Positions 1-64,000 of a stretch of DNA of 64,000 nucleotides are shown here, one piece after another. Position numbers and translations under genes: made by a program. Position 1 is the first letter of the stretch. Each line of letters starts with the position of its first letter. This DNA is from Lentisphaeria bacterium (GTDB taxonomy: Bacteria; Verrucomicrobiota; Lentisphaeria; Victivallales; UBA1829): assembly GCA_017455665.1 (NCBI GenBank), contig JAFSZN010000050.1:183-64182 (forward strand). The letters run 5' to 3'. The notes under the pieces were generated by a model. It worked only from the letters and a program-made list of their open reading frames with translations, was not told where the DNA came from and did not search any database.

Positions 1-321
1 GTTGTCGAGCGCGCTGGTGCGTGGAAGCAGATTGAAGCTCTGGAACACGAATCCGATCTTCTTGTTGCGGATCTTCGCGCGGCGGTCGCCGGAGATGCGC
101 CCGACTTCCTCGCCGTCGAAGAAATAATCGCCTTCGGTCTGGCGGTCCAGACAGCCGAGGATATTCATGAGGGTGCTTTTCCCGGATCCGGACGCGCCCA
201 TGAGGGCGACGTATTCGCCTTTGCCGATCTCGAGCGAAATGCCCTTCAGGACGGGCACGGAGATCTCGCCGAGGAAATACGTCTTGCCGATGTTGACGAG
301 TTTGATGAGTTCTTGTGACAT
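1..321 (-). CDS. ABC transporter ATP-binding protein, MacB/LolD-like (N-terminal part only; gene runs off the left edge)
   Basis: Not in the ORF track because it is truncated. Reverse-strand ATG at 321-319 gives MSQELIKLVNIGKTYFLGEISVPVLKGISLEIGKGEYVALMGASGSGKSTLMNILGCLD... with Walker A GASGSGKST. Starts 16 nt after the adaptor gene stop. Confidence 0.85.
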   Translation of the reverse strand, partial: MSQELIKLVNIGKTYFLGEISVPVLKGISLEIGKGEYVALMGASGSGKSTLMNILGCLDRQTEGDYFFDGEEVGRISGDRRAKIRNKKIGFVFQSFNLLPRTSALDN

Positions 322-337
322 GGAGGGGACCTCGCGA

Positions 338-1813
338 TCAGTTTCTCGGGGCTCCGGGACGTCCGCCCATGCCGCCCGCGCCGGGAGCGGTGACCGCGCC
401 GGAAGCGCCCGCGGCGGCTTCGCGCTGGCTGGCGCGTTCGCGTGCGCCCGCGCTGCCGCGTCCGGAGAACCTGGGCATTCTGGGCATGAACGGGTTGTTC
501 TGCATGCCGGATTCGGCGCCTTCGGGGCCGCGCATGGCGGCGGAGGTGTCGATGCCGGTGATGATGACGTCGCCTTCCTTCAGGTCGTCGGTGACGATCT
601 CGGCGAGCGTGCCGTTGTTGAGACCGACTTTGACCTTGACGGGGGAGAGGCGGCCCTCGGTCTTTTCGATCCAGAGGAGGGCTTCATTCTGTCCCGCCTG
701 AATGGGGTTCGCGAGGGCGGCGGGGTCGATGTTCTCCACGTTCGGGGTGTAGCGGAGGGCGGAGGCGGGGACGGTGAGGACGCCGCGTTTCGCCTCGCGG
801 ATGAACTTGACGTTGGCGGTGAGGTAGGGCTTCAGCATGCCGCTGTCGTTGTCGGTGTTGACCTCGACGATGTAGGTGACGACGTTGGAGGACAGCGTGG
901 CGTTGAGGCGGATGCGGAAGACTTTGCCGTGGAAGGTGACGCCGGGGAAGGCGTCGCAGGAGAACGTGACATCCATGCCGGGCGTGATGCTGCCGATGTC
1001 GGCTTCGTTCACGGAGACCCACACCTGCATCTTCGCGAAATCCTTCGCGACGAGGAAGATGCTGGACGCCGCCTGGTTGGAGACGACGGTCTGGCCGATG
1101 CTGACGCGGCGGTCGATCACGACGCCGTCCATCGGGGCGGTGATGGTGCAGTAGTCGAGGTTGCGTTTCGCGCGGAGCAGGGAGGCTTCGGCGCTGGAGA
1201 GGGTGCCCTTCGCGCTGGAGAGGGACGCCTTCGCCTCGGCGAGGGACGCCTTCTTCACGGCGATCTCCGCCTGGGCGGTGTTGTAGTCGGACTGGTAGCT
1301 GTCGTAGTCGCTCTTGGTCATGGTCTTGGACTGGTACAGGGTCTGCGCGCGGTCCCAGTTCGCCTTGGCGAGCGCGAGACGCGTCTCGCTCTGCTTCAGG
1401 CTGGCTTCGGCGCTTTCGATGCCGGCTTCCGCCTGGATGATGCCCGCCTTGGCGCGTTCGTGCGTGGCTTCGGCGTCCTGGAGGTCCGCCTTGTACGGCA
1501 CGTCGTCGATCTGCGCCAGCACCATGCCGGTCTTCACGCGGGAGCTGAAGTCGACCGGATTGCCGTCGACGTCCTTGCCGAAGCTCATGATCTTGCCGTT
1601 GACCTGCGCGCCGACGTTCACGAGCTCTTCGGGCTCGACGGTGCCGGTGGCGGAGATGGAGCGGATCACGTCGCCGCGGACGATCTCTTCGGTCTTGAAG
1701 ACGACTTTCACGCCGGCTTTGCTCCGGGAATAGCTGCGGAAAACGACCCAGCCGACGGCGAGCACGCCGAGCACGATGATGAGGACGAGAAAGTTTTTCA
1801 GGAAGTGTTTCAT
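338..1813 (-). CDS. Efflux periplasmic adaptor (HlyD/MacA-family membrane fusion protein)
   Basis: 491-aa ORF with an N-terminal TM anchor (FLVLIIVLGVLAVGWVVF). Long Ala/Ser/Glu coiled-coil hairpin and barrel segments typical of MacA/HlyD adaptors. Gly/Arg/Met-rich disordered C-terminal tail. Confidence 0.85.
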   Translation of the reverse strand: MKHFLKNFLVLIIVLGVLAVGWVVFRSYSRSKAGVKVVFKTEEIVRGDVIRSISATGTVEPEELVNVGAQVNGKIMSFGKDVDGNPVDFSSRVKTGMVLAQIDDVPYKADLQDAEATHERAKAGIIQAEAGIESAEASLKQSETRLALAKANWDRAQTLYQSKTMTKSDYDSYQSDYNTAQAEIAVKKASLAEAKASLSSAKGTLSSAEASLLRAKRNLDYCTITAPMDGVVIDRRVSIGQTVVSNQAASSIFLVAKDFAKMQVWVSVNEADIGSITPGMDVTFSCDAFPGVTFHGKVFRIRLNATLSSNVVTYIVEVNTDNDSGMLKPYLTANVKFIREAKRGVLTVPASALRYTPNVENIDPAALANPIQAGQNEALLWIEKTEGRLSPVKVKVGLNNGTLAEIVTDDLKEGDVIITGIDTSAAMRGPEGAESGMQNNPFMPRMPRFSGRGSAGARERASQREAAAGASGAVTAPGAGGMGGRPGAPRN

Positions 1814-1867
1814 GGAAAAACGGCCTTTATGTTATGTTTTCTATTTGATTCTGTTCGAACTGAAATG

Positions 1868-3400
1868 TCAGATGCCGGTCTGCTGATCCGCGGGGACCGC
1901 GGCGGGCTGGCTGGAATTGTTCGCCGGAGCGGAGGCGCCGGCGTCTTCCAGCTCCTTGTCGACGTCTTCGCCCGTTCCTTCCTCCTGATCCGTATCGCGG
2001 TCGCTGAACGCGTAGACGGCGGCTTCGAGCTGCGCCTTGGCGTTGGATGCGCTGATGACGGCGGAGAGAAGTTCGTGCTGGGCGTTGATGACGGAGCGTT
2101 CGGCCTCGTTGAGGCGGGTCACCAGGGCGCTGCCCGCCTTGTATTCGTTCTCGACGAGGTCGCGCGTTTCCTTCGTGAGTTTGTAGATGTCGCGCGCGAT
2201 ATGCGCCTTTTCGATGTTGGTGACGTAGTTGTCGTAGGCCGTGCGGACGTCGGTGATGACGGTGATCCAGGTCTGCGCGAGGGAGTAGTCGGACTCGGCG
2301 AGGCTGGCGTAGGACTGGAGCGCGGCGAAGTAGTCGGAGAATCCGTTGAAGATGTTCCAGTTCGCGCTGATGCCGTAGTTGAAGCCCCAGGACCCGGACC
2401 AGCTCGTGGTCGTGCGCGCCAGGCGCGTCTGGTTGCGGTTCCAGGTGTAGCCGAGGTTGTAGTTCGCGTTGACCTTCGGTCCGAACGCCGTGAGGGAGTT
2501 CCAGAAGCTGTACTTGGCGGTTTCGAGGCGGTCGCGGTACTGCTGGAGGTCGGGACGGTTCGCGAGCGCGGAGTCGAGGTAGACGGTCACGTCCGCGAGG
2601 ATCTCCTTTTCGGGCATGACGGCGTCCTCGAACGCGACGGAATCGGGGATGGTGCCGTCGGTGATGCCGAGCGTGCCGGCGAGGACGTACTTTGCGGCGC
2701 GGATGTTGTACTCGGTGCGGATCAGCTCAAGTTCGCCGTTCTTGAGCGTGATCTGGAAGTTGAGGACGTCGGAGTAGAGCGCGCTCCCGGCGTCGTACTT
2801 GTCCTGGGTCTCCTTCAGCATCTTCCTGCTGTAGTCGATCGACGCCTCCGCGATGGCTTTCTGAGAGATCGCCTGCTGGACGTCGTTGTAGGCGTACGCC
2901 ACGGAGCGGAGCAGGAGGCGTTTCGCGTCTTCCTGCGCGTCCTTCGCCTGGTTGAGGTTGTATTTCTGCGCGAGGATGTTCATCTCGCGTCCGAGGCTGT
3001 CGAAGATGAGCCAGGAGCCGCTGAAGGACGGTCCGACGCTCGTGCCGTATGTCCACGGCTTTTCGCCGGAGCTGGACGACGTGACCTTGGAGAAGCTCTG
3101 GCTGAAGGACAGCCCGGCGTTCAGGGTCGGCGCGTACGAGGAGAAGCTCTGGTAGTATCTGGCGCGCGCGGAGTCGATCGAGAACTTGACGCGGAGGAAA
3201 TCCGGGTTGTTCGCGAGCGCGATCTCCCGCGCCTTTTCGAGGGTGAGCGTCTTCATTTCCTCGGGGAAGAGGACTTTCTCTTCGTCCGGGATGTCGGTGT
3301 AGGTGGAGTGCTTGACGGCCATGGGGGGCTTGGTGTAGCTCTGGCAGCCGCCGAAAACGAGGACGGCCGGGATCGCGAGGAGGAGAAGTTTCTTATTCAT
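1868..3400 (-). CDS. TolC-family outer-membrane efflux lipoprotein
   Basis: Track ORF 1868..3856 is over-extended. The internal ATG at 3400 gives MNKKLLLLAIPAVLVFGGCQS (lipobox), then a two-fold TolC-like repeat architecture. Overlaps the tetR stop by 8 nt; 54-nt gap to the adaptor gene. Confidence 0.8.
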   Translation of the reverse strand: MNKKLLLLAIPAVLVFGGCQSYTKPPMAVKHSTYTDIPDEEKVLFPEEMKTLTLEKAREIALANNPDFLRVKFSIDSARARYYQSFSSYAPTLNAGLSFSQSFSKVTSSSSGEKPWTYGTSVGPSFSGSWLIFDSLGREMNILAQKYNLNQAKDAQEDAKRLLLRSVAYAYNDVQQAISQKAIAEASIDYSRKMLKETQDKYDAGSALYSDVLNFQITLKNGELELIRTEYNIRAAKYVLAGTLGITDGTIPDSVAFEDAVMPEKEILADVTVYLDSALANRPDLQQYRDRLETAKYSFWNSLTAFGPKVNANYNLGYTWNRNQTRLARTTTSWSGSWGFNYGISANWNIFNGFSDYFAALQSYASLAESDYSLAQTWITVITDVRTAYDNYVTNIEKAHIARDIYKLTKETRDLVENEYKAGSALVTRLNEAERSVINAQHELLSAVISASNAKAQLEAAVYAFSDRDTDQEEGTGEDVDKELEDAGASAPANNSSQPAAVPADQQTGI

Positions 3401-3992
3401 GGTTGGTTTGGATACTCCGGAGGAAAAGTTGAACGACGGGAACGGGATCGATGGGCTCGTCCCGGAAATCGCTGAGCATGCAGATGTTGTGGATGGCGCC
3501 GTTGAAGAGGACGACGGCGGCGGCGAGGTCGACGCCGAAGAATTCGCCGGACGCGACGCCGTCGCGGATGACGCCTTCGATGATCGCCTGGCGGCGCATG
3601 TCGCCGACGATGACCGGATGCGAGGAATCCTTGGGCGGAGGCACGTTCTCCATGATCGCGCGGTGGTACTTGCGCTTCTCGCGGAACGTGCGGATGATGA
3701 AGAGCGCCATTTCGGAGAGGCGTTCGGACGCCGGCTTTCCGTTTGCGGCGATCTCCTCGAGCTTGTCGCAGAGCGCGGCGATGGAGGCGCGGGCGATGGC
3801 ATACAGGATGTCGTTTTTGTCCTTGAAATAATTATAAAGGACGCCGCGCGACACATTGAGGCGCTTCGCGATGTTCTCCGTGGTGAAGGCTTCCCAGCCG
3901 CCCTCGCAGAGGAGTGCGATCCCGGCGGAGCATACGTCGTGCCGGATGGATTCGGTCATCATTTCGCGCATTTTCTGCGTGTATCTTGGCAT
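3393..3992 (-). CDS. TetR/AcrR-family transcriptional regulator
   Basis: 199 aa with an N-terminal TetR HTH (FTTENIAKRLNVSRGVLYNYFKDKNDIL). First gene of the efflux operon. Confidence 0.85.
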   Translation of the reverse strand: MPRYTQKMREMMTESIRHDVCSAGIALLCEGGWEAFTTENIAKRLNVSRGVLYNYFKDKNDILYAIARASIAALCDKLEEIAANGKPASERLSEMALFIIRTFREKRKYHRAIMENVPPPKDSSHPVIVGDMRRQAIIEGVIRDGVASGEFFGVDLAAAVVLFNGAIHNICMLSDFRDEPIDPVPVVQLFLRSIQTNHE

Positions 3993-4057
3993 AATGAATC
4001 GCGTGTTTGAGGGGGAAGATGCTGTATTTCGGACGAATTTGACAAGGTGATTTTATT

Positions 4058-4072
4058 GTGACACCGTGTCAC
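4058..4072. promoter_or_regulatory. Perfect palindrome GTGACAC-C-GTGTCAC, candidate TetR operator
   Basis: 7-bp inverted arms with a 1-nt spacer, in the divergent tetR/MFS intergenic region next to a TTGACA hexamer (4039-4044). Confidence 0.35.
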
Positions 4073-4207
4073 GAACGGCATAAAAAATACACCGTTTCCG
4101 CCTGAAATCAAGAAGAAATTCAGGACAACGGCTTGAATTTGATAAAAAATGCATTACATTTAGTAAAAAATTCATGCACCAAACAGTCCCGAAAGGAGAA
4201 AAAACAA

Positions 4208-5965
4208 ATGAGCGACAAACCGCTGCCGGACCTGACCCAACCGAAAAGCAAATGGAGCGTCGGCACGCTGACGTACACCGCCGCCGGACTCGCCGTGCTG
4301 TTCGCCCTGCTGCTGTGGGGCGATTTCGCGTGGTCGATGAAGGACCGCGTGGTCTTCCCGATGACCGTGAAGCTGGCGAAGGAACGGTTCGAGCTGAACG
4401 ACACGCTGTATTCCATCCTGATCATTTCGTTCCCGAATTTCACGAACATCTTCCTGATGCCGATCGTGAGCTATCTTTCCGACCGGCACCGCGGCCGCCT
4501 GGGACGCCGCATCCCGTTCCTGCTGTTCACCACGCCGTTCATCGTGGTCGGGTTGCTCGGCATCGGCCTGAACGCGGAGATCGGCGGCGTGATCGAAAAG
4601 ATCACGTCGATGAACGCGCGCACGGCGGCGCTGGTGGCGTTCTGCGTCTTCTGGGTGCTGTTCGACTTCGGCAACACGCTGGCGTCGGCGATCTTCAACG
4701 CCCTCGTGAACGACGTGGTGCCGCAGCGCATCATCGGGCGTTTCTTCAGCCTCTTCCGCATCATCAGCCTGCTGGCGGGCATCCTGTACAACTACTATCT
4801 CTTCGAGCACGCGCTTGACTGGTTCAAGTGGATATTCCTCGTGCTCGGCGCGCGGTATGCCGCGGGACTGTATTCCATGTGCTTCTTCGTGAAGGAAGGC
4901 AAGTATCCGCCGCCGGAGGAGATCCCGGCGGACAAGAGCAAGTTCCAGCGTGTCTTCGGCGCGTTCATCGACTATTTCCGGCAGTGCTTCTCCGTGCCGT
5001 ACTACCGCTGGATCATCGTCGCGCTCCTGCTGGCGAACATCAGCTTCCACCCCATCAACGACTTTTCCATCCAGTACGCCAAGGCGATCGGCGTGCCGGA
5101 CAGCACCTACGGTCAACTGCTCGCGATCACGTACTGTTTCTCCATCGTGCTGAGCTATCCGCTGGGCGCTCTGGCGGACCGGTTCCATCCGATCCGGACC
5201 AGTTTCGTCTCCCTCGCGGCGTACGCGGTCCTGATGCTCGTCGGCTGGCTGGTCGTCAACAATCCCTGGCAGAAGGAGATCACCTACTACATCCCCGGCC
5301 TCATGGCCGACCCGAAGAAGCTCGTCCTGTCCTCCTTCGCGATCGTGTTCATCATTCACGGCGTGGTGTCCGGGTGCTTCTTCACGCTGTCCAGTTCGCT
5401 GCCGCTGCGTCTCTTCCCCGGTTCGATCTTCGCGCAGTTCGCCTCGGCGAACGCCATGATCCTGGCGCTCGGCACCACGGTCATCGTCCCGGCGTTCGGG
5501 TTCTTCCTGGACGTGCAGGACAGCAATTACGACCTGCTGTTCGTGCTCGGCGCGATCCTGTCGCTAATCTCCGCGGTCGCATTCGTGAAGATCCATTTCT
5601 ACTACAAGCGTTTCGGTGGCGACGAGAACTACATCGCGCCTGACGTGATGACGCGCGAGAATATCCGGAAGGCAGGCGACAAGTTCCGGACGTTCATCAT
5701 CCCCGGCGCGGTCGCGGGCATCATCGCCGGATGCCTGTTCGGATACTGGTTCGAAGGTCCGGCGATCCGCGCGGAATACGGCTTCGGCGCATTCTACGGG
5801 CATTTCGTCGACATCATGTTCCGGCAGGCGGCGGACGCGAAGCCGCTTTTGGCGTATCTGCTTTCGGTCGTGACGTTCGGTCTGGTCGGGTTCTTCCTCG
5901 GCGCGCTGATCCCGAACAAGCGCCGTCCTGTGAAACGCGCTTCGGACGAGGCGGAAGCCGCCTGA
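4208..5965 (+). CDS. MFS-type transporter (GPH/SLC45-like)
   Basis: Track ORF starts at 4133. The ATG at 4208 is preceded by AAGGAG (4193-4198). Multiple hydrophobic helices and the loop motif DRHRGRLGRRIPF, typical of MFS loop 2-3. Confidence 0.7.
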   Translation: MSDKPLPDLTQPKSKWSVGTLTYTAAGLAVLFALLLWGDFAWSMKDRVVFPMTVKLAKERFELNDTLYSILIISFPNFTNIFLMPIVSYLSDRHRGRLGRRIPFLLFTTPFIVVGLLGIGLNAEIGGVIEKITSMNARTAALVAFCVFWVLFDFGNTLASAIFNALVNDVVPQRIIGRFFSLFRIISLLAGILYNYYLFEHALDWFKWIFLVLGARYAAGLYSMCFFVKEGKYPPPEEIPADKSKFQRVFGAFIDYFRQCFSVPYYRWIIVALLLANISFHPINDFSIQYAKAIGVPDSTYGQLLAITYCFSIVLSYPLGALADRFHPIRTSFVSLAAYAVLMLVGWLVVNNPWQKEITYYIPGLMADPKKLVLSSFAIVFIIHGVVSGCFFTLSSSLPLRLFPGSIFAQFASANAMILALGTTVIVPAFGFFLDVQDSNYDLLFVLGAILSLISAVAFVKIHFYYKRFGGDENYIAPDVMTRENIRKAGDKFRTFIIPGAVAGIIAGCLFGYWFEGPAIRAEYGFGAFYGHFVDIMFRQAADAKPLLAYLLSVVTFGLVGFFLGALIPNKRRPVKRASDEAEAA

Positions 5966-5997
5966 TCCATCCGCGCTGAAACAAGCTCGAAAACGAC

Positions 5998-6044
5998 CGC
6001 TCCGGCACCGGAAAAATCCCCCGTGCCGGAGCGTTTTCTTTTCC
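5998..6044 (+). terminator. Rho-independent terminator after the MFS gene
   Basis: 11-bp stem CGCTCCGGCAC/GTGCCGGAGCG followed by TTTTCTTTTCC. Confidence 0.75.
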
Positions 6045-6168
6045 CGAGACGGAAAACACTGTAAGATTGTGCTGTTTTTTCCTGAAAAAAACTGGAAAAA
6101 GAGCGCTTCGCGTGCTACATTATTAGAATAAAGATTTTCAACCACCCCTGAACGCGGAGATTTTTCCC

Positions 6169-7572
6169 TTGAAAAAAAGCACGGAAGAACAGCGGACGCG
6201 GCCGTATCTGGTGCGTCTGGTCAGCCTCGGCTGCCCGAAAAACACGGTGGACACGGGTGTGGCCGCCGGAGCGTTGCTCGTGGACGGATTCGGCCTGACC
6301 GCCGATGACGACGAAGCGGACGTGATGTGGATCAATACCTGCGCGTTCCTGCTCTCCGCCCGCAAGGAGGCGATGGAGGAGATACGCCGTGCCTGCGCTT
6401 GGAAGAAACGCCGCGCGGGACGTCTGGTCGTGGTCGCCGGGTGTCTGCCGCAATGGGACAAGGATGGCGCGGTCCGCGCGAAGTATCCGCTGGTGGACGC
6501 CTGGGAAGGCATCGATTCGCCCGCCGGGATCGGCGCCGTGCTGAAACGCCTGATCGCCGACAAGCCCGGCCCCGAACGGAAAAACGTGAAGCCGTGTTCC
6601 TGGATCTACGACGAAACGACCCCGCGTCTGCCTGTCGAATCGGAGCATTTCGCCTACCTGAAGATCGCCGACGGCTGCTGCAACTGCTGTACCTACTGCC
6701 TGATCCCGTCCATCCGCGGCGCGCTCCGCAGCCGTACCGTGCAGTCAGTCGTGGCCGAGGCGCAATCGCTCGCGGAGCAGGGGTTCCGCGAACTCATCCT
6801 GATCGCGCAGGACACCGGGGCGTTCGGACGCGACCGAAGCAGGGACGGCAAATCCGAACTGCCGGAGCTGCTCGCCGCGCTCGACAAGCTCCCCGGCGAA
6901 TTCCGTCTCCGCCTGATGTACGTGCATCCGGCGTCCGTCGACGACGCCATGATCCGCGCGTTCAGGAAATGCCGCCGCCTGATCCCCCATATCGAAATGC
7001 CGGTCCAGCACGTTTCCGACGCCGTGATGGCCGCGATGAACCGCCACATCACGGCGGAACGCCAGAACGAGGTGATCCGCAAGCTCCGCGAGGCGGGATT
7101 CACGATCCGCACCACGCTGATGACCGGATTCCCCGGCGAGACCGAGGCGGATTTCCAAATGCTTCTCGACGCTGTGAAGGCGCGCGTCTTCTCCCGCATC
7201 GGCGTGTTCGCATTCTCGCCAGAGGACGGAACTCCGGCGGCTTCCATGAAGGGGCGCGTCCCGGCAAAGACCGCCGCCGCGCGCGCCGCCATGATCGCCG
7301 CCGAACAGGAAAAGATTTCGCGGGAAACGAACCGGGCGCTGGTCGGACAGACGCTAGAGATCATCCTGGACGAGGACTCCGGACGCGGCCGCTGGCGTGG
7401 GCGCATGCTCATGGACGCCCCGGACATCGACCAGACGGTACATGTATCCAAGTGCCCCGCCGGGCTCACGGCGGGGATGGCAGTGCCCGTGACCATCACG
7501 CGGGCGGCCGCATACGATTTGTACAGAACCTACGAACCTGAAGGGCGTACGCCCGGAGGAAAGGCAAAATGA
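6169..7572 (+). CDS. rimO: Ribosomal protein S12 methylthiotransferase RimO
   Basis: 467 aa with a MiaB-family N-domain (LGCPKN), radical-SAM cluster motif CCNCCTYC and a C-terminal TRAM-like domain. Coordinates are taken from the track; I could not confirm the start codon by eye. Confidence 0.9.
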   Translation: MKKSTEEQRTRPYLVRLVSLGCPKNTVDTGVAAGALLVDGFGLTADDDEADVMWINTCAFLLSARKEAMEEIRRACAWKKRRAGRLVVVAGCLPQWDKDGAVRAKYPLVDAWEGIDSPAGIGAVLKRLIADKPGPERKNVKPCSWIYDETTPRLPVESEHFAYLKIADGCCNCCTYCLIPSIRGALRSRTVQSVVAEAQSLAEQGFRELILIAQDTGAFGRDRSRDGKSELPELLAALDKLPGEFRLRLMYVHPASVDDAMIRAFRKCRRLIPHIEMPVQHVSDAVMAAMNRHITAERQNEVIRKLREAGFTIRTTLMTGFPGETEADFQMLLDAVKARVFSRIGVFAFSPEDGTPAASMKGRVPAKTAAARAAMIAAEQEKISRETNRALVGQTLEIILDEDSGRGRWRGRMLMDAPDIDQTVHVSKCPAGLTAGMAVPVTITRAAAYDLYRTYEPEGRTPGGKAK

Positions 7573-8171
7573 AACATCTCCCGAACGCACTCACGGTCAG
7601 CCGCATCATCCTGATCTTCTGTTTTGTGGTGCTGGCGAACTTCGACAGCGCGAACCCGACCTGCATCAAAGTCGGCGAACACACGGCGTATGTGTGCCAC
7701 GCGATCGCCCTGATCGTGGCGTTTCTGGCGGGCATTACCGACCTGCTGGACGGCTACCTGGCGCGCAAATACCACGTGGAAAGCGATTTCGGACGTCTGA
7801 TGGATCCGCTCGCCGACAAGATCTTCATCCTCGCGACGTTCATCATGATGCTGGACTACGGCATGATCCCCGGCTGGGTGCTGATCGTGATCCTGACCCG
7901 CGAGTTCATGGTGACCGGCCTGCGGACGCTCGCGTCCTCCAAGAACGTGATCATCGCCGCCGACCGCTGGGGCAAGATGAAGACCGCCACGCAGATGTTC
8001 ACGCTGGCGTTCGGCGGCGCCGCCTGGATCCACCTCTTCGGACTCGACCTCGGCGTGTCGCCCGTGACAATCATCTGGAAATGCCTCCAGGGCGCGGTCG
8101 TGCTCATCACGGTCGGGTCCGGGCTGCAGTATTTCATCCGCTACCGTTCGCTGTTCAGCGACAGCATCTGA
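7569..8171 (+). CDS. pgsA: CDP-diacylglycerol--glycerol-3-phosphate 3-phosphatidyltransferase
   Basis: CDP-alcohol phosphatidyltransferase motif DLLDGYLARKYHVESDFGRLMDPLADK. ATGA overlap with rimO. Confidence 0.9.
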   Translation: MKHLPNALTVSRIILIFCFVVLANFDSANPTCIKVGEHTAYVCHAIALIVAFLAGITDLLDGYLARKYHVESDFGRLMDPLADKIFILATFIMMLDYGMIPGWVLIVILTREFMVTGLRTLASSKNVIIAADRWGKMKTATQMFTLAFGGAAWIHLFGLDLGVSPVTIIWKCLQGAVVLITVGSGLQYFIRYRSLFSDSI

Positions 8172-8209
8172 TTTTTGTTTGACCTCATTTCCCGCAGGAG
8201 CTTGACCGC

Positions 8210-9541
8210 ATGTCCCAGACGATGACATACCGGACGGACGAGAACGAACGGAAGAACGTCTTCCGCGCGTATCTGGTCGGCCCGTGCATCCATCCGGCGG
8301 ACCCGGCGTCCACGGCGGACGACCTGAAGGAGCTCGCCGAGCTGGTCCGCACGCTGGAAGTGCCGGTTGCCGGGCAGGTCGTCGCCGGGCTGAAAGCGCC
8401 GAACCCGAAATACTACGTCGGGAGCGGCAAGGCGGAGGAGATACGCGACGCGGCAAAGGAGGCGGAGGCGAACATCGTGATCTTCGACGTCGCGCTCAGC
8501 CCGACCCAGCAGCGCAACCTGGAACAGCTCTTCGGCATGAAGGTGATCGACCGCCAGGAGGTCATCCTGGACATTTTTGCGTCGCGCGCGCGTACTCGCG
8601 AGGCTGTGCTTCAGGTCGAGCTCGCCCGCTGCCAGTATTTCCTGCCGCGCCTAACCGGCGCCTGGACGCACCTGTCGCGCCAGCGCGGCGGCGTGACCGG
8701 GGCGCGCGGCGGCGGCGAAAAACAGATCGAATACGACCGCCGCGAACTCCGCCAGCGCATTTCCGATTTGAAGGCCGAGCTCGCGGAGATTCGCAAGCAC
8801 CGCGGCACCCAGCGGAAGAGCCGGATGCGCGCGAACCTGCCGAACGCGGCGATCGCGGGCTACACCAACGCCGGAAAATCCACGCTGCTGAACCTGCTGA
8901 CCGGAGCCGACGCATACGCCGCCGACCAGCTGTTCGCCACGCTCGACCCCACGACTCGCGCGCTGACTCTGCCGGACAAGACGCACCTGATCCTGACGGA
9001 CACCGTCGGATTCGTGCGCAGATTGCCTCACTCGCTGATCGAGGCGTTCCGGTCCACGCTGGAGGAGGCGGTGCTCGCCGACTTCATCGTGCTGGTGCTC
9101 GACGCGTCCAATCCGAACGTCTTCAACCACGTGGAGACCACGCTGTCCGTGCTGGGCGAACTCGGCGCGGAACGAAAGTCCATCCTCGTGGTCTGTAACA
9201 AATGCGACCTCATCACCGATCCGCTGACCCGGATCAAGCTCAAAAACACGTTCCCCGACGCCGTGTTCATTTCCTGCCGGACCCGCGAGGGCATCGACGC
9301 GCTGCTGGAGACGCTGTCCGCGAAGTGCGGCGGCCCTTCGGAGATCTGCCATGCGGAGATCCCGCCGGAACGCGCCGACCTGGTGGCGCTTCTGCACGAA
9401 AAGGCGCGGATCCTGGAGAGCGCATACCGCGACGACGGGGTGTTTGTCGCGACGGTATCCGTGTCCGGCCTCGAGTCGGGCAGATTCGCGCCGTTCCTGA
9501 CCCCGGACGACCCTCAACCGAATCAATCAAACGTTTTGTGA
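8210..9541 (+). CDS. hflX: GTPase HflX
   Basis: 443 aa with an HflX N-domain, G1 GYTNAGKST, G3 DTVGF and G4 NKCD. Confidence 0.9.
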   Translation: MSQTMTYRTDENERKNVFRAYLVGPCIHPADPASTADDLKELAELVRTLEVPVAGQVVAGLKAPNPKYYVGSGKAEEIRDAAKEAEANIVIFDVALSPTQQRNLEQLFGMKVIDRQEVILDIFASRARTREAVLQVELARCQYFLPRLTGAWTHLSRQRGGVTGARGGGEKQIEYDRRELRQRISDLKAELAEIRKHRGTQRKSRMRANLPNAAIAGYTNAGKSTLLNLLTGADAYAADQLFATLDPTTRALTLPDKTHLILTDTVGFVRRLPHSLIEAFRSTLEEAVLADFIVLVLDASNPNVFNHVETTLSVLGELGAERKSILVVCNKCDLITDPLTRIKLKNTFPDAVFISCRTREGIDALLETLSAKCGGPSEICHAEIPPERADLVALLHEKARILESAYRDDGVFVATVSVSGLESGRFAPFLTPDDPQPNQSNVL

Positions 9542-9562
9542 TAAAAAAACAGGAGAAACACT

Positions 9563-12500
9563 ATGAATATCAAGCGTTCCCGTATCCTGACCGCGCTCGG
9601 CATGGCACTGCTCGCCGGGACTCTGGCAGTCCCGCAGGAAGCTGCGTCGCAATCCGCATCGGAGGCATCCACGACCAGCGCGAACTGGGATATCTTCCGC
9701 GCCGGCGGCGACAACATCGAAAAAGGCGACAAGCTTTTCGAAGCCGGGAAATACGAGGAGGCGCTCGACGCCTACAGCAAAGCCCTTGCGGCGTTCCAGA
9801 AACTCCGCACGACCGATCCGAACTGGAACCGGTCCGTCGTGAACTACCGCATCACCACGTCCCAGAGCAAGGTCAGCTCCGCCGAACGCAAAGTCAACGA
9901 GGCAAAGGCAGCCGCGGCGGGCAAGACGCCGGCGTCGACCGGAGGCGCGAAGCCGTCCAACGAGGCGATCAACCAGCAGGCGATCGCCGAGATCGCAAGC
10001 CTGCGCAAACAGGTCGACGAACTTAAGAAACAGGCCGCCGCAAATCAGGCAGCCGCCGAAAAAAACAAACAGTCCGCGGAACAGGCCGCCGCCCTCGCGC
10101 AAGAAAAGGCGGCGCTTCAGAAGCAGGTCAAAGACCTGACCGCCGAACGCGACGCGCTGAAATCAGCCGGGGATGCGGAAAAAGTCGCCGCGCAGGCGAA
10201 GGCCGCCGAGGAACTGAAGGCGAAGCTCGCGCAGACCGAACAGAAACTTGCCGATGCGGAAAAGGCTTCCGCCGACGCGAAGACGAAACTCGCCGCCGCC
10301 GAAAAGAACGCGGCGGATTCCAAGGTGAAACTTGACGCCGCGGAGAAGGCTTCCGCTGATGCGAAGACGAAGCTCGCCGCCGCCGAAAAGGATGCGGCGG
10401 ACGCCAAGGCGCAGCTCGCCGCCGCGGCAGGCGCAGCCGGAGCCGCCGATGCTAATGTCAAGGCGCTTGCCGATGCCAACGCGAAGGTGAAGACGCTGAC
10501 CGACGCGAACGCAAAACTGACCTCCGATCTCGCCGCGCAGAAGGCCGCTTCGGACAAGGCCGCCGCCGAACTCGCCGCCGCACAGAAGACCGCCGCCGAC
10601 CGCAAGGCCGCGCTCGATACGCTCCAGGCTTCGTACAATGAAACGAAAAAATCCGAATCCGAGCTGAAACAGAAGGCCGAGGCTTCTGCCAGGACTGCCG
10701 CCGAGCTCGCCGGGATGAAGAGCACGGCGAACCAGCTGGAAAAAAAGCTCGCCGACGAACAGAAGAAATCCGCGTCGATCGAGGCGGAACGCAAGAAACT
10801 CGAGGCGGACCTCGCACAAGCGCGTTCCGCCCAGCCGGAAGCCGTCAAGAAGCTCGAAGCCGAACTCGCCGCGTTCAGGAAACAGAAAGACGCCGACGAC
10901 GCGAAAACCGCCGAGCTGGCGAAGAAAAACGCGTCCCTCACCGAAGACGTCACGAAGCTGAACGCGAAGAACGGCGCGCTCACCAATGAAAACAAGGCGT
11001 TGAAGGATGCCGTCGCCGAGGCGAGAAAAGCCGCGTCCGCCGGGGCTGCCGGCACAAGTGCCGCCGACGCCAAGGCGCTTGCCGACGCGAACGCGAAGGT
11101 GAAGACTTTGACCGATGAAAACGCAAAGCTGAAAGCCGACCTGGATGCCGCGAAGAAAGCCGCGCCTGCTGGTGCCGCCGACGCCAAGGCGCTTGCCGAC
11201 GCGAATGCGAAGGTGAAGACTCTGAGCGACGAAAACACGAAGCTGAAAGCTGATCTGGATGCCGCGAAGATCGCCGCGCCTGCTGGTGCCGCCGACGCCA
11301 AGGCGCTTGCCGACGCGAATGCGAAGGTGAAGACTCTGTGCGACGAAAACACGAAGCTGAAAGCCGATCTGAATGCCGCGAAGAAAGGCAGTCTGCCGAT
11401 GGCGGTCCCGGTCCGTTCCGAGGCGGATGCCAAAGCGCTTGCCGATGCGGACGCAAAGGTGAAGAGCCTGACCGATGCCAATGCGAAATTGAAGGCGGAT
11501 CTGGATTCGGCGAAGAAGACGCTTTCCGCGAGCTCGGATGCGAAAGCCCTGACCGACGCGAACGCGAAGGTGAAGACTTTGGTGGATGCGAACGCGAAGC
11601 TTGCCGCCGAACTGGATGCGCAGAAGTCCGCCGCGCAGAAAGCCTCCGAAGCCGCCTCGAAAGCCACCGGGACTCTGAACGAGACGAACGCGAAGATAAA
11701 GACGCTGATGGACGCGAATGCGAAACTTGCCGCCGAACTGGATGCGCAGAAGTCCGCCGTCGCAAAGTCCGCCGCGGAACTTGAAGCCGCGAAACAGGCG
11801 GCAGCCGATGCCGCAAACAAGCCCGTCCCGTCCGACGCCGCCGCGAAGATCGCCGCGCTGACGCAGGAAAAGGCGGCGCTTCAGGACGAACTGGTCGCCG
11901 CAAAGAGCGAACTCGACGCGGCGAAGGCGAAGGCCGACAAAGCCGGAACGGCCGCCGTTTCCGCGACCGCGCTTGCCGCCGCCGAAAAACGCGCATCCTC
12001 GCTCGAATCCGATGTGGCGAAACTCAACGCCGAGGTGAAGGACCTGACCGAGCAGAACAAAAAGCTCGCGGCGGGCGAGGCCGTCCGGAAATCTCTTGAG
12101 GCGGAGAACAAGACCCTGACCGATTCGAAGGCCGCTTCCGACAAGCAGATCGCCGACCTGAAGGCGCAGATCGCAAAATTCTCCGCGCCGTCCGCGTCCG
12201 ATGCGCCCGAGCTCGCGAAACAGAAGGAGCTGAACGCCTCGCTCACCGCCGCCAACGAAAAACTGACCGCCGAAAAGACGGCGTCCGCCGAGGCGCTCGC
12301 CAAGGCGAACAAGGACCTCGTGACAGTCCAGGCACAGCTCGAAAAACTCAAGATCGACCAGGCGTCCAACGCGGATGTGCGCAGGCTGACAGAATCGCTT
12401 GAGGACAAGGAGGCGCTCCTGAAGAAGAGCAACACCGAAAAGGAAGCGATCGAGAAGGAAGCCGTCCAGTACAAAGACAGATGCGAGGCGCTCCAGAACA

Positions 12501-13204
12501 CGCTTTCCAATGTGCTGACCCAGCAGACCGCGCTGAACGCCAAGCTTCAGCGTCTGGAACGGGAAGTCGAACTCCGCCGCAGAGACCCGAAGGCCGCCGG
12601 TTCCGCCGAGCTCCAGGAGAAGAACGATTCCATCGCGGAACTTCTGAAGGAACGCGCCGCATTTGATGACGAAGTGGTGAAGCTGAAAGCAGAGCTTGAC
12701 GACGAACGCGCGCTTTCCTCGCGTTACAAGAAGACCATGAACGCCGCGCGCAACGTGGCGGAAGCCGCGATCGTCGAGTCCCGTACGCTCCGCGCCGAGC
12801 TCGATACCTACCGCCGCAACGATCCCGACGCGAAACCCGAGATCGGCAAAACGGAGGATTCCATCCCCGACGAACTGAAACCGATGTTCGAGGATATCCT
12901 CGCCGGGAAGGAAGTCAAGCCGACGGTCTCCGTGGACAAAGCCAAGTTTGAAGAAGCCATGAAGGAGGCGCAGAAAGCCGAGAACGCGAAGGATTTCTCG
13001 ACCGCGCTGTGGCAGTACCTGATCGCCGCGGACGCCGATCCGTCCAATCCGCTCGCCCAGCTCTCCCTGGCACGCGTCCACTACGCGATGAAGCACGCCG
13101 ACAACGCCCGGAAGGCATACGAAAAGGCGCTTCAGCTCGGTGCGAAACGCGACCTGAACCTGGAAGAGATGCTGAAGGCCGCCCAGGGCGGTTCGGGTAA
13201 GTAA
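9563..13204 (+). CDS. Secreted giant Ala/Lys/Glu-rich coiled-coil repeat protein with TPR-like ends (hypothetical)
   Basis: 1213 aa. Signal peptide MNIKRSRILTALGMALLAGTLAVPQEAAS. TPR-like helix pairs at the N-terminus (GDKLFEAGKYEEALDAYSKAL) and C-terminus (ARVHYAMKHADNARKAYEKALQLG). About 1000 aa of heptad-like A/K/E/D/L sequence with internal repeats. The long antisense ORFs are shadows. Confidence 0.8.
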   Translation: MNIKRSRILTALGMALLAGTLAVPQEAASQSASEASTTSANWDIFRAGGDNIEKGDKLFEAGKYEEALDAYSKALAAFQKLRTTDPNWNRSVVNYRITTSQSKVSSAERKVNEAKAAAAGKTPASTGGAKPSNEAINQQAIAEIASLRKQVDELKKQAAANQAAAEKNKQSAEQAAALAQEKAALQKQVKDLTAERDALKSAGDAEKVAAQAKAAEELKAKLAQTEQKLADAEKASADAKTKLAAAEKNAADSKVKLDAAEKASADAKTKLAAAEKDAADAKAQLAAAAGAAGAADANVKALADANAKVKTLTDANAKLTSDLAAQKAASDKAAAELAAAQKTAADRKAALDTLQASYNETKKSESELKQKAEASARTAAELAGMKSTANQLEKKLADEQKKSASIEAERKKLEADLAQARSAQPEAVKKLEAELAAFRKQKDADDAKTAELAKKNASLTEDVTKLNAKNGALTNENKALKDAVAEARKAASAGAAGTSAADAKALADANAKVKTLTDENAKLKADLDAAKKAAPAGAADAKALADANAKVKTLSDENTKLKADLDAAKIAAPAGAADAKALADANAKVKTLCDENTKLKADLNAAKKGSLPMAVPVRSEADAKALADADAKVKSLTDANAKLKADLDSAKKTLSASSDAKALTDANAKVKTLVDANAKLAAELDAQKSAAQKASEAASKATGTLNETNAKIKTLMDANAKLAAELDAQKSAVAKSAAELEAAKQAAADAANKPVPSDAAAKIAALTQEKAALQDELVAAKSELDAAKAKADKAGTAAVSATALAAAEKRASSLESDVAKLNAEVKDLTEQNKKLAAGEAVRKSLEAENKTLTDSKAASDKQIADLKAQIAKFSAPSASDAPELAKQKELNASLTAANEKLTAEKTASAEALAKANKDLVTVQAQLEKLKIDQASNADVRRLTESLEDKEALLKKSNTEKEAIEKEAVQYKDRCEALQNTLSNVLTQQTALNAKLQRLEREVELRRRDPKAAGSAELQEKNDSIAELLKERAAFDDEVVKLKAELDDERALSSRYKKTMNAARNVAEAAIVESRTLRAELDTYRRNDPDAKPEIGKTEDSIPDELKPMFEDILAGKEVKPTVSVDKAKFEEAMKEAQKAENAKDFSTALWQYLIAADADPSNPLAQLSLARVHYAMKHADNARKAYEKALQLGAKRDLNLEEMLKAAQGGSGK
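11063..11404 (+). repeat. Three near-identical 114-nt (38-aa) tandem repeats inside the coiled-coil gene
   Basis: GCCGACGCCAAGGCGCTTGCCGACGCGAA... restarts at 11063, 11177 and 11291 (exact 114-nt period). The encoded unit is AADAKALADANAKVKTL(T/S/C)DEN(A/T)KLKADL(D/N)AAK(K/I)AAPAG. More diverged copies of KALADANAKVKTL occur at ~10440, 11421, 11535 and 11670. Confidence 0.9.
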
Positions 13205-13231
13205 CAATTGCTCTGCTGACGGGAGACACCT

Positions 13232-13309
13232 ATGATCGTATCGTTTGGCGTGATCGCTGTCGTTGTGATCGTCATCGCGGCCGTCTGCCTGGGGATATTC
13301 CACCACTGA
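13232..13309 (+). CDS. Possible 25-aa hydrophobic micropeptide
   Basis: ATG at 13232 preceded by GGGAGA. Encodes MIVSFGVIAVVVIVIAAVCLGIFHH (one TM helix). Too short to assess further. Confidence 0.25.
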   Translation: MIVSFGVIAVVVIVIAAVCLGIFHH

Positions 13310-13341
13310 TCCATTGAAAACAAACCTGAAAGGGATTTACT

Positions 13342-13650
13342 ATGTCTATGTTCGGTTCTTTCGGACAGCTCGCCGGGATGATGAAGGATTTCCAGGAGCT
13401 GAAAAAGAAAATTGAAGCCATGAAACAGGAGCTCGCGCAGATGGAGTTCCGCGGCGTGAGCCAGGACGGCACAGTGACCGCCGTCGTGAGCGGCGACTGC
13501 TTCGTGCGTTCCATCGCGAGCACGACCGCCAGCCCGAGCCCCCAGGCGACCGCCGAGGCCGTCAACCAGGGCATAGCGCAGGCGAAGAACGCGATCTCGC
13601 AGAAGATATCCGAGGCGACCGGCGGACTGCCGATGCCGGGACTTTTCTGA
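13342..13650 (+). CDS. ybaB: Nucleoid-associated protein YbaB/EbfC
   Basis: 102 aa. N-terminal ...LAGMMKDFQELKKKIEAMKQELAQMEF.G.S.DG.V is typical of the family. Sits upstream of recR, the usual synteny. Confidence 0.9.
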   Translation: MSMFGSFGQLAGMMKDFQELKKKIEAMKQELAQMEFRGVSQDGTVTAVVSGDCFVRSIASTTASPSPQATAEAVNQGIAQAKNAISQKISEATGGLPMPGLF

Positions 13651-13672
13651 ACTTGATTATCGGAGTCCGACG

Positions 13673-14320
13673 ATGTTTGCGCAGCCGTGGCCGGAACCTC
13701 TTGCCGAACTGATCGAAATGCTGAAGAACCTGCCGGGCGTGGGGAAGCGCTCCGCCGAACGCATGGCGCTGTCGCTGTACCTGTGGGACCCGGCGAAACT
13801 CGAGGCGCTGGCGGGGAATCTCGCCTCGCTCCACACGCGCATCCACGCCTGCCCGGAATGCGGCAACCTGTCCGACGCGCCCGACAACGGCGCGTGCGGC
13901 ATCTGCTCGTCCCCGGCGCGGGACCGTTCCATCATCTGCGTGGTGGAGGACGTGGCGCAGATCCATTCGCTGGAATCCGCCGGCGTCTTCAAAGGCGTCT
14001 ATCACGTGCTCGGCGGACGCATCGCCCCGCTGGAGGGGAAGTTCCCCGAATCGCTCTCCATCCCGCGCCTCGAGGAGCGAATTGCCGCCGGCGGCATCCG
14101 CGAAATGATCCTGGCGCTGAGCCAGGATATCGAGGGGCAGGCGACCGCCGTCTACCTCGCCAACCGGTTCCAGGGACGCGGATTCGCCATCACGCGTCCG
14201 GCGCGCGGACTGCCCGCCGGGTCCGACCTGACCTACGCCGACTCCGCCACGATCGCGCTGGCACTTGACGCCCGCACGAGCCTGAACCGTCCGAACGAAC
14301 AGGAGGACACCCCGCGATGA
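13673..14320 (+). CDS. recR: Recombination protein RecR
   Basis: HhH (LPGVGKRSAERMA), C4 zinc finger (CPECGN...CGIC) and Toprim (VVEDVAQIHSLE). Confidence 0.92.
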   Translation: MFAQPWPEPLAELIEMLKNLPGVGKRSAERMALSLYLWDPAKLEALAGNLASLHTRIHACPECGNLSDAPDNGACGICSSPARDRSIICVVEDVAQIHSLESAGVFKGVYHVLGGRIAPLEGKFPESLSIPRLEERIAAGGIREMILALSQDIEGQATAVYLANRFQGRGFAITRPARGLPAGSDLTYADSATIALALDARTSLNRPNEQEDTPR

Positions 14321-15201
14321 ACACGAAAACGAATGAAATAAAGACTGTCCGCGTGGCGCTGGTGCAGGATTTCGCGCCGGCGACCGTCGAAGAGGCGCGC
14401 GAACGCTTCGCCGCGAAAGTCGCGGAGGCCGCGGGGCAGGGGGCGAACATCGTCTGCACGCAGGAGCTGTTCCAGACGGAGTATTTCTGCTGGAAACAGG
14501 ACCCGGAATTCTTCGTGCTCGCCGAGCCGGTCCCCGGGCCGGGGACGGATTTCTACGCCGCCCTTGCGAAACGGTTCGGCGTGGTGATCGTCGCGTCGTT
14601 CTTCGAGAAGCGCGCGCCCGGGCTCTGCCACAACACCGCCGTCATCTTCGACGCGGACGGCAGCATCGCCGGGACCTACCGCAAGATGCACATCCCGCAG
14701 GACCCCGGATTCGAGGAGAAATTCTATTTCGCGCCCGGCGACGGGCCGTTCCGCGCCTGGGACACGGCCTTCGGGCGCATCGGCGTGGTGATCTGCTGGG
14801 ACCAGTGGTACCCGGAATCCGCCCGCCTGACCGCGCTCGACGGCGCGTCGATCATCTTCTGTCCGACCGCGATCGGCACGATCGAATCCGAGCCGGACGA
14901 CCTGATGCTGAAACAGCGTCACGCGTGGCTCACGGTCCAGCACGGACACGCCGTGGCGAACGGGTGTTTCTTCGCGGCGGTGAACCGCGTCGGCACGGAG
15001 CACGGCACGCGGTTCTGGGGCTCGTCGTTCGTGTCGGATTTCTACGGCGAGGACCTCTCGCTCGCGTCCCGCGACAAAGCCGAGATCGTGTATGCCGACT
15101 GCGACCTCGCCGCGATGGAGGAACACCGCCGCATGTGGCCGTTCTTCCGCGACCGCCGCATCGACGCCTACGGACCGATCCTGAAGCGGTTCGGAGACTG
15201 A
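14317..15201 (+). CDS. aguB: N-carbamoylputrescine amidase (carbon-nitrogen hydrolase)
   Basis: 294 aa nitrilase-superfamily protein (CTQELF, YRKMHIP, VICWDQWYPE). Adjacent to agmatine deiminase. Confidence 0.85.
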   Translation: MNTKTNEIKTVRVALVQDFAPATVEEARERFAAKVAEAAGQGANIVCTQELFQTEYFCWKQDPEFFVLAEPVPGPGTDFYAALAKRFGVVIVASFFEKRAPGLCHNTAVIFDADGSIAGTYRKMHIPQDPGFEEKFYFAPGDGPFRAWDTAFGRIGVVICWDQWYPESARLTALDGASIIFCPTAIGTIESEPDDLMLKQRHAWLTVQHGHAVANGCFFAAVNRVGTEHGTRFWGSSFVSDFYGEDLSLASRDKAEIVYADCDLAAMEEHRRMWPFFRDRRIDAYGPILKRFGD

Positions 15202-15204
15202 GCC

Positions 15205-16263
15205 ATGCCGGAGATGCCGGAGTCGGTCAGCGCCGCAGAACGCGGCTTCACGATGCCCGCGGAGTGGGAGGAACAGCGCGCGATATTGCTTTCGTGGCCG
15301 CTGAATCCCCTGACGTGGGAGGACCGCCGGGCTGAGGTCGAAGCAATATACGCCGGATTCGCGGCGGCGGTCTCGCGTTTCGAGGACGTGAAGATCAATT
15401 GCGTGCGCGCCGAACAGCCGCGCATCCTCAAGTTGCTTTCCGGCGCCGGAGCCGACGCCGCCCGTGTCGAACTGCTCGACGTGCCGACGAACGACGCCTG
15501 GTGCCGCGACCACGGCCCCGTGTGCCTCGTGAACCGCGCGACAGGGGCGCGTCTGCTGGTCCATTTCCGGTACAACGCCTGGGGCGGGAAATTTCCGCCG
15601 TGGGACCTTGACGCCGCCGTGCCGGAACACGCCGCCGCGCTGCTCGGCTATGAACGGAATGCCGTCCCGATGGTCTGCGAGGGCGGCGCGCTGGAATCGA
15701 ACGGCGCGGGGTTGCTGATGACGACCGAATCCGTGATGCTGAACCCGAACCGGAACCCTTCCATGACGCGGGCGCAGATCGGCGACACGCTGATGCGCTC
15801 GCTCGGCATGGACGAGATCCTGTGGCTGAAAGGCGGCCTCTTCTGCGACGATACGGACGGGCATATTGACACGCTCGCGCGGTTCGTGAACGCAAACACC
15901 GTGCTCGCGTGCGTCGCGCCGGAAGACTCGAAAAATGCCCCGATGCTGAACGAAAACCTGCGCCGTCTGCGCGAATACCGGACGCGCCTCGGACGTCCGC
16001 TCGACGTGATCCCGCTGCCGCTGCCCGATCCCGTGGCGCCGCCCGACGGCTGGCGCGAGGAGACGCTTCCCGCGTCCTACGCGAACTATCTGCTCGTGAA
16101 CGGCGCCGTGCTGGCGCCGTCCTACCGTCAGCCGCGCAACGACGCCCGCGCCGCCGCGATCATCGGAGAGGCGTTTCCCGGTCGCGAAGTCGTCCAAATC
16201 GACTGCGCGGACATCATCCTGGAGGGCGGCGCGCTGCACTGCCTTTCCCAGAATCTTTTCTGA
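15205..16263 (+). CDS. aguA: Agmatine deiminase
   Basis: 352 aa with MPAEWE, AWCRDHGP and C-terminal EGGALHCLSQ (catalytic Cys context). Confidence 0.85.
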   Translation: MPEMPESVSAAERGFTMPAEWEEQRAILLSWPLNPLTWEDRRAEVEAIYAGFAAAVSRFEDVKINCVRAEQPRILKLLSGAGADAARVELLDVPTNDAWCRDHGPVCLVNRATGARLLVHFRYNAWGGKFPPWDLDAAVPEHAAALLGYERNAVPMVCEGGALESNGAGLLMTTESVMLNPNRNPSMTRAQIGDTLMRSLGMDEILWLKGGLFCDDTDGHIDTLARFVNANTVLACVAPEDSKNAPMLNENLRRLREYRTRLGRPLDVIPLPLPDPVAPPDGWREETLPASYANYLLVNGAVLAPSYRQPRNDARAAAIIGEAFPGREVVQIDCADIILEGGALHCLSQNLF

Positions 16264-16296
16264 CCGTCATCCTCCCTCAAATTGCACGATAAAGAA

Positions 16297-16338
16297 CGCC
16301 TCCGCCGCGAAAATGCGAACGGAGGCGATTGCGTTTTG
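16297..16338. terminator. Hairpin between convergent aguA and GH127 genes
   Basis: CGCCTCCG/CGGAGGCG 8-bp stem with a 15-nt loop, followed by ATTGCGTTTTGTC. Confidence 0.45.
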
Positions 16339-16357
16339 TCTGAATGTCAGTCGTAGC

Positions 16358-18724
16358 TCATTTTTTCTCGGGCGGGGTGAGGATGGCGGCGTGGTAGACG
16401 GAGCCGATGCCGCCGCGTTCGCCTGCGGGCTGGTGACGGATCACGATGTGGTCCTTGCCCTTCGTGATGGATTCCGGGATCTCGTATTCGACCTCGAAGA
16501 ACTGGTTCGGATGCGCGGCGGAAAGCTTCTGCACGGCGATTTGCTGACCGTCGGCGAGGATGGCGGTCTCGGTCCAGTTGTCGCCGCCCCAGTAGGTGCA
16601 CGCGAGGATGTTCTTCTTGTCCGGGCTGACCTTCATGCGGAATTCGATCCAGCCGCCCTGATGCGCGCCGCGGTAGCCGCGCCCGTTGAAGCGCCCGGAA
16701 TGGGTGTTCTGGTACTTCACGGCGTGGTCGGTCTCGGACTGCTGTTCGCCGAAGTTCATCTCGTCGACGGTGCGCGCGGCGCGTTCGCGCTGGCGTTCGG
16801 CCTCGGCCTCGATCCGCGCCTTTTCGGCCGCCCACTGCGCCTCGTTCATGTTCTTCCAGTAGACGTTGTAGTGCTGGTACGGCATCTGGTTGAACGGGCG
16901 GATGAGGACGTTGGAGCCGTCGGCCGCGGGCAGGTTGTACGCGCGGTCGGAGCCGGGAACGGGCTTCGCGGCGGCGACGAGCTGCGCGGCGTTGTCGCCA
17001 AGGAGAATGGGCACGGGCTTGCAGGCGGCGTTCTGTAGGTCGAGCTGGTCGCGCAGATAGATGCGTTTCTGGTAGTTCTCGACTTCGCCGAGGTCGCCCG
17101 CGAGGAGCGTCGGGCCGTAGAAAAACGCGTTCTGCTCGGTATGGCCGCCGTGGAGGTGTTCCGTGCGGAGCGACATCGGAATATTGATCTCGACCTTGTC
17201 GCCGGTCTTCCAGTCGGCGTTCAGGACGGCGTTTTCACCGGGCTTCCCGGTCGCGATCTCTTTACCGTTGAGCGAGAAGGTCACCGGCTTGTCCGCCCAG
17301 CCGGGGCAGCGCACGTTCAGCGCGAGCTTTTTGTCCGGCGCCTTGTCGAACGTGAGCGTAACCTTGCCGTTCTTCGGGTACTCGGTGTTCATGGTGAGCT
17401 CGAGGCCGCGTTCCGCCCATTTCAGCTTCGACGGGGTGAAGAGCGTGACGAAGAGGTTGTCGTCGTCGTGGAAATAGATCGCGTGGTTGTACTTCGTGTG
17501 GTTCTCGATGCCGGTGCCGAAGCAGCACCAGAAGGACTGGTCCGGCGAGCTGTACACGCGGAACTGGCCCGGCTTCAGCGAGACGAAGTAGGTGAACATG
17601 GAGCGCTCGGGGTCCTGCGACGGCAGGATCTGGTTCAGCAGGGCGCGTTCGCGGTAGTCGCCGTAGACGGTGTTCGCGGGCTCCTGCATCTGAAGATGCT
17701 CGGCGAGGCGGATCATGTTGTAGACGTTGCAGCACTCGACGGACGCCGGGGAGAGGTGCCGGTCGGCCTCTTCGGGACGGTAGAAATGCTCGCGGTCGCT
17801 GTTGCCGCCGGTGACGTAGGTGTGGTTCTTCACGACGATGTCGAAGAAGTTCTTGCTGACCTTGCGCCCGAAATCGTCGCCGGTGATCTCGTAGTTGACC
17901 GCCTCGGCGATGACCTTCGGCACCTGCGTGTTCGCGTGCTTGCCGGCGAGGTTGTCCTTCCCCGCCGCGAGGTCGTCCACGAGCCAGTGGTGGCGGAACC
18001 GCTGGGCGAGCGCCTTGTGCGTCTCGTCCTTCGTCTCCGCGTAGAGTTTCCAGAAGACTTCGCCAATGCCGCCGAACTCCATGTCGAGCATGCGCTGGCA
18101 TTTCTTCTCGTCCAACCCCTTCGTGAGGCCGTCCACCCAGCGCGCGAAGTTCACGAGCACGTCCTTCGCCTGTTCGTTTCCGGCAATCTTCCACGCGTCA
18201 TAAAGCCCCGCGGCGATCTTGTGCTGCGTGTACCACGGCGCCCACGTGTGGTTGATCGTCTCCACGTCGCCGTCCTTCAGCACCTCAAGCGCGCGGCGGG
18301 CGTTCCGCGACATGCAGCCGATGTAGCCGGAGTCGCCGTACAGCTTCTGGCAGCGCGCCATCTCGCCGATGATGTAGTCCACGCGCTCCTTGAACCGCGC
18401 GTCGCCCGTGCTGGCGTATTCCAGCGAAAGCGCCGTCAGGTAGTGCCCGAGCGTGTGGCCGGACAGGTCGCTGCTCTCCCAGCCGCCGTAGACCGGGGCT
18501 TTCGGCGTCTCGCCGCAATACTCGTACATGCGAGCCATGAGGCGGTCCGCGCTCAGCGAGAGCAGGAAATCCGCGTTGCGTTTCTTGTTCGCGAGGAACG
18601 GGCTTTCGAGGAGCTCGACCTCGTTGAGCTTGAACGGGACGGCGGGGGGTGCGCCGAACGTGAACGGGATGGCGGACGCGAGCGCGGTCGAAATGCAGAG
18701 GCAGTGTTTCAGAGCGGTTGTCAT
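16358..18724 (-). CDS. Glycoside hydrolase family 127 (beta-L-arabinofuranosidase-like, DUF1680)
   Basis: Track ORF is extended to 18787. The ATG at 18724 gives MTTALKHCLCISTALASAIPFTFGA (signal peptide). GH127-like blocks GGWESSDLSGHTLGHYLTAL and HANTQVPK, plus a C-terminal beta-rich extension. Confidence 0.8.
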   Translation of the reverse strand: MTTALKHCLCISTALASAIPFTFGAPPAVPFKLNEVELLESPFLANKKRNADFLLSLSADRLMARMYEYCGETPKAPVYGGWESSDLSGHTLGHYLTALSLEYASTGDARFKERVDYIIGEMARCQKLYGDSGYIGCMSRNARRALEVLKDGDVETINHTWAPWYTQHKIAAGLYDAWKIAGNEQAKDVLVNFARWVDGLTKGLDEKKCQRMLDMEFGGIGEVFWKLYAETKDETHKALAQRFRHHWLVDDLAAGKDNLAGKHANTQVPKVIAEAVNYEITGDDFGRKVSKNFFDIVVKNHTYVTGGNSDREHFYRPEEADRHLSPASVECCNVYNMIRLAEHLQMQEPANTVYGDYRERALLNQILPSQDPERSMFTYFVSLKPGQFRVYSSPDQSFWCCFGTGIENHTKYNHAIYFHDDDNLFVTLFTPSKLKWAERGLELTMNTEYPKNGKVTLTFDKAPDKKLALNVRCPGWADKPVTFSLNGKEIATGKPGENAVLNADWKTGDKVEINIPMSLRTEHLHGGHTEQNAFFYGPTLLAGDLGEVENYQKRIYLRDQLDLQNAACKPVPILLGDNAAQLVAAAKPVPGSDRAYNLPAADGSNVLIRPFNQMPYQHYNVYWKNMNEAQWAAEKARIEAEAERQRERAARTVDEMNFGEQQSETDHAVKYQNTHSGRFNGRGYRGAHQGGWIEFRMKVSPDKKNILACTYWGGDNWTETAILADGQQIAVQKLSAAHPNQFFEVEYEIPESITKGKDHIVIRHQPAGERGGIGSVYHAAILTPPEKK

Positions 18725-19155
18725 GTCGGGAGTCCTGTGTTTTTTTGGGTGTTTTCGGGACGGGGGGATGTCCCGCCGCCCATGCAAAGCAGTATAGTTT
18801 GAGGTGAATTACGTTTTAAGAACGAAACAATATAGCCTTTCACATGGAAAAAAGCAAGTCGTTTTCCCAAAAAAACAAAAGAAAAAGAGAGAAAAAGCGA
18901 TCCTGATATCTTTCGAGGAAAGCCAGTCTTGCAAAACGGCGCCGCCCTTCAAGGGCAATGATCCCGCGGAATCGGCTCAAAGAAAAAAAATAACAATGTC
19001 CGCCGGAGGAGAATCCCCAAAAAAAATTGAAAAAAAACTGGCAAAATGAAAAAGAGGTGGTATATTAGTGTTGGGTATAAGCGCGCGCCCTCAAAACAAA
19101 TCCGGGCGATGTGCCGTCCGCCGCAAAAGGAAAACGCGAACAATCCGGAGTCGAT

Positions 19156-20235
19156 ATGACGAAGATGAAAAGAAGAACAGCCGGGAGCTACGGGAGCTAC
19201 GGGATCAAGACCGTGGAAGCCCGCCGTTCCCATACAGGGCTGTACCGTTTTTTCGCCGTTCTGCTGTTTCTGATCATTTGCGGCGCCATCGTGCTGGCGA
19301 TCAAGTCGCATGCCGACAGCCGCGGGTCCATCCCGCCCGACGTGAAGCCTCTGCCGGACAACGATGCGACGACGCTGACCTTCGCGGATGAACGCGCCAT
19401 CGAAGACATTTCGGCGACGAACGCGGCGATCCGGGATTACCGCGCCCGGGACAACGATTCGTCCGAACAGGCTTTCGATCTCCGGGAATTCGAACGGCAG
19501 CGCCTGAAACAGCAGCGCAAACTCTACGACGATGCGCTTCAGGCGTTCAATGAACGCAAGTTCGAGAAATGCCGCACGATCCTGCGCGACATGCTCGTGC
19601 CGATGGATCCCGCCGATTCTCTGTACGAACCGGCGGCGAGCCTGCTCGGACGCGCCAGCATGAACATCTATCGCAGCGGGACCGACTCGGAAACGAACGT
19701 CGACTACACGGTGAAGAGCGGCGACACGCTTTCCAAGATCGCCCTGAACTACAACACGTCGGTTTCCGCGATCCAGAAGGCGAACGGCATGACCACGACG
19801 CGGCTGAACATCGGGCAGAAGCTCAAGATCCCGCAGAGCGTGTGGTCCATCGAAATCCGCCGCTCCGACAACAAGTTGCTCCTCAAGACCAACAACAAGC
19901 TTTTCAAGATATACAACGTCTACCCCGGCTCCGCCATCACGCAGGCGGTCTCCGGTTCCTTCCGCATCTTTTCCAAGCAGAAAGACCCGGTCTGGCGCGT
20001 GGACGGACAGACGTATCAGCCCGGTTCCGCCGGAAACATCATCGGGCCCCGCTGGATGGCGCTGAAGGGCACAGGCGCCAGCGCCAACGCCGCGGGCACC
20101 GCCATTCACGGCACAAACCGCTCCGGCACGCCCGACAGCGCGCCCGGCGCACCCGGCTACTTCAGGATGTCGAACGACGACGTCAAAGAACTGTACGACC
20201 TCGTCCCGTGCGAAACGATCGTGGAGATCAAGTGA
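19156..20235 (+). CDS. Membrane-anchored LysM + YkuD (L,D-transpeptidase)-like protein, catalytic Cys apparently replaced
   Basis: ATG at 19156 lies 6 nt after GGAG. TM helix LYRFFAVLLFLIICGAIVLAI; LysM (YTVKSGDTLSKIALNYNTSVSAIQKANGM). YkuD-like C-terminus with IHGT but GYFRM where SxGCxR is expected. Confidence 0.75.
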   Translation: MTKMKRRTAGSYGSYGIKTVEARRSHTGLYRFFAVLLFLIICGAIVLAIKSHADSRGSIPPDVKPLPDNDATTLTFADERAIEDISATNAAIRDYRARDNDSSEQAFDLREFERQRLKQQRKLYDDALQAFNERKFEKCRTILRDMLVPMDPADSLYEPAASLLGRASMNIYRSGTDSETNVDYTVKSGDTLSKIALNYNTSVSAIQKANGMTTTRLNIGQKLKIPQSVWSIEIRRSDNKLLLKTNNKLFKIYNVYPGSAITQAVSGSFRIFSKQKDPVWRVDGQTYQPGSAGNIIGPRWMALKGTGASANAAGTAIHGTNRSGTPDSAPGAPGYFRMSNDDVKELYDLVPCETIVEIK

Positions 20236-20280
20236 TCCGTCCGCCGGACGTATGGCCGAACCAATAAGGAACAAAATCCA

Positions 20281-21246
20281 ATGTCCATTGCAGTCCTGGA
20301 ATTTGAAAAACCCCTTGCCGAACTGGAAGACCGCATTGACGCCCTCATGCGCATGGATGCCGTCGGCTCGGGAGACCATTCCAAAGAACTCCGGTCCCTG
20401 CGCAGAAAGCTGACCGCGTCAAAAAAGGCGATTTACAACAAGCTCACCCCTTGGCAGCGCGTCCAGCTCGCCAGACATCCTTTCCGCCCGTACACACTTG
20501 ACTACATCGCCCGCATCTGCACCGATTTCATGGAATTCCACGGCGACCGCAGGTTCGCCGACGATCCCGCCATCGTGGGCGGATTCGCCCGCATCGACGG
20601 CGTCCCCGTGATGATGATCGGCACGCAGAAGGGCCGCAACGTGAAGGAGAACGTATTCCGCAACTTCGGCTGCCCGAACCCGGAAGGATACCGCAAGGCG
20701 CTGCGCCTGATGAAGGTCGCGGAACTTGCCGGGCTTCCGATCGTGACGCTGATCGACACTCCCGGCGCATATCCCGGAGTCGGCGCTGAGGAACGCCACA
20801 TCGGCGAGGCGATCGCGGTCAATCTGCGCGAGATGTTCGGGCTAAAAGTCCCGGTGATCTCGTTCGTGATCGGCGAGGGCGGCAGCGGCGGCGCGCTCGG
20901 CCTCGGCGTGGCGAACAAGGTCTTCCTGCTCGAAAACGCGTATTACTCGATCATCACGCCCGAAGGCTGCGCCGCCATCCTCTGGAAGGATCGTGCCTAC
21001 TCGGAACAGGCCGCCGCGGCACTGAAGCTCACGGCGGACGAGCTGCTGAAGCTCGGCCTCATCGACGGCGTGATCCAGGAGCCGGTCGGCGGCGCGCATC
21101 ACAACTACGACAAGGCCGCGGCATACCTCAAGCTGGAGATCGTCAAACAGCTGGAAGAACTCTCCGGCATGTCTCCAGACGAACTGGTCGAACAGCGTTA
21201 CCGCCACTTCCGCGACGTCAAGTATTTCGGGGAGGCTGAAGCCTGA
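20281..21246 (+). CDS. accA: Acetyl-CoA carboxylase carboxyltransferase subunit alpha
   Basis: 321 aa with LEFEKPLAELE, DTPGAYPGVGAEERH and GEGGSGGAL. Confidence 0.92.
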   Translation: MSIAVLEFEKPLAELEDRIDALMRMDAVGSGDHSKELRSLRRKLTASKKAIYNKLTPWQRVQLARHPFRPYTLDYIARICTDFMEFHGDRRFADDPAIVGGFARIDGVPVMMIGTQKGRNVKENVFRNFGCPNPEGYRKALRLMKVAELAGLPIVTLIDTPGAYPGVGAEERHIGEAIAVNLREMFGLKVPVISFVIGEGGSGGALGLGVANKVFLLENAYYSIITPEGCAAILWKDRAYSEQAAAALKLTADELLKLGLIDGVIQEPVGGAHHNYDKAAAYLKLEIVKQLEELSGMSPDELVEQRYRHFRDVKYFGEAEA

Positions 21247-21247
21247 C

Positions 21248-21766
21248 ATGGCGGAACAGTCGCCATGCTCCGGCGCGCTGGTCCGTCCGGCACGAATCGA
21301 GGACGCGCCCGCGATCTATGCCCTGCTGGCGACGTTCTCCACCGAGGGCAAGCTTCTGCCGCGTCCCGTGGCGGACATCCAGGCGCGCATCGCGAATTTC
21401 ATCGTGGCGGAGCTGAACGGATCGGCGGCGGCATGCGGCGCGCTCCGCGACTTCGGAAACAACCTCAACGAGATCCGGTCCCTCGCCGTGCGCCGCGACC
21501 TGGCGGGGCAGGGGATCGGTTCGCGCATGGTGAAGGCGCTGCTGGCAAAAGCCATGGAACGCACCGGCGGCGAACACGGACACGTTTTTGCGCTCACGTA
21601 CCGGGTGGCGTTTTTCCAGCGCCTCGGATTCCGCATCATCGACAAATACACGTTCCCGCCGAAGATCTGGAGCGACTGCTGCGTCTGCCCGAAGAAAGAC
21701 CATTGCGACGAGACCGCCGTGGTGATCGACATCCCCGTCCCCGATGAACTCTTGAAGGAAGATTGA
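21248..21766 (+). CDS. GNAT-family N-acetyltransferase (amino-acid acetyltransferase-like)
   Basis: 172 aa with acetyl-CoA-binding motif RRDLAGQGIGSRMVKALL. Confidence 0.75.
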   Translation: MAEQSPCSGALVRPARIEDAPAIYALLATFSTEGKLLPRPVADIQARIANFIVAELNGSAAACGALRDFGNNLNEIRSLAVRRDLAGQGIGSRMVKALLAKAMERTGGEHGHVFALTYRVAFFQRLGFRIIDKYTFPPKIWSDCCVCPKKDHCDETAVVIDIPVPDELLKED

Positions 21767-21770
21767 CCCT

Positions 21771-22610
21771 ATGCCAGTGAAATGCCGCACCAAGAACTAT
21801 GACAACCGTCCGATCGGGCTCTTCGATTCCGGGCTCGGCGGCCTCACCGTCGTCCGTGCTGTCCGCGAGGCGCTTCCCGGCGAGGATGTGATCTACCTCG
21901 GCGACACCGCGCGCGTGCCGTACGGAAACCGTTCGCCGGAGACGGTCGAGCTGTTCGCGCGGCAGGACCTGGCGTTTCTGGAGAGATTCGGCATCAAGGC
22001 GGCTGTCGCCGCATGCAATACAGTGTCCGCGCTCGCCCTGCCGAACATCCTGCCGGAGAAACGCAGTTTTCCGCTCGGCGGCGTGATCCTGGCGGGCGTG
22101 GAGGCAGTGCTTGCTTCCGGGCGGCGCAAAGTCGCCGTGCTCGGCACACGCGGGACCATCGCCAGCGGCGCGTACGAACACGCCCTGCTTGCCGCCGATC
22201 CGCGACTGGTCGTGCGGAGCATCGCGTGTCCGCTCTTCGTGCCGGTGATCGAGGAAGGCGTGACCAACGGTGCGATCGTGCGCGAGATATTCGACCTCTA
22301 TCTGGCGCAGCTGCTCCGCGATCCGCCGGACGTCGTCCTGCTCGGCTGCACCCATTATCCGCTGTTCCGGCCCGCGCTCAGCCAGTATCTCCCGAAAGGC
22401 ACGCTGATCCTCGACAGCGCGGCGGCCGCGGCGGACTATTTGTGCCGTCTGCTGAAGGAAAAAAGCTTGTGCGCGGAACCCGGGAGGAAGGGGAGCGCGC
22501 AGTATTATGTGACCGACCGGACGCCCGGCTTCGAGCGCCTCGCGCGGCGTTTTCTGGATGCCGGAGACGGCGAGGTGATCGACATTCACCTGGCGGACGT
22601 CGTCAACTGA
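21771..22610 (+). CDS. murI: Glutamate racemase
   Basis: FDSGLGGLTV plus the two catalytic Cys contexts AACNT and GCTHYP. Confidence 0.9.
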   Translation: MPVKCRTKNYDNRPIGLFDSGLGGLTVVRAVREALPGEDVIYLGDTARVPYGNRSPETVELFARQDLAFLERFGIKAAVAACNTVSALALPNILPEKRSFPLGGVILAGVEAVLASGRRKVAVLGTRGTIASGAYEHALLAADPRLVVRSIACPLFVPVIEEGVTNGAIVREIFDLYLAQLLRDPPDVVLLGCTHYPLFRPALSQYLPKGTLILDSAAAAADYLCRLLKEKSLCAEPGRKGSAQYYVTDRTPGFERLARRFLDAGDGEVIDIHLADVVN

Positions 22611-22652
22611 CAGGAACGGCTGCCCCCTCTTTCTTGAGGGCGGGAGCGGAAG

Positions 22653-24383
22653 TCAATCCCGCCCCGCCGTCCCGTCATCGGCTTCACCCTCGGACGCCGA
22701 TGCTTTTCTGTGCAGTCTCCACACGATGATGCCGTTTTTCTGCGCCACGATGTCGGCGTCGGCGAATCCCAGCACCGCCCGGATCTCCTTCGGCGCCATC
22801 CGGTTCGTGCCGGTGATGAAGTAGAACGGGACGCGTTCATTTTTCTTCATGAGGTCTTCCAGGAAAGCCGGATCGTCGGAGAGCGCGTAGGGAAACGGCA
22901 GATAGCATCCGGGCTGGGAGAGCAGGCCCGGCGCGAGATTGTCGAACGCGTCGCGAGGCGGCGGATCGCAGACTTTCACCTTCCGCGGCGCGGCGATCTT
23001 GTCGGCGTATTCGTGGATGCGGTTGACCGGGATGACCTTGCGGTCTGTGCCGTGCAGGAAGAACTTGTCGGCGATCGCCGGATTGAACATGGAGAGGAGA
23101 ACCGCGTTTCCGGGGAGGATCGAGCCGAGATATTCCAGTTTCGCGCGGTCGTCCGGGATCCCGCGGATCGCCTTGTGGTAGTCGTTCAGGTTGCGCAGTG
23201 CGACACATTGCAGGATGATCGCCGCGCCCGCGAGAATCCAGCACGCCGTCTGGCGTTTCTTCAGGATCATCCGGAGCAGAAGCGCGGCGGCGGACGCGGC
23301 GGGCGGCAGGACCATGACCAGGATCGGCAGATACATGCGTTTGTCATAGAAGAAATAGACGATGTATAGGACGAAGATGATCGCGCTCTGGAGCAGGGCG
23401 AACGCCATGGACGCCTCCCACGCGGTCCACTTCGGGAGGCTCCGCAGCTTTTCCCCGCGTGCCGTGCGAGAGGCGCGGAACCATGCGGCGCAGACCGCCA
23501 GCAGCGCCATCGTCAGCCAGAAGCCTTTCTCCCGGACCAGACGCGGCAGATATTCCATGGCGTAGCGCGGATGGAATGTCAGGGGCATGAAGTCATACGG
23601 CACGGGACACCAGAAATGATACCCCGTGCGGAACGGCGACCCGAAGACCGCCCAGTTGAAGATGTTGGACGCGAGCAGGACCAGGGCGGTCGGGAACGCG
23701 GCGAGGAACCACAGCAGGAAGCGTTTTTTCCAGTCTTTTTCGCGCATAAAGATCAAAAGGAAGGGCAGGGCGAGCATCGGATACGCAGAGGAACGCACCG
23801 ATCCGCCGAGCGCGATCAGGACGCCGCACCAGATCAGGGAGACCTTGTCGACGCCCGGATGGACCGCGAGCCGCGTCCACAGGATCATCGCCCATACGCA
23901 GAACAGCAGATACGGGACTTCGGTCATCGCGTATCCGGTCAGCGCGATGAAGAACGAACTGAGCAGCAGCACGGGGAACGTCAGGAGTCCGGCAAGTCCG
24001 CCGAACGCCAGGTCGCGCGCGCCTGCAGGTCCGGGACGCACCGTGGTCTGGCGGGCAGACAGGAACATGAGGGAGGCAAGCCCGGCCGCCGCGAGCCAGG
24101 AACCGTAGACCGCGCCGTAGACATCCCCGGAGAGAGCCTGGAACGGAGCAAGGAAGAGCAGGGGAAACCACGGCAGGTAGCGCGACGGATGCAGGACGCC
24201 GTTCAAATAGAACCCGTATTTACCCTCACGCAGAAAATTGTCGGCGCAGAAGGCGTTTTCGAGCGCATCCGGGATCACGAGCCAGCATGTGCCGAATTTC
24301 GCGGGGACATAAAGTCCAAAAATGTCCAGAGCTAGGACCAAAGCGGCGACAATGAAGACGGTACGCTGGAATTTCTGGCTCAT
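22653..24383 (-). CDS. Polytopic membrane glycosyltransferase (GT-C fold, ArnT/PMT-like) with soluble C-terminal domain
   Basis: 576 aa with about 10 or more predicted TM helices in the first ~400 aa. Overall layout resembles GT39/GT83 enzymes. Assignment is by architecture only. Confidence 0.55.
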   Translation of the reverse strand: MSQKFQRTVFIVAALVLALDIFGLYVPAKFGTCWLVIPDALENAFCADNFLREGKYGFYLNGVLHPSRYLPWFPLLFLAPFQALSGDVYGAVYGSWLAAAGLASLMFLSARQTTVRPGPAGARDLAFGGLAGLLTFPVLLLSSFFIALTGYAMTEVPYLLFCVWAMILWTRLAVHPGVDKVSLIWCGVLIALGGSVRSSAYPMLALPFLLIFMREKDWKKRFLLWFLAAFPTALVLLASNIFNWAVFGSPFRTGYHFWCPVPYDFMPLTFHPRYAMEYLPRLVREKGFWLTMALLAVCAAWFRASRTARGEKLRSLPKWTAWEASMAFALLQSAIIFVLYIVYFFYDKRMYLPILVMVLPPAASAAALLLRMILKKRQTACWILAGAAIILQCVALRNLNDYHKAIRGIPDDRAKLEYLGSILPGNAVLLSMFNPAIADKFFLHGTDRKVIPVNRIHEYADKIAAPRKVKVCDPPPRDAFDNLAPGLLSQPGCYLPFPYALSDDPAFLEDLMKKNERVPFYFITGTNRMAPKEIRAVLGFADADIVAQKNGIIVWRLHRKASASEGEADDGTAGRD

Positions 24384-24596
24384 TTTATCTGAAGTCTTCT
24401 GATTTCGAATGTGTTATTACGTTTTACCCGCAAACGGTTCCGTACGGATCACGGATTCCAATATATCACGTTTGAACAAAAAAGCAAACATTCTTTTGAT
24501 TTTTTCAGAAAATGATACAATAAAAGCGTTCCGGGCAGCGTTAAATATCTTGAAAAAGCTCAAATTATACCCAGACGCCCAACCCAGGAGACCACG

Positions 24597-25241
24597 ATGA
24601 AAAAATCATCTTCTTCGAATCCGCAAAAAAACAGCCCTCTGTACAACTTCGTCTTCATCCTTGTTCTGCTTTTCACGGCACTGCCGTTTATTCTTTTTGC
24701 CCTGCTGCAATTCGCGCCTCCTTCGTTCGGATCCTCCAAGAAAACGATCGCGGCTGTTGACAATTCGTCGAAACGCATGACGCTGGAAGAACGCCGCGCC
24801 GCGCGGGAAGAAGCCCGCAAGGCAAGCGAGGCGGCTGCGCTCGCACAGAGAAATGCTGCGTCCGCTCCGATCATGACGACCACGACCGTCACCGGTCCCG
24901 GCATGGGAATGGGACCCGGCATGGGAATGGGACCCGGCATGGACTTCGGCCCCGGCGGCATGGGCGGTTTCGGCGGTCCCGGCATGGGTCCCGGCATGGA
25001 TTTCGGTCCCGGCGGCATGGGCGGCTTCGGCGGTCCCGGCATGGGCGGCATGGACTTCGGTCCCGGCGGCATGGGCGGCTTCGGCGGCGGCATGGGCGGC
25101 TTTGGCGGCGGTATGGGCGGCTTCGGCGGCGGCATGGGCGGCTTTGGCGGCGGTATGGGCGGCTTTGGCGGCGGCATGGGCGGCTTTGGCGGCGGTATGG
25201 GCGGCTTCGGCGGCGGCATGGGCGGCTTCGGCGGTTTCTGA
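24597..25241 (+). CDS. Membrane-anchored Gly/Met/Phe-rich low-complexity repeat protein (hypothetical)
   Basis: AGGAG lies 7 nt upstream of the ATG. TM helix FVFILVLLFTALPFILFALL and a charged helix (EERRAAREEARKASEAAALAQR). This is followed by about 110 aa of (GPGMGM)n, (DFGPGGMGGFGGPGMG)n and 8x GGMGGFGG. A terminator follows at 25270. The antisense Pro-rich ORFs were rejected. Confidence 0.7.
   Translation: MKKSSSSNPQKNSPLYNFVFILVLLFTALPFILFALLQFAPPSFGSSKKTIAAVDNSSKRMTLEERRAAREEARKASEAAALAQRNAASAPIMTTTTVTGPGMGMGPGMGMGPGMDFGPGGMGGFGGPGMGPGMDFGPGGMGGFGGPGMGGMDFGPGGMGGFGGGMGGFGGGMGGFGGGMGGFGGGMGGFGGGMGGFGGGMGGFGGGMGGFGGF
24895..25238 (+). repeat. Short-period coding tandem repeats (24-nt GGCGGCATGGGCGGCTTYGGC units and variants)
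   Basis: The unit ggcggc(a/g)t(a)tgggcggctt(c/t)ggc is reiterated head-to-tail from ~25066 to 25238. It is preceded by ggacccggcatgggaatg and ggtcccggcggcatgggcgg(c/t)ttcggc units. Confidence 0.85.
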
Positions 25242-25269
25242 TTCGTCCGTTACACAAAACGAAATAATC

Positions 25270-25306
25270 AAACGGTCATTTCTTTTCGGATTTGACCGTT
25301 TTTTTA
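25270..25306 (+). terminator. Rho-independent terminator
   Basis: AAACGGTC/GACCGTTT stem followed by TTTTTATT. Confidence 0.6.
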
Positions 25307-25423
25307 TTGGTTTTGGATTTGTAAACGCACGCATGTGATGTTATATTGATTCTGTCGCGCAAAAACCGGATCGTTCCGCCGGTATGCCCCCTCACAAATC
25401 CTTTTTAATCCAGGAGTGTCATC

Positions 25424-25915
25424 ATGAAGGTGTTGATCGCGGTCGTCATGTTCCTTTTCGGACTCTTTGTCGGGGTTCTCGTTGTTCCGATGTTCAAGGA
25501 GTTCTCCACTCCGTTTTATGCGGAGGAGGAGTATTCCACGCCCCGGATCAAAACGCTCCTGAACGAATTCGGCGTCATTCTCCCCGTTGAGGCGACTGAC
25601 ATCAATCTTTTCCTGCAGCGTAAGGGCGAAGTCCAAAGGGTCTGGGTCAAATTCGACTGCCCGCCAGAAGCGAAAGAGGCGTTTGTCGGCAAACTGAATT
25701 CCATGCATTCCGGATTGTTCAACCAGATCATCGAATCCCCGAAGATGATCGACGGAACCCCGATCATCTGGTGGACCTACAGCAATTCATTCCATTATTA
25801 CGAATTCAAGGATATGTGCGTGGCTTATGACGAACTGATGCACAGGCTGTATCTCTATGCCGTCTCCGGGGATGTCGAGCCGCAGCCTCCCGCGCATCCG
25901 GAGGAGGATGAATAA
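25424..25915 (+). CDS. Hypothetical membrane-anchored protein
   Basis: 163 aa with N-terminal TM MKVLIAVVMFLFGLFVGVLVVPMF and an acidic Pro-rich tail EPQPPAHPEEDE. No family recognised. Confidence 0.55.
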   Translation: MKVLIAVVMFLFGLFVGVLVVPMFKEFSTPFYAEEEYSTPRIKTLLNEFGVILPVEATDINLFLQRKGEVQRVWVKFDCPPEAKEAFVGKLNSMHSGLFNQIIESPKMIDGTPIIWWTYSNSFHYYEFKDMCVAYDELMHRLYLYAVSGDVEPQPPAHPEEDE

Positions 25916-26131
25916 AACCGGCATGCGGAGAAAAAACGCCAGTCATGCGAAACAGCGTTTCCCCGGATCCGCGACATGATCCACGGCGTTTCCGGAGCCG
26001 GAACCGGGAGAAAATGCGGAAAATGGGAAAAAAAACGGACTTTTTCGGAAACAGCGCTTGACAATACAGAGTTTTATGCTTAATTTCTGTATGCGATTTA
26101 ACTGAACCCTTTTCACAGAGGAACGCAAGAT

Positions 26132-26503
26132 ATGGACAAATACTACTCGAAAACCCACGAATGGGTCAAGACGGACGGAGAAGAAGCCATTGTCGGCATC
26201 TCCGAATATGCTGCGGCCGACCTCGGCGACATCACGTTTGTCGATCTGCCCAGGGAAGGAACGGATCTGATCTGCGGCGACAGCATCGGGACCATCGAAT
26301 CCGTGTCCGCATCCTCCGATGTCTATTCCCCCGTGAGCGGGACCGTTACCGCGGTCAACCACGCGCTTGACGACGATCCCGGCATCATCAGCACGAACGC
26401 CGAGGGGAAAGGCTGGCTGTACAAGCTCGACAACATCGACCCGACCGAGGTCGACGAGCTCATGTCGGAAGAAGAGTACGCCGAGTATCTGGAAACTCTG
26501 TGA
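26132..26503 (+). CDS. gcvH: Glycine-cleavage H-protein-like protein lacking the lipoyl-lysine
   Basis: 123 aa, colinear with GcvH (YSKTHEWVK..., GDITFVDLP, GWLYKL). The lipoylation motif reads ESVSASSDVYSP (codon TCC) instead of ESVKAASD. Confidence 0.85.
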   Translation: MDKYYSKTHEWVKTDGEEAIVGISEYAAADLGDITFVDLPREGTDLICGDSIGTIESVSASSDVYSPVSGTVTAVNHALDDDPGIISTNAEGKGWLYKLDNIDPTEVDELMSEEEYAEYLETL

Positions 26504-26512
26504 GGCGCCGCC

Positions 26513-27220
26513 ATGTCCGATCCCGACTTCAGAGACTTCACCGACTTTTCCGAACTTGTCGGCCTGAACGCGGAAGAGCCCTGGCGCATCTTCCGCATTA
26601 TGTCCGAATTCATCGACTCGTTCGAGACCATGGCAAAGCACAAACGCCTCGTCTCCGTCTTCGGGTCCGCACGCACGAAGCCCGATGATCCCGTCTACCA
26701 GGACTGTGTCCGCTTCGGCGAGCTTCTCACGGATCACGGCTACGGCGTCCTCACCGGCGGCGGCCCCGGCATCATGGAGGCCGCCAACCGCGGCGCGTGG
26801 AACAAGAACGGCGAATCCGTCGGGCTGAACATCAAGCTCCCGATGGAACAGCATCCGAATCCATACCAGAGCGAATCGCTGGATTTCCGCTATTTCTTTG
26901 TCCGCAAAGTCTGCTTCCTCAAGTATTCCGTCGCGATCGTCGTCTATCCCGGCGGCTTCGGCACGCTCGACGAGTTCTCCGAAGCCCTTACCCTCATCCA
27001 GACCAGCAAAGTCCGGAACGTCCCGCTCGTGGCGGTCGGGAAGGAATACTGGGGCCCGCTCTTCGACTGGTTCCGTTCCACCATGCTCCGCGACCGCATG
27101 ATCAACGAGGCGGACCTGGACCTCTTCTACGTCGCCGAAAACGCCGATGACGCATTCCGGTACATCAAGTCGGTCCACGACAGAAGCGGCGTCAAGACGA
27201 CAGTCCGGAAAGACATCTGA
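26513..27220 (+). CDS. LOG-family (TIGR00730) nucleotide 5'-monophosphate nucleosidase
   Basis: 235 aa with VFGSAR, TGGGPGIMEAANRGA and PGGFGTLDE. Confidence 0.85.
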   Translation: MSDPDFRDFTDFSELVGLNAEEPWRIFRIMSEFIDSFETMAKHKRLVSVFGSARTKPDDPVYQDCVRFGELLTDHGYGVLTGGGPGIMEAANRGAWNKNGESVGLNIKLPMEQHPNPYQSESLDFRYFFVRKVCFLKYSVAIVVYPGGFGTLDEFSEALTLIQTSKVRNVPLVAVGKEYWGPLFDWFRSTMLRDRMINEADLDLFYVAENADDAFRYIKSVHDRSGVKTTVRKDI

Positions 27221-27248
27221 CCCGATAGAAAGCATATCGGTCCTGCGA

Positions 27249-27296
27249 GGCGCGGCCTGCTTCGACGGCATGCCGCGCCGTTTCTTTTGTTTTTTT
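27249..27296 (+). terminator. Rho-independent terminator
   Basis: GGCGCGGC/GCCGCGCC stem followed by GTTTCTTTTGTTTTTTT. Confidence 0.7.
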
Positions 27297-27344
27297 CCCG
27301 ATGGCGGCTTGTTTTCCCGTGTTTCCGGTGTATATTAATATCAC

Positions 27345-27440
27345 ACCACGGGGTGCTGGGCTATGCGTCATCCGATGCGCGGCCCGGCTGAGATCATACC
27401 CGCACAACCTGATCCGGATAATGCCGGCGTAGGAAATCGA
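27345..27440 (+). promoter_or_regulatory. TPP (THI-box) riboswitch
   Basis: ACCACGGGGTGCTGGG...GGCTGAGATCATACCCGCACAACCTGATCCGGATAATGCCGGCGTAGGAA contains the conserved GGGGTGC, CTGAGA, ACCC and ACCTGATCCGGATAATGCCGGCG blocks. A CTTTCC/GGAAAG hairpin and a T-run follow; thi4 starts about 75 nt downstream. Confidence 0.85.
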
Positions 27441-27515
27441 CAGCGTCATCCTTTCCGATGGAAAGCCGCCCGCGTTTTCTGCGAAACCATCAACCCAACG
27501 AAAGGACAGACAGCC

Positions 27516-28316
27516 ATGTCGGACTCCTCCTCCCAGGTCATCGAAACGACCATCTCCCGCGCCATCGTCGAAAACTTCTCGGCGAAACTCCTCGACAACC
27601 TCACCGTCGACGTCGCCATCGTCGGCGCCGGCCCGTCCGCGCTCGTCGCGGCGCACTACCTCGCGAAAGCCGGCATCCGCACGGCCATCTTCGAACGCAA
27701 GCTCGCGCCCGGCGGCGGCACGTGGGGCGGCGGCATGCTCTTCAACGAAGTCGTCGTGCAGGACGCCTCGCTCGAGATCCTCGACGAATTCGGCATCAAA
27801 CACAAGCCCATCCCCGGCGCGCCCGGCTACAACACCCTCGATTCCGTCGAAATGGCGAGCGGCCTCATCTTCGGCGCGGTCAGCGCCGGCGCGAAGATAT
27901 TCAACGCCGTCAGCGTCGAGGACATCGTGTTCCGCGGCGAACAGGTCGGCGGCCTCGTCATCAACTGGACGCCCGTCGAACGCCTCGGCATGCACGTGGA
28001 TCCGCTGACCGTGATCTCGCAGTGCGTGCTGGACGGCACCGGCCACCCGAGCGAGATCATGCACCTCGCGGTCGAAAAGGCGCAGCTGAAGCTCGCCACC
28101 AGCACCGGCGGCATCCTCGGCGAAAAGCCCATGTGGGTCGACAGCGGCGAAGCATCCACCGTCGAAAACACCCGCGAATACTTCCCCGGACTCTTCGCCT
28201 GCGGCATGAGCGCGAACAACGTCATGGGCGGATACCGCATGGGCCCGATCTTCGGCGGCATGATGCTCTCCGGACGCAAGGCCGCGGACCTCATCCGCAA
28301 AAGACTCGGGAAGTGA
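27516..28316 (+). CDS. thi4: Thi4-family thiazole synthase (His-type, probably sulfide-dependent)
   Basis: Track ORF is over-extended through the riboswitch; the ATG at 27516 gives [18 protein letters not shown] motif [13 protein letters not shown] and [21 protein letters not shown] has His where I recall the yeast suicide Cys. Confidence 0.85.
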
Positions 28317-28320
28317 CCCG

Positions 28321-28980
28321 ATGCCGCGCCGCGTCTACACCACCCTGAACGAGCGCGTCGAAGCGTTCCGGCGCACGGACGTGTACCCCGTCGTCACGTC
28401 CGAATTCTGCGCCGGACGCAGCCCCGTCGACGTCGCCGCGTCGCTTCTGGCGGGCGGCGTCCGCCTCATGCAGATCCGCGAAAAGACCATGCCCGACCGC
28501 CCGTTCCTCGAGCTCCTGCGGCAGGTCCGCGAGCTCACATGGGACTATGGCGCGCTGCTGATCGTGGACGACCGCGTGGACGCCGCGCTGATCGCGCAGG
28601 CGGACGGCGTGCATCTGGGACAGGAGGATATCCCGCTCCCGGACGCCCGCCGCATCGCCCCGGACCTGCTGATCGGCGTCTCCACGCACAATGCCGACGA
28701 GATACGGCAGGCGCAGTACGAGGGATGTTCCTACCTCAACATCGGCCCGATCTTCCCCACGAAGACCAAACAGCTCGCATGCACGTTCCTCGGCTTGGAA
28801 CAGCTCCGCATGCTGGCGCCGCTCGTGCGCGTGCCGTTCTCCGTGATGGGCGGCATCAAATATGAACACCTCGCGGAACTCAAATCCGCCGGGGCGGGGC
28901 GCATCGCCGCCGTGACAGCCTTCACACAGGCGCCCGATCCCGGCGCGGAAGCCGCCCGCTGGCGCAAAGAACTGCACTGA
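28321..28980 (+). CDS. thiE: Thiamine-phosphate synthase
   Basis: 219 aa with LIVDDRVDAAL, GVHLGQEDIP and a C-terminal MGGI block. Confidence 0.9.
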   Translation: MPRRVYTTLNERVEAFRRTDVYPVVTSEFCAGRSPVDVAASLLAGGVRLMQIREKTMPDRPFLELLRQVRELTWDYGALLIVDDRVDAALIAQADGVHLGQEDIPLPDARRIAPDLLIGVSTHNADEIRQAQYEGCSYLNIGPIFPTKTKQLACTFLGLEQLRMLAPLVRVPFSVMGGIKYEHLAELKSAGAGRIAAVTAFTQAPDPGAEAARWRKELH

Positions 28981-29136
28981 ATCCGGAGGCGGATCGGGGC
29001 ACAAAAAAGCACAAATGCAAACTGTTGCTTTTTTTTCTTAAAGTTTTTTGCTTTCCTGCTTGTATTTTCCTCTTCCGCGTGATATGTTGTTTGACGGAAT
29101 ACATTTCACCATGCCCCGAACGGAAAGGATTTCAAC

Positions 29137-30063
29137 ATGTTCTTCTTCGGCCCCAAAAAAGACAAATACTACGACATCGCGCAGAAACTTTTCACCTCCC
29201 TCGCCGGCGCCGCGCAGCCCGAGTGGAAAAACAGGATCCTCATCCAGCGCGACCTGATGAAACGGGCGAAACGCGCCAACGAGGACTCCGCGCTCGCGCT
29301 CTCCTTCAAGTCTCTGCCCGATGACGCACGCATCATGCCGAAGCATCCGCAAGTCCTGGAAGTCCCGTTCGCATCCGTCCGCCTGAGCAAAGACGGCAAG
29401 GAGTTTTTCGCGGACATCAGCGTCTCCCCGGACGGCGCGATCGGCTTGATCCAGTTCACGCAGCATTATTTGGCGGAAAACGGCTTCGACGTGCTCGGCG
29501 TGGACTTCTTCCCGAATCTTTTCAACGCGCCGAGTCTTGGTTTGCCGAAACAGGAAAAGCCGTTCCGCATCTCCGAAAAGCTTGTTTCGATCCTCGGCGC
29601 GGATTGGGACCGCGAGCTCCCGCCGGTGGAGATCGACGATTCGGAAGAAGATTACGGCAGGCAGACCTACGCGCCCGCCCTGCCGCCGGAGATACGGGAC
29701 GAATTCGCCCGTCTGATCCACACGAAACCCCCCGATGACTGGCAGGAATTCAGCAGGCATTTCTCCCATGCGTCCTATCACGGCGCCCTCGATGTTTACG
29801 GTTACTGCGATGAAATGCAGATCATCCCGCTGGCGCCCTGCGAAACCGCGTGGTATCTCGTGGCGCGCGTGCGGAATGAAATGTCCTCCACCTTCGAATC
29901 CTATATCCTGGCGTCCTCCGATCCGGCGATGCAGGACTCGCTGTATTTCCTGACGGAACACGACGGCGGAGAATCCGATCTGATCCCGATCGGGACCGAT
30001 CTCTTCGGATTCCTGCGCAAGGCGGATGACGAGGATTTCCTGGACTCGCTGAAGAAAAAGTAA
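29137..30063 (+). CDS. Hypothetical protein with SMI1/KNR4 (SUKH)-like C-terminal half
   Basis: 308 aa. The C-terminal ~130 aa (LPPEIRDEFARLI...WQEF...IIPLA...YFLTEHDGGE...IGTDLFGFL) resembles the SUKH immunity-protein pattern from memory; not verified. Confidence 0.55.
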   Translation: MFFFGPKKDKYYDIAQKLFTSLAGAAQPEWKNRILIQRDLMKRAKRANEDSALALSFKSLPDDARIMPKHPQVLEVPFASVRLSKDGKEFFADISVSPDGAIGLIQFTQHYLAENGFDVLGVDFFPNLFNAPSLGLPKQEKPFRISEKLVSILGADWDRELPPVEIDDSEEDYGRQTYAPALPPEIRDEFARLIHTKPPDDWQEFSRHFSHASYHGALDVYGYCDEMQIIPLAPCETAWYLVARVRNEMSSTFESYILASSDPAMQDSLYFLTEHDGGESDLIPIGTDLFGFLRKADDEDFLDSLKKK

Positions 30064-30070
30064 TTCTTCT

Positions 30071-30973
30071 GTGAATAAGAAATCCAAAATCTCCCGGACA
30101 CGATTCGAACAGGACGAAGAGCGTCTGTTCGATGATTTCTGTTCCTACGAATCGTTTGACAGGGCGAAACTGGAGGAAGAGATCGCCGCTTTTTCTGAGA
30201 TCGCCGAATCCTATCGAAACTACCTGGAGCAGCCTCGCAGGAACAAATCTCTTGCGGAGGATGTCCGGTATCGGCTCCGGGACAGTTACAGACTGCTCCG
30301 GCGTCTGTACGATGCGGCCGGAGAACCGGACAAGGCGTTTCAGGCTGCGGCGACCGCGTATCAGTTATTGCAGCAGCATGAAGAAACAAATCCTGATGAC
30401 ATGCCGCATTTTGACGAACGGGAAGAATACATTGATTATCTCCTCCGGCGGAAACGTTTTGAGCTCGTCCCCGATGTGCTCCGCACCATCACGCCGAGCG
30501 TGTTTATCTTTGAGGGATATGAGCGCGCGGAACAGTTTTACAACGACCTGATTGCCGTTGAGGAACTGATCCGGTCAGTGCCGGATAAACTTCAGGAATT
30601 CCGGTTCCTGCTCGGGAAGACCGTGCCGGACGAACTGTCGCAGGCGGAATACATGCTGTATCTGATGAGAAACGGCCTGTTTCAGTTCTTCCATGACGTC
30701 TTCGAATCCATGACGGATGAGGCGCTTGATGCGCTGCCGAAAAGCGGCGCGGCGTCCCTGCCTGAGATCGTGCGCGAATACGACCGCCGATACAGCGACC
30801 CGAACGATCCGGACGACGATTCTCCGTTTTATGCCCGGACGGACAAGATTCTGTCGGGATCATGCCCGGTCGCGGAGCTGGAGGAATGCCGCGCGGTCTG
30901 TGTGGCGCGGGACCTGAAATGGCGCATTCGCGATTTCGACAGGATGATAAAATCGAGGCAAAACCGCCACTGA
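30071..30973 (+). CDS. Hypothetical protein, DUF4375/DMP19-like motif
   Basis: GTG start; 300 aa. MRNGLFQFFHDVFESMTDEALDAL resembles the NGGFxQFF core of DUF4375. Weak call. Confidence 0.5.
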   Translation: MNKKSKISRTRFEQDEERLFDDFCSYESFDRAKLEEEIAAFSEIAESYRNYLEQPRRNKSLAEDVRYRLRDSYRLLRRLYDAAGEPDKAFQAAATAYQLLQQHEETNPDDMPHFDEREEYIDYLLRRKRFELVPDVLRTITPSVFIFEGYERAEQFYNDLIAVEELIRSVPDKLQEFRFLLGKTVPDELSQAEYMLYLMRNGLFQFFHDVFESMTDEALDALPKSGAASLPEIVREYDRRYSDPNDPDDDSPFYARTDKILSGSCPVAELEECRAVCVARDLKWRIRDFDRMIKSRQNRH

Positions 30974-30985
30974 AGATGCCGCCCC

Positions 30986-32032
30986 TCAGCGTTTGACGTA
31001 GGCGGTTTGTTTTCCGCGTCCGACCTTTTCGATCATGCCTTCCGTCAGAAGCTTTTTGAGAGTCTGTTCGATCATGGAAATACTGATGTCCGGGCATTCC
31101 AGCGCAATATCCGCCTTCGATATTTTCCCCAGCCGCCTGTCGAAAACCGTTCGGATCCTATCCTCTTTCGTTTGTTTCCCGTTGACGAGGTGCGCCACAC
31201 GCTCTTCGAACTCCCTGTAGGCTTTGATAACGGTGCCGAGCATGTAGCGCAGGAACGGGATGTAGTTGTTCCGGCAAGTGTTCCAGCCGTCGGAACTCTC
31301 CCGGAGGACTTCGTAATAGGTCAGTTTGGAATTTTCGATCAGCCTTTCCAAACTGATGTATTTCCCGACACTGTATCCATGCCGGTACAGCAGAAGCAGT
31401 GTCAGGAGTCTGCTCATGCGGCCGTTGCCGTCGTTGAACGGATGGATGCAAAGGAAATCGAAGACAAACAGCACGGAAAGCAGGAGCGGATCGTAGACTT
31501 CCTGCCGGACAGCCTCATTGTATGCTTTGCAAAGGCGTTCCACCGCTTCGGGCGTTTCGAATGCCGAGACCGGAGTGAAACGAACGCGCTTTTTGCCCGA
31601 CCGGTCGGTTTCCGCGATCACATTGTTGCTGTTTTTCCAGTGCCCGCCAGCCCCGGATGCCTGAAAGGAATAGAGATCCCGATGGAGCTGCAGGATCGTA
31701 TTCGGGGTAACGGGGATGTATTCATAGTTTTCGTGGATCGTGGCAAGGACGTCACGGTACCCTGCGATCTCTTTTTCATTGCGCGTGGCGGGTTCCGCTT
31801 TTTGAACGACAAGTTCCTTCAACCGTTTATCCGAGGTGAAGATGCCCTCAATGCGGTTGGATGCGTCCGTGCTTTGGATCACGGCGAGTTCCAGCAGCGA
31901 CTTCAGGATGTCTTTTTTTGCGCTTGAAAACTGAGCCTGCTTTCCACGGTATTCGTGAATCGCAGCGATCAGATTGCATAGTTCCGATGTCAGCAGGGTT
32001 TCAGGTAAAGCGGAATAATCGAACTGTCTCAC
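30986..32032 (-). CDS. Fic-family protein (class II, N-terminal inhibitory helix) with C-terminal wHTH
   Basis: Fic motif HPFNDGNGRMSR. Inhibitory motif S-N-R-I-E-G, i.e. (S/T)xxxE(G/N), upstream. C-terminal DNA-binding-like region ...LLTEGMIEKVGRGKQTAYVK. Confidence 0.9.
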   Translation of the reverse strand: MRQFDYSALPETLLTSELCNLIAAIHEYRGKQAQFSSAKKDILKSLLELAVIQSTDASNRIEGIFTSDKRLKELVVQKAEPATRNEKEIAGYRDVLATIHENYEYIPVTPNTILQLHRDLYSFQASGAGGHWKNSNNVIAETDRSGKKRVRFTPVSAFETPEAVERLCKAYNEAVRQEVYDPLLLSVLFVFDFLCIHPFNDGNGRMSRLLTLLLLYRHGYSVGKYISLERLIENSKLTYYEVLRESSDGWNTCRNNYIPFLRYMLGTVIKAYREFEERVAHLVNGKQTKEDRIRTVFDRRLGKISKADIALECPDISISMIEQTLKKLLTEGMIEKVGRGKQTAYVKR

Positions 32033-32497
32033 TGGCTTGCCTCCAAAAGATATATCGTTCTGCCTATACTATAATCCGGTTCTGCACAATTTTCAAGTCA
32101 GATTGTGCAGAAAGAGAAAAAAGATTGTGGGAATCCGCCGAGCAGAAACTGACCGAAGTACAACCCGGTTTCCAGGTGCGGACGCCGCGTCAGAAGAGCG
32201 TACGAACGTTCGCGTTCCGGCGTGTCGAAGTATTTGCTCAGGTCGATGTCCATTTTGAACTCAATGCGGCTGTTGTTATGTTTTCGGAAGATAAGTATAC
32301 CACATCTTTTACGAAAAGACAAGGGCAAATCCGCCCGAATCCGGAAAATAGTCCGAAAAAGGGCAGGGGGCAGAAAAACAAAACAGACTTACATAAAAAA
32401 ACAGCAATATCTCCTCGACAAAAAACTTGACATCCGCCCGAAATCTGCTATAGTAACTGTAAACGATCGATCCGCAACCGACACGGAGAAACATGCC

Positions 32498-34042
32498 ATG
32501 GACACGTCAGCATCGAGCCATAGCGGGAAATCCCCTGATTGGGGGGAGCTGCTGCATTGGTATCTGCTTGTTGTCCTTCTGCTGTTTTCACAACTGGTGA
32601 TCCTCACTCTTTTTGCGCTCTTCTGTATCCGGGCGACTGCAGGTCTATTCACCAAGTTTATCGAATTTGCATACGTGCGCCCCGTTGTGTGGCTCGTCCC
32701 GGTCTTATTTGGAGATGAGAATCATCTGGGGAACGTCCCGCTCGGCTTGGGAATGCTTCTCCTGGTCGTCATAATCTACGCCTTCCTCGGCGGCACGGTC
32801 GTCTATCTGATTCACAGACTTTCCCATGGAAAACGGATGCTGTCCTTTTTCTGTTGCGCGCTCGGTCTGCTCCTGTTCGCCGCCTGCGGCAAAAGCGAAC
32901 CCGAAGCGCCGGAATCTTCCGAAGGGAAAGCCGATTCCGTCGTTTTCACGCTGAAAGACGGCGTCGTGCTCGAAATGATCCGGGTTGAGCCCGGCACGTA
33001 CACGGTCGGACTGCCCCGGGCGGACCATCTGTGGCGGCCGGACATCGACCGGCGCGAGGTGACCGTGCCCGCGCCGTACTGGCTGGGCAAGTACGAGGTC
33101 ACGCAGGAACAATGGGAGGCCGTCATGAGCGGGGAGAAACGCCCCGAGGGGTTCGACCTGAGCAATCCGTCCTTGTACAAAGGGGAAAAGCGTCCTGTCG
33201 ACGCCGTGAACCGGAACGATGTGAACAGGTTCATCGAAAAACTGAACGCGCTCTGCGCTGACAAGCTCCCGGATGGATACCGGTTCGACCTGCCGGATCC
33301 GCTCCGGTGGGAGATCGCATGCCGCGCCGGGACGACCACGCGGATGCCGTGGGGCGACGATTCCAAACCGGAAGCTGCGAATCTGATCGCCATGGGGGAA
33401 TTGGAGAATAGCATCGACGACCTGAGTGAGGATGTTACATTCACGAATGCCGCGAAAACCCTCTTTTCCGCCGTAAAGGTGGGAATCGGTTCCAGAAACC
33501 GCCATGCATTCCGCAAGACGAGCGAAATCGGACAATACCCGCCGAACGCCTGGGGTTTCTGCGATATGATCGGGAATGTCGCGGAACTCTGCCGGGAGCG
33601 GCACACATATTCCGGCGGATACGGCGGACCGATGCAGAATGCGGCCGAAGTCACAGGCGAACTGCCGCCGGGAAATGATTATTACGAGCGGAAAACGGAC
33701 GAAACAGTCACGCATGGCGGCTCATGGTGGGATCCCGACTCGGTCATCAGCCCGGCAAACAGCTGCTGGCATCCGTATTACAACCACGCGCACCCGGAAC
33801 CTGTCTATGACAAAGTCACCGGGCATCATGTCGTGGGCTGGAAAGAATCCTGCATCGGGTTCCGTCTGGCGCTGGTGCCGGCCGGAACGACTGAAGTGGA
33901 AACGGTTAAAGGTGGAATGCCTGTTCATGCGGCAGGGCAGAGGACCAGAGAAAAGACGTTGGAACAGAACGCTGGATCGGGCGGCCGTGAGGTCTTTGGA
34001 TATCCTGTGAACGAAACGTCGCAAAACGGAGGTCAACAGTGA
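32498..34042 (+). CDS. FGE/SUMF1-domain (formylglycine-generating-enzyme fold) lipoprotein, in frame with an upstream 3-TM module
   Basis: Track ORF starts at 32222; a plausible ATG at 32498 has GGAG ~10 nt upstream. An internal ATG at 32837 gives the lipoprotein signal MLSFFCCALGLLLFAAC. FGE blocks YWLGKYEVTQEQWEAVM, NAWGFCDMIGNVAELC and HGGSWWD. Confidence 0.7.
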   Translation: MDTSASSHSGKSPDWGELLHWYLLVVLLLFSQLVILTLFALFCIRATAGLFTKFIEFAYVRPVVWLVPVLFGDENHLGNVPLGLGMLLLVVIIYAFLGGTVVYLIHRLSHGKRMLSFFCCALGLLLFAACGKSEPEAPESSEGKADSVVFTLKDGVVLEMIRVEPGTYTVGLPRADHLWRPDIDRREVTVPAPYWLGKYEVTQEQWEAVMSGEKRPEGFDLSNPSLYKGEKRPVDAVNRNDVNRFIEKLNALCADKLPDGYRFDLPDPLRWEIACRAGTTTRMPWGDDSKPEAANLIAMGELENSIDDLSEDVTFTNAAKTLFSAVKVGIGSRNRHAFRKTSEIGQYPPNAWGFCDMIGNVAELCRERHTYSGGYGGPMQNAAEVTGELPPGNDYYERKTDETVTHGGSWWDPDSVISPANSCWHPYYNHAHPEPVYDKVTGHHVVGWKESCIGFRLALVPAGTTEVETVKGGMPVHAAGQRTREKTLEQNAGSGGREVFGYPVNETSQNGGQQ

Positions 34043-34365
34043 ACGTGAATCCATCGAAAACGAACGGCAGAATCTTCCGGGAACTGTCGCGGTGGTGGTT
34101 CTGCTTCAGGTTCGTTCTGACGGTGCAGATCCTGTTCGTTTTCTGGCTGTTTTTTCTCGGCAATTTTATCAATCTGAACCGTATCGGTCAATTCCTGTAC
34201 GCAGGGGCGATTTCATGGCTCGGGAATCTGCTTTTCGATGACCCGTTCTGTGGCGATAACGTACTCGGTTTATTGATGTTTCTCCTGACGGTTATCCTCT
34301 ATTCCGTGATCGCCGGAACAGGATTATATCTGTTCCGCAGATACGTTTCACACGAAACGGAATGA
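34039..34365 (+). CDS. Small 3-TM membrane protein, paralogue of residues ~15-113 of the preceding ORF
   Basis: GTG start overlapping the upstream stop (GTGA), with GGAGG 6 nt upstream. LFDDPFCGDNVLGLLMFLLTVILYSVIAGTGLYLFRRYVSHE aligns with LFGDENHLGNVPLGLGMLLLVVIIYAFLGGTVVYLIHRLSHGK. Confidence 0.6.
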   Translation: MNVNPSKTNGRIFRELSRWWFCFRFVLTVQILFVFWLFFLGNFINLNRIGQFLYAGAISWLGNLLFDDPFCGDNVLGLLMFLLTVILYSVIAGTGLYLFRRYVSHETE

Positions 34366-34435
34366 CTGTGCCGCGCCGCATCATGTCATTCATCCGCAAA
34401 ACAGGGCAGGGGGAAACACATCCGGATGGAATATA

Positions 34436-35434
34436 TTACGGAAAGAATCCGCGCCATTCGCGCCATTTCGTTTCATTCATTTCCCATTCGCAGTACACCG
34501 CGATGCCGCGGATGTCCTCCCCCGGAGCCGCTGCCGAAATTCCCCTCAATGCCGAAATAATGTTTTCCACGCGCGGATGATGATACCCCACGCCGGCGTC
34601 CTCGTAGGCGGGGATCCCCAGCAGCAGATCGCATCCGGTCGAACGCAGGGACTCCGTCAGCTGAACCGTCCAGCGGGTCATCAGGCCGATGTAGCATTTT
34701 TCCAGCGGGATGGCGGTATCGTACATCATCACGGCCACCTGGTCGCAGCGGGCGGCGACGCTGCGCAGATACCCGGGACTCCAGTGAACATCCGGGAACC
34801 GATGCCATGCCGTCGGAGGCGGATACGCCGCCACGCTCAGTGTTTTGCGGGGGATCGCCGCGCGCAATTCATCCAGCAGCGTCAGAAAGTCCGTGTTCCC
34901 GTCCGGCATCGGCTCGATATTGACCTGAACGCCTGCGAGCCGGGGATGCGCGTTCAGAAGTTCCGATATGGAATCGACAAAACGCTTGCGCCACTCCCCG
35001 TCGGCAGGGCAGGCGGATTCGCCGAAGACGCCGCCCACCCACGGGATGACACGGATGCCGGACTGCCCGGCAAGATCGAGAAACCGTTCGGTCTGTTCAT
35101 GGTCGCAGCGCGCGATCGATCCGTCGGGCCGCGCCGGACACAGGTGCGGATAGACGATCGAAATCTTGTTGTCGGCAAGCCGACGGAAAAGCGCCGCGAT
35201 CTTCGATTCGCTGCGGAAGTCCGCACGATCAGCCTGTTTGCGCTCGAACCAGGCGTCGTCGCCGAGCCATCCGTGCCCGATCCAGATCGCGTTGTCGGAG
35301 TAATCGGGCAGGGGGGTGTCGCAGCCCGGATCCCAGAGCAGATAGCAGAGCGCCGCTCCGCCGAGGATCACGGTCAGGAGAAAGACGATCCGCAGCAGAC
35401 TTTTCCCGAACTTTTGGAACAGAACGTGTTTCAT
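34436..35434 (-). CDS. Membrane-anchored hypothetical protein, TIM-barrel glycosyl-hydrolase-like
   Basis: Track ORF is extended to 35533. The ATG at 35434 gives MKHVLFQKFGKSLLRIVFLLTVILGGAALCYLLW (anchor). The alternating beta/alpha pattern (IVYPHL, VIPWVGG, VQVNIEP, VAAYPP, VMMYDT) suggests a (beta/alpha)8 fold. Family not identified. Confidence 0.55.
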   Translation of the reverse strand: MKHVLFQKFGKSLLRIVFLLTVILGGAALCYLLWDPGCDTPLPDYSDNAIWIGHGWLGDDAWFERKQADRADFRSESKIAALFRRLADNKISIVYPHLCPARPDGSIARCDHEQTERFLDLAGQSGIRVIPWVGGVFGESACPADGEWRKRFVDSISELLNAHPRLAGVQVNIEPMPDGNTDFLTLLDELRAAIPRKTLSVAAYPPPTAWHRFPDVHWSPGYLRSVAARCDQVAVMMYDTAIPLEKCYIGLMTRWTVQLTESLRSTGCDLLLGIPAYEDAGVGYHHPRVENIISALRGISAAAPGEDIRGIAVYCEWEMNETKWREWRGFFP

Positions 35435-35756
35435 CGTTTGCTTGATTGTTTGCTTGACGGCATGATTTGCGAGGGAAACGGATGCTTCCTTGTGCTCGAA
35501 CAACTTGATGCGGCGGCAGATTGTCGAGCGCAACGAGTATTCCGAATTTTGAATACTATATCACGCTTTCTGCCGTTGTCAAGCCGGATTCAAGCCGGAT
35601 TCCGGAAAACAACATCTTGTCCTTTTGTCTCATTATGGACATATATATGTGTGTATCACCAATCAGGGCAGGGGGACACACACATGTATTATAAATCAGG
35701 ACAGGGGGCAAGTATAAAATAGTACGACAAATGATAATATACTCTTCGCCCCAATC

Positions 35757-35857
35757 TTTTGAAATGCGCGCCTCGCGGTAACGAAAAGAATAGACGCGTG
35801 CATCAGGCACGCTTACCTAGGCTTGCAAACAGCAAGCCCCCGGACGCAAAAGAATCC
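35757..35857 (+). repeat. DFR unit L1 (type A)
   Basis: GCGCGCCTCGCGGT box, hp1 GCGTGC-ATCAG-GCACGC and hp2 GGCTTGC-AAACA-GCAAGCC. hp3 is degraded (GGACGCAAAAGAATCC). A T-run and then GGGTAGGG at 35876 follow. Confidence 0.85.
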
Positions 35858-35931
35858 TTTCATTTTTTTTCTTTAGGGTAGGGGGCAAATACAGATTCGC
35901 CATCCTACTGTCAACCAATTATTTATAAATC

Positions 35932-36025
35932 TTTGCCGTTCGCGTCTCGCGGTCAAATAAAACTTATCAAGCTCAAGCGAGTATTCCGAGGCGAGCGGAT
36001 GCGAGCCCCCGGACGCATCGCGTCC
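35932..36025 (+). repeat. DFR unit L2 (type B)
   Basis: TTGCCGTTCGCGTCTCGCGGT box, a CAAGCGAGTATTCC segment, a degenerate hp2 and hp3 GGACGC-ATC-GCGTCC followed by TTATTCTTTTT. Confidence 0.85.
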
Positions 36026-36102
36026 TTATTCTTTTTGGATCAGGGCCGGGAGTAAAGTTTTATTTATCTGTTTCATTGATTCTTGTTCACATTCCCATTC
36101 CC

Positions 36103-36199
36103 TTGTTGTTCGCGTCTCGCGGTATCGTGAAAAAACATATCGAGCGCAGAGAATTTTCCGAGGCTTGCGAACAGCAAGCCCCCGGACGCGAACGCGTCC
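36103..36199 (+). repeat. DFR unit L3 (type B)
   Basis: TTGTTGTTCGCGTCTCGCGGT box, a TCGAGCGCAGAGAATTTTCC segment, hp2 GGCTTGC-GAACA-GCAAGCC and hp3 GGACGC-GAAC-GCGTCC. Confidence 0.85.
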
Positions 36200-36339
36200 A
36201 AAAAAGTCGAGCGTAGCGAGCATTCCGAGGCTCGCGAAAGCAAGCCCCTCGAACGCATCGCATCAAAACAAATAAAATCAGGGCAGGGGGGCAAGTATAA
36301 AATAGTACGACAAATGATAATATACTCTTCGCCCCAATC

Positions 36340-36440
36340 TTTTGAAATGCGCGCCTCGCGGTAACGAAAAGAATAGATGCGTGCATCAGGCACGCTTACC
36401 GAGGCTTGCGAACAACAAGCCCCCGGACGCGAACGCGTCC
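36340..36440 (+). repeat. DFR unit L4 (type A)
   Basis: Near-identical to L1 but with all three hairpins intact. Part of the 157-nt duplication 35692-35848 / 36274-36430. Confidence 0.9.
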
Positions 36441-36570
36441 AAATACATTTTTTCTTTCGGGCAGGGGTCAGATATGCTTTCCCATCTTCCTCCTCCTATA
36501 TTTGCCGTCGCGTCTCGCGGAAAATATATCGAAGGGCAGAGGAGAAATAATAATCTATTTTCCAGAATAT

Positions 36571-36666
36571 TTGAAATGCGCGCCTCGCGGTCAAATAAGA
36601 CATGTGTCGAGCACAGTGAGTATTCCTAGGCTTGCGAACAGCAAGCCCCCCGGACGCATCGCGTCC
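36571..36666 (+). repeat. DFR unit L6 (type B)
   Basis: GCGCGCCTCGCGGT box, a TCGAGCACAGTGAGTATTCC segment, hp2 GGCTTGC-GAACA-GCAAGCC and hp3 GGACGC-ATC-GCGTCC. Confidence 0.85.
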
Positions 36667-36917
36667 AAATCTATCATAACGTCAGCCACACAAAAAAACT
36701 CAATCTTTCTTCATTTCATCTTTTTGTTTGTGGCATGAAAAAACAACGGCTTCATATCCATAGAGCAGGGCGATGTTACGCTTTTTCCGTCACATGGACG
36801 CACTCAGAAAATCTCCTCTTCTTCCCAGGCGATTTAAGCGCATGATAACGACCGATACAGCTCTTCATCCGTCTCTGATTTATCCCCGTGTTAAATGGGC
36901 TTTGCGGCCCATTTATA

Positions 36918-36945
36918 ACGTCGCATAATATATATTATGTTAAAT
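36918..36945 (+). other. dif-like XerC/XerD chromosome-dimer resolution site
   Basis: ACGTCGCATAA-TATATA-TTATGTTAAAT versus E. coli dif GGTGCGCATAA-TGTATA-TTATGTTAAAT. The XerD arm matches 11/11, the inner 7 nt of the XerC arm are identical, and the spacer matches 5/6. Lies in an AT-rich ORF-poor gap. A 9-bp-stem hairpin (36892-36915, TAAATGGGC/GCCCATTTA) abuts it. Confidence 0.75.
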
Positions 36946-37665
36946 CGAGTACGCTCAAAAGGGCGAACCAAGACATTTATATTGTCCTATAGACAAATGG
37001 ATTGCGGCGTGTGTACAATCCGATTGTCAACAACTTTTTAACAACTTTTGACAATTGACATCATTTTGGACCACAGCCCTGGAAAAACGGTCATCGGTTC
37101 CAAAGCAGTTTCGAGACAACAAAAAATATTTCGTTAATGGGTCGAAGGAACTTGATAGATTTGTTTTCATCATCGTGATTCGGACCGCCCATGTGTTGCC
37201 GAACGGGAAAGAACTTTTTTCGTCGAACATTCTGAATTTGGTCCATTTTTCACGGGCAGGGCATGGCAAAAGCCGTTTTTACCCCCTCGCCTGAGGTCAT
37301 TTTTTTTAGAAGGTGAGAACGATGAAAATTTTTGGGGTCTTTGGGGAGGTTGTCACGAGTTCGGTCTTGTTCGATTTTTTGATGTTTTGGATATAATATT
37401 CTCTGAAAACATGCCAATCTTTTCAAAACATCTTGTGTGTCCAAATGGGGGGGCGTTTACTTTCGGAATAGGGGCTGAGGAGAATTTGCGTCTGATGTTT
37501 TGAGCTCACTTTACTCCCCTACCCTATTGAAAAAGAGACATGTAGATACAAAATATGCCTTTTATCTTCTGCCAGGAAGAAGGAATAAATCAATAGTTTC
37601 TTTTCTTGTGTTTCTGTTTCATAATCCAATGCAGAATGATTACTTGTATTTCGAACAATCTTTTT

Positions 37666-37765
37666 GGACGCATTTGCGTCCGGGGGGCTTGCATTCGCAA
37701 GCCTCGGTAAGCGTGCCTGATGCACGCATCTTTTTTTTATTAACGCGAGACGCGCGAATCAAAAG
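37666..37765 (-). repeat. DFR unit R1 (type A, inverted)
   Basis: Reading the + strand: GGACGC-ATTT-GCGTCC, then GGCTTGC-ATTC-GCAAGCC, then GCGTGC-CTGAT-GCACGC, then ATCTTTTTTTTATT, then AACGCGAGACGCGCG. Confidence 0.9.
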
Positions 37766-37928
37766 GGTGGAGATATTCTTAGGTCGTATACTGTTTGATG
37801 ACGTTATACTTCTTTTCTTGTTACCGCGAGACGCGCAATGCTGAGTAGCGGGAAGAAACAGTGCGTTCATACAGAGCAGACAGCGAATCCATAATCCTAT
37901 GCCCCCTGCCCTAAATTTGACCAAATCA

Positions 37929-38027
37929 GGACGCATTCGCGTCCGGGGGGCTTGCATTCGCAAGCCTCGGTAAGCGTGCCTGATGCACGCATCTTATTTT
38001 CCCATTACCGCGAGACGCGAACGGCAA
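37929..38027 (-). repeat. DFR unit R3 (type A, inverted)
   Basis: Same three hairpins, followed by TACCGCGAGACGCGAACGGCAA, the exact reverse complement of the L2 box TTGCCGTTCGCGTCTCGCGGT. Confidence 0.9.
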
Positions 38028-38532
38028 TTTAAAAGTTAAACATTTCTTCTCACAAGATACAACAATGCAATGAAGGATTACAGGTGACCGCGAGACGCGA
38101 TAAACAAAGTCCTTTTGTGAACTCCCCGGAGACGAGAAATAATAGAAAAGGTTCAGGTTACCGCGAGACGCGCAAGTCAAATTATTCTTTAAAAGTAAGA
38201 TGTGTTTTTTGACAGACCATACAACTGACTTATCCGTTTTTGTTTCGTCTTTCGCCTTCATTAATCTTCAGTACAAAATAGCCTGACAAAGAAAGATCGA
38301 ACGGGGATTCATCCTATGTCTTTCAAGACCTCTTTGAATGATTCCGTGCGAACGGGTGACGGGTCCAGTTCACGTCGTCACCGGGGCGGGGAATCGGGGC
38401 ACAATGAATATTATTATCGTTTTTTGAACTCAAAATACCCCGCCGCCCCTGTCGTATATCGGATTTTTCCGCAAAAAAACAGATCGACTCTTGTTTTTTT
38501 GATTAAGATGGGGTATAATAATTATAAATCTC

Positions 38533-39246
38533 ATGTCTTGTCGCCTCGACTGGAGGATGCCGTCCGTGTACAAAACCGTTTTTTACAATGAAGACGATAA
38601 TATCCGTCTGACCAGGTATTGGTCATCCAAAGACGGGAAACTGATCCTGGATATCCACTCCGTCGGCGCGGAAGAGTATCCCGGACCGAAAGGCAATATC
38701 CAGTTCGATGCCGGGGTATGGTTCGCATACAACGTCTTCGACCGGGACGGACGCATCAAAGTGTCCTATGAGGCGGATGAACCGGACGACCGTTATCCCG
38801 ATGCGTACTGGAGTGTCAATGTGACTTATTTTTACGGCTTTACGGACGAAACGGTCCTGAAAAGCTGTTTCCGGATCCTCATGGACCGGGATTTCCGGAT
38901 CACGAAACGGACCATGGAAGACCTCGAGCTGCGCGATCTGGACGGTCTCCATGTCTTTTACGGGAAACGCCCGAAGTTCCTGCAGCGATACCGGGACGGG
39001 AAAAAGACCGGCGCCAACAGGTATTGTGACGACAAGCGGCTGCAGCAGTTCATCGAAATCGACCATGCCGATTACGCCGGACCGATCGACGTCTCCAGCC
39101 GCGGCTGCCGCAGGATCGAATGCGACGATGCGTTCAAATCGAAGCTTCTCAAATTCGACCGGCTGGTCTTTTATATCAAAAAGGTTTTTCTTGATCCGAC
39201 CTCCAAGTATTATCAAACGCCCCCTGCCCCGGAGAACGGAAAATGA
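38533..39246 (+). CDS. Hypothetical protein, possibly YwqK/MORN-like repeats
   Basis: 237 aa; an alternative start exists at 38557. Gly/Tyr-punctuated beta-hairpin-like repeats (FYGKRPKFLQRYRDGKKTGANRYCDDKRLQQFIEI). Ends with the tail YYQTPPAPENGK shared with the two downstream paralogues. Confidence 0.5.
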   Translation: MSCRLDWRMPSVYKTVFYNEDDNIRLTRYWSSKDGKLILDIHSVGAEEYPGPKGNIQFDAGVWFAYNVFDRDGRIKVSYEADEPDDRYPDAYWSVNVTYFYGFTDETVLKSCFRILMDRDFRITKRTMEDLELRDLDGLHVFYGKRPKFLQRYRDGKKTGANRYCDDKRLQQFIEIDHADYAGPIDVSSRGCRRIECDDAFKSKLLKFDRLVFYIKKVFLDPTSKYYQTPPAPENGK

Positions 39247-39431
39247 TGTTGGGGATACAGGGCACCTCTAAAAATTGGTTTCCGACGGCTTTTCGCGTCC
39301 GGTTTGCTCCTCCCTGACCTGACCAATCAGCATCAAAAAATATGTTTTTTCGCTTGCATTCCTGGGCGAGACGGTGTATAATAAATCAATAATAAAAATC
39401 CAGTTCCGTTCAAACAAATCAGAATATTCTC

Positions 39432-40820
39432 ATGCCGGACAGTCGCACCACGCACAACATAATCTTTTCGAGCATTGGCGTCTTCCTGATCGCCGCAGTC
39501 GTTTTGATCCTGCTGGCAATCCCCCGGGACGATCTTTCACTCGGCAGGATATCGAGGCTTCCCGTGATCCGCCTCTTCATTTCTCCGAATCCCGAACGGG
39601 CCGAAAGATTGTATCTTGCAGGACTCGACCTTGTCGAATACGACAAACAACAGGCGATCGAGTACATCCGGATGGCGGCGGAACTCGGCAATGTGCCGGC
39701 TCAATCCGCGCTCGGGTCTTTCTATTTCAACGGAGACGGCGTCGAACAGGATGCCGCCGAAGCCGTGAAATGGTTCCGCAAGGCGGCGGATCAGGGATTC
39801 CCCGAGGCGCAATCCAACCTCGGAATCAGTTACATAAAAGGCAGGGGCGTCGAACAGGACACCGCCGAGGCCGTGAAATGGTTCCGCAAGGCGGCGGACC
39901 TGGGATTTTCTCCCGCGCAGAACAATCTGGGGCTGTACTGTCTTGAAAACGGCCGGGAGGCAGAGGGGGTCGAACTGTTCCGCAAGGCGGCGGAATACGG
40001 ACTTGCCTCGGCGATGCATAACCTCGCGTTTTGTTATGGCGAAGGCCGCGGCGTCGAAAAGGATCCTGCAGAGGAACGGAAATGGTACCGCAAAGCCGCG
40101 GAACAGGGATACGTCAATTCTCAGTTCAACCTTGGCACGCTCTATTATTCCGAAAAGGGTGACGAGAACCTGAAAGAAGCGGCGAAATGGTACCACATGA
40201 CGGCGGATCAGGGGCTCGCGCAAGGGGAACTCATGCTTGGAGCATTCTATCTGAACGGCATGGGCGTCGAACAGGATATGGCGGAGGCGGTCAAATGGTT
40301 CCGCCTGGCGGCGGATCAGGGTGAAGAGTATGCGGAATACTCGCTCGGCGAGTGTTACAAGAACGGTTACGGCGTCCCACAGGATATGGCGGAGGCGGCG
40401 AAATGGTACCGCTTGGCGTCGGATCAGGGGCTTTCCTACGCTCAATGCGCGCTCGCGTTCTGTTATCGGAACGGGACCGGCGTGCCGAAGGATCCCGCCG
40501 TGGCGGACAAGCTTATCAACGAAGCCATGCCGAAACTGCGCGCGGCCGCGGAACAGGGCGACGCCGAGGCGCAGATGTGGATGGGGAGATGCTACGAAGA
40601 CGGATTCGGAGCGGAAAAGGACGAGCCGAAAGCCATCGAATGGTATCGCAAAGCCGCGGAACAGGACCATGCGGATGCCCAATATTCGCTCGCGCTGATC
40701 CTCAAACGGAACGGAGACGCGGACGAAGCGGAGACGCTGCTTCGCAAGGCTGCCGAATTCGGACATCCGGAAGCGAAAAAACTCCTCGATGTACCCGGTC
40801 AAACAGACCGGAAGCCATAG
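39432..40820 (+). CDS. Membrane-anchored Sel1 (SLR/TPR-like) repeat protein
   Basis: N-terminal TM IIFSSIGVFLIAAVVLILLAI, then about ten 36-aa repeats of the form AEAVKWFRKAADQG...AQ.NLG..Y..G.GV.QD. Confidence 0.85.
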   Translation: MPDSRTTHNIIFSSIGVFLIAAVVLILLAIPRDDLSLGRISRLPVIRLFISPNPERAERLYLAGLDLVEYDKQQAIEYIRMAAELGNVPAQSALGSFYFNGDGVEQDAAEAVKWFRKAADQGFPEAQSNLGISYIKGRGVEQDTAEAVKWFRKAADLGFSPAQNNLGLYCLENGREAEGVELFRKAAEYGLASAMHNLAFCYGEGRGVEKDPAEERKWYRKAAEQGYVNSQFNLGTLYYSEKGDENLKEAAKWYHMTADQGLAQGELMLGAFYLNGMGVEQDMAEAVKWFRLAADQGEEYAEYSLGECYKNGYGVPQDMAEAAKWYRLASDQGLSYAQCALAFCYRNGTGVPKDPAVADKLINEAMPKLRAAAEQGDAEAQMWMGRCYEDGFGAEKDEPKAIEWYRKAAEQDHADAQYSLALILKRNGDADEAETLLRKAAEFGHPEAKKLLDVPGQTDRKP

Positions 40821-40831
40821 GGACAGACAAG

Positions 40832-41524
40832 ATGGAATTATCATCCGGGCGAACGAATGAGATCCTGGGGCCGTGGCGGATCGGCTGGCTGGTCCTTGCC
40901 GCCGCGCTGGCTTCGGCGTACCTGGGGCCTTCGGTCGCGCCGATCGCCGGATATGTGGATTCGTGTGTTTTGGTGCTTTTCCTGTTCTGCGGAGCGGCAT
41001 TCATCGTCCTGTCGGTCTTCACGTTTGTCTGTTACATCCTCGTCGCTCCGTTTCCGGCGTTCTTCCGCCGGGACATCATTCCGTCGTGTTTCCGCCGCAA
41101 CAAAGACGGCACGCCGAAGGTCGCCAGGACGGTTTCCGTTTCGGAGGAATGCCTTTCAAAGATGGAAGACTCTTACGGCCGCGGGGTCGCATTCGATCAG
41201 ATCGTCGTTTATCCCGTTCTGATCTTCCTGTTTGTTCATTATATCTTGACGCGCGGATATGAGGATTATATGAACTGGCGCGATCCGAACGATTACGGGT
41301 TCTACTGGTATCCGGTGTTGTTCGCCGTCCTCTCGATCCCGTGGCATCTGCTCTATGCGTGGCGGAGCGGACGGCATTGTCCGTACTGCCTGACGCCGCG
41401 CACGAAAGACAACTTCGACCTCGAGCATCACGTCTGCATGCGGTGCCATACCCACTTCGTCGCGGGAAACGAAACCGAAACACCAAACGAAACGTCCCCG
41501 GCCCCGGAGGAGAACGGGAAATGA
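40832..41524 (+). CDS. Polytopic membrane protein with C-terminal CPxC...CxxC zinc ribbon (paralogue 1)
   Basis: Track ORF 40352.. is over-extended; the ATG at 40832 gives 230 aa with about 4 TM helices. C-terminus IPWHLLYAWRSGRHCPYCLTPRTKDNFDLEHHVCMRCHTHF and tail SPAPEENGK. Confidence 0.7.
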   Translation: MELSSGRTNEILGPWRIGWLVLAAALASAYLGPSVAPIAGYVDSCVLVLFLFCGAAFIVLSVFTFVCYILVAPFPAFFRRDIIPSCFRRNKDGTPKVARTVSVSEECLSKMEDSYGRGVAFDQIVVYPVLIFLFVHYILTRGYEDYMNWRDPNDYGFYWYPVLFAVLSIPWHLLYAWRSGRHCPYCLTPRTKDNFDLEHHVCMRCHTHFVAGNETETPNETSPAPEENGK

Positions 41525-42213
41525 GAATCAAAGCCCATCATTTATCCATCCAAAGGCTCTTTTTTATCGTGGGACCGTGGCGGATCGCGTCGCTCGCGTT
41601 TGCCGCATTCGGATTTCTTTCTCCGGATGCATTTTATGGGATCGCCGTCCCTCTCGTTATTGCCGTATTCGGTTTCAGCTGCGTGATCCTGTTCGGACTG
41701 ATCATCTTCGTGCCCGCCGAACTGATCGCGGATCTGACCAACGGCAGACGGGGCAGATGTTTCCACGCGGACTTGCGCGAATTGACCGGAAAGAAGAAAC
41801 AGGACCGCCAGCCGATGATCTTCAGGACGTATCCCGTGCCGGAAAGCTGGCTGGCGAAGATGGAAAATCTTACCAGTCACTGGGAAGGATTCCTCCAGAC
41901 TTTTGTTTTCCCCGCGATGATCGTCGGGTTGATTGCGAACTGCATGCACGGCTATGACAGATGGTTCGACTTCCATTATCCGATGCTGCCCTACGGATAC
42001 TTTACCTTCGAGGCGGCGTTCATTGCACTCGGAATCCCGTGGCATCTGCTCTATGCGTGGCGGAGCGGACGGCATTGTCCGTACTGCCTGACGCCGCGCA
42101 CGATCGACAACTTCGACCTCGAGCATCACGTCTGCATGCGGTGCCATACCCGGTTCATCGCGGAAAACGAAAACAAACTTGAGCCGCCCCCTGCCCCGGC
42201 GGACAAAGCATAA
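41521..42213 (+). CDS. Polytopic membrane protein with C-terminal zinc ribbon (paralogue 2)
   Basis: ATGA overlap with paralogue 1. Also exactly 230 aa with the same C-terminal block (…PRTIDNF…CHTRF) and tail PPPAPADKA. The N-terminal two-thirds are strongly diverged. Confidence 0.7.
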   Translation: MRIKAHHLSIQRLFFIVGPWRIASLAFAAFGFLSPDAFYGIAVPLVIAVFGFSCVILFGLIIFVPAELIADLTNGRRGRCFHADLRELTGKKKQDRQPMIFRTYPVPESWLAKMENLTSHWEGFLQTFVFPAMIVGLIANCMHGYDRWFDFHYPMLPYGYFTFEAAFIALGIPWHLLYAWRSGRHCPYCLTPRTIDNFDLEHHVCMRCHTRFIAENENKLEPPPAPADKA

Positions 42214-42337
42214 GAAAAAGCGCCCTGCCCGAAGCCGCCTTCCATATTGAGGAAAACTGCTCCGGACAGGACGCCCGGTCATGGCGGGATCCCGGATCGA
42301 ACGGGACACCCGTTCCATGATCTGAGATCGAGGGGAC

Positions 42338-42724
42338 TTACAGCGTATTCAGCCCGAGGTCACCACCTCCTCTGCTCTGATGTGACAGACGGCGGAGCGC
42401 CTTCTTCGCGGTCCGTCTTCTGTGGCGGAGAGGCCTGCCGAGCCGGACGGGCAGCAGATACCGCCGCGCGGTGCGATCCGCCACGTGAAGTCTCTGCGCG
42501 ATGACGGTGGGGTTGCCCACCCTCTCGTAGTAGAACATCTTGTAGGCGGCCCAGCGTTTCGGCTCCCGGCTTGCCCAGTCCGCCAGCAGGATCATCCGCC
42601 GCAGCGTTTCGGTTCCCGGCATGTCATTCTTTTTCCACGAGGCGGTGTCGTATTCCGCCTCGCGCAGGATCTGGTCCATACCGATGCCATGATCTGAACC
42701 GATCTCTTCGTTGTATTCACTCAT
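42338..42724 (-). CDS. Small HTH protein, sigma-70 region-4-like (putative transcription regulator)
   Basis: 128 aa. YKMFYYERVGNPTVIAQRLHVADRTARRYL resembles a region-4/LuxR-type HTH, with a basic C-terminal tail. Family not identified. Confidence 0.45.
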   Translation of the reverse strand: MSEYNEEIGSDHGIGMDQILREAEYDTASWKKNDMPGTETLRRMILLADWASREPKRWAAYKMFYYERVGNPTVIAQRLHVADRTARRYLLPVRLGRPLRHRRRTAKKALRRLSHQSRGGGDLGLNTL

Positions 42725-42978
42725 GATAACGTCCGCATCTTTCTTCCGTTTACGTTTTTATGGATGGGGTACATGTTCAATAAGGTGGATGTGTCTGGGG
42801 ATTCTGTCGTACAATTGTACGACACATCGGGCGGCGAGCGGTTCATGCGCGGTCCTTTCTTTTCGAGATTTGAAGTGTATGATTCGATGCCGGATCCGGG
42901 CGCCTGAATCCGTTTGCGGAGGCATCCTCCCGAATCCGGGAAAATATAGTACGTATCCCAGCCAAAGTCAAGCTCAAA

Positions 42979-43019
42979 TTGAAACTTTTCTGAAACTTTA
43001 TTGAAACTAGTTTCAATAA
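42979..43019. promoter_or_regulatory. Phased TGAAAC hexamer array ending in a 10-bp inverted repeat
   Basis: TGAAAC at 42980, 42991 and 43002 (11-bp phasing), plus an inverted GTTTCA at 43010. TTATTGAAAC-TA-GTTTCAATAA is a perfect palindrome (42998-43019). Lies between the divergent HTH gene and yjbQ. Confidence 0.4.
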
Positions 43020-43180
43020 AACATCTCACAAATCTGATCGTCAAAAAGAAAGAATCAAGGATCAGCCCTGCCCTGTCCGGCACAAAAACCGCTTCACGCG
43101 CTTGCAAACAGGGATCGCGCGCAGTATATTATTTGTCGGAAACGAATCAAACAAGCATCCATCGAAAGGAACCATCCATC

Positions 43181-43582
43181 ATGGCAGAATTCTTCGTCAA
43201 GACCAGCCGTCACTGCGAGATCATCGACATCACCGAGGACGTCAACCGCGTGCTGCCGCAGTCCATGGCGTGCGGCATGTGCCACATCTACTGCCCCCAC
43301 ACGACCGCCGGGATCACGATCAACGAGAACGCCGACCCGGACGTGAAGCACGACGTGCTGCAGAAACTCTCCTCGCTCATCCCGCACGACGAGGCGTATT
43401 ACCAGCACTGCGAGGGCAACAGCGACGCGCATCTGAAGGCGATCCTGACCGGATTCTGCCAGACCGTGCCGTTCCGCAACGGACGTCTTGAGCTCGGCAC
43501 CTGGCAGGGCATCTATTTCTGCGAGTACGACGGACCGCGTACGCGCCGTGTGAAAGTCTACTTCGAACCTGCACAGGATTGA
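43181..43582 (+). CDS. yjbQ: YjbQ/UPF0047-family protein (secondary thiamine-phosphate synthase-like)
   Basis: Track ORF is over-extended; the ATG at 43181 gives 133 aa. HTTAGITINENADPDV and EGNSDAHLKA are typical of the family. Confidence 0.85.
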   Translation: MAEFFVKTSRHCEIIDITEDVNRVLPQSMACGMCHIYCPHTTAGITINENADPDVKHDVLQKLSSLIPHDEAYYQHCEGNSDAHLKAILTGFCQTVPFRNGRLELGTWQGIYFCEYDGPRTRRVKVYFEPAQD

Positions 43583-43619
43583 CCCCTCCCCTGCCCTGCT
43601 TCTTCCTCAAAAAGAATCT

Positions 43620-43662
43620 CCCCTGCCCCGGAATCATATTCGAGGCAGGGGTTCGTTTTTTT
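43620..43662 (+). terminator. Rho-independent terminator
   Basis: CCCCTGCC/GGCAGGGG stem with a 16-nt loop, followed by TTCGTTTTTTT. Confidence 0.6.
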
Positions 43663-43782
43663 AGCCTGTATACATAAAAAGCCCGTAGAAAGCATTTACG
43701 GCTTTCCACGGACTGTTGTGGCAACCTGATTCCTTGTGCCCGAGCGAAGCCGGGCACTGCCGCAGTGGAGGCGTTCGCCTCC

Positions 43783-46086
43783 TTAGCTCTTCTTTTCCGC
43801 CGAAGCGGCGGCGGCGTTCTGCTCGCGGATCGCGGCGCGGCGGATCTTGCCGTTGACGGTCTTCGGGAGCTCGGCGACGAACTCGATGATGCGCGGATAT
43901 TTGTACGGCGCGGTATGCGTCTTGACGTAGTTCTTGATCTCTTCCTTGAGCTCGTCGCTGCCTTCCTTGCCCTTCACGAGCACGATGGTGGCTTTCACGA
44001 CCTTGCCCCGGACGGGATCCGGCACGCCGGTCACGGCGCATTCGAGGATGTACGGCAGCTCCATGAGGACGCTTTCGACCTCGAACGGGCCGACGCGGTA
44101 GCCGGACGTCTTGATGATGTCGTCGGCGCGTCCCTGGTACCAGAAGTAGCCGTCCTCGTCCTGCCACGCCTGGTCGCCGGTGTGGTAGTAGCCGTCGTGC
44201 CAGACTTTCTGTGTGTCCTCGGGATTCTTGACGTACTGGCAGAAGAGTCCGCACGGATGATCGTCCGGCTCCGCCTTCACGCAGATCTCGCCGGTCTCGC
44301 CGGTCTTGACCGGATTGCCTTCGGGATCGAGCAGGACGACCTCGTACTGCGGATTCGGGCGGCCCATGGAGCCGGGACGCGGCTTCATGTCGGCGAGCGT
44401 GGCGATGGTGAGCGTGGTCTCGGTCTGTCCGAATCCTTCGTACGGGAGCTGGCCGGAGACGCGCGCGAACGCCTCGCTGACCTCGGCGGGCATCGCCTCG
44501 CCGGCGGTGGTGACGTGTTCGAGCGTGGAGAAGTCGACGTGGGAGAGGTCTTCCTTCACGAGGAAACGGAAGATGGTCGGCGGCGCGCAGAACGTGGTGA
44601 TGCCGTACTGCTTGAACATCGGGAGCAGGTCGGCGGCGTGGAAACGGTCGAAGTCGAAGGTGAAGACGCCGGCTTCGCAGAGCCACTGTCCGTAGATCTT
44701 GCCCCAGAGCGCCTTGCCCCAGCCCGTGTCGGCGACCGTGAAGTGGAGGCCGTCGGGGTTGACCTTGTGCCAGTGGCGCGCGGTCATGATGTGCCCGAGC
44801 GGATACGCGTGGTCGTGCTCGACCATCTTCGGATAGCCGGTCGTGCCGGAGCTGAAGAAGACGAGCAGCGGATCGGTGGTCTTGTGGCCGGCGGGACGCT
44901 GGAAGACGGGCGGGAAGTTCGGATACAGGGCGTCGAGGTCGAGCCAGCCGTCCTTCTGTCCGTTGACCGTGAGCTTGAGCGTCATCCCGGTCACGGCGGC
45001 GGCCTCGTCGACTTCCTTCGTGATGTTGCCGTCGGCGGAGCAGACCACATAGCGGATGTCCGCCTTCTTGAAACGGTATTCGAAGTCGTGCGCGGTCATC
45101 TGGCAGGAGGCCGGGACGGCGACGGCGCCGATCATGTGGAGCGCGTTCAGCACAAACCAGAACTGGTAGTGGCGTTTCATCACCAGCATCACGCGGTCGC
45201 CCTTGCGGATCCCGAGGGAATGCAGCAGGTTCGCGCAGCGCATGGCGTTTTCGGAGATGTCGCGGAACGTGAAGTCGCGGCAGACTTTGTCCTTGGAGAC
45301 CCACTTCATGGCGATCTTGTCCGGGCACTCGGCGGCGAGGCGGTTCACCACGTCGAACGCGAAGTTGAAGTCGTCCGGCACATGGAAACGCACGTTCTTC
45401 AGCGTGCCGTCCGGGTTCCACTCCTCCTCCATGTACTCCTGGTACAGCAGACGGCGGGCGCCGGTCGGGGGTTCCTTGACCACGGGCTGCGGCACGAACG
45501 CGAACCGGTCGGGCTTTTCGTCGTCGTATTTGCTGTGCATGACGATGGAGAGGAACTTGCAGGGCTTGCCGTTGGCGGCCTGCATGGCGTGCGCCTCGCG
45601 GCCGTCGAAATAGATGCTGTCGCCCTCGTTCAGGACTTCCTCCTTGCCGTGCAGGAAGACCCTCAGCGAACCGGACAGGATCAGGACGAATTCCTGGCCG
45701 TTGTGCTCGGAATACTGAAGCGGCTCGTTCTCGCCGGCGGGCGGAGCGGTGACGATGAACGGCTCGCCGGTGCGGTCCTTCATGCGGATCGCCTGGTGCA
45801 GATAGGAGAACTCGGGGCGGCGGACGAAGGGGAAGCCCTCGCCGCTGCGCGTGACGGTATACAGGGCCAGGTTCGGAGCTTCGCCGCTGATGACGGAGGA
45901 GACGTCCAGTCCGAAGTGTCCTGCCAAGTTGTAGTAGAACGAGAACGGCGCCTGTTTGGCTCCGCTTTCGAACAGGGAGTATTCCTCCGGCGTGACGCCG
46001 AGGAGTTCCGCCATCTGTTCGACGGTGAAGTTTTTCTGAGCCCTGAGCTCACGGACTCTCATGGAGATCTGTTCTTTGTTTTCCAT
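43783..46086 (-). CDS. Fusion protein: XRE-type HTH + cupin + AMP-forming acyl-CoA synthetase (medium-chain/ACSM-like)
   Basis: 767 aa. HTH (ISMRVRELRAQKNFTVEQMAELLGVTPEEYSLFESG). Cupin (GQEFVLILSGSLRVFLHGKEEVLNEGDSIYFDGREAHAM). Adenylation motifs FFSSGTTGYPKMV, EGFGQTE, YHTGDQA, GRADDIIKTSGYRVGPFEVE and PKTVNGKIRR. The 870-aa + strand ORF is a shadow. Confidence 0.85.
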   Translation of the reverse strand: MENKEQISMRVRELRAQKNFTVEQMAELLGVTPEEYSLFESGAKQAPFSFYYNLAGHFGLDVSSVISGEAPNLALYTVTRSGEGFPFVRRPEFSYLHQAIRMKDRTGEPFIVTAPPAGENEPLQYSEHNGQEFVLILSGSLRVFLHGKEEVLNEGDSIYFDGREAHAMQAANGKPCKFLSIVMHSKYDDEKPDRFAFVPQPVVKEPPTGARRLLYQEYMEEEWNPDGTLKNVRFHVPDDFNFAFDVVNRLAAECPDKIAMKWVSKDKVCRDFTFRDISENAMRCANLLHSLGIRKGDRVMLVMKRHYQFWFVLNALHMIGAVAVPASCQMTAHDFEYRFKKADIRYVVCSADGNITKEVDEAAAVTGMTLKLTVNGQKDGWLDLDALYPNFPPVFQRPAGHKTTDPLLVFFSSGTTGYPKMVEHDHAYPLGHIMTARHWHKVNPDGLHFTVADTGWGKALWGKIYGQWLCEAGVFTFDFDRFHAADLLPMFKQYGITTFCAPPTIFRFLVKEDLSHVDFSTLEHVTTAGEAMPAEVSEAFARVSGQLPYEGFGQTETTLTIATLADMKPRPGSMGRPNPQYEVVLLDPEGNPVKTGETGEICVKAEPDDHPCGLFCQYVKNPEDTQKVWHDGYYHTGDQAWQDEDGYFWYQGRADDIIKTSGYRVGPFEVESVLMELPYILECAVTGVPDPVRGKVVKATIVLVKGKEGSDELKEEIKNYVKTHTAPYKYPRIIEFVAELPKTVNGKIRRAAIREQNAAAASAEKKS

Positions 46087-46599
46087 GTCTTGCGATCCTT
46101 GTGTTGGTTTGTATTAGGATTGCTCAGGAAAAATCAGGCATCCGGATACGGGTGGAAACACGTCCGGACCACCCGTATCTTCCCTGTGCAAAGGGTTTCA
46201 ACGGGCGGCCTTCGTAATAATGATGTCGATAATGGCATCGGACGCGGTACGGATCATGGCAATGCGGACAGACGCGAACGCCGCGGCGGAGAATTCCCCG
46301 TCGCGCTGTTCAAAACCGGCTGTCGTGCGGAACATCATTTGCGATTGCCTCGATCCGTTCGTAAGAAAAAAGAATAGATACAAATATACCCTCACTTTGT
46401 TTTTTTTTCAAGCGAATCGTGAAATTATCCTCAAAAAAAGACTTCACAGACACGGAAATCAGGCTGATCCTCTATTGGCAAGTCCCGAATCGTTTTTTCA
46501 GTCGGGATCCGAATCTTTTTTTTGGCGTTCGCCGGCTTGATATTTCCTGATGCGGTGTTATATTAAACTGAATAAAAACGACTAGCTGAAAGAGATTCG

Positions 46600-47802
46600 A
46601 TGAAACCGACTACCCTCCCGCCCGATCTTCTCCGCTCCAAACACTGGGAATGGCATATCCCGTCCGAAAAGACCGCCGAAACAGTCCGCGGTCTGGTCCT
46701 GTCCGCACAGCATCTGGTAAAAAGCACCCCGGTCCGCGCGGTGTACCACTGTGAGGATTACTTCCTCAAATTCGAACTCGCGACCAATCTGATGACATCG
46801 TTCAGAAACCGTCTGCATCCGAAGGCTGGCGCGGAGTACGAGATCGGACAGAGCCTGGCGGCGGCGGGGATCCCCGCCGTGGAATGCATCGGCTGGGGCA
46901 AGCTCGGCGGCACGAACGTGCTGATCACACGCGCCAAGCCCGGATTTATCACGATGGACGAGTATTTCTACACGCGGGTCGTCTACGGCGGAGAGAGTTT
47001 CGACGGCGTTCTTCCGGAGATCACATCATTCCTGCGGAAGTTCTTCGACGCCGGCTTTTATCACGGCGACATGCATTTCGGCAATATCCTGTACAATTCC
47101 GAAAAGCACGAACTTGCATGGGTGGACCTGATTGCGATCAGCCATATGGGTAAAGTCGAGCCTGCCGCACGCAGATTCATGTGCCGGTGCATTGTCTCGC
47201 TCCGCGAGGGGCTCTCCCGCACGCAGCTGCTGCATGCCATCCGCGAGCTCGGCGCGGCCGAGACGGACACCGAGGCGGAAACGTTCTATTTCTCGGAGAT
47301 CATGCGCACGGCACGCCACCTTGTCGAAACCTGGGAAAAGCGCAGCGGCCAGGCATTGGGCGGCTATTCGAAATTCGCCGATGCCATCCCCTGCCCCGGC
47401 GCGCCCGGCAGGACAATGCTTCTGCGGAAAGACTGGCTCGGACGCCCCCTCATCACGAAGGATGCCGCCGCGCACGGATTGCCGGCCGGCCATGAACTTT
47501 TCCGTGCGAAGGATGAAGCCGAAGCGGAAACACTTTATCTGCGGAGCATCTATCTGCAGACTCTGCGGATCAAACATCGCCGCATTGTCGCGTTCGCACG
47601 TCCTGACGAGCTTTGGCTTGAGCCGCTTCCGGCAGGACTTGAGGCTGTTCCCTCCGCTCCGGACGATGCCGACACGGCATTCTTCCGGCGCACGCTGGAG
47701 GAACAGATGATCGAGGCGCCCGCGGACGCCATCCGGCGCCTGCCGGACGGGTCGTTCTACCTGACCGGCCTGACGCGCCTCAAGACAGGCTTCGAGGCGT
47801 GA
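46600..47802 (+). CDS. Lipopolysaccharide (Kdo/WaaP)-kinase-family protein kinase-like protein
   Basis: 400 aa. YFLKFE (Lys), catalytic-loop-like FYHGDMHFGNILY and WVDL. Confidence 0.65.
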   Translation: MKPTTLPPDLLRSKHWEWHIPSEKTAETVRGLVLSAQHLVKSTPVRAVYHCEDYFLKFELATNLMTSFRNRLHPKAGAEYEIGQSLAAAGIPAVECIGWGKLGGTNVLITRAKPGFITMDEYFYTRVVYGGESFDGVLPEITSFLRKFFDAGFYHGDMHFGNILYNSEKHELAWVDLIAISHMGKVEPAARRFMCRCIVSLREGLSRTQLLHAIRELGAAETDTEAETFYFSEIMRTARHLVETWEKRSGQALGGYSKFADAIPCPGAPGRTMLLRKDWLGRPLITKDAAAHGLPAGHELFRAKDEAEAETLYLRSIYLQTLRIKHRRIVAFARPDELWLEPLPAGLEAVPSAPDDADTAFFRRTLEEQMIEAPADAIRRLPDGSFYLTGLTRLKTGFEA

Positions 47803-47872
47803 TCGCGCATCCTTTTTCACCAGACTTTATCCGAAACGGGTTCCATTCCACAAACGTTCAGAAAGACCCCCT

Positions 47873-49228
47873 ATGACCGCCGTACTGGTTTTCTGCATTC
47901 TTTCACTGTTCCTGGTGCTGGGAAAGATCCTTCGCGCCTTCATCCCCCTCCTCCAAAAACTCTATCTGCCCAGCTCCATCATCGGCGGCGCGGTCGCGCT
48001 TGCCGTCTTCAAAGGTTTTCCCAGTCTGGTCCCGTCGGACGTCATCTCCGCCATCGGCAAACTGCCGGGCTTCCTCATCAATGTGGTCTTTGCGGGGCTT
48101 TTCCTCGGCGTGACCGCGCCGAAGCTTTCCAGAATGATCGCGGTGGCGTTCCCGCAGCTCTGTTTCGGGCAGTTCATCGCGTGGGGGCAATACGTGCTCG
48201 GTCTCGGCCTGACGGGATTCGTTCTCATGCCTGCCTTCGGGCTTTCCCCGGCGTTCGGCAACCTGCTGGAGATCGGATTCGAGGGCGGACACGGCACGGT
48301 CGGCGGCATGGCATCCGTGTTCGAGGAATACAACTGGAGCGACGGCATCGCGCTGGGGTACACCGTGGCGACTGTTGGCATGATCATCGCGATCATCATC
48401 GGCATGGTCCTCGTGAACTGGGCGAACCGGCGCGGCTATGTGCATGACTTCATGCCGCTGGAAGAGATGGACCGCCTGCACATGCGCGGCATCTACCGCC
48501 GCCGGGAACAGCCCTCGGCGGGGCGACAGACGGTGCTGTGCGACTCCATCGACTCGCTGGCGTGGCATTGCGCCCTGATCGGCGCGGCAGTGGCGATCGG
48601 CTATGCGATCCTGTTCGGCTGCCGCCACCTGGAAACCGCGATCTTCCCGAAGGCGTCCATCCGCATCTTCTCCGGATTCCCGCTTTTCCCGCTTTGCATG
48701 ATCGGCGGACTCATCATCCAGCACATTTTCCAGCGGCTCCGCATCGCGCCGCTGATCAACGGCGACCAGATGAAACGCATCTCCGGCGCTTCGCTGGATT
48801 TCCTGGTGGTCTCCGCGATCGCCACGATCCGCATCGAAGTCGTGCTGCAGAACTGGCTGCCGCTGCTTATCCTGATCGGCTCGGGCGCGCTGCTCTCGGT
48901 CCTGATGGTGCTCTTCGTGGCGCCGAAACTCTTCCGCAACGCCTGGTTCGAACGCGCCATCGCGGACTTCGGGCAGTCGCTCGGCGTGACCGCGACGGGG
49001 CTTCTGCTGCTGCGAACCGTGGACCCGGAAAACAAGACCGACGCGACCGCGGCATTCGGCTACAAACAGCTGCTTCACGAGCCTTTCATGGGCGGCGGCA
49101 TCGTGACCGCGCTTGCCCTGACGCTGGTCTTCAACATCGGCTGGCTTCCGGTCTTCATCGCCTCGGCTGTCTTTTTCGTGTTCTGGGGGATCCTGATCGG
49201 CGTGATCATCGTCCGAAACAGGAAATAA
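47873..49228 (+). CDS. gltS: Sodium/glutamate symporter (ESS/GltS family)
   Basis: 451 aa polytopic protein. N-terminus LVLGKILRAFIPLLQKLYLPSSIIGG is typical of GltS. Confidence 0.8.
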   Translation: MTAVLVFCILSLFLVLGKILRAFIPLLQKLYLPSSIIGGAVALAVFKGFPSLVPSDVISAIGKLPGFLINVVFAGLFLGVTAPKLSRMIAVAFPQLCFGQFIAWGQYVLGLGLTGFVLMPAFGLSPAFGNLLEIGFEGGHGTVGGMASVFEEYNWSDGIALGYTVATVGMIIAIIIGMVLVNWANRRGYVHDFMPLEEMDRLHMRGIYRRREQPSAGRQTVLCDSIDSLAWHCALIGAAVAIGYAILFGCRHLETAIFPKASIRIFSGFPLFPLCMIGGLIIQHIFQRLRIAPLINGDQMKRISGASLDFLVVSAIATIRIEVVLQNWLPLLILIGSGALLSVLMVLFVAPKLFRNAWFERAIADFGQSLGVTATGLLLLRTVDPENKTDATAAFGYKQLLHEPFMGGGIVTALALTLVFNIGWLPVFIASAVFFVFWGILIGVIIVRNRK

Positions 49229-49488
49229 TGCCGGATCCCGGTCCGCCGCTTTTTTCGGAGGAGGGGCCTTCGGGCGCGGCTTGATCCCGTTTCGGGAAAA
49301 GGCATATTGAACACACAGCAAATCCCGAATAAAAAAGATACCCTTTAGGGTATACGGTTTCCCCGTGCCCGGTTTTTGAAAAAAAATGGATGCCCGGCAC
49401 AATATCCCGCGCCTTGGGAGCGTTAATTGACCAGAAGCGCGCAACGGAACAAACAAAAACACAACCAACACACAATCAGGTGACTGCA

Positions 49489-49950
49489 ATGAAATCCATC
49501 TCCAATCTTTTTGTCAATAAGCTCTCCGCTCTTTTCCTCATCGCCGCGATCGCCGGCATGGTCTCGGTCAACGCCTATGCTCACACCGATGACTACATGG
49601 GATTCGGCGGATTCCATCACTTCAACGGATTCGGATACGGGTTCGGCGGATTCCATCACTTCAACGGATTCGGATACGGGTTCGGCGGATTCGGCGGATT
49701 CGGCGGATTCGCTCCCGGCATGGAGTTCGGATACGGATTCGGCGGACATCATTTCGACGCTTATTCCGCGGTCGATTTCAACGGATTCGGATATGGCTTC
49801 ACGGCTCAGAACCCTGTTCACGCCTCGAACCGCAAGATCGTCCCTCTGCCGCCCACCGCTTCCACGGTCAACACCTCCATCACTTACGATGAATCCGGCG
49901 AACTCCACGTTCGCCCGTTCGACGACGAAGACCTCTTCGTGGAGGATTGA
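49489..49950 (+). CDS. Secreted Gly/Phe/His/Tyr-rich repeat protein (hypothetical)
   Basis: Track ORF is over-extended; the ATG at 49489 lies 6 nt after AGGTGA. Signal peptide MKSISNLFVNKLSALFLIAAIAGMVSVNAYA. Then MGFGGFHHFNGFGYGFGGFHHFNGFGYGFGGFGGFGGF..., a perfect 39-nt tandem duplication from ~49603, and an acidic C-terminus. Confidence 0.7.
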   Translation: MKSISNLFVNKLSALFLIAAIAGMVSVNAYAHTDDYMGFGGFHHFNGFGYGFGGFHHFNGFGYGFGGFGGFGGFAPGMEFGYGFGGHHFDAYSAVDFNGFGYGFTAQNPVHASNRKIVPLPPTASTVNTSITYDESGELHVRPFDDEDLFVED

Positions 49951-50121
49951 GGCAGCACAGGACCGCTTCCGAAAACAGCGAATTGTTCCACGGGGCGTCT
50001 CCCAGGGGGTGGGAGGCGTCCCCGTTTTTATGTGCATGCGCCCAGGCGCATATGACGAAAAACGGCCGCCCGGAATGAACCGGACGGCCTGATCTTTGCT
50101 TCAAAAAGCCCGACTTGTCGA

Positions 50122-52548
50122 TCAGAGCTTGATGGAGACGGTTTTGCCGGAGTACTTGACGGTCTTGCATTTCTCCGCGGGGGTGCGCGTCTCCTCGACG
50201 CCGACGCCTTCCTTCACGAGGACGACGCGGAACGTGCGGTTCTTCAGCATGCCGGGGAAGGAGCCCTCGGCGTCGCCGATGGTGAGCGTGCCGTCCTTGT
50301 ACGTGAACTCGATGGTGCTGAACGCGCCCTTCTCGTAGTTGTAGTTGTCGAACTCGTCCTCGTAGAGCGTGAAGGAGCCGTTTGCGCCCGGATAGACGCG
50401 AATCTCGAGGTCGTCCCACTTCTTCTGCTCGGCGTATTCGACCGGCTCGGCGATCGGGATGATGCTGCCCGCCTTCACGAACAGAGGCACGAGGTCGAGC
50501 GGAGCGGCGATGGTAACGGTCTGTCCGCCCTCGTAGGACTTGCCGGAGTGGAAGTCGATGAACTTGGAACCGGCGGGCAGATAGACGTCCCAGTTCTTCG
50601 TGTTCGAGACGTCGATGCGATTGTTCGCGAGGTACATGGACTTCACGATCGGGGCGACGAGCAGGGATTTGCCGAAGAGGAACTCGGTGTCGAGCTTGTG
50701 CGTCTTCTTGTCGGCGGGGAAGTCGGCGAAGAGCGGGCGCATCATGGAGCCGCGGTTCGCGGAGACGTCGTGCATCATGGAGTAGATGTACGGGAGGAAC
50801 GCGTAACGCGTTTTGATGGCGCGGAGCATGGCGTCGTACACGGGATCGCCTTCCTTGCCGAAGAAGTACAGTTCGCGCGGACCGTCGGTGCCGTGGCTGC
50901 GCATCATGGGCGTGAACGCGCCGAACTGCATCCAGCGGGCGTAAAGCTCGAAGAAAGCGATGTTTCGGCTGCGGTTCGGGTAGTTCCAGAGGAAGAAGCC
51001 GCCGATGTCGGCGTTCCAGTACGGGAGGCCGACGAGCGCCATGTTCAGGCCGCAGGCGATCTGGTCCTTCAGGGAATCCCAGCTGGTGACGGTGTCGCCG
51101 GACCAGGTGTTCGTGCCGAAGCGCTGCTGGCCGGCGTAGGCGCAGCGCGTGAGGATGAAGACGCGCTTGCCGTCGGGATTCTCGGCGCGCTGGTGCTCGT
51201 AGACGCTGCCGGTGGTCATGAAGGGATAGAGGTTGCGGACGCGGCGGAACGTGCCCTGTTCGGTCATGAGGTCGAAGTCGGCGTCCTTGATGTTGTGGTG
51301 GTCCGGCTCGGTGGAGTCCATCCACCAGGCATCGGGGCCGTAGTCGAGGAGCTTTTTCGCGTAGCTCCAATAGATTTCGCGGGCTTCCTTGCTGTAGGGA
51401 TCGTAGGGACGCGCGCCGCCGGACCCGCCGACGGAGGTGTCGTTCGGCCATGTGTCGATATCGAGGAGATGGCCTTTTTCCTTCAGGATCTTGAACTGCT
51501 CGGTCTTCTGTCCGAAGTCGGGCCAGATCACAAGCATGGCGTGCGCGTTCAGCTCATGGACGCGGTCGAACATCTTCTTCGGCTCGGGGAAGCCGGGGTT
51601 CAGGAACTGCATGGCGTTCCAGTAGTTGTTGTCCTCGCCCCAGTACTGCCAGTCCTGGATGATGCCGTCGAGCGGGATGTGGAGCTGACGGTATTTCTCG
51701 ACAACTTCGAGCAGTTCCGCCTGCGTTTTGTAGCGTTCGCGGCTCTGCCAGAAGCCGAGCGTCCAGAGTGCCTGCATCGGGCTGTCGCCGGTGAGCTTGC
51801 GCATCTGCGCGACGACGCCGTCCGTGGAGCCGCCGAACATGAAGTAGTAGTCGAGGTTTTCGCCGTCCTTGAACATGAAGTTCAGGACATTGTCCTTCTC
51901 CTCGAACTCGCCGCTGGCGGGGTTGTCGAGGAAGACGCCGTAGCCCTTGACCGTCTGGAACATCGGGACGGAGACGAAACGGTAGCCCTGGTGGATCGGG
52001 AACTTGCTGCCGCGCTGGGAGAATTTGTCGTTCTGCGGCTGTCCGAACCCGTAGATCTCCTCGTCGGCGTCCACGCGGAACCGCGCCGTGACGGTGTTCG
52101 TCTTGCCGCTGGGATACTCGACGGGCGCCATCTTGAACGGCGCGGCGGCATCCTCGGCGAGGAGGCGTGTGCCGTCGGGCTTCGCGAACGAGATCGCGCC
52201 GGTCTTGCGGTCCAGGGACACGCTCACCGCGGAGGATTTCGCCGTGTAGGCCGCATCCGTCTTTTTGACCTCGACCTGGACTTTTTCCGGCTTCAGGATG
52301 ACGGTGGGCGTGACGAACGGCGTTTTCGTACTGTTCGACGGGGTCTTGGTGACGCGGACGATCTCCGGCGAGTAGAAGACGACGCTCGTGACGACGCCGT
52401 TTTCTTCGAGCCGGAACCCGTTCTTTTCTTCGAATTTGCTCATGTTGATCTTCTGCGGTTCAAGCATTGACTGGTTTTCGTTCGCACAGGACGCTGCCGC
52501 GGCGGCCGCCGCGATCGCCATGCAAACGGGGAGGATGAGGTGTTTCAT
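50122..52548 (-). CDS. Glycoside hydrolase family 31 (alpha-glucosidase/alpha-xylosidase-like) lipoprotein
   Basis: 808 aa. Lipoprotein signal MKHLILPVCMAIAAAAAAASC. GH31-like blocks IPLDGIIQDWQYW, DAWWMDSTEPD and WSGDTVTSW. Confidence 0.75.
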   Translation of the reverse strand: MKHLILPVCMAIAAAAAAASCANENQSMLEPQKINMSKFEEKNGFRLEENGVVTSVVFYSPEIVRVTKTPSNSTKTPFVTPTVILKPEKVQVEVKKTDAAYTAKSSAVSVSLDRKTGAISFAKPDGTRLLAEDAAAPFKMAPVEYPSGKTNTVTARFRVDADEEIYGFGQPQNDKFSQRGSKFPIHQGYRFVSVPMFQTVKGYGVFLDNPASGEFEEKDNVLNFMFKDGENLDYYFMFGGSTDGVVAQMRKLTGDSPMQALWTLGFWQSRERYKTQAELLEVVEKYRQLHIPLDGIIQDWQYWGEDNNYWNAMQFLNPGFPEPKKMFDRVHELNAHAMLVIWPDFGQKTEQFKILKEKGHLLDIDTWPNDTSVGGSGGARPYDPYSKEAREIYWSYAKKLLDYGPDAWWMDSTEPDHHNIKDADFDLMTEQGTFRRVRNLYPFMTTGSVYEHQRAENPDGKRVFILTRCAYAGQQRFGTNTWSGDTVTSWDSLKDQIACGLNMALVGLPYWNADIGGFFLWNYPNRSRNIAFFELYARWMQFGAFTPMMRSHGTDGPRELYFFGKEGDPVYDAMLRAIKTRYAFLPYIYSMMHDVSANRGSMMRPLFADFPADKKTHKLDTEFLFGKSLLVAPIVKSMYLANNRIDVSNTKNWDVYLPAGSKFIDFHSGKSYEGGQTVTIAAPLDLVPLFVKAGSIIPIAEPVEYAEQKKWDDLEIRVYPGANGSFTLYEDEFDNYNYEKGAFSTIEFTYKDGTLTIGDAEGSFPGMLKNRTFRVVLVKEGVGVEETRTPAEKCKTVKYSGKTVSIKL

Positions 52549-52780
52549 GCGTCTGCTCCGGACGGTTGAGGGTGGATAAAAAAGGAAAAAGCATGCATTA
52601 TTATACTGCGTCGGACGAGGAAAGTCAATACGTTTTTTCTAAAAAAATGAAGATTCCGAAAATATCCTGTGAAGTCCGCAATAATCCACGGCATCGGAAA
52701 AAGTTTGCATGCATCGGGTGGAAACGTGCAAAAAGAGACAAACAGACAGGCGCCGTTTGAAGATGGCTGTCCCCGGCGGA

Positions 52781-53506
52781 TCAGGAGCCTTTTGCCAGTT
52801 TGACGGCACAGGAAGCGCACGCTCTCAGCCGCGCGGCAAGATAGTATCCGTCCGCGAAAACACGCCCGAATCCGTGTTTCAGCAGGATACGCCGCACCTC
52901 GGACGCCGTTTCCTGCCGCCGGACCGTGCTCACGCCGCCCAGCGCGAAATCCGTGATCTCCCGGTCGACGAACCGGAACACCGCACCGGACTCCTTCGCG
53001 CGCAGGAAAAGGTCCAGGTCGGCGCAGATATTCCACTGAACATCGAATCCGCCCAGGCGCTCCAGCAGGCTCCGCCGGATCGCCGACGCCGGATGGAAGA
53101 TGCGCGCGCCGCGGAATGACGACATTCCCTGCGCCGGACTGAACTTCCGCCCGTTCACGCGGATGCACCCGTGCAGGATGTCCGCGTCCGGGTTGGCGCG
53201 CAACTCGCGCACGATCTCCTCCAACGCGCCCGGCAGATAGCGGTCGTCGGCGTTCAGGAACATCACATACTCGCCCCTCGCCCGCGCCCACCCCTGGTTC
53301 ATGGCGTCGTAAATGCCGCGGTCGGGAGACTGCACGACGACCGCGTCCGGCTGGACTGCGCGGACGGCTTCGCAGGTCCCGTCCGTCGATCCGGCGTCCT
53401 TCAGGATGTATTCGACGCCCTCGGGCAATGGGCACCCGAGGGATTCCGCGGCGTGCGCCACGGTCCCGGCGGCATTTTTTGTGACGGTTACGATGGAGAG
53501 AAGCAT
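52781..53506 (-). CDS. Family-2 glycosyltransferase
   Basis: Track ORF is extended; the ATG at 53506 gives MLLSIVTVTKNAA. Also DAGSTDGT and FLNADD (DxD). Confidence 0.8.
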   Translation of the reverse strand: MLLSIVTVTKNAAGTVAHAAESLGCPLPEGVEYILKDAGSTDGTCEAVRAVQPDAVVVQSPDRGIYDAMNQGWARARGEYVMFLNADDRYLPGALEEIVRELRANPDADILHGCIRVNGRKFSPAQGMSSFRGARIFHPASAIRRSLLERLGGFDVQWNICADLDLFLRAKESGAVFRFVDREITDFALGGVSTVRRQETASEVRRILLKHGFGRVFADGYYLAARLRACASCAVKLAKGS

Positions 53507-53657
53507 GTTCGCCTTTCCTGTGAATGTTCTGCCTGATAATATCGCACGTTTCCGCGCAAAAATCAAGTCCGTTTTCGTTTTTGCGTTTGAAATCGCCCGC
53601 GCGGGAGATTATTTTATTAGAGTGTTTTTCCATCAACCCTCAACCATTGAACACACC

Positions 53658-54884
53658 ATGAGCATCCGGGAAAGCTACGTCCATACACTCCACGCCTGCA
53701 ACATCAGCTATGTCACGCAGGCAATCGTCAACGACTTCGCGCCGCTGCTCTTCCTGTGGTTCATGCGCGCCTACGACCTGAAGCTGGGCCAGCTCACGTA
53801 TCTCCTCATCGGGAATTTCTGGCTTCAGATGTGCGTGGCGTTCGCCTGCGCCAAGCTTGCCGACAGGATCTCCTACCGCCTCACGCTCGTGATCGGGCAG
53901 TTCTGTTCCGCCGCCGGGCTCGTGCTCATGACGGTCCTGCCCGACCTCATGCCGAATCCGCTCCTCGGCTTGACCTGCGCGGTCGCGCTGTACGCGGTCG
54001 GGGGCGGCGTGGTAGAGGCGGTCACCAGCCCGGTCGTCGAGGCGTGCCCGTTCAAACGCAAGGCCGCCGCGATGAGCCTCGTTCATTCGTTCTACTGCTG
54101 GGGACAGATGATCGTCGTGCTCGGATCGACCTTCTTTTTCCATCGTTTCGGGCTGGACAACTGGCGGCTGCTCGCGTATGTGTGGGCGGCGGTCCCGCTC
54201 TTCGACGGCGTGTACTTCATGTTCGTGCCGATGCGGCCGCTGATCGCCGAGGGGAAACAGGGACTCGGCATCCTCGGGCTCTTCAAGCTTCCGGTCTTCT
54301 GGCTCATGGCGGTGATGATGCTCTGCGCGGGCGCGTCCGAACACTGCATGAACCAGTGGGCGTCGTCGTTCGCGGAATCCGCCCTGGGCGTGAAGAAGGA
54401 GGTCGGCGACCTCGCCGGGCCGTGCCTCTTCGCGCTCCTCATGGGGCTTTCGCGCACGCTCTACGCCGCGTTCAGCACGCGCCTCAACCTCATCAACTGC
54501 CTCATCGCGAGCTGCGCGCTCAGCATCGCCGCCTATCTCACCGCCGTCTTCGCGCCCTGGCCGCCCCTCGCGCTTGCCGGGTGCGCCCTCTGCGGCTGGG
54601 CGGCGGGCATCCTCTGGGCGGGCGTCTTCAGCACGGCGTCCCTCGCGATCCCGCTCGGCGGAACCGCCATGTTCGCGCTGCTCGCCCTGCCCGGCGACTT
54701 CGGCTGTGGCCTCGGTCCCGTGTACGTCGGCAGGATCGCGGCGTTCTGCGGCGACGACCTCAAAGCCGGGCTTCTCGCGGCCGCCTTCTTCCCCGCGCTC
54801 ATGCTCGGATGCCTCCTGTACTACAAGTTCGGCTATCTGCCGCGCCACGGGGAGCTCGCCTCGAGCGGCATCCCCGAGGGCTGA
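53658..54884 (+). CDS. MFS transporter
   Basis: Track ORF is over-extended; the ATG at 53658 gives 408 aa with about 12 TM helices. Confidence 0.75.
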   Translation: MSIRESYVHTLHACNISYVTQAIVNDFAPLLFLWFMRAYDLKLGQLTYLLIGNFWLQMCVAFACAKLADRISYRLTLVIGQFCSAAGLVLMTVLPDLMPNPLLGLTCAVALYAVGGGVVEAVTSPVVEACPFKRKAAAMSLVHSFYCWGQMIVVLGSTFFFHRFGLDNWRLLAYVWAAVPLFDGVYFMFVPMRPLIAEGKQGLGILGLFKLPVFWLMAVMMLCAGASEHCMNQWASSFAESALGVKKEVGDLAGPCLFALLMGLSRTLYAAFSTRLNLINCLIASCALSIAAYLTAVFAPWPPLALAGCALCGWAAGILWAGVFSTASLAIPLGGTAMFALLALPGDFGCGLGPVYVGRIAAFCGDDLKAGLLAAAFFPALMLGCLLYYKFGYLPRHGELASSGIPEG

Positions 54885-55128
54885 CCGCGGCGCGTGCAAC
54901 ACCTCAATCATCCCTCTCCCCGCCCTCTAACGCGTCTTTCCGTTTTTTCAAGCCCGGTTCCGCATTTTTCCGCAAAAAAGTCCCTTCGGATCCGGCAGTT
55001 TATTTATTCTTCTGATTATCAGTGTTTTTACTGTTTTCGTCGGTGCGGATCGCAAGTGCCATTTTGACACAATGTAAAATACAAATTAATATTGAATAAT
55101 TTTTTGTTGAATTTTTTCCGTTTCGGTA

Positions 55129-55156
55129 TTGCATTTGTCAAGGGATTGATTATATT
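55129..55156 (+). promoter_or_regulatory. Candidate sigma-70 promoter for nrdGD (TTGCAT-N16-TATATT)
   Basis: Hexamers at 55129-55134 and 55151-55156 in an AT-rich leader. Confidence 0.3.
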
Positions 55157-55166
55157 ATACGGGAAC

Positions 55167-55184
55167 ACCACAAGATGTTGTGGT
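55167..55184. promoter_or_regulatory. Palindrome ACCACAA-GATG-TTGTGGT, NrdR-box-like
   Basis: 7-bp perfect arms. The core CCACAAGATGTTGTGG matches the remembered NrdR-box consensus acaCwAtATaTwGtgt at 12 of 16 positions. Lies just downstream of the candidate -10. Confidence 0.3.
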
Positions 55185-55235
55185 CTTCGTCCGTTTATCA
55201 CCACTCTTGCCACCATTCATTCTTTCCCCGCTCAA

Positions 55236-55961
55236 ATGAACGCCGACTCACGTTTCGGACTGCAGAAGCTCACGTTGCTGGATTACCCCGGCAAGGTCGC
55301 CTGCACCATTTTCCTGCACGGATGCAACTTCCGCTGCCCGTTCTGCCACAACGCCTCGCTCGTCGTGGTCCCGCAGGAGGATTCCGCCATGATCACGCTC
55401 GACGAGCTGAAGGATTTCCTGTCGAAACGGGGAAAGATCCTGGACGGCGCGTGCATCACGGGCGGCGAGCCTGTGATGCGTCCCGACCTCGCCGAGCTGC
55501 TGGAGCTGCTGCGTTCGTACCGCCTGCTCGTCAAGCTCGACACGAACGGCTCGTTCCCGGAACGCCTGCGTGAGCTCGTGGAACGTCGTCTCGTGGACGC
55601 CGTGGCGATGGACATCAAGAATACCTATGCAAAGTACGACGAGACGACCGGCGTGTCCGGCATGGCGGAACGCGTCGCGGAGAGCGCGGCATACCTCAAA
55701 ACTGCCCCGCTGGACTACTACGAACTCCGCACGACGGTCGTCCGTCAGTTCCATACAGTGGACGGCCTGGCGGCGCTCGCACGCGAGCACGCCGGAGTCG
55801 AACATTACTTCCTTCAGAAATTCAAGGATTCCGGCGACCTGCTCGGCGCAGGGCTGAGCGCGATGCCGGACGAGGAGATGGAGCGCGCGCTGGAAGCCGT
55901 CCGGGAGTTCATCCCGAACGCACAGCTGCGCGGCGTCGACACGTCCGGGGCGGAATCATGA
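55236..55961 (+). CDS. nrdG: Anaerobic ribonucleoside-triphosphate reductase activating protein
   Basis: Track ORF is over-extended; the ATG at 55236 is used. Radical-SAM cluster CNFRCPFCHN and ITGGEP. Confidence 0.88.
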   Translation: MNADSRFGLQKLTLLDYPGKVACTIFLHGCNFRCPFCHNASLVVVPQEDSAMITLDELKDFLSKRGKILDGACITGGEPVMRPDLAELLELLRSYRLLVKLDTNGSFPERLRELVERRLVDAVAMDIKNTYAKYDETTGVSGMAERVAESAAYLKTAPLDYYELRTTVVRQFHTVDGLAALAREHAGVEHYFLQKFKDSGDLLGAGLSAMPDEEMERALEAVREFIPNAQLRGVDTSGAES

Positions 55962-56014
55962 ACACTTTTTCATTTTTTCAATCATAACATTTTCAACACA
56001 GGAGCAGCAAAAAA

Positions 56015-58423
56015 ATGTACCAAGTCCAGAAACGCAACGGCAAAGTCATCGACTTCGACATCACGAAGATCTCCGACGCGATCAAGATGGCGTTCGAGGC
56101 GCAGGAAAAGAACTACCACCCCTCGATCATCGACTTTCTCGCGCTGAAGGTCACCGCCGAATTCGAGCCGAAGATCAAGGAAGGCCTGATCGCCGTTGAG
56201 GACATTCAGGACAGCGTGGAGTCCGTGCTCGTGCAGGCGGGCTACGCCGACGTCGCGAAAGCCTACATCCTCTACCGCCGCCAGCGCGAAAAACTCCGCA
56301 ACACCGCCAACACGATCATCGACTTCAAGACCACCATCGACGACTATCTGAAGATCAACGACTGGCGCGTGAAGGAAAACTCGACCGTCACTTACTCCGT
56401 CGGCGGCCTCATCCTCTCCAACTCCGGCGCCCTCACCGCCAACTACTGGCTCTCCGAGATCTACGACGACGAGATCGCGAATGCGCACCGCAACGCCGAC
56501 CTGCACCTCCACGACCTCTCCATGCTCACCGGCTACTGCGCCGGCTGGTCCCTCAAGCAGCTCATCCAGGAAGGCCTCGGCGGCGTCCCCGGCAAGATCA
56601 CCAGCGCCCCGGCGTCTCACCTCGCCACCCTCTGCAACCAGATGGTCAACTTCCTCGGCATAATGCAGAACGAGTGGGCAGGCGCTCAGGCCTTTTCCTC
56701 CTTCGACACCTATCTTGCCCCCTTTGTAAAGGTAGATAACCTCAGTCAGAAGGAGGTCAAGCAGTGCATCCAGAGCTTTGTCTACGGCGTGAACACGCCC
56801 AGCCGCTGGGGCACTCAGGCTCCCTTCTCCAACATAACTCTCGACTGGGTCGTGCCCAACGACCTCAAGAATCTGCCCGCTATCATCGGCGGCAGGGAGA
56901 TGGACTTCACCTACGGCGACTGCAAGAAGGAAATGGACATGGTGAACAAGGCGTTCATCGAGGTCATGATCGAGGGCGACGCCAACGGCCGGGGCTTCCA
57001 GTACCCCATCCCCACCTACTCCATCACCCGGGATTTCGATTGGAGCGAGACCGAGAACAACAAGCTCCTCTTCGAGATGACCGCCAAGTACGGCACGCCC
57101 TACTTCTCCAACTACATCAACTCCGACATGGAGCCCAGCGACGTGCGGTCCATGTGCTGCCGTCTTCGGCTGGACCTTCGCGAGCTTCGCAAGAAGTCCG
57201 GCGGCTTCTTCGGCTCCGGCGAGAGCACGGGTTCCGTGGGCGTGGTAACCATCAACCTGCCCCGGCTGGCGTATCTGGCTGCCGACGAGAAGGACTTCTA
57301 CGCCCGGCTGGATCGGATGATGGACATCGCCGCCAGAAGCCTCAAGACCAAGCGGACCGTCATCACCAAGCTGTTGGACGCGGGCCTCTATCCCTACACC
57401 AAGCGGTATCTCGGCACCTTCAACAACCACTTCTCCACCATCGGCCTCATCGGCATGAACGAGGTGGGCCTCAACGCCAAGTGGCTCCGCAAGGATCTGA
57501 CCCATCCCGAGACCCAGCAGTTCGCCAAGGACGTGCTGAACCACATGCGCAACCGCCTCTCCGACTACCAGGAGAAGTACGGCGACCTCTACAACCTGGA
57601 GGCCACCCCGGCGGAATCCACCACCTACCGCTTCGCCAAGCACGACAAGGAGGAGTTCCCCGACATCATCACCGCCAACGAGAACGGCACGCCCTACTAC
57701 ACCAACTCCTCCCACCTGCCCGTGGGCTACACGGAGGACGTGTTCTCCGCGTTGGACATTCAGGACGATCTGCAGACCCTCTACACCTCCGGCACCGTGT
57801 TCCACGCCTTCCTGGGCGAGAAGCTCCCCGACTGGAAGGCTGCGGCCAACCTGGTCCGGAAGATCGCCGAGAACTACAAGCTCCCCTACTACACCATGTC
57901 CCCCACCTATTCGGTGTGCAAGGATCACGGCTACATCACGGGCGAGCACTTCACCTGCCCCATCTGCGGTCAGAAGACCGAGGTCTACAGCCGCATCACC
58001 GGCTACTATCGGCCCGTGCAGAACTGGAACGACGGCAAGGCCCAGGAGTTCAAGGATCGGAAGGTCTACAACATCGGCCGGTCCGTGCTGACCCATGTGG
58101 GCCCCAAGCCCGAGGGCGCGCCCGCGGAGAAGCCCCTGTTCACGGCGCCGGCGGAGGTCCAGCCCGAGCCCGTGGAGGAAGCGAAGGCGGACGCCACGAT
58201 CCTGCTGTTCAAGACGCCCACCTGTCCCAACTGCAAGCTGGCCATGGCGCTCCTCGACAAGGCGGGCGTGGCTTACACGGCCCTGAACGCCAACGAGAAC
58301 AAGGAGCTGGTGGCCCAGTACGGCGTGAAGCAGGCCCCCACGCTGGTGCTCCTGGAGAAGGACGGGTTCGCCTCCTTCCGCGGCGTATCTGATATCAAGG
58401 GCTGGCTCATGGGGAAGAAATAA
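56015..58423 (+). CDS. nrdD: Anaerobic (class III) ribonucleoside-triphosphate reductase with C-terminal thioredoxin/glutaredoxin-like domain
   Basis: 802 aa. ATP-cone (MYQVQKRNGKVIDFD). Zn-ribbon cysteines CKDHG...CPICG and glycyl-radical motif SRITGYYRPV. An extra ~95-aa tail follows, with LLFKTPTCPNCKLAMALLDKAGVAY...APTLVL (CPNC redox motif). Confidence 0.92.
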   Translation: MYQVQKRNGKVIDFDITKISDAIKMAFEAQEKNYHPSIIDFLALKVTAEFEPKIKEGLIAVEDIQDSVESVLVQAGYADVAKAYILYRRQREKLRNTANTIIDFKTTIDDYLKINDWRVKENSTVTYSVGGLILSNSGALTANYWLSEIYDDEIANAHRNADLHLHDLSMLTGYCAGWSLKQLIQEGLGGVPGKITSAPASHLATLCNQMVNFLGIMQNEWAGAQAFSSFDTYLAPFVKVDNLSQKEVKQCIQSFVYGVNTPSRWGTQAPFSNITLDWVVPNDLKNLPAIIGGREMDFTYGDCKKEMDMVNKAFIEVMIEGDANGRGFQYPIPTYSITRDFDWSETENNKLLFEMTAKYGTPYFSNYINSDMEPSDVRSMCCRLRLDLRELRKKSGGFFGSGESTGSVGVVTINLPRLAYLAADEKDFYARLDRMMDIAARSLKTKRTVITKLLDAGLYPYTKRYLGTFNNHFSTIGLIGMNEVGLNAKWLRKDLTHPETQQFAKDVLNHMRNRLSDYQEKYGDLYNLEATPAESTTYRFAKHDKEEFPDIITANENGTPYYTNSSHLPVGYTEDVFSALDIQDDLQTLYTSGTVFHAFLGEKLPDWKAAANLVRKIAENYKLPYYTMSPTYSVCKDHGYITGEHFTCPICGQKTEVYSRITGYYRPVQNWNDGKAQEFKDRKVYNIGRSVLTHVGPKPEGAPAEKPLFTAPAEVQPEPVEEAKADATILLFKTPTCPNCKLAMALLDKAGVAYTALNANENKELVAQYGVKQAPTLVLLEKDGFASFRGVSDIKGWLMGKK

Positions 58424-58652
58424 AGGATTGTATTGAAAGCTCGCACCCTTTCTTGTAAGAAAGGGTGCGTCCCAAAGAACTTTTGATTGGGATAAGGGGT
58501 AGTATTTTCATCAGCTGCTTGCAACGAAAGCTTGTGCTGTCAAGCATCTATCCACCCGATCAGTAATACTGTTTCTTGGCTTTTCTTTTTCGGTCCCTTT
58601 TTCTTTTCTCCTGAAAAGAAAAAGGGACACAAAAATAATTGGAGAAAAAACC

Positions 58653-59570
58653 ATGTACGACATCATCGTCATCGGCGGCGGGCCGGCGGGAATGACCGCG
58701 GCGCTCTATGCCCTTCGGAACGGCAAATCCGTGCTGGTGCTGGAAAAGCACGGCTTCGGGGGCCAGATCACCTACTCCCCCAAGGTGGAGAACTACCCCG
58801 GCACCATCCAGATGAGCGGCAACGAGTTCGCCGACAAGATGCTGGAGCAGATTTTGGCCCTGGGCGCGGAGGTGGAGCTGGAGAAGGCCGTGGCCGTGGA
58901 AGAAGCGGACGGCCGCAAGCTGGTGAAGACCGAGGAGGGGAACGCCTTCGAGGCCATGGCCGTCATCCTCGCCACGGGCGTGAAGCATCGGATGCTGGGC
59001 CTGCCCGGGGAGAACGAGCTGGTGGGCAACGGCATCTCCTTCTGCGCCGTGTGCGACGGCGATTTCTTCTCCGGCCAGACCGTCTGCGTGGCGGGCGGCG
59101 GCAACTCCGCGCTGCAGGAGGCGATCCTGCTGGCGGAGAAGTGCAAGGAGGTCATCCTCCTCCAGGATCTGCCGGAGCTCACGGGCGAAGCGACCCTGCA
59201 AACCATCCTCAAACACCGGGCCAACGTGACCATCGAGACCAACCGGAAGATCGTGGGCGTCCAGGCCGGCGACGACGGCCTCACCGGCGTCACCGTGGAG
59301 GATCGGCTCACCGGGTGGCAGAGGACCATCCCCGCCGAGGGCCTGTTCATCGCCATCGGTCTGATCCCCGAGAACGGACCCTTCGCAGACCTGGCCGACC
59401 TCAACAGCTACGGCTATTTCGCCTCCGGCGAGGACTGCCTGACGAAGACCCCCGGCGTGTACGTGGCCGGGGACTGCCGCAGCAAATCCATCCGCCAGCT
59501 CACCACCGCCTGCGCCGACGGCGCCGTGGCCGCCCTGGCCGCCTGCCGGTATGTGAACGAACGAAAGTAA
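58653..59570 (+). CDS. trxB: Thioredoxin-disulfide reductase
   Basis: 305 aa with GGGPAGMTAA, redox-active CAVCDG, GGGNSALQEA and GVYVAGD. Confidence 0.9.
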   Translation: MYDIIVIGGGPAGMTAALYALRNGKSVLVLEKHGFGGQITYSPKVENYPGTIQMSGNEFADKMLEQILALGAEVELEKAVAVEEADGRKLVKTEEGNAFEAMAVILATGVKHRMLGLPGENELVGNGISFCAVCDGDFFSGQTVCVAGGGNSALQEAILLAEKCKEVILLQDLPELTGEATLQTILKHRANVTIETNRKIVGVQAGDDGLTGVTVEDRLTGWQRTIPAEGLFIAIGLIPENGPFADLADLNSYGYFASGEDCLTKTPGVYVAGDCRSKSIRQLTTACADGAVAALAACRYVNERK

Positions 59571-59685
59571 AATGGTCCTTTTGCTCTTCTGTGAAGAGAA
59601 GAAGGAACCGAAAAAGACAAGCGTAAGAAGACAAAGAGAGCTATGTGCAAAAGCACAGCCCTCTTTTATGCTCTCTGGTTTTGGT

Positions 59686-60393
59686 TCATTCCTTTATCAG
59701 ATCCTTAATGACTTCCCCCGCGATGATGAGCCCTGCCACCGAGGGCACGAAGGCCACGCTGCCCGGGGTGGCCCGGCGGTGGGTGTCCTCGTCCGCAGGG
59801 GCGGGGGAGAGGGCCGGTTCCGTGGAGTAGACCACCTTCACGTGCTCGACGCCCCGCTTCCTGAGCTCCCGGCGCATGATCCGGGCCAGGGGGCACACGG
59901 AGGTCTCGGAGATGTCCGCCACCCGGAAGGCCGTGGGGTCCAGCTTGTTTCCCGCGCCCATGGAGGAGATCACGGCCGTCCCCGCCGCCTTGGCCGCCTC
60001 GATGAGCTGGAGCTTGCCGGCCACGGTGTCGATGGCGTCCACCACGTAATCATATTGGCTGAAATCAAATTGATCCGCCGTTTCGGGGAGATAGAAGACG
60101 GGCCGGGTCCTGACCTGGCAGTCGGGGTTGACGCTCAGGACCCTTGCCTTGGCCGCGTCCACCTTCAGCATGCCCAGGGTGTCCCGGGTGGCGATGATCT
60201 GCCGGTTCAGGTTGGACAGGACCACCCGGTCGCTGTCGATCAAATCCAGAGCCCCTATGCCGCTTCGGGCCAGGGCCTCCACCGCATAGCCGCCCACGCC
60301 GCCGACGCCGAACACGGCCACCCGCGCACGGGCGAGGCGTTGTAGAGCTTCCTCCCCCAGCAGCATCCGGGTCCTCGAAAACATATCCTCCAT
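59686..60393 (-). CDS. tcdA: tRNA threonylcarbamoyladenosine dehydratase (ThiF/MoeB-family, TcdA-like)
   Basis: 235 aa with VAVFGVGGVGGYAVEALARSG, SNLNRQ and C-terminal PGSVAFVPSVAGLIIA. Confidence 0.8.
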   Translation of the reverse strand: MEDMFSRTRMLLGEEALQRLARARVAVFGVGGVGGYAVEALARSGIGALDLIDSDRVVLSNLNRQIIATRDTLGMLKVDAAKARVLSVNPDCQVRTRPVFYLPETADQFDFSQYDYVVDAIDTVAGKLQLIEAAKAAGTAVISSMGAGNKLDPTAFRVADISETSVCPLARIMRRELRKRGVEHVKVVYSTEPALSPAPADEDTHRRATPGSVAFVPSVAGLIIAGEVIKDLIKE

Positions 60394-60396
60394 AGG

Positions 60397-61314
60397 TTAC
60401 GCCTCCCGTACGGGCAGATCCTCGATCAGCACGTCCATGGTGCCCCCGCAGACCATGCCCTCCAGAGCCGCCACGTCGCCGGTCATATCCACGGTGACCA
60501 CCTGGCTTCGGCCCGTGCCCATGAGCCGCCGGGCCGCCAAAATGGCCTGATTCTCCCCGCAGCCGCCGCCGATGGTCCCGGCGCTGTTGCCCAGCTTGTC
60601 CGTGCCCATGAGGGCCCCGCCCTTCACCGGCGTGGAGCCCTTGGCGGAGAGCACCAGCAGCAATGCGGCGGGCCGACTGTCGTCGCTGAGGAAGCGCAGG
60701 GCGTCCAGGTCCGTGTTCTGCTGGGGCAAAAGGCCTTCGCCTGCGGGCAGGGCGTGGCGAACGGCGATAAGCTCCGCCAGGATGGACACGGCGATCTCCG
60801 CCGGGGTCACCGCCCCGATGGAAAGGCCGATGGGCGCGTGGACCCGAGCGAGGCGCGCCTGGTCATATCCCTCTTCCACCAGCAGCTCGAACAGCCCCTT
60901 CACCCGGCGGCGGGAGCCGATCATGCCCAGGTATCGGGGCTCGTTTCCTCGGAGCAGATATTTCATGCAGGTCACGTCGTCCTTGTGGCCCCGGGTCAAC
61001 ACGCACACAAAGTCCCCCGCGCCGATGTTCAGCCGGGGCAGAGCCGCTTCAAAGCTGTCGCAGAGGACCTCTTTGGCCTCCGGAAACCGGGCGTAGCCGG
61101 CGAAGGCGGGCCGATCGTCCGCCACCGTCACCGCAAAGCCCACCCGTATCGCCGCCTCATAGAGGGCCAGCGACACGTGGCCGCCGCCCAGCAGAACGAG
61201 ACGCTCCGGGGGCAGGAACCGGCGAACGATTCGCTGCCCGTTCACCTGGCGGACCAGGTCCGCCTCCCGGCCGGCCGTCACCGCGTCGAAAATCTCCTGA
61301 AACTCTTTACGCAT
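60397..61314 (-). CDS. XdhC-family maturation factor with apparently permuted domain order
   Basis: 305 aa. The Rossmann XdhC_C-like part comes first (LVLLGGGHVSLALYEAAIRVGFAVTVADDRP ... HAPIGL). The XdhC/CoxI-like part comes last (LLLVLSAKGSTPVKGGALMG...GTIGGGCGE). Confidence 0.7.
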   Translation of the reverse strand: MRKEFQEIFDAVTAGREADLVRQVNGQRIVRRFLPPERLVLLGGGHVSLALYEAAIRVGFAVTVADDRPAFAGYARFPEAKEVLCDSFEAALPRLNIGAGDFVCVLTRGHKDDVTCMKYLLRGNEPRYLGMIGSRRRVKGLFELLVEEGYDQARLARVHAPIGLSIGAVTPAEIAVSILAELIAVRHALPAGEGLLPQQNTDLDALRFLSDDSRPAALLLVLSAKGSTPVKGGALMGTDKLGNSAGTIGGGCGENQAILAARRLMGTGRSQVVTVDMTGDVAALEGMVCGGTMDVLIEDLPVREA

Positions 61315-61876
61315 CCTGCTGTGCCTCGTACCATTTCATGGCGTCCAGGGTGTCGGACAGGAGCTGTTCGAGAGGCCAGCCCAGCATATCCGCGCCCTTT
61401 TCGATCACATCCCGGGAGCAGCCGGCGGCGAAGTTCAACGTCTTATACTTCTTCTTCAGGGACTTCAAGCTCACCTCGCCCACCTTCTTGTTGGGGTGGA
61501 TCAGGGCCACGGCGCCGATGAGGCCGGTGAGCTCGTCCGTGGCGTAGAGGACCTTTTCCATCTCGTGCTCCGGCTTCACGTCGTTCCTATGGCCGTAGCC
61601 GTGGCTCACGACGGCCCGGATGAGCCGGGGGTCCAGATCCAGTTCCTCCATGATCTCCCTGGTCTTCTCGCAGTGCCGCTCGGGCCACTTCTCGTAATCA
61701 AGATCGTGCAGCAGCCCCACCAGCTTCCAGAAGTCCTTCTCGTCCCCGTAGCCCAGCTTGTCCGCGTACCAGCCCATGACGGCCTCCACGGTCTGGCCGT
61801 GCTGCAGATGGAAGGGCTCCTGATTGTATTTCGTGAGCAGGTCCCAAGCCTCCGCCCGGGTGATCTCTCTTGCCAT
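61307..61876 (-). CDS. HD-domain metal-dependent phosphohydrolase
   Basis: 189 aa with H...HD (LQHGQTV..., GLLHDLDY) and SHGYGH. 8-nt overlap with the xdhC-like gene. Confidence 0.8.
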   Translation of the reverse strand: MAREITRAEAWDLLTKYNQEPFHLQHGQTVEAVMGWYADKLGYGDEKDFWKLVGLLHDLDYEKWPERHCEKTREIMEELDLDPRLIRAVVSHGYGHRNDVKPEHEMEKVLYATDELTGLIGAVALIHPNKKVGEVSLKSLKKKYKTLNFAAGCSRDVIEKGADMLGWPLEQLLSDTLDAMKWYEAQQDA

Positions 61877-61984
61877 GTTTCGTCCACACCTTTCCGTACG
61901 TTTATTGCCTATTATAGGAAGAAAGGGGGGCGGCTGTCAATTCCCGTTCCATGCAAAAAAGCCCTCCCCTGGAAGGGGAAGGAA

Positions 61985-62121
61985 GCGTTTGCGACGGATG
62001 AGGCGTTCCTGTCCGCCCTCGTTGCATGTGATTGCGGGCCGGGCAAGCCGCGGCCCCTACGGCATAGAAGCGCAACTTTCATGCCGAGCCGCCGTAGGGG
62101 AGGGGCTTGCCCCTCCCGTGG
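61985..62121 (-). repeat. Multi-hairpin intergenic repeat, family 2, copy 1 (inverted)
   Basis: The reverse complement reads GGGAGGGGC-AA-GCCCCTCCC, then CCCCTACGG-N27-CCGTAGGGG, then GGCCGCGGCTTGCCCGGCC, then CGCAATCACATGCAAC..GGGCGG. It is colinear with 63758-63880. Confidence 0.8.
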
Positions 62122-62129
62122 CTAAAGGT

Positions 62130-62582
62130 TCAAGCGCACATGCCGTGGGCGGCCATGTAGTCATAGAGCATCTGGCCGTGCTCCTGCTCCTCCTTCTGGA
62201 TGTGGTTCAGGGTCGACCGGGCGCCGGCGTCGGTGAACTCGAAGATGCAGGTGTCGTACACGCTGGACACGTGCTTCTCCGTGTCCAAGGCGTCCTTCAG
62301 CAGGTATTCGTCGTTCTTGCTGTGGGATTTTTCCGCGGGCTGGCCGCTGCCGGGCTGGCTGCTCTGCTGGCTCTGGCTCCCGGACATCATGGGCACCGTG
62401 CCCTCCATCAGGCGGTTGATGGTCTTCAGGTGCTCCTCCTCCTTGGACCGGATGGTCAAAAACAGATCCGCCAGGGCCTGGTCCTCGGCCTTCTGGGCGT
62501 ACTGGCCGTACTTCTCGATGCAGATCTCCTCCGAAGTCTTGAGGTCCTGCAACAGCATGGATTCTTTTTGCGTCAGTTTCAT
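62130..62582 (-). CDS. Coat F (CotF)-domain spore-coat-like protein
   Basis: Two ATGs (62591, 62582). GAGGTG lies 9 nt upstream of the second. Two ferritin-like half-domains (LQDLKTSEEICIEKYGQYA...EEEHL and LKDALDTEKHVSSVYDTCIFE...EEQEHGQMLYDYM) with a Gln/Ser-rich linker. Confidence 0.7.
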   Translation of the reverse strand: MKLTQKESMLLQDLKTSEEICIEKYGQYAQKAEDQALADLFLTIRSKEEEHLKTINRLMEGTVPMMSGSQSQQSSQPGSGQPAEKSHSKNDEYLLKDALDTEKHVSSVYDTCIFEFTDAGARSTLNHIQKEEQEHGQMLYDYMAAHGMCA

Positions 62583-62726
62583 TGTTTTCATCACCTCGCT
62601 TATAGGATGACCCGGTGCGCCGCCCGCCATGCGGCGAGGACAAAGTCTCTCCTTTTTTGCGGTTTTCTCTTGCGTTTTTCATCTTAGTGTCGTATACTGT
62701 CCCATATTTTTTGCGAGGTGATCCCC

Positions 62727-63437
62727 ATGGAAGCATATGGATACAGGGAGGGACTCAGGGACGGGCTCCCCATCGGCCTGGGGTATCTGTCCGTGTCCTT
62801 CGGCTTTGCCATCTGGGCGGTGAAGCAGGGCATCCCGGGCCTGGTGCTCGTGCTCCTTTCCGGCACCAATCTGACCTCCGCAGGCCAGGTGGCGGGGGTC
62901 ACGGTCATGGCGGCGGGCGGGCTGCTCATCGAGCTCGCCTTGACGGAGTTCATCATCAACCTTCGCTACGCCCTCATGAGCGTCACCCTGACCCAAAAGC
63001 TCCACCCGGACTTCTCCCTGATGAAGCGGATGCTGGCGGCGTTCTTCGTCACCGACGAGATCTTCGCCGTGTCCTCCACCCGCAAGGGGCTGTTGACCTT
63101 CCCCTATATGATGGGCCTGGGGTGCCTGCCCTGGATCGGCTGGACCTTGGGCACGGCCCTGGGCGCCTTCGCCGGAACGCTGCTCCCCCCGGCCCTGTCC
63201 GCCGCCTTGGGCATCGCCATCTACGGCATGTTCATGGCCATCATCGTGCCGGGAGCCATGGAGGAGAAGGGCGTGCTGCTGGCCATATCGGCCGCCGTGG
63301 GCCTGGGCCTGGTGCTCCGGTATGTGCCCCTGTTTCGCTTCCTGTCGGAGGGGTTCGTCATCATTCTCAGCGCCGTTTTCGGGGCCTGCATGGCCGCCTG
63401 GCTCCAGCCGGTGAAGGCGGGGGAGGGGGACGCATGA
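62727..63437 (+). CDS. azlC: Branched-chain amino-acid exporter subunit AzlC
   Basis: Track GTG at 62718; the ATG at 62727 lies 6 nt after GAGGTG. GLRDGLPIGLGYLSVSFGFA, LTSAGQ and INLRY are typical of AzlC. Confidence 0.85.
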   Translation: MEAYGYREGLRDGLPIGLGYLSVSFGFAIWAVKQGIPGLVLVLLSGTNLTSAGQVAGVTVMAAGGLLIELALTEFIINLRYALMSVTLTQKLHPDFSLMKRMLAAFFVTDEIFAVSSTRKGLLTFPYMMGLGCLPWIGWTLGTALGAFAGTLLPPALSAALGIAIYGMFMAIIVPGAMEEKGVLLAISAAVGLGLVLRYVPLFRFLSEGFVIILSAVFGACMAAWLQPVKAGEGDA

Positions 63438-63742
63438 AGCTGTATCTGTATCTCCTCGTCATGGCGGGCGTCACCTATCTCATTCGCATGCTGCCCCTCG
63501 CTTTCTTCCGCAAAAAGATCACCAGCCCCTTTCTGCTGGGCGTCCTCCACTATATGCCCTTCGCGGTGCTGGGGACCATGACCGTCCCCGCCATCTTCAC
63601 CTCCACCGGGGAACCCATCTCCGCCGTGGCGGGCTTTTTGGTGGCTCTGCTCCTGGGCCTCAAGCGCCGGTCCCTCATCGAGGTGGCCTTGGCCGCCACC
63701 GCCGCGGCGTATGTGACCTCCCTGATCCTGCCGCTGCTGTAA
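63434..63742 (+). CDS. azlD: Branched-chain amino-acid exporter subunit AzlD
   Basis: ATGA overlap with azlC. 102 aa: MKLYLYLLVMAGVTYLIRMLPLAFF... The track hides it inside a longer out-of-context ORF (62615..63742). Confidence 0.8.
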   Translation: MKLYLYLLVMAGVTYLIRMLPLAFFRKKITSPFLLGVLHYMPFAVLGTMTVPAIFTSTGEPISAVAGFLVALLLGLKRRSLIEVALAATAAAYVTSLILPLL

Positions 63743-63757
63743 CGGTGCATGGGGCTC

Positions 63758-63955
63758 GGGAGGGTCAAGACCCTCCCCTACGGTGGGGCGCGAAGGTTGT
63801 GCTGCGGTACCGTAGGGGCCGATCACGATCGGCCCGCATTCACGCGCAACTTGGGCGGGCGATTCGTGAATCGCCCCTACGGGGGAAACCGCCTTTCGCG
63901 CCTGGAAACCGTACGGCGGGGCGCGAAGGCTGCGTGGCGAAACCTGGGCTCGCCC
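63758..63955 (+). repeat. Multi-hairpin intergenic repeat, family 2, copy 2 (with partial internal reiteration)
   Basis: GGGAGGGTC-AA-GACCCTCCC, then CCCCTACGG-N26-CCGTAGGGG, then GGCCGATC-AC-GATCGGCC, then CGCATTCACGCGCAAC..GGGCGG, then GGGCGATTC-GT-GAATCGCCC. TACGGCGGGGCGCGAAGGCTGCG is repeated at ~63912. Confidence 0.8.
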
Positions 63956-64000
63956 ATCCCGTGTACACAGAAAAAAAGACTTGACCCTGACGCAACGTCA

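Follow-up and report, generated by a model that had tools for sequence, protein, structure and literature searches.

The 64-kb stretch of DNA analysed here (hereafter the window) comes from a Lentisphaeria bacterium of the gut or rumen that is uncultured and known from metagenomes only, and it raises the question of whether an AT-rich, apparently empty stretch near its middle carries the site at which chromosome dimers are resolved and, with it, the boundary between the two replichores. Lentisphaeria are part of the PVC group. Genes in the window were 85–89% identical to those of a sheep-rumen Lentisphaeria MAG (L056) and the rumen MAG RUG10770 (L060), a comparison drawn from the genomes that were retrieved by the dif core described below, and the exact AccA protein was found in metagenome contigs only. 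We conclude that positions 36918–36945 are very probably a functional chromosomal dif, placed where the replichores of this bacterium meet, because the site is present in a single copy per contig, because the polarity of the FtsK-orienting octamers switches beside it, and because rearrangements among relatives are mirror-symmetric about it. The core of the finding is a textbook element; its surroundings, described below, include conserved non-coding blocks and mirrored repeat arrays.

A dif site of the E. coli type

The dif architecture of two 11-bp arms around a 6-bp central region (PMC5357621) was found in full, with partial dyad symmetry between the arms, and the parts of the site are as follows.

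36918–36945, + strand: dif, the 28-bp XerCD recombination site, ACGTCGCATAATATATATTATGTTAAAT, which reads as ACGTCGCATAA-TATATA-TTATGTTAAAT
36918–36928, + strand: left arm, ACGTCGCATAA, the XerC-binding side by analogy with E. coli
36929–36934, + strand: central region TATATA, 6 bp and palindromic, the E. coli counterpart of which is TGTATA
36935–36945, + strand: right arm, TTATGTTAAAT, the XerD-binding side by analogy with E. coli

We compared this sequence with the experimentally defined dif of E. coli MG1655, GGTGCGCATAATGTATATTATGTTAAAT, which was checked directly in the reference at position 1,590,750. The two sites are identical at 23 of 28 positions, and the preliminary description, which had proposed a 28-bp dif at this place with all 11 XerD-arm positions, the inner 7 XerC-arm positions and 5 of the 6 spacer positions shared with E. 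coli, was borne out position by position (XerD arm 11/11, XerC arm 7/11, spacer 5/6). Allowing up to three mismatches, we found no further match to the 28-mer in the 64-kb window and none in 100 shuffles, while the pattern GCATAA-N6-TTATG, with at most one mismatch, occurred once in the window, at dif itself. No other 11-mer in the window resembled the XerD arm with fewer than two mismatches, and a search for a second dif-like site, such as would flank an XerCD-integrating mobile element (IMEX), came back empty across the 64 kb, relaxed stringency included. Thus, there is one dif copy in 64 kb, and the same count of one per contig held in about 180 contigs. A small ORF that begins at an ATG within dif (MRRYKW...) was rejected as a gene, its stop not being kept in L056.

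At least 120 species-representative genomes were found to contain the inner 24-mer, with its TATATA spacer, as a single copy per stretch, and most of the matches listed belong to Gammaproteobacteria; a TATATA spacer is common in that class and in others. The 24-mer lies at 51% of record length in one complete genome (NZ_CP180555) and at 49% in another (NZ_CP085265), a terminus-like position on the assumption that such records start near oriC. The outer bases of the left arm are far more restricted: ACGT accompanies the same core at 5 of the 120 listed loci, and four of those five are Lentisphaeria, Victivallales and Verrucomicrobia relatives (L056, L060, L074 and L118), which have AACGT plus the core in common, while another Lentisphaeria locus (L027) reads AGCGT. 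The identical 28-mer was also found in 56 metagenome contigs, one copy each, and together with the genome-collection contigs L056, L060, L074 (a Verrucomicrobia MAG locus) and L118 this makes 60 related contigs in all. Viral contigs contained no copy of the 28-mer, and a plasmid megablast with the 30–45 kb part of the window returned no similar plasmid.

FtsK-orienting motifs converge on dif

As FtsK-orienting polar sequences (KOPS) we scored the E. coli octamer family GGGNAGGG, on the assumption that the host has an FtsK that reads it. The motif lay exclusively on the + strand from 14434 to 37254 (11 motifs) and exclusively on the - strand from 37517 to 54685 (11 motifs), so that over this span the octamers converge on dif with a single exception close to the site.

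14434–36466, + strand: ten GGGNAGGG motifs left of dif, all on the + strand and pointing towards it, starting at 14434, 21506, 23763, 32361, 34404, 35306, 35666, 35876, 36281 and 36459
37254–37261, + strand: a lone motif on the XerD side that points away from dif and sets the polarity switch at 37254–37517
37517–54692, - strand: eleven GGGNAGGG motifs right of dif, all on the - strand and pointing towards it, starting at 37517, 37904, 39222, 42189, 42223, 43066, 43584, 43589, 43621, 47389 and 54685

Counted over the whole window and split at dif, the motifs were 10+/0- on the left and 4+/13- on the right (Fisher p=1.5e-4), and the difference held with the repeat zone excluded (6+/0- vs 3+/11-, p=0.002). 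A blind search for k-mers that flip strand returned GGGCAGGG as the top 8-mer and GGGCAGG as the top 7-mer. Beyond 60.7 kb there are five motifs of mixed orientation, four of which are the GGGGAGGG variant. The left motifs at 23763 and 35306 are antisense to their - strand genes, and most right motifs are antisense to + strand genes; the orientation of the motif is thus independent of gene strand, and the polarity is not a coding-strand effect. As a positive control, 50 kb around E. coli dif gave six motifs on the + strand to the left and three on the - strand to the right, reproducing the known flip.

The same convergence was seen in other genomes: the 60 related contigs that carry the identical 28-mer had 296 motifs directed at dif and 30 directed away from it, and the listed genomes with the 24-mer (at least 120) had 185 and 27. 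In the window the polarity switch is offset from dif by 0.3–0.6 kb towards the XerD side. At least 15 related loci have an equivalent motif directed away from dif, between +340 and +790 and often as one half of a palindromic convergent pair, so the polarity junction lies consistently 0.3–0.8 kb to the XerD side of dif. KOPS were also unusually dense next to the site: of the 27 in the 64-kb window, eight fall within 35300–38000, a 2.7-kb stretch where 0.15 would be expected, an enrichment of about 50-fold. The genome-wide density in E. coli is 1 per 12.6 kb (PMC3384302).

The probable replichore junction in relatives and in base composition

To compare gene order we oriented each locus by its own dif and considered HSPs of at least 300 bp outside the dif zone. 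Eighteen HSPs joined segments on the same side in the same orientation and 12 joined segments on opposite sides in inverted orientation, while not one was inverted on the same side or in the same orientation on the other side; L178, L141, L129 and L179 are among the loci that show both occurring classes at once. Such a pattern is the signature of inversions symmetric about the replichore junction. Together with the KOPS flip and the 296 to 30 ratio in relatives, it upholds the earlier proposal that the window spans the terminus.

Two other signals that had been expected at dif, an extremum of cumulative GC skew and a switch in gene-strand bias, say little at the scale of the window. Raw cumulative skew peaks near 52–53 kb and has no extremum at dif; the coding strand being rich in C, it tracks gene orientation and is uninformative. 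Once corrected for gene orientation, the + strand showed a G excess of +0.036 to the left of dif and -0.008 to its right (permutation p about 0.05), and GC3 skew was +0.055 and -0.008 (permutation p about 0.09), so the corrected sign change runs in the expected direction and brackets dif. Left of dif the genes were 22+/6- and right of it 12+/8-, a difference that is not significant (p=0.21).

Gene content around dif

Housekeeping genes were detected on both sides of dif, including those for HflX, a MiaB-type radical-SAM enzyme, AccA, RecR, NrdD (anaerobic ribonucleotide reductase), Thi4, ThiE and a thioredoxin-reductase-like pyridine-nucleotide oxidoreductase. Around dif there are also accessory genes and a zone with no called gene.

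30986–32032, - strand: Fic protein, confirmed
35534–38532: AT-rich zone (about 45% GC) with no called gene, surrounding dif
39432–40820, + strand: Sel1-repeat protein, confirmed
about 40.8–42.2 kb: one tandem paralogue pair

The accessory genes that the preliminary description had seen flanking dif were recovered in part: Fic, Sel1 and one paralogue pair stood, whereas the 'SUKH-like' protein had no Pfam match. Its statement that dif sits in the most AT-rich, gene-free part of the window agrees with our results, as dif lies at the GC minimum (0.45 against about 0.60 elsewhere), no ORF in the 3 kb of 35534–38532 has coding-type codon-position GC, and a Pfam scan of all small ORFs in the zone gave no match. 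An Rfam scan of 34–40 kb was likewise without a match, and in a 99.8%-identical contig from another sample, the genes of which were called independently, the same stretch is also empty. The 'gene-free' zone is made up of mirrored modular repeats.

The first protein to the right of the zone, at 38533–39246, has 237 aa here and 245 aa in the gene call on the 99.8%-identical contig, probably through an earlier start. It was considered as a candidate terminus protein and set aside, since it adjoins dif in only some relatives. A tblastn search of the window and the related loci with E. coli XerD returned no Xer-type recombinase, and neither ftsK nor xerC nor xerD lies within the 64-kb window. The lack of a recombinase gene beside dif is in keeping with the XerCD type and not with the XerS or XerH modules, and a single-recombinase dif module was rejected here, no tyrosine-recombinase match being found in the window.

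The hairpin and the conserved non-coding blocks

Directly beside dif lie a hairpin and two blocks of conserved non-coding sequence.

36808–36917, + strand: XerC-side conserved non-coding block, about 110 nt
36892–36915, + strand: perfect hairpin with a 9-bp stem and a 6-nt loop, TAAATGGGC-tttgcg-GCCCATTTA, 2 nt upstream of dif
36946–37090, + strand: XerD-side conserved non-coding block, about 145 nt, defined in an alignment of 24 relatives

The XerC-side block is 73–85% identical to its counterparts in L126, L179, L129, L132, L060, L173 and others. Within the XerD-side block, ATTGTCAAYAACTTTTCAAYAAC (37023–37047) and GGGCACAGACC..AAAA (37068–37086) are near-invariant. Both blocks, about 250 bp together, stay with dif in some 25 relatives despite rearranged outer flanks. 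RNAalifold found no consensus RNA structure on either strand of these flanks and Rfam gave no match, and a structured RNA was rejected on the RNAalifold result.

The 9-bp-stem hairpin that had been noted immediately before dif is present at 36892–36915 and folds stably as single-stranded DNA (-10.1 kcal/mol, z = -4.2), but the implied link with dif fared less well, as its conservation in relatives is weak. It is one of just four perfect hairpins with a stem of at least 9 bp in the window, it falls within the block that is conserved with dif, and L056 and L060 have a hairpin in the corresponding position whose stem bases differ. Covariation reached 0.195 against 0.143 in shuffles, with 1 of 500 shuffles attaining that value. 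Such observations would suit a functional partner of dif, for instance one that insulates or terminates transcription, or an accessory element beside the XerC arm. Yet among 28 aligned relatives 57% of cells pair, compared with 53% in shuffles; covariation stays nearly unchanged, at 0.185, when the partner is shifted by +1; RNAalifold on the aligned relatives did not call the hairpin; neither strand has a T-run after the stem; and the more distant Victivallales and Verrucomicrobia sites are without it. We regard a functional partnership as unlikely and count the hairpin simply among the conserved sequence beside dif, not among demonstrated structures.

Mirrored repeat arrays

On either side of these blocks, the AT-rich zone contains modular repeats that face dif.

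35522–36669, + strand: left modular repeat array, the fullest units of which hold a 12-mer, three hairpins, a linker and a KOPS
35768, 35942, 36112, 36351, 36510 and 36580, + strand: six 12-mer copies on the left
37661–38193, - strand: right array, the same modules in mirror orientation
37742, 37823, 38007, 38087 and 38160, - strand: five 12-mer copies on the right

Read towards dif, the fullest unit consists of the near-invariant 12-mer GCGYCTCGCGGT, three hairpins (stems GCGTGC/GCACGC, GGCTTGC/GCAAGCC and GGACGC/GCGTCC; fold z = -4.6 to -5.8), a T-rich linker and a KOPS (AGGGCAGGGGGCA). Incomplete units also occur, in which some 12-mers are without hairpins, and an intact KOPS ends only some units. 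The 12-mer counts include one copy with a single mismatch on each side; no copy is more than 1.3 kb from dif, and no exact 12-mer was found elsewhere in the window. The 12-mer has the same polarity in nine related loci, other relatives have no repeats, and copy number varies, with five perfect 60-nt tandem copies in L147 and about 100 extra nt in the right array of the 99.8%-identical strain. A CRISPR reading of the 60-nt copies was rejected, as the 'spacers' are identical and the spacing in the window is irregular. When viral contigs were scanned, a 22-mer from hairpin D gave no match and a 15-mer around the 12-mer gave 37, of which 36 were single and none formed arrays like those at dif; we judged these matches to be no evidence of a phage-borne source.

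Several repeat units carry a KOPS, and these supply dense, correctly oriented candidate loading sites for FtsK beside dif. The mirror polarity is most economically explained by local duplication combined with dif-centred inversions and selection against misoriented KOPS. Alternatively, hairpin elements may have integrated at stalled forks, into the template of the lagging strand (compare IS608; PMC5027513). A third option is a fork trap, in which the 12-mers would bind a protein in a polar manner; the geometry fits, as the 12-mers form opposed groups on the two sides of dif (6+ left, 5- right). No sequence like the Ter core GTTGTAACTA was found in the search, and no member of the Tus or RTP families was matched by Pfam among the roughly 50 window ORFs scanned. 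That the arrays as a whole are a dedicated Lentisphaeria terminus device, either an ultra-dense FtsK-loading platform shaped by selection or a set of polar fork-trap sites, with the flanks of about 250 bp acting as accessory sequence for Xer, seems improbable to us.

Alternative explanations for the site

A dif-like sequence can also mark the junction (attL or attR) of an IMEX, or belong to a plasmid or chromid as a cer- or psi-like site, and the low-GC, gene-poor neighbourhood with its accessory Fic and Sel1 genes, as well as the variable gene content around dif among close relatives, would be in keeping with such an origin. We nevertheless consider it very improbable, because even relaxed searches found no second dif-like site in the 64 kb, the spacer is 6 bp long with both arms canonical, KOPS converge on the site, and housekeeping genes lie on both sides. 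The identical 28-mer is moreover fixed in 60 relatives while its flanks change, it occurs on no viral contig, and no plasmid resembled the 30–45 kb part of the window; with one site only and a 6-bp spacer, we did not assign it to the IMEX junctions or to the cer/psi type. Chance would be a still poorer account: the surroundings of dif are the AT-richest of the window, and a palindrome of this kind could arise there, but the absence of matches in shuffles and the exact recurrence of the sequence in about 60 independent contigs, at the point of KOPS convergence, leave a coincidental match with a negligible probability.

The site could also be a genuine dif while the forks meet tens of kb or more away, in which case the window would hold the KOPS junction only. 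The raw skew peak near 52–53 kb and the mixed motif polarity past 60.7 kb both lean that way, but raw skew follows gene orientation, the corrected sign change brackets dif, and the rearrangements of relatives are symmetric about dif, as expected of a replichore boundary. We therefore hold a distant meeting point to be improbable and retain a chromosomal dif at the replichore junction as the reading of this locus.

Proposed mechanism and comparison with known systems

By analogy with E. coli, we infer that this genome encodes XerC, XerD and a gamma-domain FtsK, and that the three proteins work as they do there. XerC would bind the left arm (36918–36928) and XerD the right arm (36935–36945), while the septal DNA translocase FtsK would load on the GGGNAGGG motifs that point at dif from both sides. 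FtsK would then pump DNA up to the XerCD-dif complex and activate XerD for a first strand exchange in the central TATATA, after which XerC would resolve the Holliday junction, converting the chromosome dimer to monomers at division. This is the classical XerCD/dif/FtsK pathway (PMC5357621, PMC2800217, PMC3130261).

The E. coli dif/XerC-XerD/FtsK-KOPS system is alike in its 11-6-11 layout, in the identity of the XerD arm and the inner XerC arm, in the convergence of the GGGNAGGG family on dif, and in a gene-poor zone of accessory genes with no recombinase genes beside the site. It differs in that the outer XerC-arm bases are GGTG in E. coli and ACGT here, the central region here is the palindrome TATATA, and the host belongs to the PVC group; KOPS number 27 per 64 kb and 8 per 2.7 kb here, compared with 9 per 50 kb around E. 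coli dif, and one conserved motif on the XerD side points away. Proteobacterial profiles have previously predicted dif in 16 phyla, including three Verrucomicrobia (PMC3025954). The sites in Akkermansia and Opitutus from that survey (Kono et al. 2011, PMC3025954) are likewise proteobacterial-profile dif sites on PVC chromosomes, though the survey was without Lentisphaeria, KOPS polarity, flanking blocks and repeats.

Other Xer sites share fewer features with this one. IMEX sites (CTXphi, VGJphi, TLCphi, the gonococcal genetic island) and cer/psi sites also have XerC and XerD arms around a short centre, but theirs are paired around an element or have a divergent XerD arm, and in plasmid cer the spacer is 8 bp long and accompanied by about 180 bp of accessory sequence; the dif described here shows none of these features. 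XerS/difSL and XerH/difH place a recombinase gene beside an atypical site, whereas the window has no such gene and a classical site. The 12-mers resemble Tus-Ter of E. coli and RTP-Ter of B. subtilis in being short polar sites in two opposed groups, but they have no Ter-core similarity, lie at most 1.3 kb from dif, and occur as repeats of variable copy number in a narrow group of relatives. Large mirror-image terminus duplications also consist of mirrored DNA centred on the dif region, yet they span 38–76 kb and duplicate dif, while the units here are about 0.1–0.2 kb around a single dif.

Significance

If the arrays were a dedicated device, they would be neither neutral nor selfish repeats. 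The dense repeat-borne KOPS and the conserved blocks offer a natural case for studying how FtsK loading near dif is arranged; together with the occurrence of an E. coli-type KOPS in a PVC bacterium, we present them as leads, not findings. For a lineage known from metagenomes only, dif marks the replichore boundary and thereby gives a reference point for contig ordering, for peak-to-trough growth estimates and for the reading of rearrangements. The locus extends the reach of the motif GGGNAGGG to a PVC bacterium, and it suggests that an E. coli-type dif core and this octamer family function, or are at any rate retained, in the PVC group.

Conserved sequences and repeat arrays at dif

The 28-bp XerCD recombination site, dif, lies between two conserved non-coding blocks, and beyond these are two modular repeat arrays that are mirror partners of one another.

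35522-36669, + strand: modular repeat array, left of dif
36808-36917: conserved non-coding block, XerC side
36946-37090: conserved non-coding block, XerD side (notable segments 37023-37047 and 37068-37086)
37254-37261: single KOPS (FtsK-orienting octamer) directed away from dif, XerD side
37661-38193, - strand: modular repeat array, right of dif

In about 25 relatives, both non-coding blocks have been conserved alongside dif although the outer flanks are rearranged. They contain two copies of TCAANNNNTT at 11-nt spacing as well as GGGCACAGACC; searches in them for RNA structure, Rfam families, and coding periodicity were negative. The fullest units of the arrays combine a near-invariant 12-mer, GCGYCTCGCGGT, with three hairpins, followed by a T-rich linker and then a KOPS; no exact copy of the 12-mer was found outside the dif-flanking arrays in the 64 kb window. 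Array polarity was identical in nine related loci, and copy number differed from strain to strain.

The away-directed KOPS recurs at +340 to +790 from dif in the related loci L056, L060, L132, L138, L140, L141, L147, L164, L179, and others, so that the KOPS polarity switch is consistently offset from dif, by 0.3-0.8 kb toward the XerD side; this KOPS frequently forms a palindrome with a facing KOPS.

Base composition and gene content around dif

With a GC3 skew of about -0.1 to -0.4, coding strands were C-rich throughout the window; local GC skew consequently tracks gene orientation and hides the replication signal at window scale. The extreme AT skew at 9563-13204 (up to 0.44) is caused by a single gene, whose product carries about six copies of a repeat of about 30 aa (DAKALADANAKVKTL.DENAKLKADLDAAKK). 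Within a MiaB-type radical-SAM gene (6169-7572), ARAGORN called an antisense tRNA that is probably a false positive.

6814-6896, - strand: tRNA-Pro(CGG) call
9563-13204, + strand: 1213-aa secreted Ala/Lys/Asp-rich coiled-coil protein
about 40.8-41.5 kb and 41.5-42.2 kb: tandem paralogous gene pair, immediately right of a Sel1-repeat gene

A zone of about 14 kb enclosing dif (29000-43000) has a GC content of 0.50-0.57 versus 0.60-0.65, and encodes Fic, FGE-sulfatase-domain, GH18/TIM-barrel, and Sel1-repeat proteins along with orphan genes, with gene content and order varying among relatives. The tandem paralogues share 39.5% identity and are 230 aa each as called on contig L221; the single copy scanned (41341-42213) had no Pfam match.

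Inversions across dif

Comparison with close relatives revealed gene blocks that had moved to the opposite side of dif and been inverted.

26-30 kb: crossed blocks, compared with L056, L138, L147, and L143
42-48 kb: crossed blocks, compared with L178, L164, L141, and L128

The Thi4/ThiE block lies toward the XerD arm in L056, a sheep-rumen Lentisphaeria genome, and toward the XerC arm in the window; the orientation of dif relative to a given flank is therefore variable.

Follow-up and report, generated by a model that had tools for sequence, protein, structure and literature searches.

A recent gene conversion tract between tandem genes for zinc-ribbon membrane proteins beside the dif site of a rumen Victivallales bacterium

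Genes and terminus features at the locus

The stretch of DNA analyzed here (64,000 nucleotides, hereafter "the window") derives from an uncultured rumen Lentisphaerae/Victivallales bacterium, and the locus of interest lies to the right of the chromosomal dif site, with no coding unit between the two. On the plus strand, it comprises the ORFs g1 (positions 38533–39246), for a soluble orphan protein of 226–237 aa; g2 (39432–40820), for a membrane-anchored Sel1-repeat protein of 462 aa; and A (40832–41524) and B (41521–42213), for a type-A four-TM protein and its type-B paralogue, of 230 aa each. The stop codon of A overlaps the start codon of B in an ATGA junction, as a sequence-only reading of this DNA had noted. 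That reading had also taken the four genes for one operon; however, the arrangement proved to be species specific rather than a single ancestral operon, with the Sel1 gene a lineage-specific insertion carrying its own promoter-like element. Because the 185-nt gap between g1 and g2 contains this conserved element (TTGCAT-17-TATAAT, 39354–39382, plus strand, read from the sequence upstream of g2), the four genes probably belong to two transcription units. The two hexamers are also kept in L011, a genome without g1, where the surrounding 120 nt are 77.5% identical; a consensus promoter scan did not call the element, because its −35 hexamer matches at only 3/6 positions. The metabolic flank genes are an FGE-sulfatase, an AP endonuclease-like gene, yjbQ, and an acyl-CoA synthetase.

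Candidate start codons of g1 are ATG at 38533, ATG at 38557, and GTG at 38566, the last preceded by GGAGG; the true start may be this GTG, which would give a protein of 226 aa, as in the homologues. No TM segment was predicted in g1, and its former YwqK/MORN label was not upheld, as no Pfam or NCBIfam family matched at E < 0.1. All 30 homologues fall within the same clade (dN/dS ~0.23). The AF2 model places beta-hairpins in the N-terminal half but is unusable because its pLDDT is 41. Next to the A/B family, g1 is absent in L006, L011, L028, L030, and L031.

The identification of the second gene as a Sel1-repeat membrane protein was confirmed: g2 has 10 Sel1 repeats (Pfam Sel1, E = 6.9e−85) and one N-terminal TM helix at residues 10–28. 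Sel1 membership was judged by several 36-aa repeats scoring over the Pfam gathering threshold, and g2 scored 276.9 bits against PF08238 (cut-off, 30.7 bits). It fell below every NCBIfam equivalog threshold (for example, MerG with 184 bits against a 350-bit cut-off), and PADLOC returned only a repeat-level match to PtuA. At this locus, a Sel1 gene is confined to the window strain, L004 (RUG555), and L011. Membrane-anchored Sel1 genes adjoin the A/B family in a second, unrelated context as well, although the adjacency could be due to chance because Sel1 genes recur in these loci.

Proteins A and B share only ~25–30% identity ahead of the 118-nt patch discussed below, the strong divergence that had been reported, but are 85% identical within the zinc ribbon. 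The C-terminus of A carries a putative Cys4 zinc ribbon (CPYC-x15-CxRC), and that of B carries one as well; we recognized this class by two CxxC knuckles kept across the family with a short hydrophilic spacer between them; C186, C189, C205, and C208 are invariant in 24 family sequences, and Pfam zinc-ribbon models matched A/B below threshold only (E = 0.003–0.05). The AF2 model of B (pLDDT 62, low confidence) contains membrane helices, a small strand-containing element, and a last helix. The topology of A and B is predicted to be N-in/C-in, with which the zinc ribbon would serve as a shared docking module in the cytoplasm, and specificity would be set by the diversifying TM part. Deep allelic types (A, B, and C) occur within the family; their membrane parts are synonymously saturated, whereas the zinc-ribbon module stays alike. 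A ZAS-type anti-sigma factor was considered and rejected, since the Cys motif is C-terminal (HCPYC ... CxRCH) and not an N-terminal HxxxCxxC; none of the six genes tested matched a sigma-factor family, and there was no co-transcribed ECF sigma gene. Protein database searches restricted the family to uncultured rumen Victivallales, with 25 matches among 5.8 billion proteins and 8 representatives among 1.84 billion, and no match was obtained in Pfam, NCBIfam, PADLOC, PHROG, the PDB, or phage or viral-contig collections. These four-TM zinc-ribbon proteins of ~230 aa are an orphan family.

Downstream, the small minus-strand ORF g5 (42338–42724, 128 aa) is conserved (dN/dS ~0.22); it had been described as divergent but is convergent with A/B. 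It matched HTH_29 below threshold (E = 0.028), its 78 homologues have no Pfam domains, and it is syntenic in all loci examined. The gene belongs to the conserved right flank and not to the variable locus. The reported TGAAAC array was also present as three copies spaced by 11 nt, with the palindrome TTGAAACTAGTTTCAA after them (42980–43016, plus strand); it adjoins the predicted g5 promoter (42971–42943, minus strand, from a promoter scan) and is nearly invariant across six species.

The dif-like XerC/D site, ACGTCGCATAATATATATTATGTTAAAT (36918–36945, plus strand), lies 1.6 kb upstream of g1. As a dif site, we looked for a single 28-bp sequence, kept among relatives, in which a 6-bp spacer separates the XerC and XerD arms: the window has this one copy, matching E. 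coli dif at 23/28 positions (11/11 in the XerD arm), and an identical 28-mer occurs in seven related loci, while L009 has a two-mismatch variant. The octamer GGGCAGGG is 8.5-fold over-represented in the window (20 copies, 2.3 expected), with 18 copies pointing toward dif and 2 away. In seven other species, it was found left of dif 38 times on the plus strand and never on the minus strand, and right of dif 56 times on the minus strand and 7 times on the plus strand, that is, 94 copies toward dif and 7 away. The earlier terms "terminus gap" and "KOPS-like" are thus well founded, given this site and an octamer over-represented and polarized toward it.

Gene conversion between the tandem paralogues

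The segments 41336–41453 in A and 42034–42151 in B (plus strand), which cover the end of TM4, the linker, and the zinc ribbon, are identical at 116 of 118 nt, as had been observed, with exact runs of 70 and 46 nt separated by two adjacent mismatches. Uniform divergence along the paralogues is excluded, because dS between A and B is 0.02 within the patch compared with 1.34 (saturated) elsewhere. In the four genomes carrying both genes, dS between the N-terminal parts is always 1.3–1.9, while that between the modules is 0.02 in the window, 0.31 in L004, 0.39 in L005, and 0.75 in L006. When sites separating A from B were defined by reference to a sister genome, 11/13 were homogenized within the patch versus 16/248 outside (Fisher p = 1.2e−10); a second Fisher test gave p = 5.7e−18. 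The window B module differs from window A at 2/117 positions, but 9 and 14 nt separate it from the L014 and L004 orthologues; in other words, the patch sequences group by genome and not by orthology. The direction of transfer was A to B at 41357–41419 and B to A at 41438–41446, and sites 41406–41407 remained unconverted.

Gene conversion, one of the two causes that had been proposed for this mosaic conservation, is supported by the dS contrast, the 11/13 homogenized sites, and independent assemblies. The other proposal, that identity is held by a constraint at the DNA or RNA level (a regulatory site or RNA structure), draws on the fact that in sliding windows nucleotide conservation peaks in the zinc-ribbon module in every paralogue pair (78–100%). 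However, orthologous and paralogous modules differ by dS of 0.28–0.83, with values up to 0.83 between orthologues, and as many as 27–33 of 117 nt differ across the family; because the modules vary in this way at synonymous sites and across the family, no single patch sequence is required. Furthermore, Rfam gave no match in 33000–44000, and the homogenization is found in one strain and not in the sister genomes L014 or L004. The constraint is therefore rejected as nearly incompatible with the data.

Because the window comes from a metagenome, and the assembly of short reads can join repeats wrongly, a repeat collapse or chimeric contig could in principle create such a patch. Nevertheless, L001–L003, independent assemblies from different samples, encode an identical B protein and an A protein at 99.3–99.6% identity, and L001 is nucleotide-identical to the window over both 117-nt modules, which argues against an assembly collapse. 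In addition, each copy of the 118-nt tract is anchored at either end by unique sequence, and graded intermediates occur in related genomes. We therefore consider an artefact of assembly or binning to be extremely improbable.

These results indicate that the patch is a recent, patchy, bidirectional conversion tract between tandem copies. The conversion postdates the divergence from the closest relatives (RUG555 and L014), and an earlier conversion or allelic replacement had placed an A-like module in B of that lineage. Further mosaics were found in the genus (L005_A/L004_B, L010_A/L005_B, L013, and L028–L031), and some of the likeness between modules of different genomes, such as that of L004_B to L005_A, may reflect strain exchange and not intragenomic conversion.

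Boundary repeats and variation of the locus among genomes

The proline-rich tails PPAPENGK, SPAPEENGK, and PPAPADKA are present as described. Their codons had been said to contain a KOPS-like complement; CCCTGCCC was indeed found in g1 and B but not in A, which reads CCCCGGCCCC, the octamer having been lost from the A tail because of a CCT-to-CCG change. The g1 tail, PPAPENGK, is encoded by the repeat CGCCCCCTGCCCCGGAGAAC (39218–39237, plus strand; repeat family D18), which contains the reverse complement of GGGCAGGG at 39222–39229, that is, an octamer match on the minus strand. The corresponding repeat of A is CGTCCCCGGCCCCGGAGGAG (41493–41512, plus strand), with GGAGGAG ~10 nt before the ATG of B, and that of B is CGCCCCCTGCCCCGGCGGAC (42185–42204, plus strand), with the octamer at 42189–42196 and another copy just past the stop codon at 42223–42230. 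The tail and ATGA junction thus constitute a ~20-nt direct repeat at each gene boundary, which holds the dif-oriented octamer in the permissive orientation and, in non-terminal genes, places GGAG/GGAA ~10 nt ahead of the next start codon. Proline is encoded by CCT in 15/17 tails (CCT usage here, 5%), and one g1 allele retains the octamer in another reading frame. Non-terminal A/B-family genes carry PAPE in 7/9 genomes (the window, L005, L006, L013, L018, L020, and L021), the exceptions being L004_A and L014_A, which have PAPAE instead; PAPE is likewise found in most g1 tails, but never in terminal A/B-type genes. Two observations count against selection of the tail octamer as an FtsK guide: the class C relatives, located away from dif, have a PPVPE end that lacks the octamer, and variability at four-fold sites was only slightly lower in the tail (0.08) than in the module (0.18; n = 3).

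Among ~20 genomes, the region from dif to the conserved right flank (g5, yjbQ, and acyl-CoA synthetase) varies in the presence of g1, the Sel1 gene, A, and B: one or two A/B-family genes are present, sometimes accompanied by g1, a Sel1 gene, or other inserts, and many genomes have only A or only B. The flank genes have dS of ~0.2 and dN/dS of ~0.08, compared with dN/dS of 0.3–0.5 and dS up to 0.67 in the N-terminal part of A. Homologous recombination in the conserved module and the tail repeats probably drives this variation, in that it would duplicate, delete, and reshuffle the variable N-terminal cassettes.

Alternatively, the genes could be cargo of a mobile element integrated at dif via XerC/D (IMEX), and the variability would then be gain and loss of the element. 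The locus does directly adjoin dif in every genome whose contig reaches dif, and its content is variable, as the Sel1 insertion and an insert of 5.5 kb in L007 show. On the other hand, the 64-kb window contains no second dif-like site (≤10 mismatches) and no extra XerD arm; there are no integrase, replication, or phage genes and no match in phage or viral-contig collections; the octamers within the locus are in the permissive orientation of the host; and the class C relatives adjoin an rRNA operon rather than dif. Integration as an IMEX is therefore improbable. We consider the DNA-level account as a whole, conversion and recombination apart from protein function, to be likely. Its novelty is modest, as gene conversion is a known process and the new family has a narrow distribution.

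Possible roles and comparison with known systems

The composition of the locus had been likened to immunity- or effector-associated islands. The polymorphism pattern fits: deep alleles, copy-number variation, and raised dN/dS, as sought in a polymorphic small membrane protein, were all found, and the first two would fit polymorphic specificity or an immunity-like role. Meanwhile, no toxin or secretion gene was present at ~31.5–52 kb of the window or in related loci, PADLOC gave no match for g1, A, B, or g5, and known immunity families do not, to our knowledge, feature a conserved zinc ribbon in the cytoplasm. A role akin to immunity or exclusion, perhaps together with g1 and the membrane-anchored Sel1 proteins, can thus be proposed only tentatively.

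A lineage-specific module for membrane signalling or assembly, with no role in conflict, would instead have A and B as a hetero-oligomer whose zinc ribbons are kept matched by conversion. The 85% identity of the ribbons and the translational coupling of the genes agree with this, as do the coupling of g1 through the same ATGA junction and the adaptor-type, membrane-anchored Sel1 proteins adjacent in two contexts. However, because many genomes carry A alone or B alone, a hetero-oligomer is not obligatory, and alleles deeper than species with dN/dS of 0.3–0.5 are unusual for a fixed structural partner. Such a module is somewhat doubtful.

Returning to the immunity-like or exclusion-like reading, the proximity to dif could even be more than incidental. 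The zinc-ribbon module and the ~20-nt tail repeat would supply homology for duplicating, deleting, and swapping four-TM specificity cassettes, and the tail repeat would be at once protein tail, ribosome-binding site of the next cistron, and FtsK-orienting octamer. A lineage-specific cassette locus that exploits terminus recombination and such a multi-role repeat to maintain an immunity- or exclusion-like repertoire is a speculative and rather unlikely proposition; if true, populations of rumen Victivallales would collectively carry a repertoire of membrane alleles with an immunity-like or exclusion-like role.

In E. coli, KOPS octamers with the consensus GGGNAGGG guide FtsK to the 28-bp XerCD site (PMC2680272, PMC3384302). 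The octamer GGGCAGGG fits this consensus, and its strand switch lies near a dif-like 28-mer with an identical XerD arm; however, the host belongs to another phylum (Lentisphaerae), the polarity is known from 64 kb, recognition by FtsK is putative, and one wrong-orientation copy is conserved 300–700 nt right of dif. Like SLR adaptor proteins (PF08238; e.g., ExoR, MotX, and AlgK), g2 has canonical repeats (10) after a membrane anchor, but it reaches no equivalog threshold.

Small polytopic immunity proteins act against membrane-acting toxins, as in immunity to pore-forming colicins and in orphan immunity arrays. A and B differ from these in a locus without a toxin or secretion gene in the examined stretches and in a conserved cytoplasmic zinc ribbon with no PADLOC, Pfam, or structural match. 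They resemble them as small multi-TM inner-membrane proteins encoded by divergent paralogues in tandem that are polymorphic in presence and copy number, with variation concentrated in the TM helices.

Partial gene conversion between bacterial paralogues, whether tandem or dispersed, is known, for example, from tufA/tufB and the opa and pilE/pilS families. In A/B, unlike these, only the C-terminal module is homogenized and the variable part is the N-terminal four-TM domain, and there are neither silent cassettes nor signs of programmed variation. What A/B share with them is a sharp tract of near identity, with dS near 0, amid diverged paralogues, a module tree that conflicts with that of the rest of the gene, and the recurrence of such events.

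Four adjacent genes and an orphan membrane family

ORF listing and translation gave four plus-strand genes, g1 (38533–39246), g2 (39432–40820), A (40832–41524), and B (41521–42213); A and B each encode 230 aa, and the TGA of A is overlapped by the ATG of B (ATGA), as the sequence-only reading had described. The g2 product contains ten Sel1 repeats (Pfam E = 6.9e-85) and a single N-terminal TM helix. No significant family was matched by g1, A, B, or the minus-strand ORF g5 in Pfam, NCBIfam, PADLOC, and PHROGs scans, so the label YwqK/MORN given earlier to g1 is unsupported. Because the N-terminus of the g1 homologues (MYKTVFY) aligns with a GTG at 38566, nine nt past GGAGG, the real g1 protein is probably 226 aa long. 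The g1 family is limited to the same clade as the A/B family, and its AF2 model is weak (pLDDT 41). Owing to a 1-nt indel at 39239–39271, the g1 product ends ..PAPENGK* in the window but ..PAPENENEVGDIGHL* in L001 and L002, which are otherwise near-identical strains; the g1 tails of several alleles are frame-shifted or truncated.

The A/B family comprises 25 clusters among 5.8 billion proteins, and an exhaustive profile search of 1.84 billion representatives recovered 8 family members only and no distant relatives. The exact B protein was found on three independent metagenome assemblies, and the nearest species genomes are the rumen “uncultured Lentisphaerae” RUG555 and Victivallales MAGs. A Pfam scan of all 24 members gave only zinc-finger noise below threshold, and a profile search of PDB sequences gave 0 matches; the similarly weak AF2 model of B (pLDDT 62) had no Foldseek match in the PDB below E = 3. 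There was also no match in phage genomes (tblastn of B and g1), no A/B relative on viral contigs (family scan), and nothing relevant in the literature on Victivallales, rumen, and Sel1. A topology of four TM helices, N-in/C-in, is suggested by hydropathy, the positive-inside rule, and the helices of the AF2 model; it would place an approximately 50-aa basic loop and a CPYC-x15-CxRC zinc ribbon in the cytoplasm, with two very short periplasmic loops. The four Cys residues of this motif are conserved without exception across 24 sequences. The analysis defines a membrane zinc-ribbon family that had not been named before, together with its allelic types.

Gene conversion in the zinc-ribbon module

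Between 41336–41453 in A and 42034–42151 in B, 116 of 118 nt are identical, in exact runs of 70 nt and 46 nt with two adjacent mismatches between them. The sequence-only reading had seen this patch as an island of conservation in otherwise diverged paralogues, pointing to either gene conversion or a nucleotide-level constraint. Using codon alignments from the four genomes with both A and B, we found that dS over the first ~180 codons was saturated at 1.3–1.9, with dN ~0.75, in all four, indicating that the A/B duplication is older than these species. Over the 117-nt C-terminal zinc-ribbon segment (the module, IPWHLL...CHT), dS between A and B was 0.02 in the window, 0.31 in L004 (RUG555), 0.39 in L005, and 0.75 in L006, unlike the first part of the genes. 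A fixed nucleotide requirement on the patch is excluded, because the modules of orthologues diverge from one another at synonymous sites (dS up to 0.83). An assembly artefact is also argued against, since assemblies L001–L003 encode B identically and A at 99.3–99.6%, and L001 is nucleotide-identical to the window over both modules.

The window B module differs at 2 positions from the window A module, at 9 from its orthologue in the sister genome L014, and at 14 from that in L004. Of the 13 patch sites that distinguish A from B in L014, 11 are homogenised in the window, compared with 16 of 248 sites outside the patch (Fisher p = 1.2e-10; L014 as the reference). The direction of conversion was A to B at 41357–41419 and B to A at 41438–41446, and sites 41406–41407 were unconverted. 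The low module dS, the homogenised sites, and the proximity of the B module to that of its resident A strongly support gene conversion as the origin of the patch. A “native” B module, one codon shorter (..FS-RRGKR..), is kept in L005_B, L006_B, several metagenome alleles, and class C, the third allelic type; in the lineage of the window, L004, and L014, an A-like module, most similar to the one in L005_A, had already taken its place. Other mosaic genes combine an A-type N-terminus with the L005_B tail (L010_A), a B-type N-terminus with an A-type module and tail (L013), or an A-type N-terminus with a B-like linker (L028–L031). For an uncultured phylum, the locus offers a clean and datable case of segmental concerted evolution.

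A dif-like site, a polar octamer, and the gene tails

Upstream of the genes lies an AT-rich, 3.2-kb non-coding gap (35335–38533) packed with REP-like hairpin repeats (GGACGC..GCGTCC, GGCTTGC..GCAAGCC, and CGCGAGACGCG). Within it, the segment 36918–36945 (ACGTCGCATAATATATATTATGTTAAAT) shares 23 of 28 positions with E. coli dif and has an identical XerD arm. This dif-like 28-mer, a putative XerC/D dimer-resolution site, is unique in the window, where a second dif-like site was not found; seven related loci have an identical copy and L009 has a two-mismatch variant. The surrounding non-coding core of ~250 nt (36807–37055) is 74–86% identical in seven related species and had no Rfam match, nor did anything else in 33000–44000. 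The octamer GGGCAGGG conforms to the KOPS consensus GGGNAGGG (PMC2680272, PMC3384302) and has 20 copies where 2.3 are expected. Plus-strand copies span 14434 to 37254 and minus-strand copies 37904 to 54685, so that 18 copies are directed at dif and 2 the other way. The corresponding figures for seven other species, plus strand then minus strand, were 38 and 0 to the left of dif and 7 and 56 to the right. The dif-like site and this polarity bear out the earlier remarks that the genes lie beside a “terminus gap” and carry a “KOPS-like” sequence. One non-permissive copy (37254–37261), 300–700 nt to the right of dif, is kept at the equivalent position in every related species examined (L005–L011). 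The orientation of the REP-like repeats is mirrored across dif, and several octamers with the strongest dif polarity (CCGGACGC, 18/2; GCGTCTCG, 12/1) come from them. GC skew gave no informative signal at the scale of the window. As a by-product, the dif-like site and a candidate FtsK-orienting octamer of rumen Victivallales have been located, which helps to orient and check MAG assemblies of the group.

A direct repeat of ~20 nt (family D18) makes up the tails of g1, A, and B, and the junction that links A to B, ...CCCCTGCCCCGGA(A/G)...ATGA, also links g1 to its following gene in other genomes. Pro-Ala-Pro is written CCT GCC CCG in 15 of 17 tails, although CCT makes up only 5% of the Pro codons in local genes, and the g1 allele of L012 keeps the octamer in another frame, reading PLPRRTKHE. 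Non-terminal genes mostly end in PAPE, whose CCG GAG/GAA creates GGAG or GGAA ~10 nt before the next ATG; this ending is seen in most g1 tails and, for 7 of 9 genomes, in the non-terminal genes of the A/B family, whereas no terminal A/B-type gene has it (endings PAPA, PAPT, PAPS, a variant, or no tail). Because of the CCT bias, the out-of-frame octamer, and the lack of PAPE in terminal A/B-type genes, we favour roles of the tail at the DNA level, both as a polar octamer and as a ribosome-binding site. Class C relatives, which lie away from dif and have no GGGCAGGG within 16 kb, nonetheless have PPVPESC tails, and the four-fold-site test of tail against module was small (n = 3); both leave room for a protein-level contribution.

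A variable locus beside a conserved flank

The right flank, consisting of g5, yjbQ, and an XRE-cupin-acyl-CoA synthetase gene, is syntenic in every relative and evolves slowly (dS ~0.2, dN/dS ~0.08). The last gene (43783–46086, minus strand) encodes a 767-aa fusion of an XRE-type HTH, a cupin, and an AMP-binding acyl-CoA synthetase, 96–99% identical across all related species. The small gene g5 (42338–42724), earlier read as divergent and HTH-like, is a real ORF (dN/dS ~0.22, 78 homologues), but it is convergent with A/B, and its HTH match is sub-threshold (HTH_29, E = 0.028). The phased TGAAAC array noticed upstream of it was borne out: the stretch 42980–43016 holds three copies, set 11 nt apart, and then the palindrome TTGAAACTAGTTTCAA. 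Among six species this element hardly varies, in contrast to its flanks; it adjoins the −35 hexamer of a predicted minus-strand promoter, and sits between divergent promoter-like sites of g5 and yjbQ; it is plausibly a regulator-binding site for one or the other.

Between this flank and the left side, gene content varies among ~20 genomes: g1-A-B, g1-A, g1-B, A alone, A-B, Sel1-A, g1-Sel1-A-B, g1-B'-B, and g1-(5.5-kb insert)-A. The insert (L007, 4485–9915) has ORFs of 659, 522, 345, and ~130 aa; the 345-aa product has a hydrophobic, cysteine-containing N-terminus and is possibly a lipoprotein. At this locus, the Sel1 gene occurs only in the window strain, RUG555, and L011, where it is apparently split in two frames upstream of A (8599–9983; frameshift/pseudogene or assembly error). 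Because the Sel1 gene has its own promoter-like element (TTGCAT-17-TATAAT, 39354–39382), whose hexamers are kept in L011, which lacks g1, the window probably holds two transcription units, g1 and Sel1-A-B. A consensus promoter scan called neither TATAAT element upstream of g1 and g2, and a g1-proximal TTGATT/TATAAT pair was rejected as a canonical promoter (spacer, 9 nt). Thus, the four genes described as an operon or island are indeed adjacent, but that interpretation needs revision given the separate Sel1 element and the variable content. The N part of A has a dN/dS of 0.3–0.5, and because its dS reaches 0.67, ~three times the species background, the A alleles either predate the species or pass between them.

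Deep alleles, presence/absence and copy-number variation, and raised dN/dS make it possible, though rather doubtful, that A/B act as a specificity determinant, e.g., an immunity-like or exclusion-like protein; the concentration of variability in TM2, TM3, and the N-terminus fits this reading. However, no toxin, secretion, or defence gene was found in the stretches examined, which counts against an immunity-like role. A non-conflict role as a membrane adaptor or in signalling is an unlikely alternative reading of the same proteins. Class C genes adjoin an rRNA operon, and after them come three Sel1-repeat genes and several genes for small TM proteins (in L015, 7254–14860, and L017, the Sel1-repeat genes are consecutive and four small uncharacterised TM proteins are present, one ending ..KEAPAPR); this may be a further, independent link to Sel1, though the adjacency could also be due to chance. 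Should the polymorphism reflect conflict between strains or with phages, the locus would represent a novel type of specificity determinant; the biology as it stands is of local interest only, as the A/B family is restricted to a handful of closely related species. In sum, this lineage-specific locus next to dif is prone to recombination and encodes an orphan family of zinc-ribbon membrane proteins. Gene conversion is a familiar process; the novelty lies in the family and in the way module, tail repeat, coupling site, and polar octamer coincide.

Follow-up and report, generated by a model that had tools for sequence, protein, structure and literature searches.

The nrdD gene as a mosaic reading frame

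The nrdD gene at positions 56015-58423 of the analyzed window (the whole stretch of 64,000 nucleotides; features lie on the plus strand unless the minus strand is indicated) changes its coding style partway along its reading frame. This raises the question of whether DNA of different organisms was brought together within a conserved gene by recombination in a cell, or whether fragments of different genomes were merged during assembly. Both readings, a recombination/HGT breakpoint and a chimera joined at a conserved nrdD segment, had been proposed in an earlier note, whose author, working without tools, recognised the join purely by its codon usage. Our comparisons strongly favour the latter: the window is very probably a chimeric metagenome-assembled contig, i.e. 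a misassembly, and not a natural chromosome segment.

The predicted product of the gene (802 aa; deposited as MBQ7730890.1) contains an ATP-cone, an NRDD domain and a C-terminal Grx/Trx-like domain (Pfam: PF13597, E = 7.7e-194; PF03477, E = 1.2e-20). The adjoining nrdG encodes a protein with PF04055/PF13353 (Pfam), and the pair was assigned to the class III ribonucleotide reductases (RNR). This identity is valid for each parental gene, while the 802-aa chimeric ORF is probably not a natural protein. Judged from sequence comparison, the ORF combines sequence from three or four sources as a mosaic. Its reading frame is, as the earlier note had stated, intact across the junction.

Codon usage and sequence composition

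A log-likelihood ratio (LLR) model of codon usage was trained on the ORFs located left of position 56000 and right of position 58500, with nrdD left out. In leave-one-out scoring, the LLR per codon was below zero in all 43 ORFs on the left (maximum -0.023) and above zero in all 7 on the right (minimum +0.068). Codon usage of the two sides differs with a summed chi-square of 321 (41 df), as exemplified by the counts of CGG/CGC (205/527 on the left and 40/18 on the right, p = 8.5e-10), GTG/GTC (345/541 and 81/31, p = 2.5e-11), GAG/GAA (436/524 and 84/21, p = 6e-12) and CCC/CCG (257/439 and 40/17, p = 1.6e-6). The gene calls used are GC3-greedy and include over-long starts of nrdG and the MFS gene as well as a few doubtful ORFs (52709-53119, plus strand; 63550-63768, minus strand); the doubtful calls make up a negligible share of the codon counts. 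A tRNA-Pro call at 6814-6896 is probably spurious, since it lies inside a MiaB-like ORF.

Within nrdD, the best change point was found at codon 214 (nt 56657). The two-segment gain at this point was 23.2, and none of 2000 synonymous-codon shuffles attained this value (2.1 +/- 2.2, maximum 19.5). The codon-usage break, which had been predicted at about 56650, is thus statistically significant, and sequence comparison places it at 56625-56661. The left coding style ascribed to the 5′ part of the gene was only partly recovered: the first 214 codons use CGC and GTC, but they are not especially NCG-rich and are mildly left-like (-0.054 per codon). A short transitional patch was also confirmed, with 18 of 87 codons in 56657-56917 ending in A or T, versus 7% elsewhere in the gene (binomial p = 4.7e-5). 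Tetranucleotide frequencies changed as well; the right-hand 7 kb is farther from the left centroid (0.0437) than every left chunk (0.015-0.042), and near the Clostridial contigs L081 and L082 (0.014-0.022).

Locally odd codon usage of a native nrdD, e.g. an expression-linked bias without any foreign DNA, was considered as a cause of these differences. An extreme bias towards C-ending codons extends along the whole gene (GC3 0.91), as in highly expressed genes, and the weakly left-like character of the 5′ segment would fit this explanation. However, the shift covers all seven downstream ORFs, and over a span of 40 nt the nucleotide identity to relatives of the same species drops from 97-99% to about 80%. 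Clostridial contigs match the right side at 100% identity. Expression-linked bias was ruled out by the nucleotide-identity profiles, and the probability of a purely native gene is virtually negligible.

Lentisphaeria parentage of the left-hand sequence

Within the region 52781-56661, comprising a GT2 gene (minus strand), an MFS gene, nrdG and the 5′ part of nrdD, the window is collinear with Lentisphaeria contigs L099, L096 and L087. The nucleotide identity is mostly 87-99%, and lower (about 55-80%) in intergenic stretches at ~53.6 kb and 54.9-55.1 kb. Upstream of this region synteny is lost, at 52775-52781, where a second join may lie. The nrdG gene (55236-55961) encodes a radical-SAM activase of the Lentisphaeria type (241 aa), sharing 94% aa identity with P0121 and 88-91% with L087/L096, and the 53-nt nrdG-nrdD spacer also matches the Lentisphaeria relatives. 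The adjacent part of nrdD (segment A, 56015-56661) is Lentisphaeria-derived (97-99% nt identity to L099/L096/L087). Genes on the left include TolC/OEP and HlyD, as is typical of bacteria with two membranes (diderms).

When the two parts of NrdD were compared separately, as the earlier note had suggested for residues 1-210 and 300-802, the results were sharply discordant. Residues 1-214 are 100% identical to P0242, P0243 and P0247, whereas residues 215-802 share 81-84% (core) and about 45% (tail) identity with the same proteins. At the nucleotide level, identity of the window to L099, L096, L087 and L097 is 95-99% up to 56661 and then ~80%; for the left side against L087, L096 and L099 it is 94-99%. 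These four loci originate from four different samples, on source contigs of 9.5-740 kb (L087, 9.5 kb; L099, 41.5 kb; L096, 395 kb, with the protein also present on a 543-kb contig; L097, 740 kb, JGI), and all contain MFS-nrdG-nrdD. In L096, L097 and L099 the complete nrdD is followed by the organism's own trxB, while L087 ends inside nrdD (569 aa). The Lentisphaeria relatives are mutually 93-99% identical across the junction and throughout the remainder of nrdD, to the extent covered by their contigs, and the unrecombined allele was found on at least five contigs from other samples.

Crossovers and middle segments of nrdD

The Lentisphaeria relatives (five aligned, plus L099) depart from the window from position 56662 on. 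Crossover 1 (56625-56661) comprises 37 nt identical in the window, Lentisphaeria L096 and L087, and L098 (JAEEGL016303562.1), a contig with a Clostridial nrdG/DUF4037 context; other Lentisphaeria relatives have 1-2 mismatches within this stretch. L098, whose match was found by an exact 35-mer scan, shows mismatches to the window up to 56624 and is then 100% identical to it over 295 nt (segment B, 56625-56919; 21% A/T-ending codons). The transitional patch represents a distinct entity, matched by a third contig. The P0117 loci (L084-L086) were rejected as its parent, being only 86-93% identical.

Crossover 2 (56896-56919) consists of 24 nt common to L098 and the L082/L083 lineage: dense mismatches to L082/L083 end at 56895, and those to L098 begin at 56920. 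Both junctions lie in sequence exactly common to the two sources, with overlap lengths (37 and 24 nt) that rest on close relatives, since the nearest relatives of segments A and C are 97-99% and 91-99% identical, respectively, and are not the exact parents. Rfam scans at the junction detected no RNA element. A scan of the genome collection returned relatives at only 73-90% identity, and showed discordant phylogeny of the segments but no parents.

Segment C (56896-58092) is Clostridial and L082/L083-like (91-99% nt identity, too low for L082/L083 to be accepted as the exact parent of the 56.9-58.0 kb region). Its codon usage is of the right type (LLR +0.123 per codon), and P0002-P0016 match aa 301-690 at 99-100% identity. 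The segment ends with a conserved node (58013-58092), 80 nt shared without mismatch by the window, L081 and L083, inside which the L098 contig terminates (window-equivalent position 58047). Upstream of 58013 the window and L081 diverge.

Clostridial parentage of the right-hand sequence

Starting from this node, 5,988 nt (segment D, 58013-64000) are 100% identical to the Clostridial contig L081 (ENA ERZ28019071, k141_1604834), so the right-hand DNA, previously described as Firmicutes-like, can be assigned to Clostridia. The Clostridial sequence continues to the window end; the deposited contig has 65,364 bp. L081 extends ~14.9 kb past the window end (the first 4.4 kb contain MerR, Macro and a gene with a faint SipL hit) and has its own Clostridial nrdG and nrdD 5′ end. 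Clostridial nrdG-nrdD is carried by L081-L086 and L098.

The gene for a TrxB-like flavoprotein (58653-59570) matches L081 at 100% and L082 at 92% identity, compared with only 52% for trxB of the Lentisphaeria relatives. It is followed by Clostridial ThiF, XdhC and HD-domain genes (59686-61876, minus strand; 100% to L081, 88-93% to L082), a gene encoding a Coat_F/rubrerythrin-like protein (62130-62582, minus strand), and Clostridial azlC (62727-63437) and azlD (63434-63742). The CotF-type protein reported earlier in this region indeed matches the Coat_F domain (E = 1.2e-16). Its gene and azlC are preceded by GAGGTG Shine-Dalgarno sites, also as reported, and none was found before nrdG, MFS and GH31 on the left. 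The intergenic repeats mentioned in the same note correspond to a small hairpin-repeat family.

L081 is discordant upstream of 58013, where its nrdG and nrdD 5′ end are 67% and ~80% identical to L082, respectively, versus 87-92% in the flanks, and the window may therefore be correct at the 58013 node. This discordance would fit a scenario of the opposite sense, in which a Clostridial genome gained a Lentisphaeria block, or L081/L098 are chimeric and the window is faithful. Such a scenario concerns the 58013 node only: 56.6 kb of Lentisphaeria-like sequence would still be parted from Clostridial DNA at 56625-56661, and the intact Lentisphaeria allele is present on contigs of 395-740 kb. We consider it very remote as an explanation of the window.

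Assembly chimera or recombination in a cell

Most likely, parts of two or three Clostridia genomes were attached to a Lentisphaeria contig. The nrdD, nrdG and trxB genes are common to both phyla at ~80% nt identity, with long perfectly conserved stretches, and it was very probably within nrdD that the assembler fused a Lentisphaeria genome (window positions 1 to ~56661) with DNA from Clostridia. The first template switch, from Lentisphaeria to Clostridium “X”, would have used the 37 shared nt at 56625-56661, and the second, from X to Clostridium “Y”, the 24 shared nt at 56896-56919. A further switch from Y to “Z” is possible at 58013-58092. It is more likely that Y and Z are one organism and that L081 is itself chimeric at this node; with the upstream part of L081 discordant, 58013 was rejected, on balance, as a fourth switch in the window. 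The frame would stay open, and gene callers would emit a plausible 802-aa NrdD, because the templates are homologous and in register.

Several observations favour the chimera. The intact Lentisphaeria allele exists in independent assemblies, and blocks of the window are exactly identical to contigs of other genomes (L098, L081). Three or four sources meet within 1.4 kb, with the switches exactly at stretches identical in both parents, and codon usage, tetranucleotides and Shine-Dalgarno usage switch along with parentage. Moreover, nrdD is an assembly trouble spot: 9 of 9 short contigs from related Lentisphaeria, which carry close NrdG relatives, stop within nrdD after 98-604 aa. Finally, the mosaic NrdD is a singleton, while the parental forms recur (P0243, 39 members; P0004, 64). 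MBQ7730890.1 forms a one-member, one-contig cluster, and among the scored proteins it matches only its own entry at 100% (next best, 90%). Exact-protein contig look-ups returned no other record for the NrdD of the window and no record for P0001. The window thus combines an abrupt change in composition with sides from different taxa, whose unjoined parents are found in independent assemblies.

A real inter-phylum event would require a very recent replacement, in a Lentisphaeria genome, of the 3′ three-quarters of nrdD and the downstream region by at least 7.3 kb of Clostridial DNA. The exchange would have taken place through homologous recombination within conserved blocks of nrdD, and extra crossovers would have produced the 295-nt patch. 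The nrdD ORF is intact with all domains present, and at the junctions the two lineages share identical stretches, as RecA-type recombination requires; frame-preserving crossovers at short identical stretches are expected from homologous recombination as well as from misassembly. The ~80% identity of the operon shared by both phyla implies past transfer, i.e. nrdG-nrdD-trxB has evidently moved between them before, so transfer is biologically possible. The contig titles indicate that both organism groups were sampled in gut/rumen collections of the same kind.

Nevertheless, within 1.4 kb three donors or events would be needed, all of them still matching contigs of today at 100%, so that practically no time could have passed since the transfer. 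The mosaic was found once, against recurrent contigs with the unrecombined allele, and its junction did not recur in independent samples or genomes, as would be expected of a genuine transfer. The remaining 7.3 kb of the window does not return to Lentisphaeria sequence, and with the block a diderm would receive non-adapted codon usage and genes with strong Shine-Dalgarno sites, among them one with a spore-coat domain. In this clade, contigs regularly end within nrdD. In DNA of ~80% identity, tracts of 37 and 24 nt are poor substrates for recombination, but they are enough for a small-k de Bruijn graph. Replacement of this kind is therefore very unlikely. That the mosaic is real, so that one rumen or gut Lentisphaeria strain would have very recently exchanged most of its nrdD and the downstream region for Clostridial DNA by multi-donor homologous recombination at 24-37-nt tracts, an inter-phylum allelic replacement in an essential anaerobic gene, is a highly improbable proposition. 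The joins were probably made in silico and not in a cell, a reading drawn from comparison of the sequences.

Consequences for the use of the contig

The public 65-kb Lentisphaeria-labelled MAG contig most likely carries ~7.4-8.7 kb of Clostridial DNA, and the deposited NrdD probably exists in no organism. The caution advised in the earlier note with regard to linkage across 56.7 kb is supported, since such linkage is probably an artefact. Taken at face value, the contig would suggest that a diderm phylum from the Planctomycetes-Verrucomicrobia-Chlamydiae (PVC) group has genes for a spore-coat protein (Coat_F), AzlCD, ThiF/XdhC and a TrxB of Clostridial type, and that spectacular inter-phylum recombination has taken place. 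It would contaminate HGT screens, pangenomes and RNR phylogenies. Highly conserved, horizontally shared protein genes such as nrdD (~80% nt identity across phyla) act like rRNA operons in assembly graphs, where contigs break or cross between genomes. As biology, the window probably holds nothing new; the main relevance of the chimera is data hygiene, and it is of little biological interest.

Comparison with known systems

The nrdD locus resembles known class III RNR operons (nrdG-nrdD) with a fused glutaredoxin-like domain, having the same domain set, with genes for an activase and for a reductase of the TrxB-like kind next to it; fusions of the grx::nrdD type have been recorded (PMC6187632). 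Compared with these operons, the nrdD of the window shows no new function.

Mosaic pbp genes of naturally transformable streptococci arise by homologous recombination, with the frame kept and crossovers in conserved stretches. Parentage alternates blockwise within one ORF in the same manner in nrdD. Known mosaic genes, however, recur in populations and combine sequences of closely related partners, typically with >80-85% identity across long tracts. Here the partners are from different phyla, the blocks match other contigs at 100% identity, and only a single copy of the mosaic was found.

Chimeric contigs resulting from misassembly are a recognised error of MAGs (PMC8201837), to which genomes at low coverage are most prone (PMC7881036); in the view of GUNC's authors, whose paper defines this type of error, misassembly is rarer than mis-binning (PMC8201837). 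As in other inter-genome chimeric contigs of MAGs, fragments of different genomes appear to be joined here in conserved sequence of co-occurring organisms, and the genes along the contig shift from one lineage to another. In contrast to the usual cases, the join is inter-phylum and lies inside a protein-coding gene, not in rRNA or a mobile element, and two or three successive switches would have produced a full-length, in-frame mosaic protein of deposit quality.

Codon usage and gene content

The nrdD gene (56015-58423, + strand) lies downstream of nrdG (55236-55961) and encodes an anaerobic ribonucleotide reductase of 802 amino acids (aa), with matches to the ATP-cone (E = 1.2e-20) and NRDD (E = 7.7e-194) domains and a C-terminal Grx/Trx-like domain. 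An earlier note had placed a codon-usage break within this gene at about 56650, followed by a short patch rich in A/T-ending codons and a Firmicutes-like right side. Synonymous-codon models were built from 43 ORFs left of 56000 and seven right of 58500 (called heuristically by GC3 contrast), with nrdD in neither training set. The model score was negative for all 43 left ORFs and positive for all seven right ORFs, and leave-one-out scores per codon reached at most -0.023 on the left and at least +0.068 on the right. The two sides differ with a summed chi-square of 321 (41 df), most sharply in GAA/GAG, CGC/CGG, GTC/GTG and CCG/CCC (Fisher p 1e-6 to 6e-12). The best single change point along nrdD falls at codon 214 (nt 56657), with a two-segment gain of 23.2 versus 2.1 +/- 2.2 in synonymous shuffles, none of 2000 being as high. 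The break is real. Within the patch (56657-56917) 18 of 87 codons end in A/T, versus 7% elsewhere (p = 4.7e-5). Tetranucleotide frequencies place the right 7 kb beside Clostridial contigs and the left side beside contigs of Lentisphaeria.

On the right, nrdD is followed by a gene for a TrxB-like flavoprotein (+), then by genes for ThiF, XdhC and an HD-domain protein (all -); a Coat_F/rubrerythrin-like protein (-), the predicted spore-coat-domain product, and AzlC and AzlD (both +) are also encoded on this side. As had been noted, GAGGTG Shine-Dalgarno sites precede the cotF-like gene and azlC; none was found before the left genes checked (nrdG, MFS and GH31). The right side also has, again as noted, its own small family of GC-rich, REP-like hairpin repeats (CGGGAGGG...CCCTCCCCTACGG), located in intergenic regions at 62051-62118 and 63757-63944, where they flank the cotF-azlCD block. 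Further left there are genes for TolC-like OEP and HlyD proteins, GH127 and GH31 hydrolases, MFS transporters and Sel1/TPR proteins, a set with the profile of a glycan-degrading diderm. The genes themselves are ordinary.

Three other features were recorded on the left side. A TPP riboswitch (RF00059, 57.5 bits, E = 1.2e-8) at 27339-27453 (+) lies at the start of the called ORF 27363-28316, whose predicted 5′ end it overlaps. The tRNA-Pro(CGG) called by ARAGORN at 6814-6896 (-), within a MiaB-like radical-SAM ORF (6169-7572, +), is probably a false positive. The tetranucleotide outlier of this side is a stretch of about 2.7 kb (35800-38500; GC 0.43-0.47 versus 0.50-0.67 otherwise) in which ORFs do not exceed about 115 aa; it may be a degraded island or a non-coding region.

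Parentage of the nrdD segments

In a scan with one genome per species, which gave about 600 close NrdD relatives, residues 1-214 were nearest to Lentisphaeria/Victivallaceae (87-90%; Clostridia 73-80%) and residues 215-690 to Clostridia (up to 97%), so that the two rankings are discordant. Against a large protein database NrdD fell into four blocks, each with a different best partner. The identical database entry, MBQ7730890.1, is labelled 'MAG: Lentisphaeria bacterium' and comes from a 65,364-bp contig.

Close relatives of NrdG (80-94% aa identity) led to nine short contigs (L087-L095), all of which stop inside nrdD, at 98, 197, 223, 260, 272, 417, 480, 569 and 604 aa. Contigs in these metagenomes break systematically at nrdD. 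Full-length NrdDs were found on three long Lentisphaeria contigs, L096 (395 kb; the protein is also present on a 543-kb contig), L097 (740 kb) and L099 (41.5 kb), which share the gene order GT2-MFS-nrdG-nrdD-trxB. Over most of the coding sequence of 52781-56661 the window matches L099, L096 and L087 at 94-99% identity; beyond 56661 the figure falls to 75-84%. L096, L087 and L097 are mutually 93-99% identical throughout nrdD, and L096 and L097 remain mostly 77-97% identical into their own trxB. Compared with three Lentisphaeria NrdD proteins (P0242, P0243 and P0247), the window protein is 100% identical over residues 1-214, 81-84% over the rest of the core and about 45% in the tail. Synteny with all the close Lentisphaeria relatives (L087, L096, L097 and L099) ends at 52775-52781, exactly at the stop codon of GT2 (52781-53506, -). 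Beyond it the relatives carry a cluster of ketoacyl-synthase, LpxL-like acyltransferase and ApeI-like genes, and the window (50122-52780) a 230-nt AT-rich spacer followed by a GH31 gene. Composition is left-like on both sides, and either a rearrangement in this strain or another assembly join could account for the loss of synteny.

Searching with a 35-mer of the patch gave one exact match, the metagenome contig L098 (JAEEGL016303562.1), which is 100% identical to the window over 56625-56919 and 77-90% to either side, and carries Clostridial-type DUF4037 and nrdG genes upstream. The stretch from 56896 to about 58090 matches L082/L083 at 91-99% identity; their source contig, 146 kb long, is Clostridial. 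Over 58013-64000 the window matches Clostridial contig L081 at 100.0% (5,988 nt; last mismatch 58012). L081 has an nrdG and an nrdD 5′ end of its own and extends 14.9 kb past the window end. The window TrxB is 100% identical to that of L081, 92% to that of L082 and only 52% to those of the Lentisphaeria relatives. The three-part description in the earlier note and its coordinates were correct.

Structure and origin of the joins

The joins were read from base-by-base alignment, in which the closest available relatives stand in for the parents of the segments at 56015-56661 and 56896-58092. At the first join 37 nt are shared exactly (56625-56661): L098 differs through 56624, and five aligned Lentisphaeria relatives and L099 diverge from 56662 (ATC versus ATA, then about 20% mismatches). 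At the second, 24 nt are shared exactly (56896-56919), mismatches to L082/L083 being dense through 56895 and those to L098 starting at 56920. A further 80 nt (58013-58092) are identical in the window, L081 and L083; the window and L081 diverge upstream of this tract, and L098 stops within it. L081 and L082 share 67% identity in nrdG and about 80% in the nrdD 5′ end, versus 87-92% over the downstream 6 kb. In the public contig L081 (ERZ28019071 k141_1604834) the upstream part (positions 1-3013, corresponding to the window up to 58012) thus disagrees with its flanks. We therefore think that 56.9-64 kb of the window comes from a single Clostridial genome and that L081, probably a second chimera centred on nrdD, is the contig joined at the 58013-58092 node.

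The earlier note had left the choice between recombination or horizontal transfer and a chimeric contig. On the sequence comparisons, the feature is best filed as an inter-phylum chimeric contig, "not a real (biological) feature", in which an assembler would have walked through a tangle at a gene that is conserved in organisms occurring together. The signature of such a tangle is seen in three (perhaps four) templates within 1.4 kb, with every block an exact match to another assembly, in template switches that coincide with short shared exact strings, in partners from different phyla, in a mosaic product that is a singleton, in intact parental alleles on contigs of up to 740 kb from independent samples, and in the termination of all nine shorter relatives inside nrdD. 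Since the templates are all homologous and aligned in register, the reading frame stays open across the joins. Real recombination, which we regard as very improbable, would need several zero-age events with different donors, would have to use identity tracts of 24-37 nt in DNA about 80% identical, and would imply a strain never seen again. The advice to treat linkage across the join with caution was well founded. Chimeric contigs arising from misassembly are a recognised error of MAGs (PMC8201837), and misassembly is commoner in low-coverage genomes (PMC7881036).

The nrdG-nrdD-trxB operon

A chimera of this kind presupposes an nrdG-nrdD-trxB operon common to Lentisphaeria and Clostridia. Such an operon, with a Grx-fused nrdD, is present in both (L096 9222-13348, L097 9225-13342 and L099 9222-13348, versus Clostridial-type contigs L081-L086). 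Between the two groups nrdD shows about 80% nucleotide and 81-84% aa identity, TrxB about 52% and NrdG 50-58%, which suggests either that the operon moved between the phyla long ago or that nrdD is extremely conserved. Residues ~695-802 of NrdD (58100-58423) comprise a Pro/Ala/Glu-rich linker and, after it, a Grx/Trx-like domain that contains the motif CPNC. Together with the adjoining TrxB-like gene, this C-terminal fusion would give a class III RNR a self-contained route for disulfide reductant; Grx fusions in class III RNR operons are already on record (PMC6187632).
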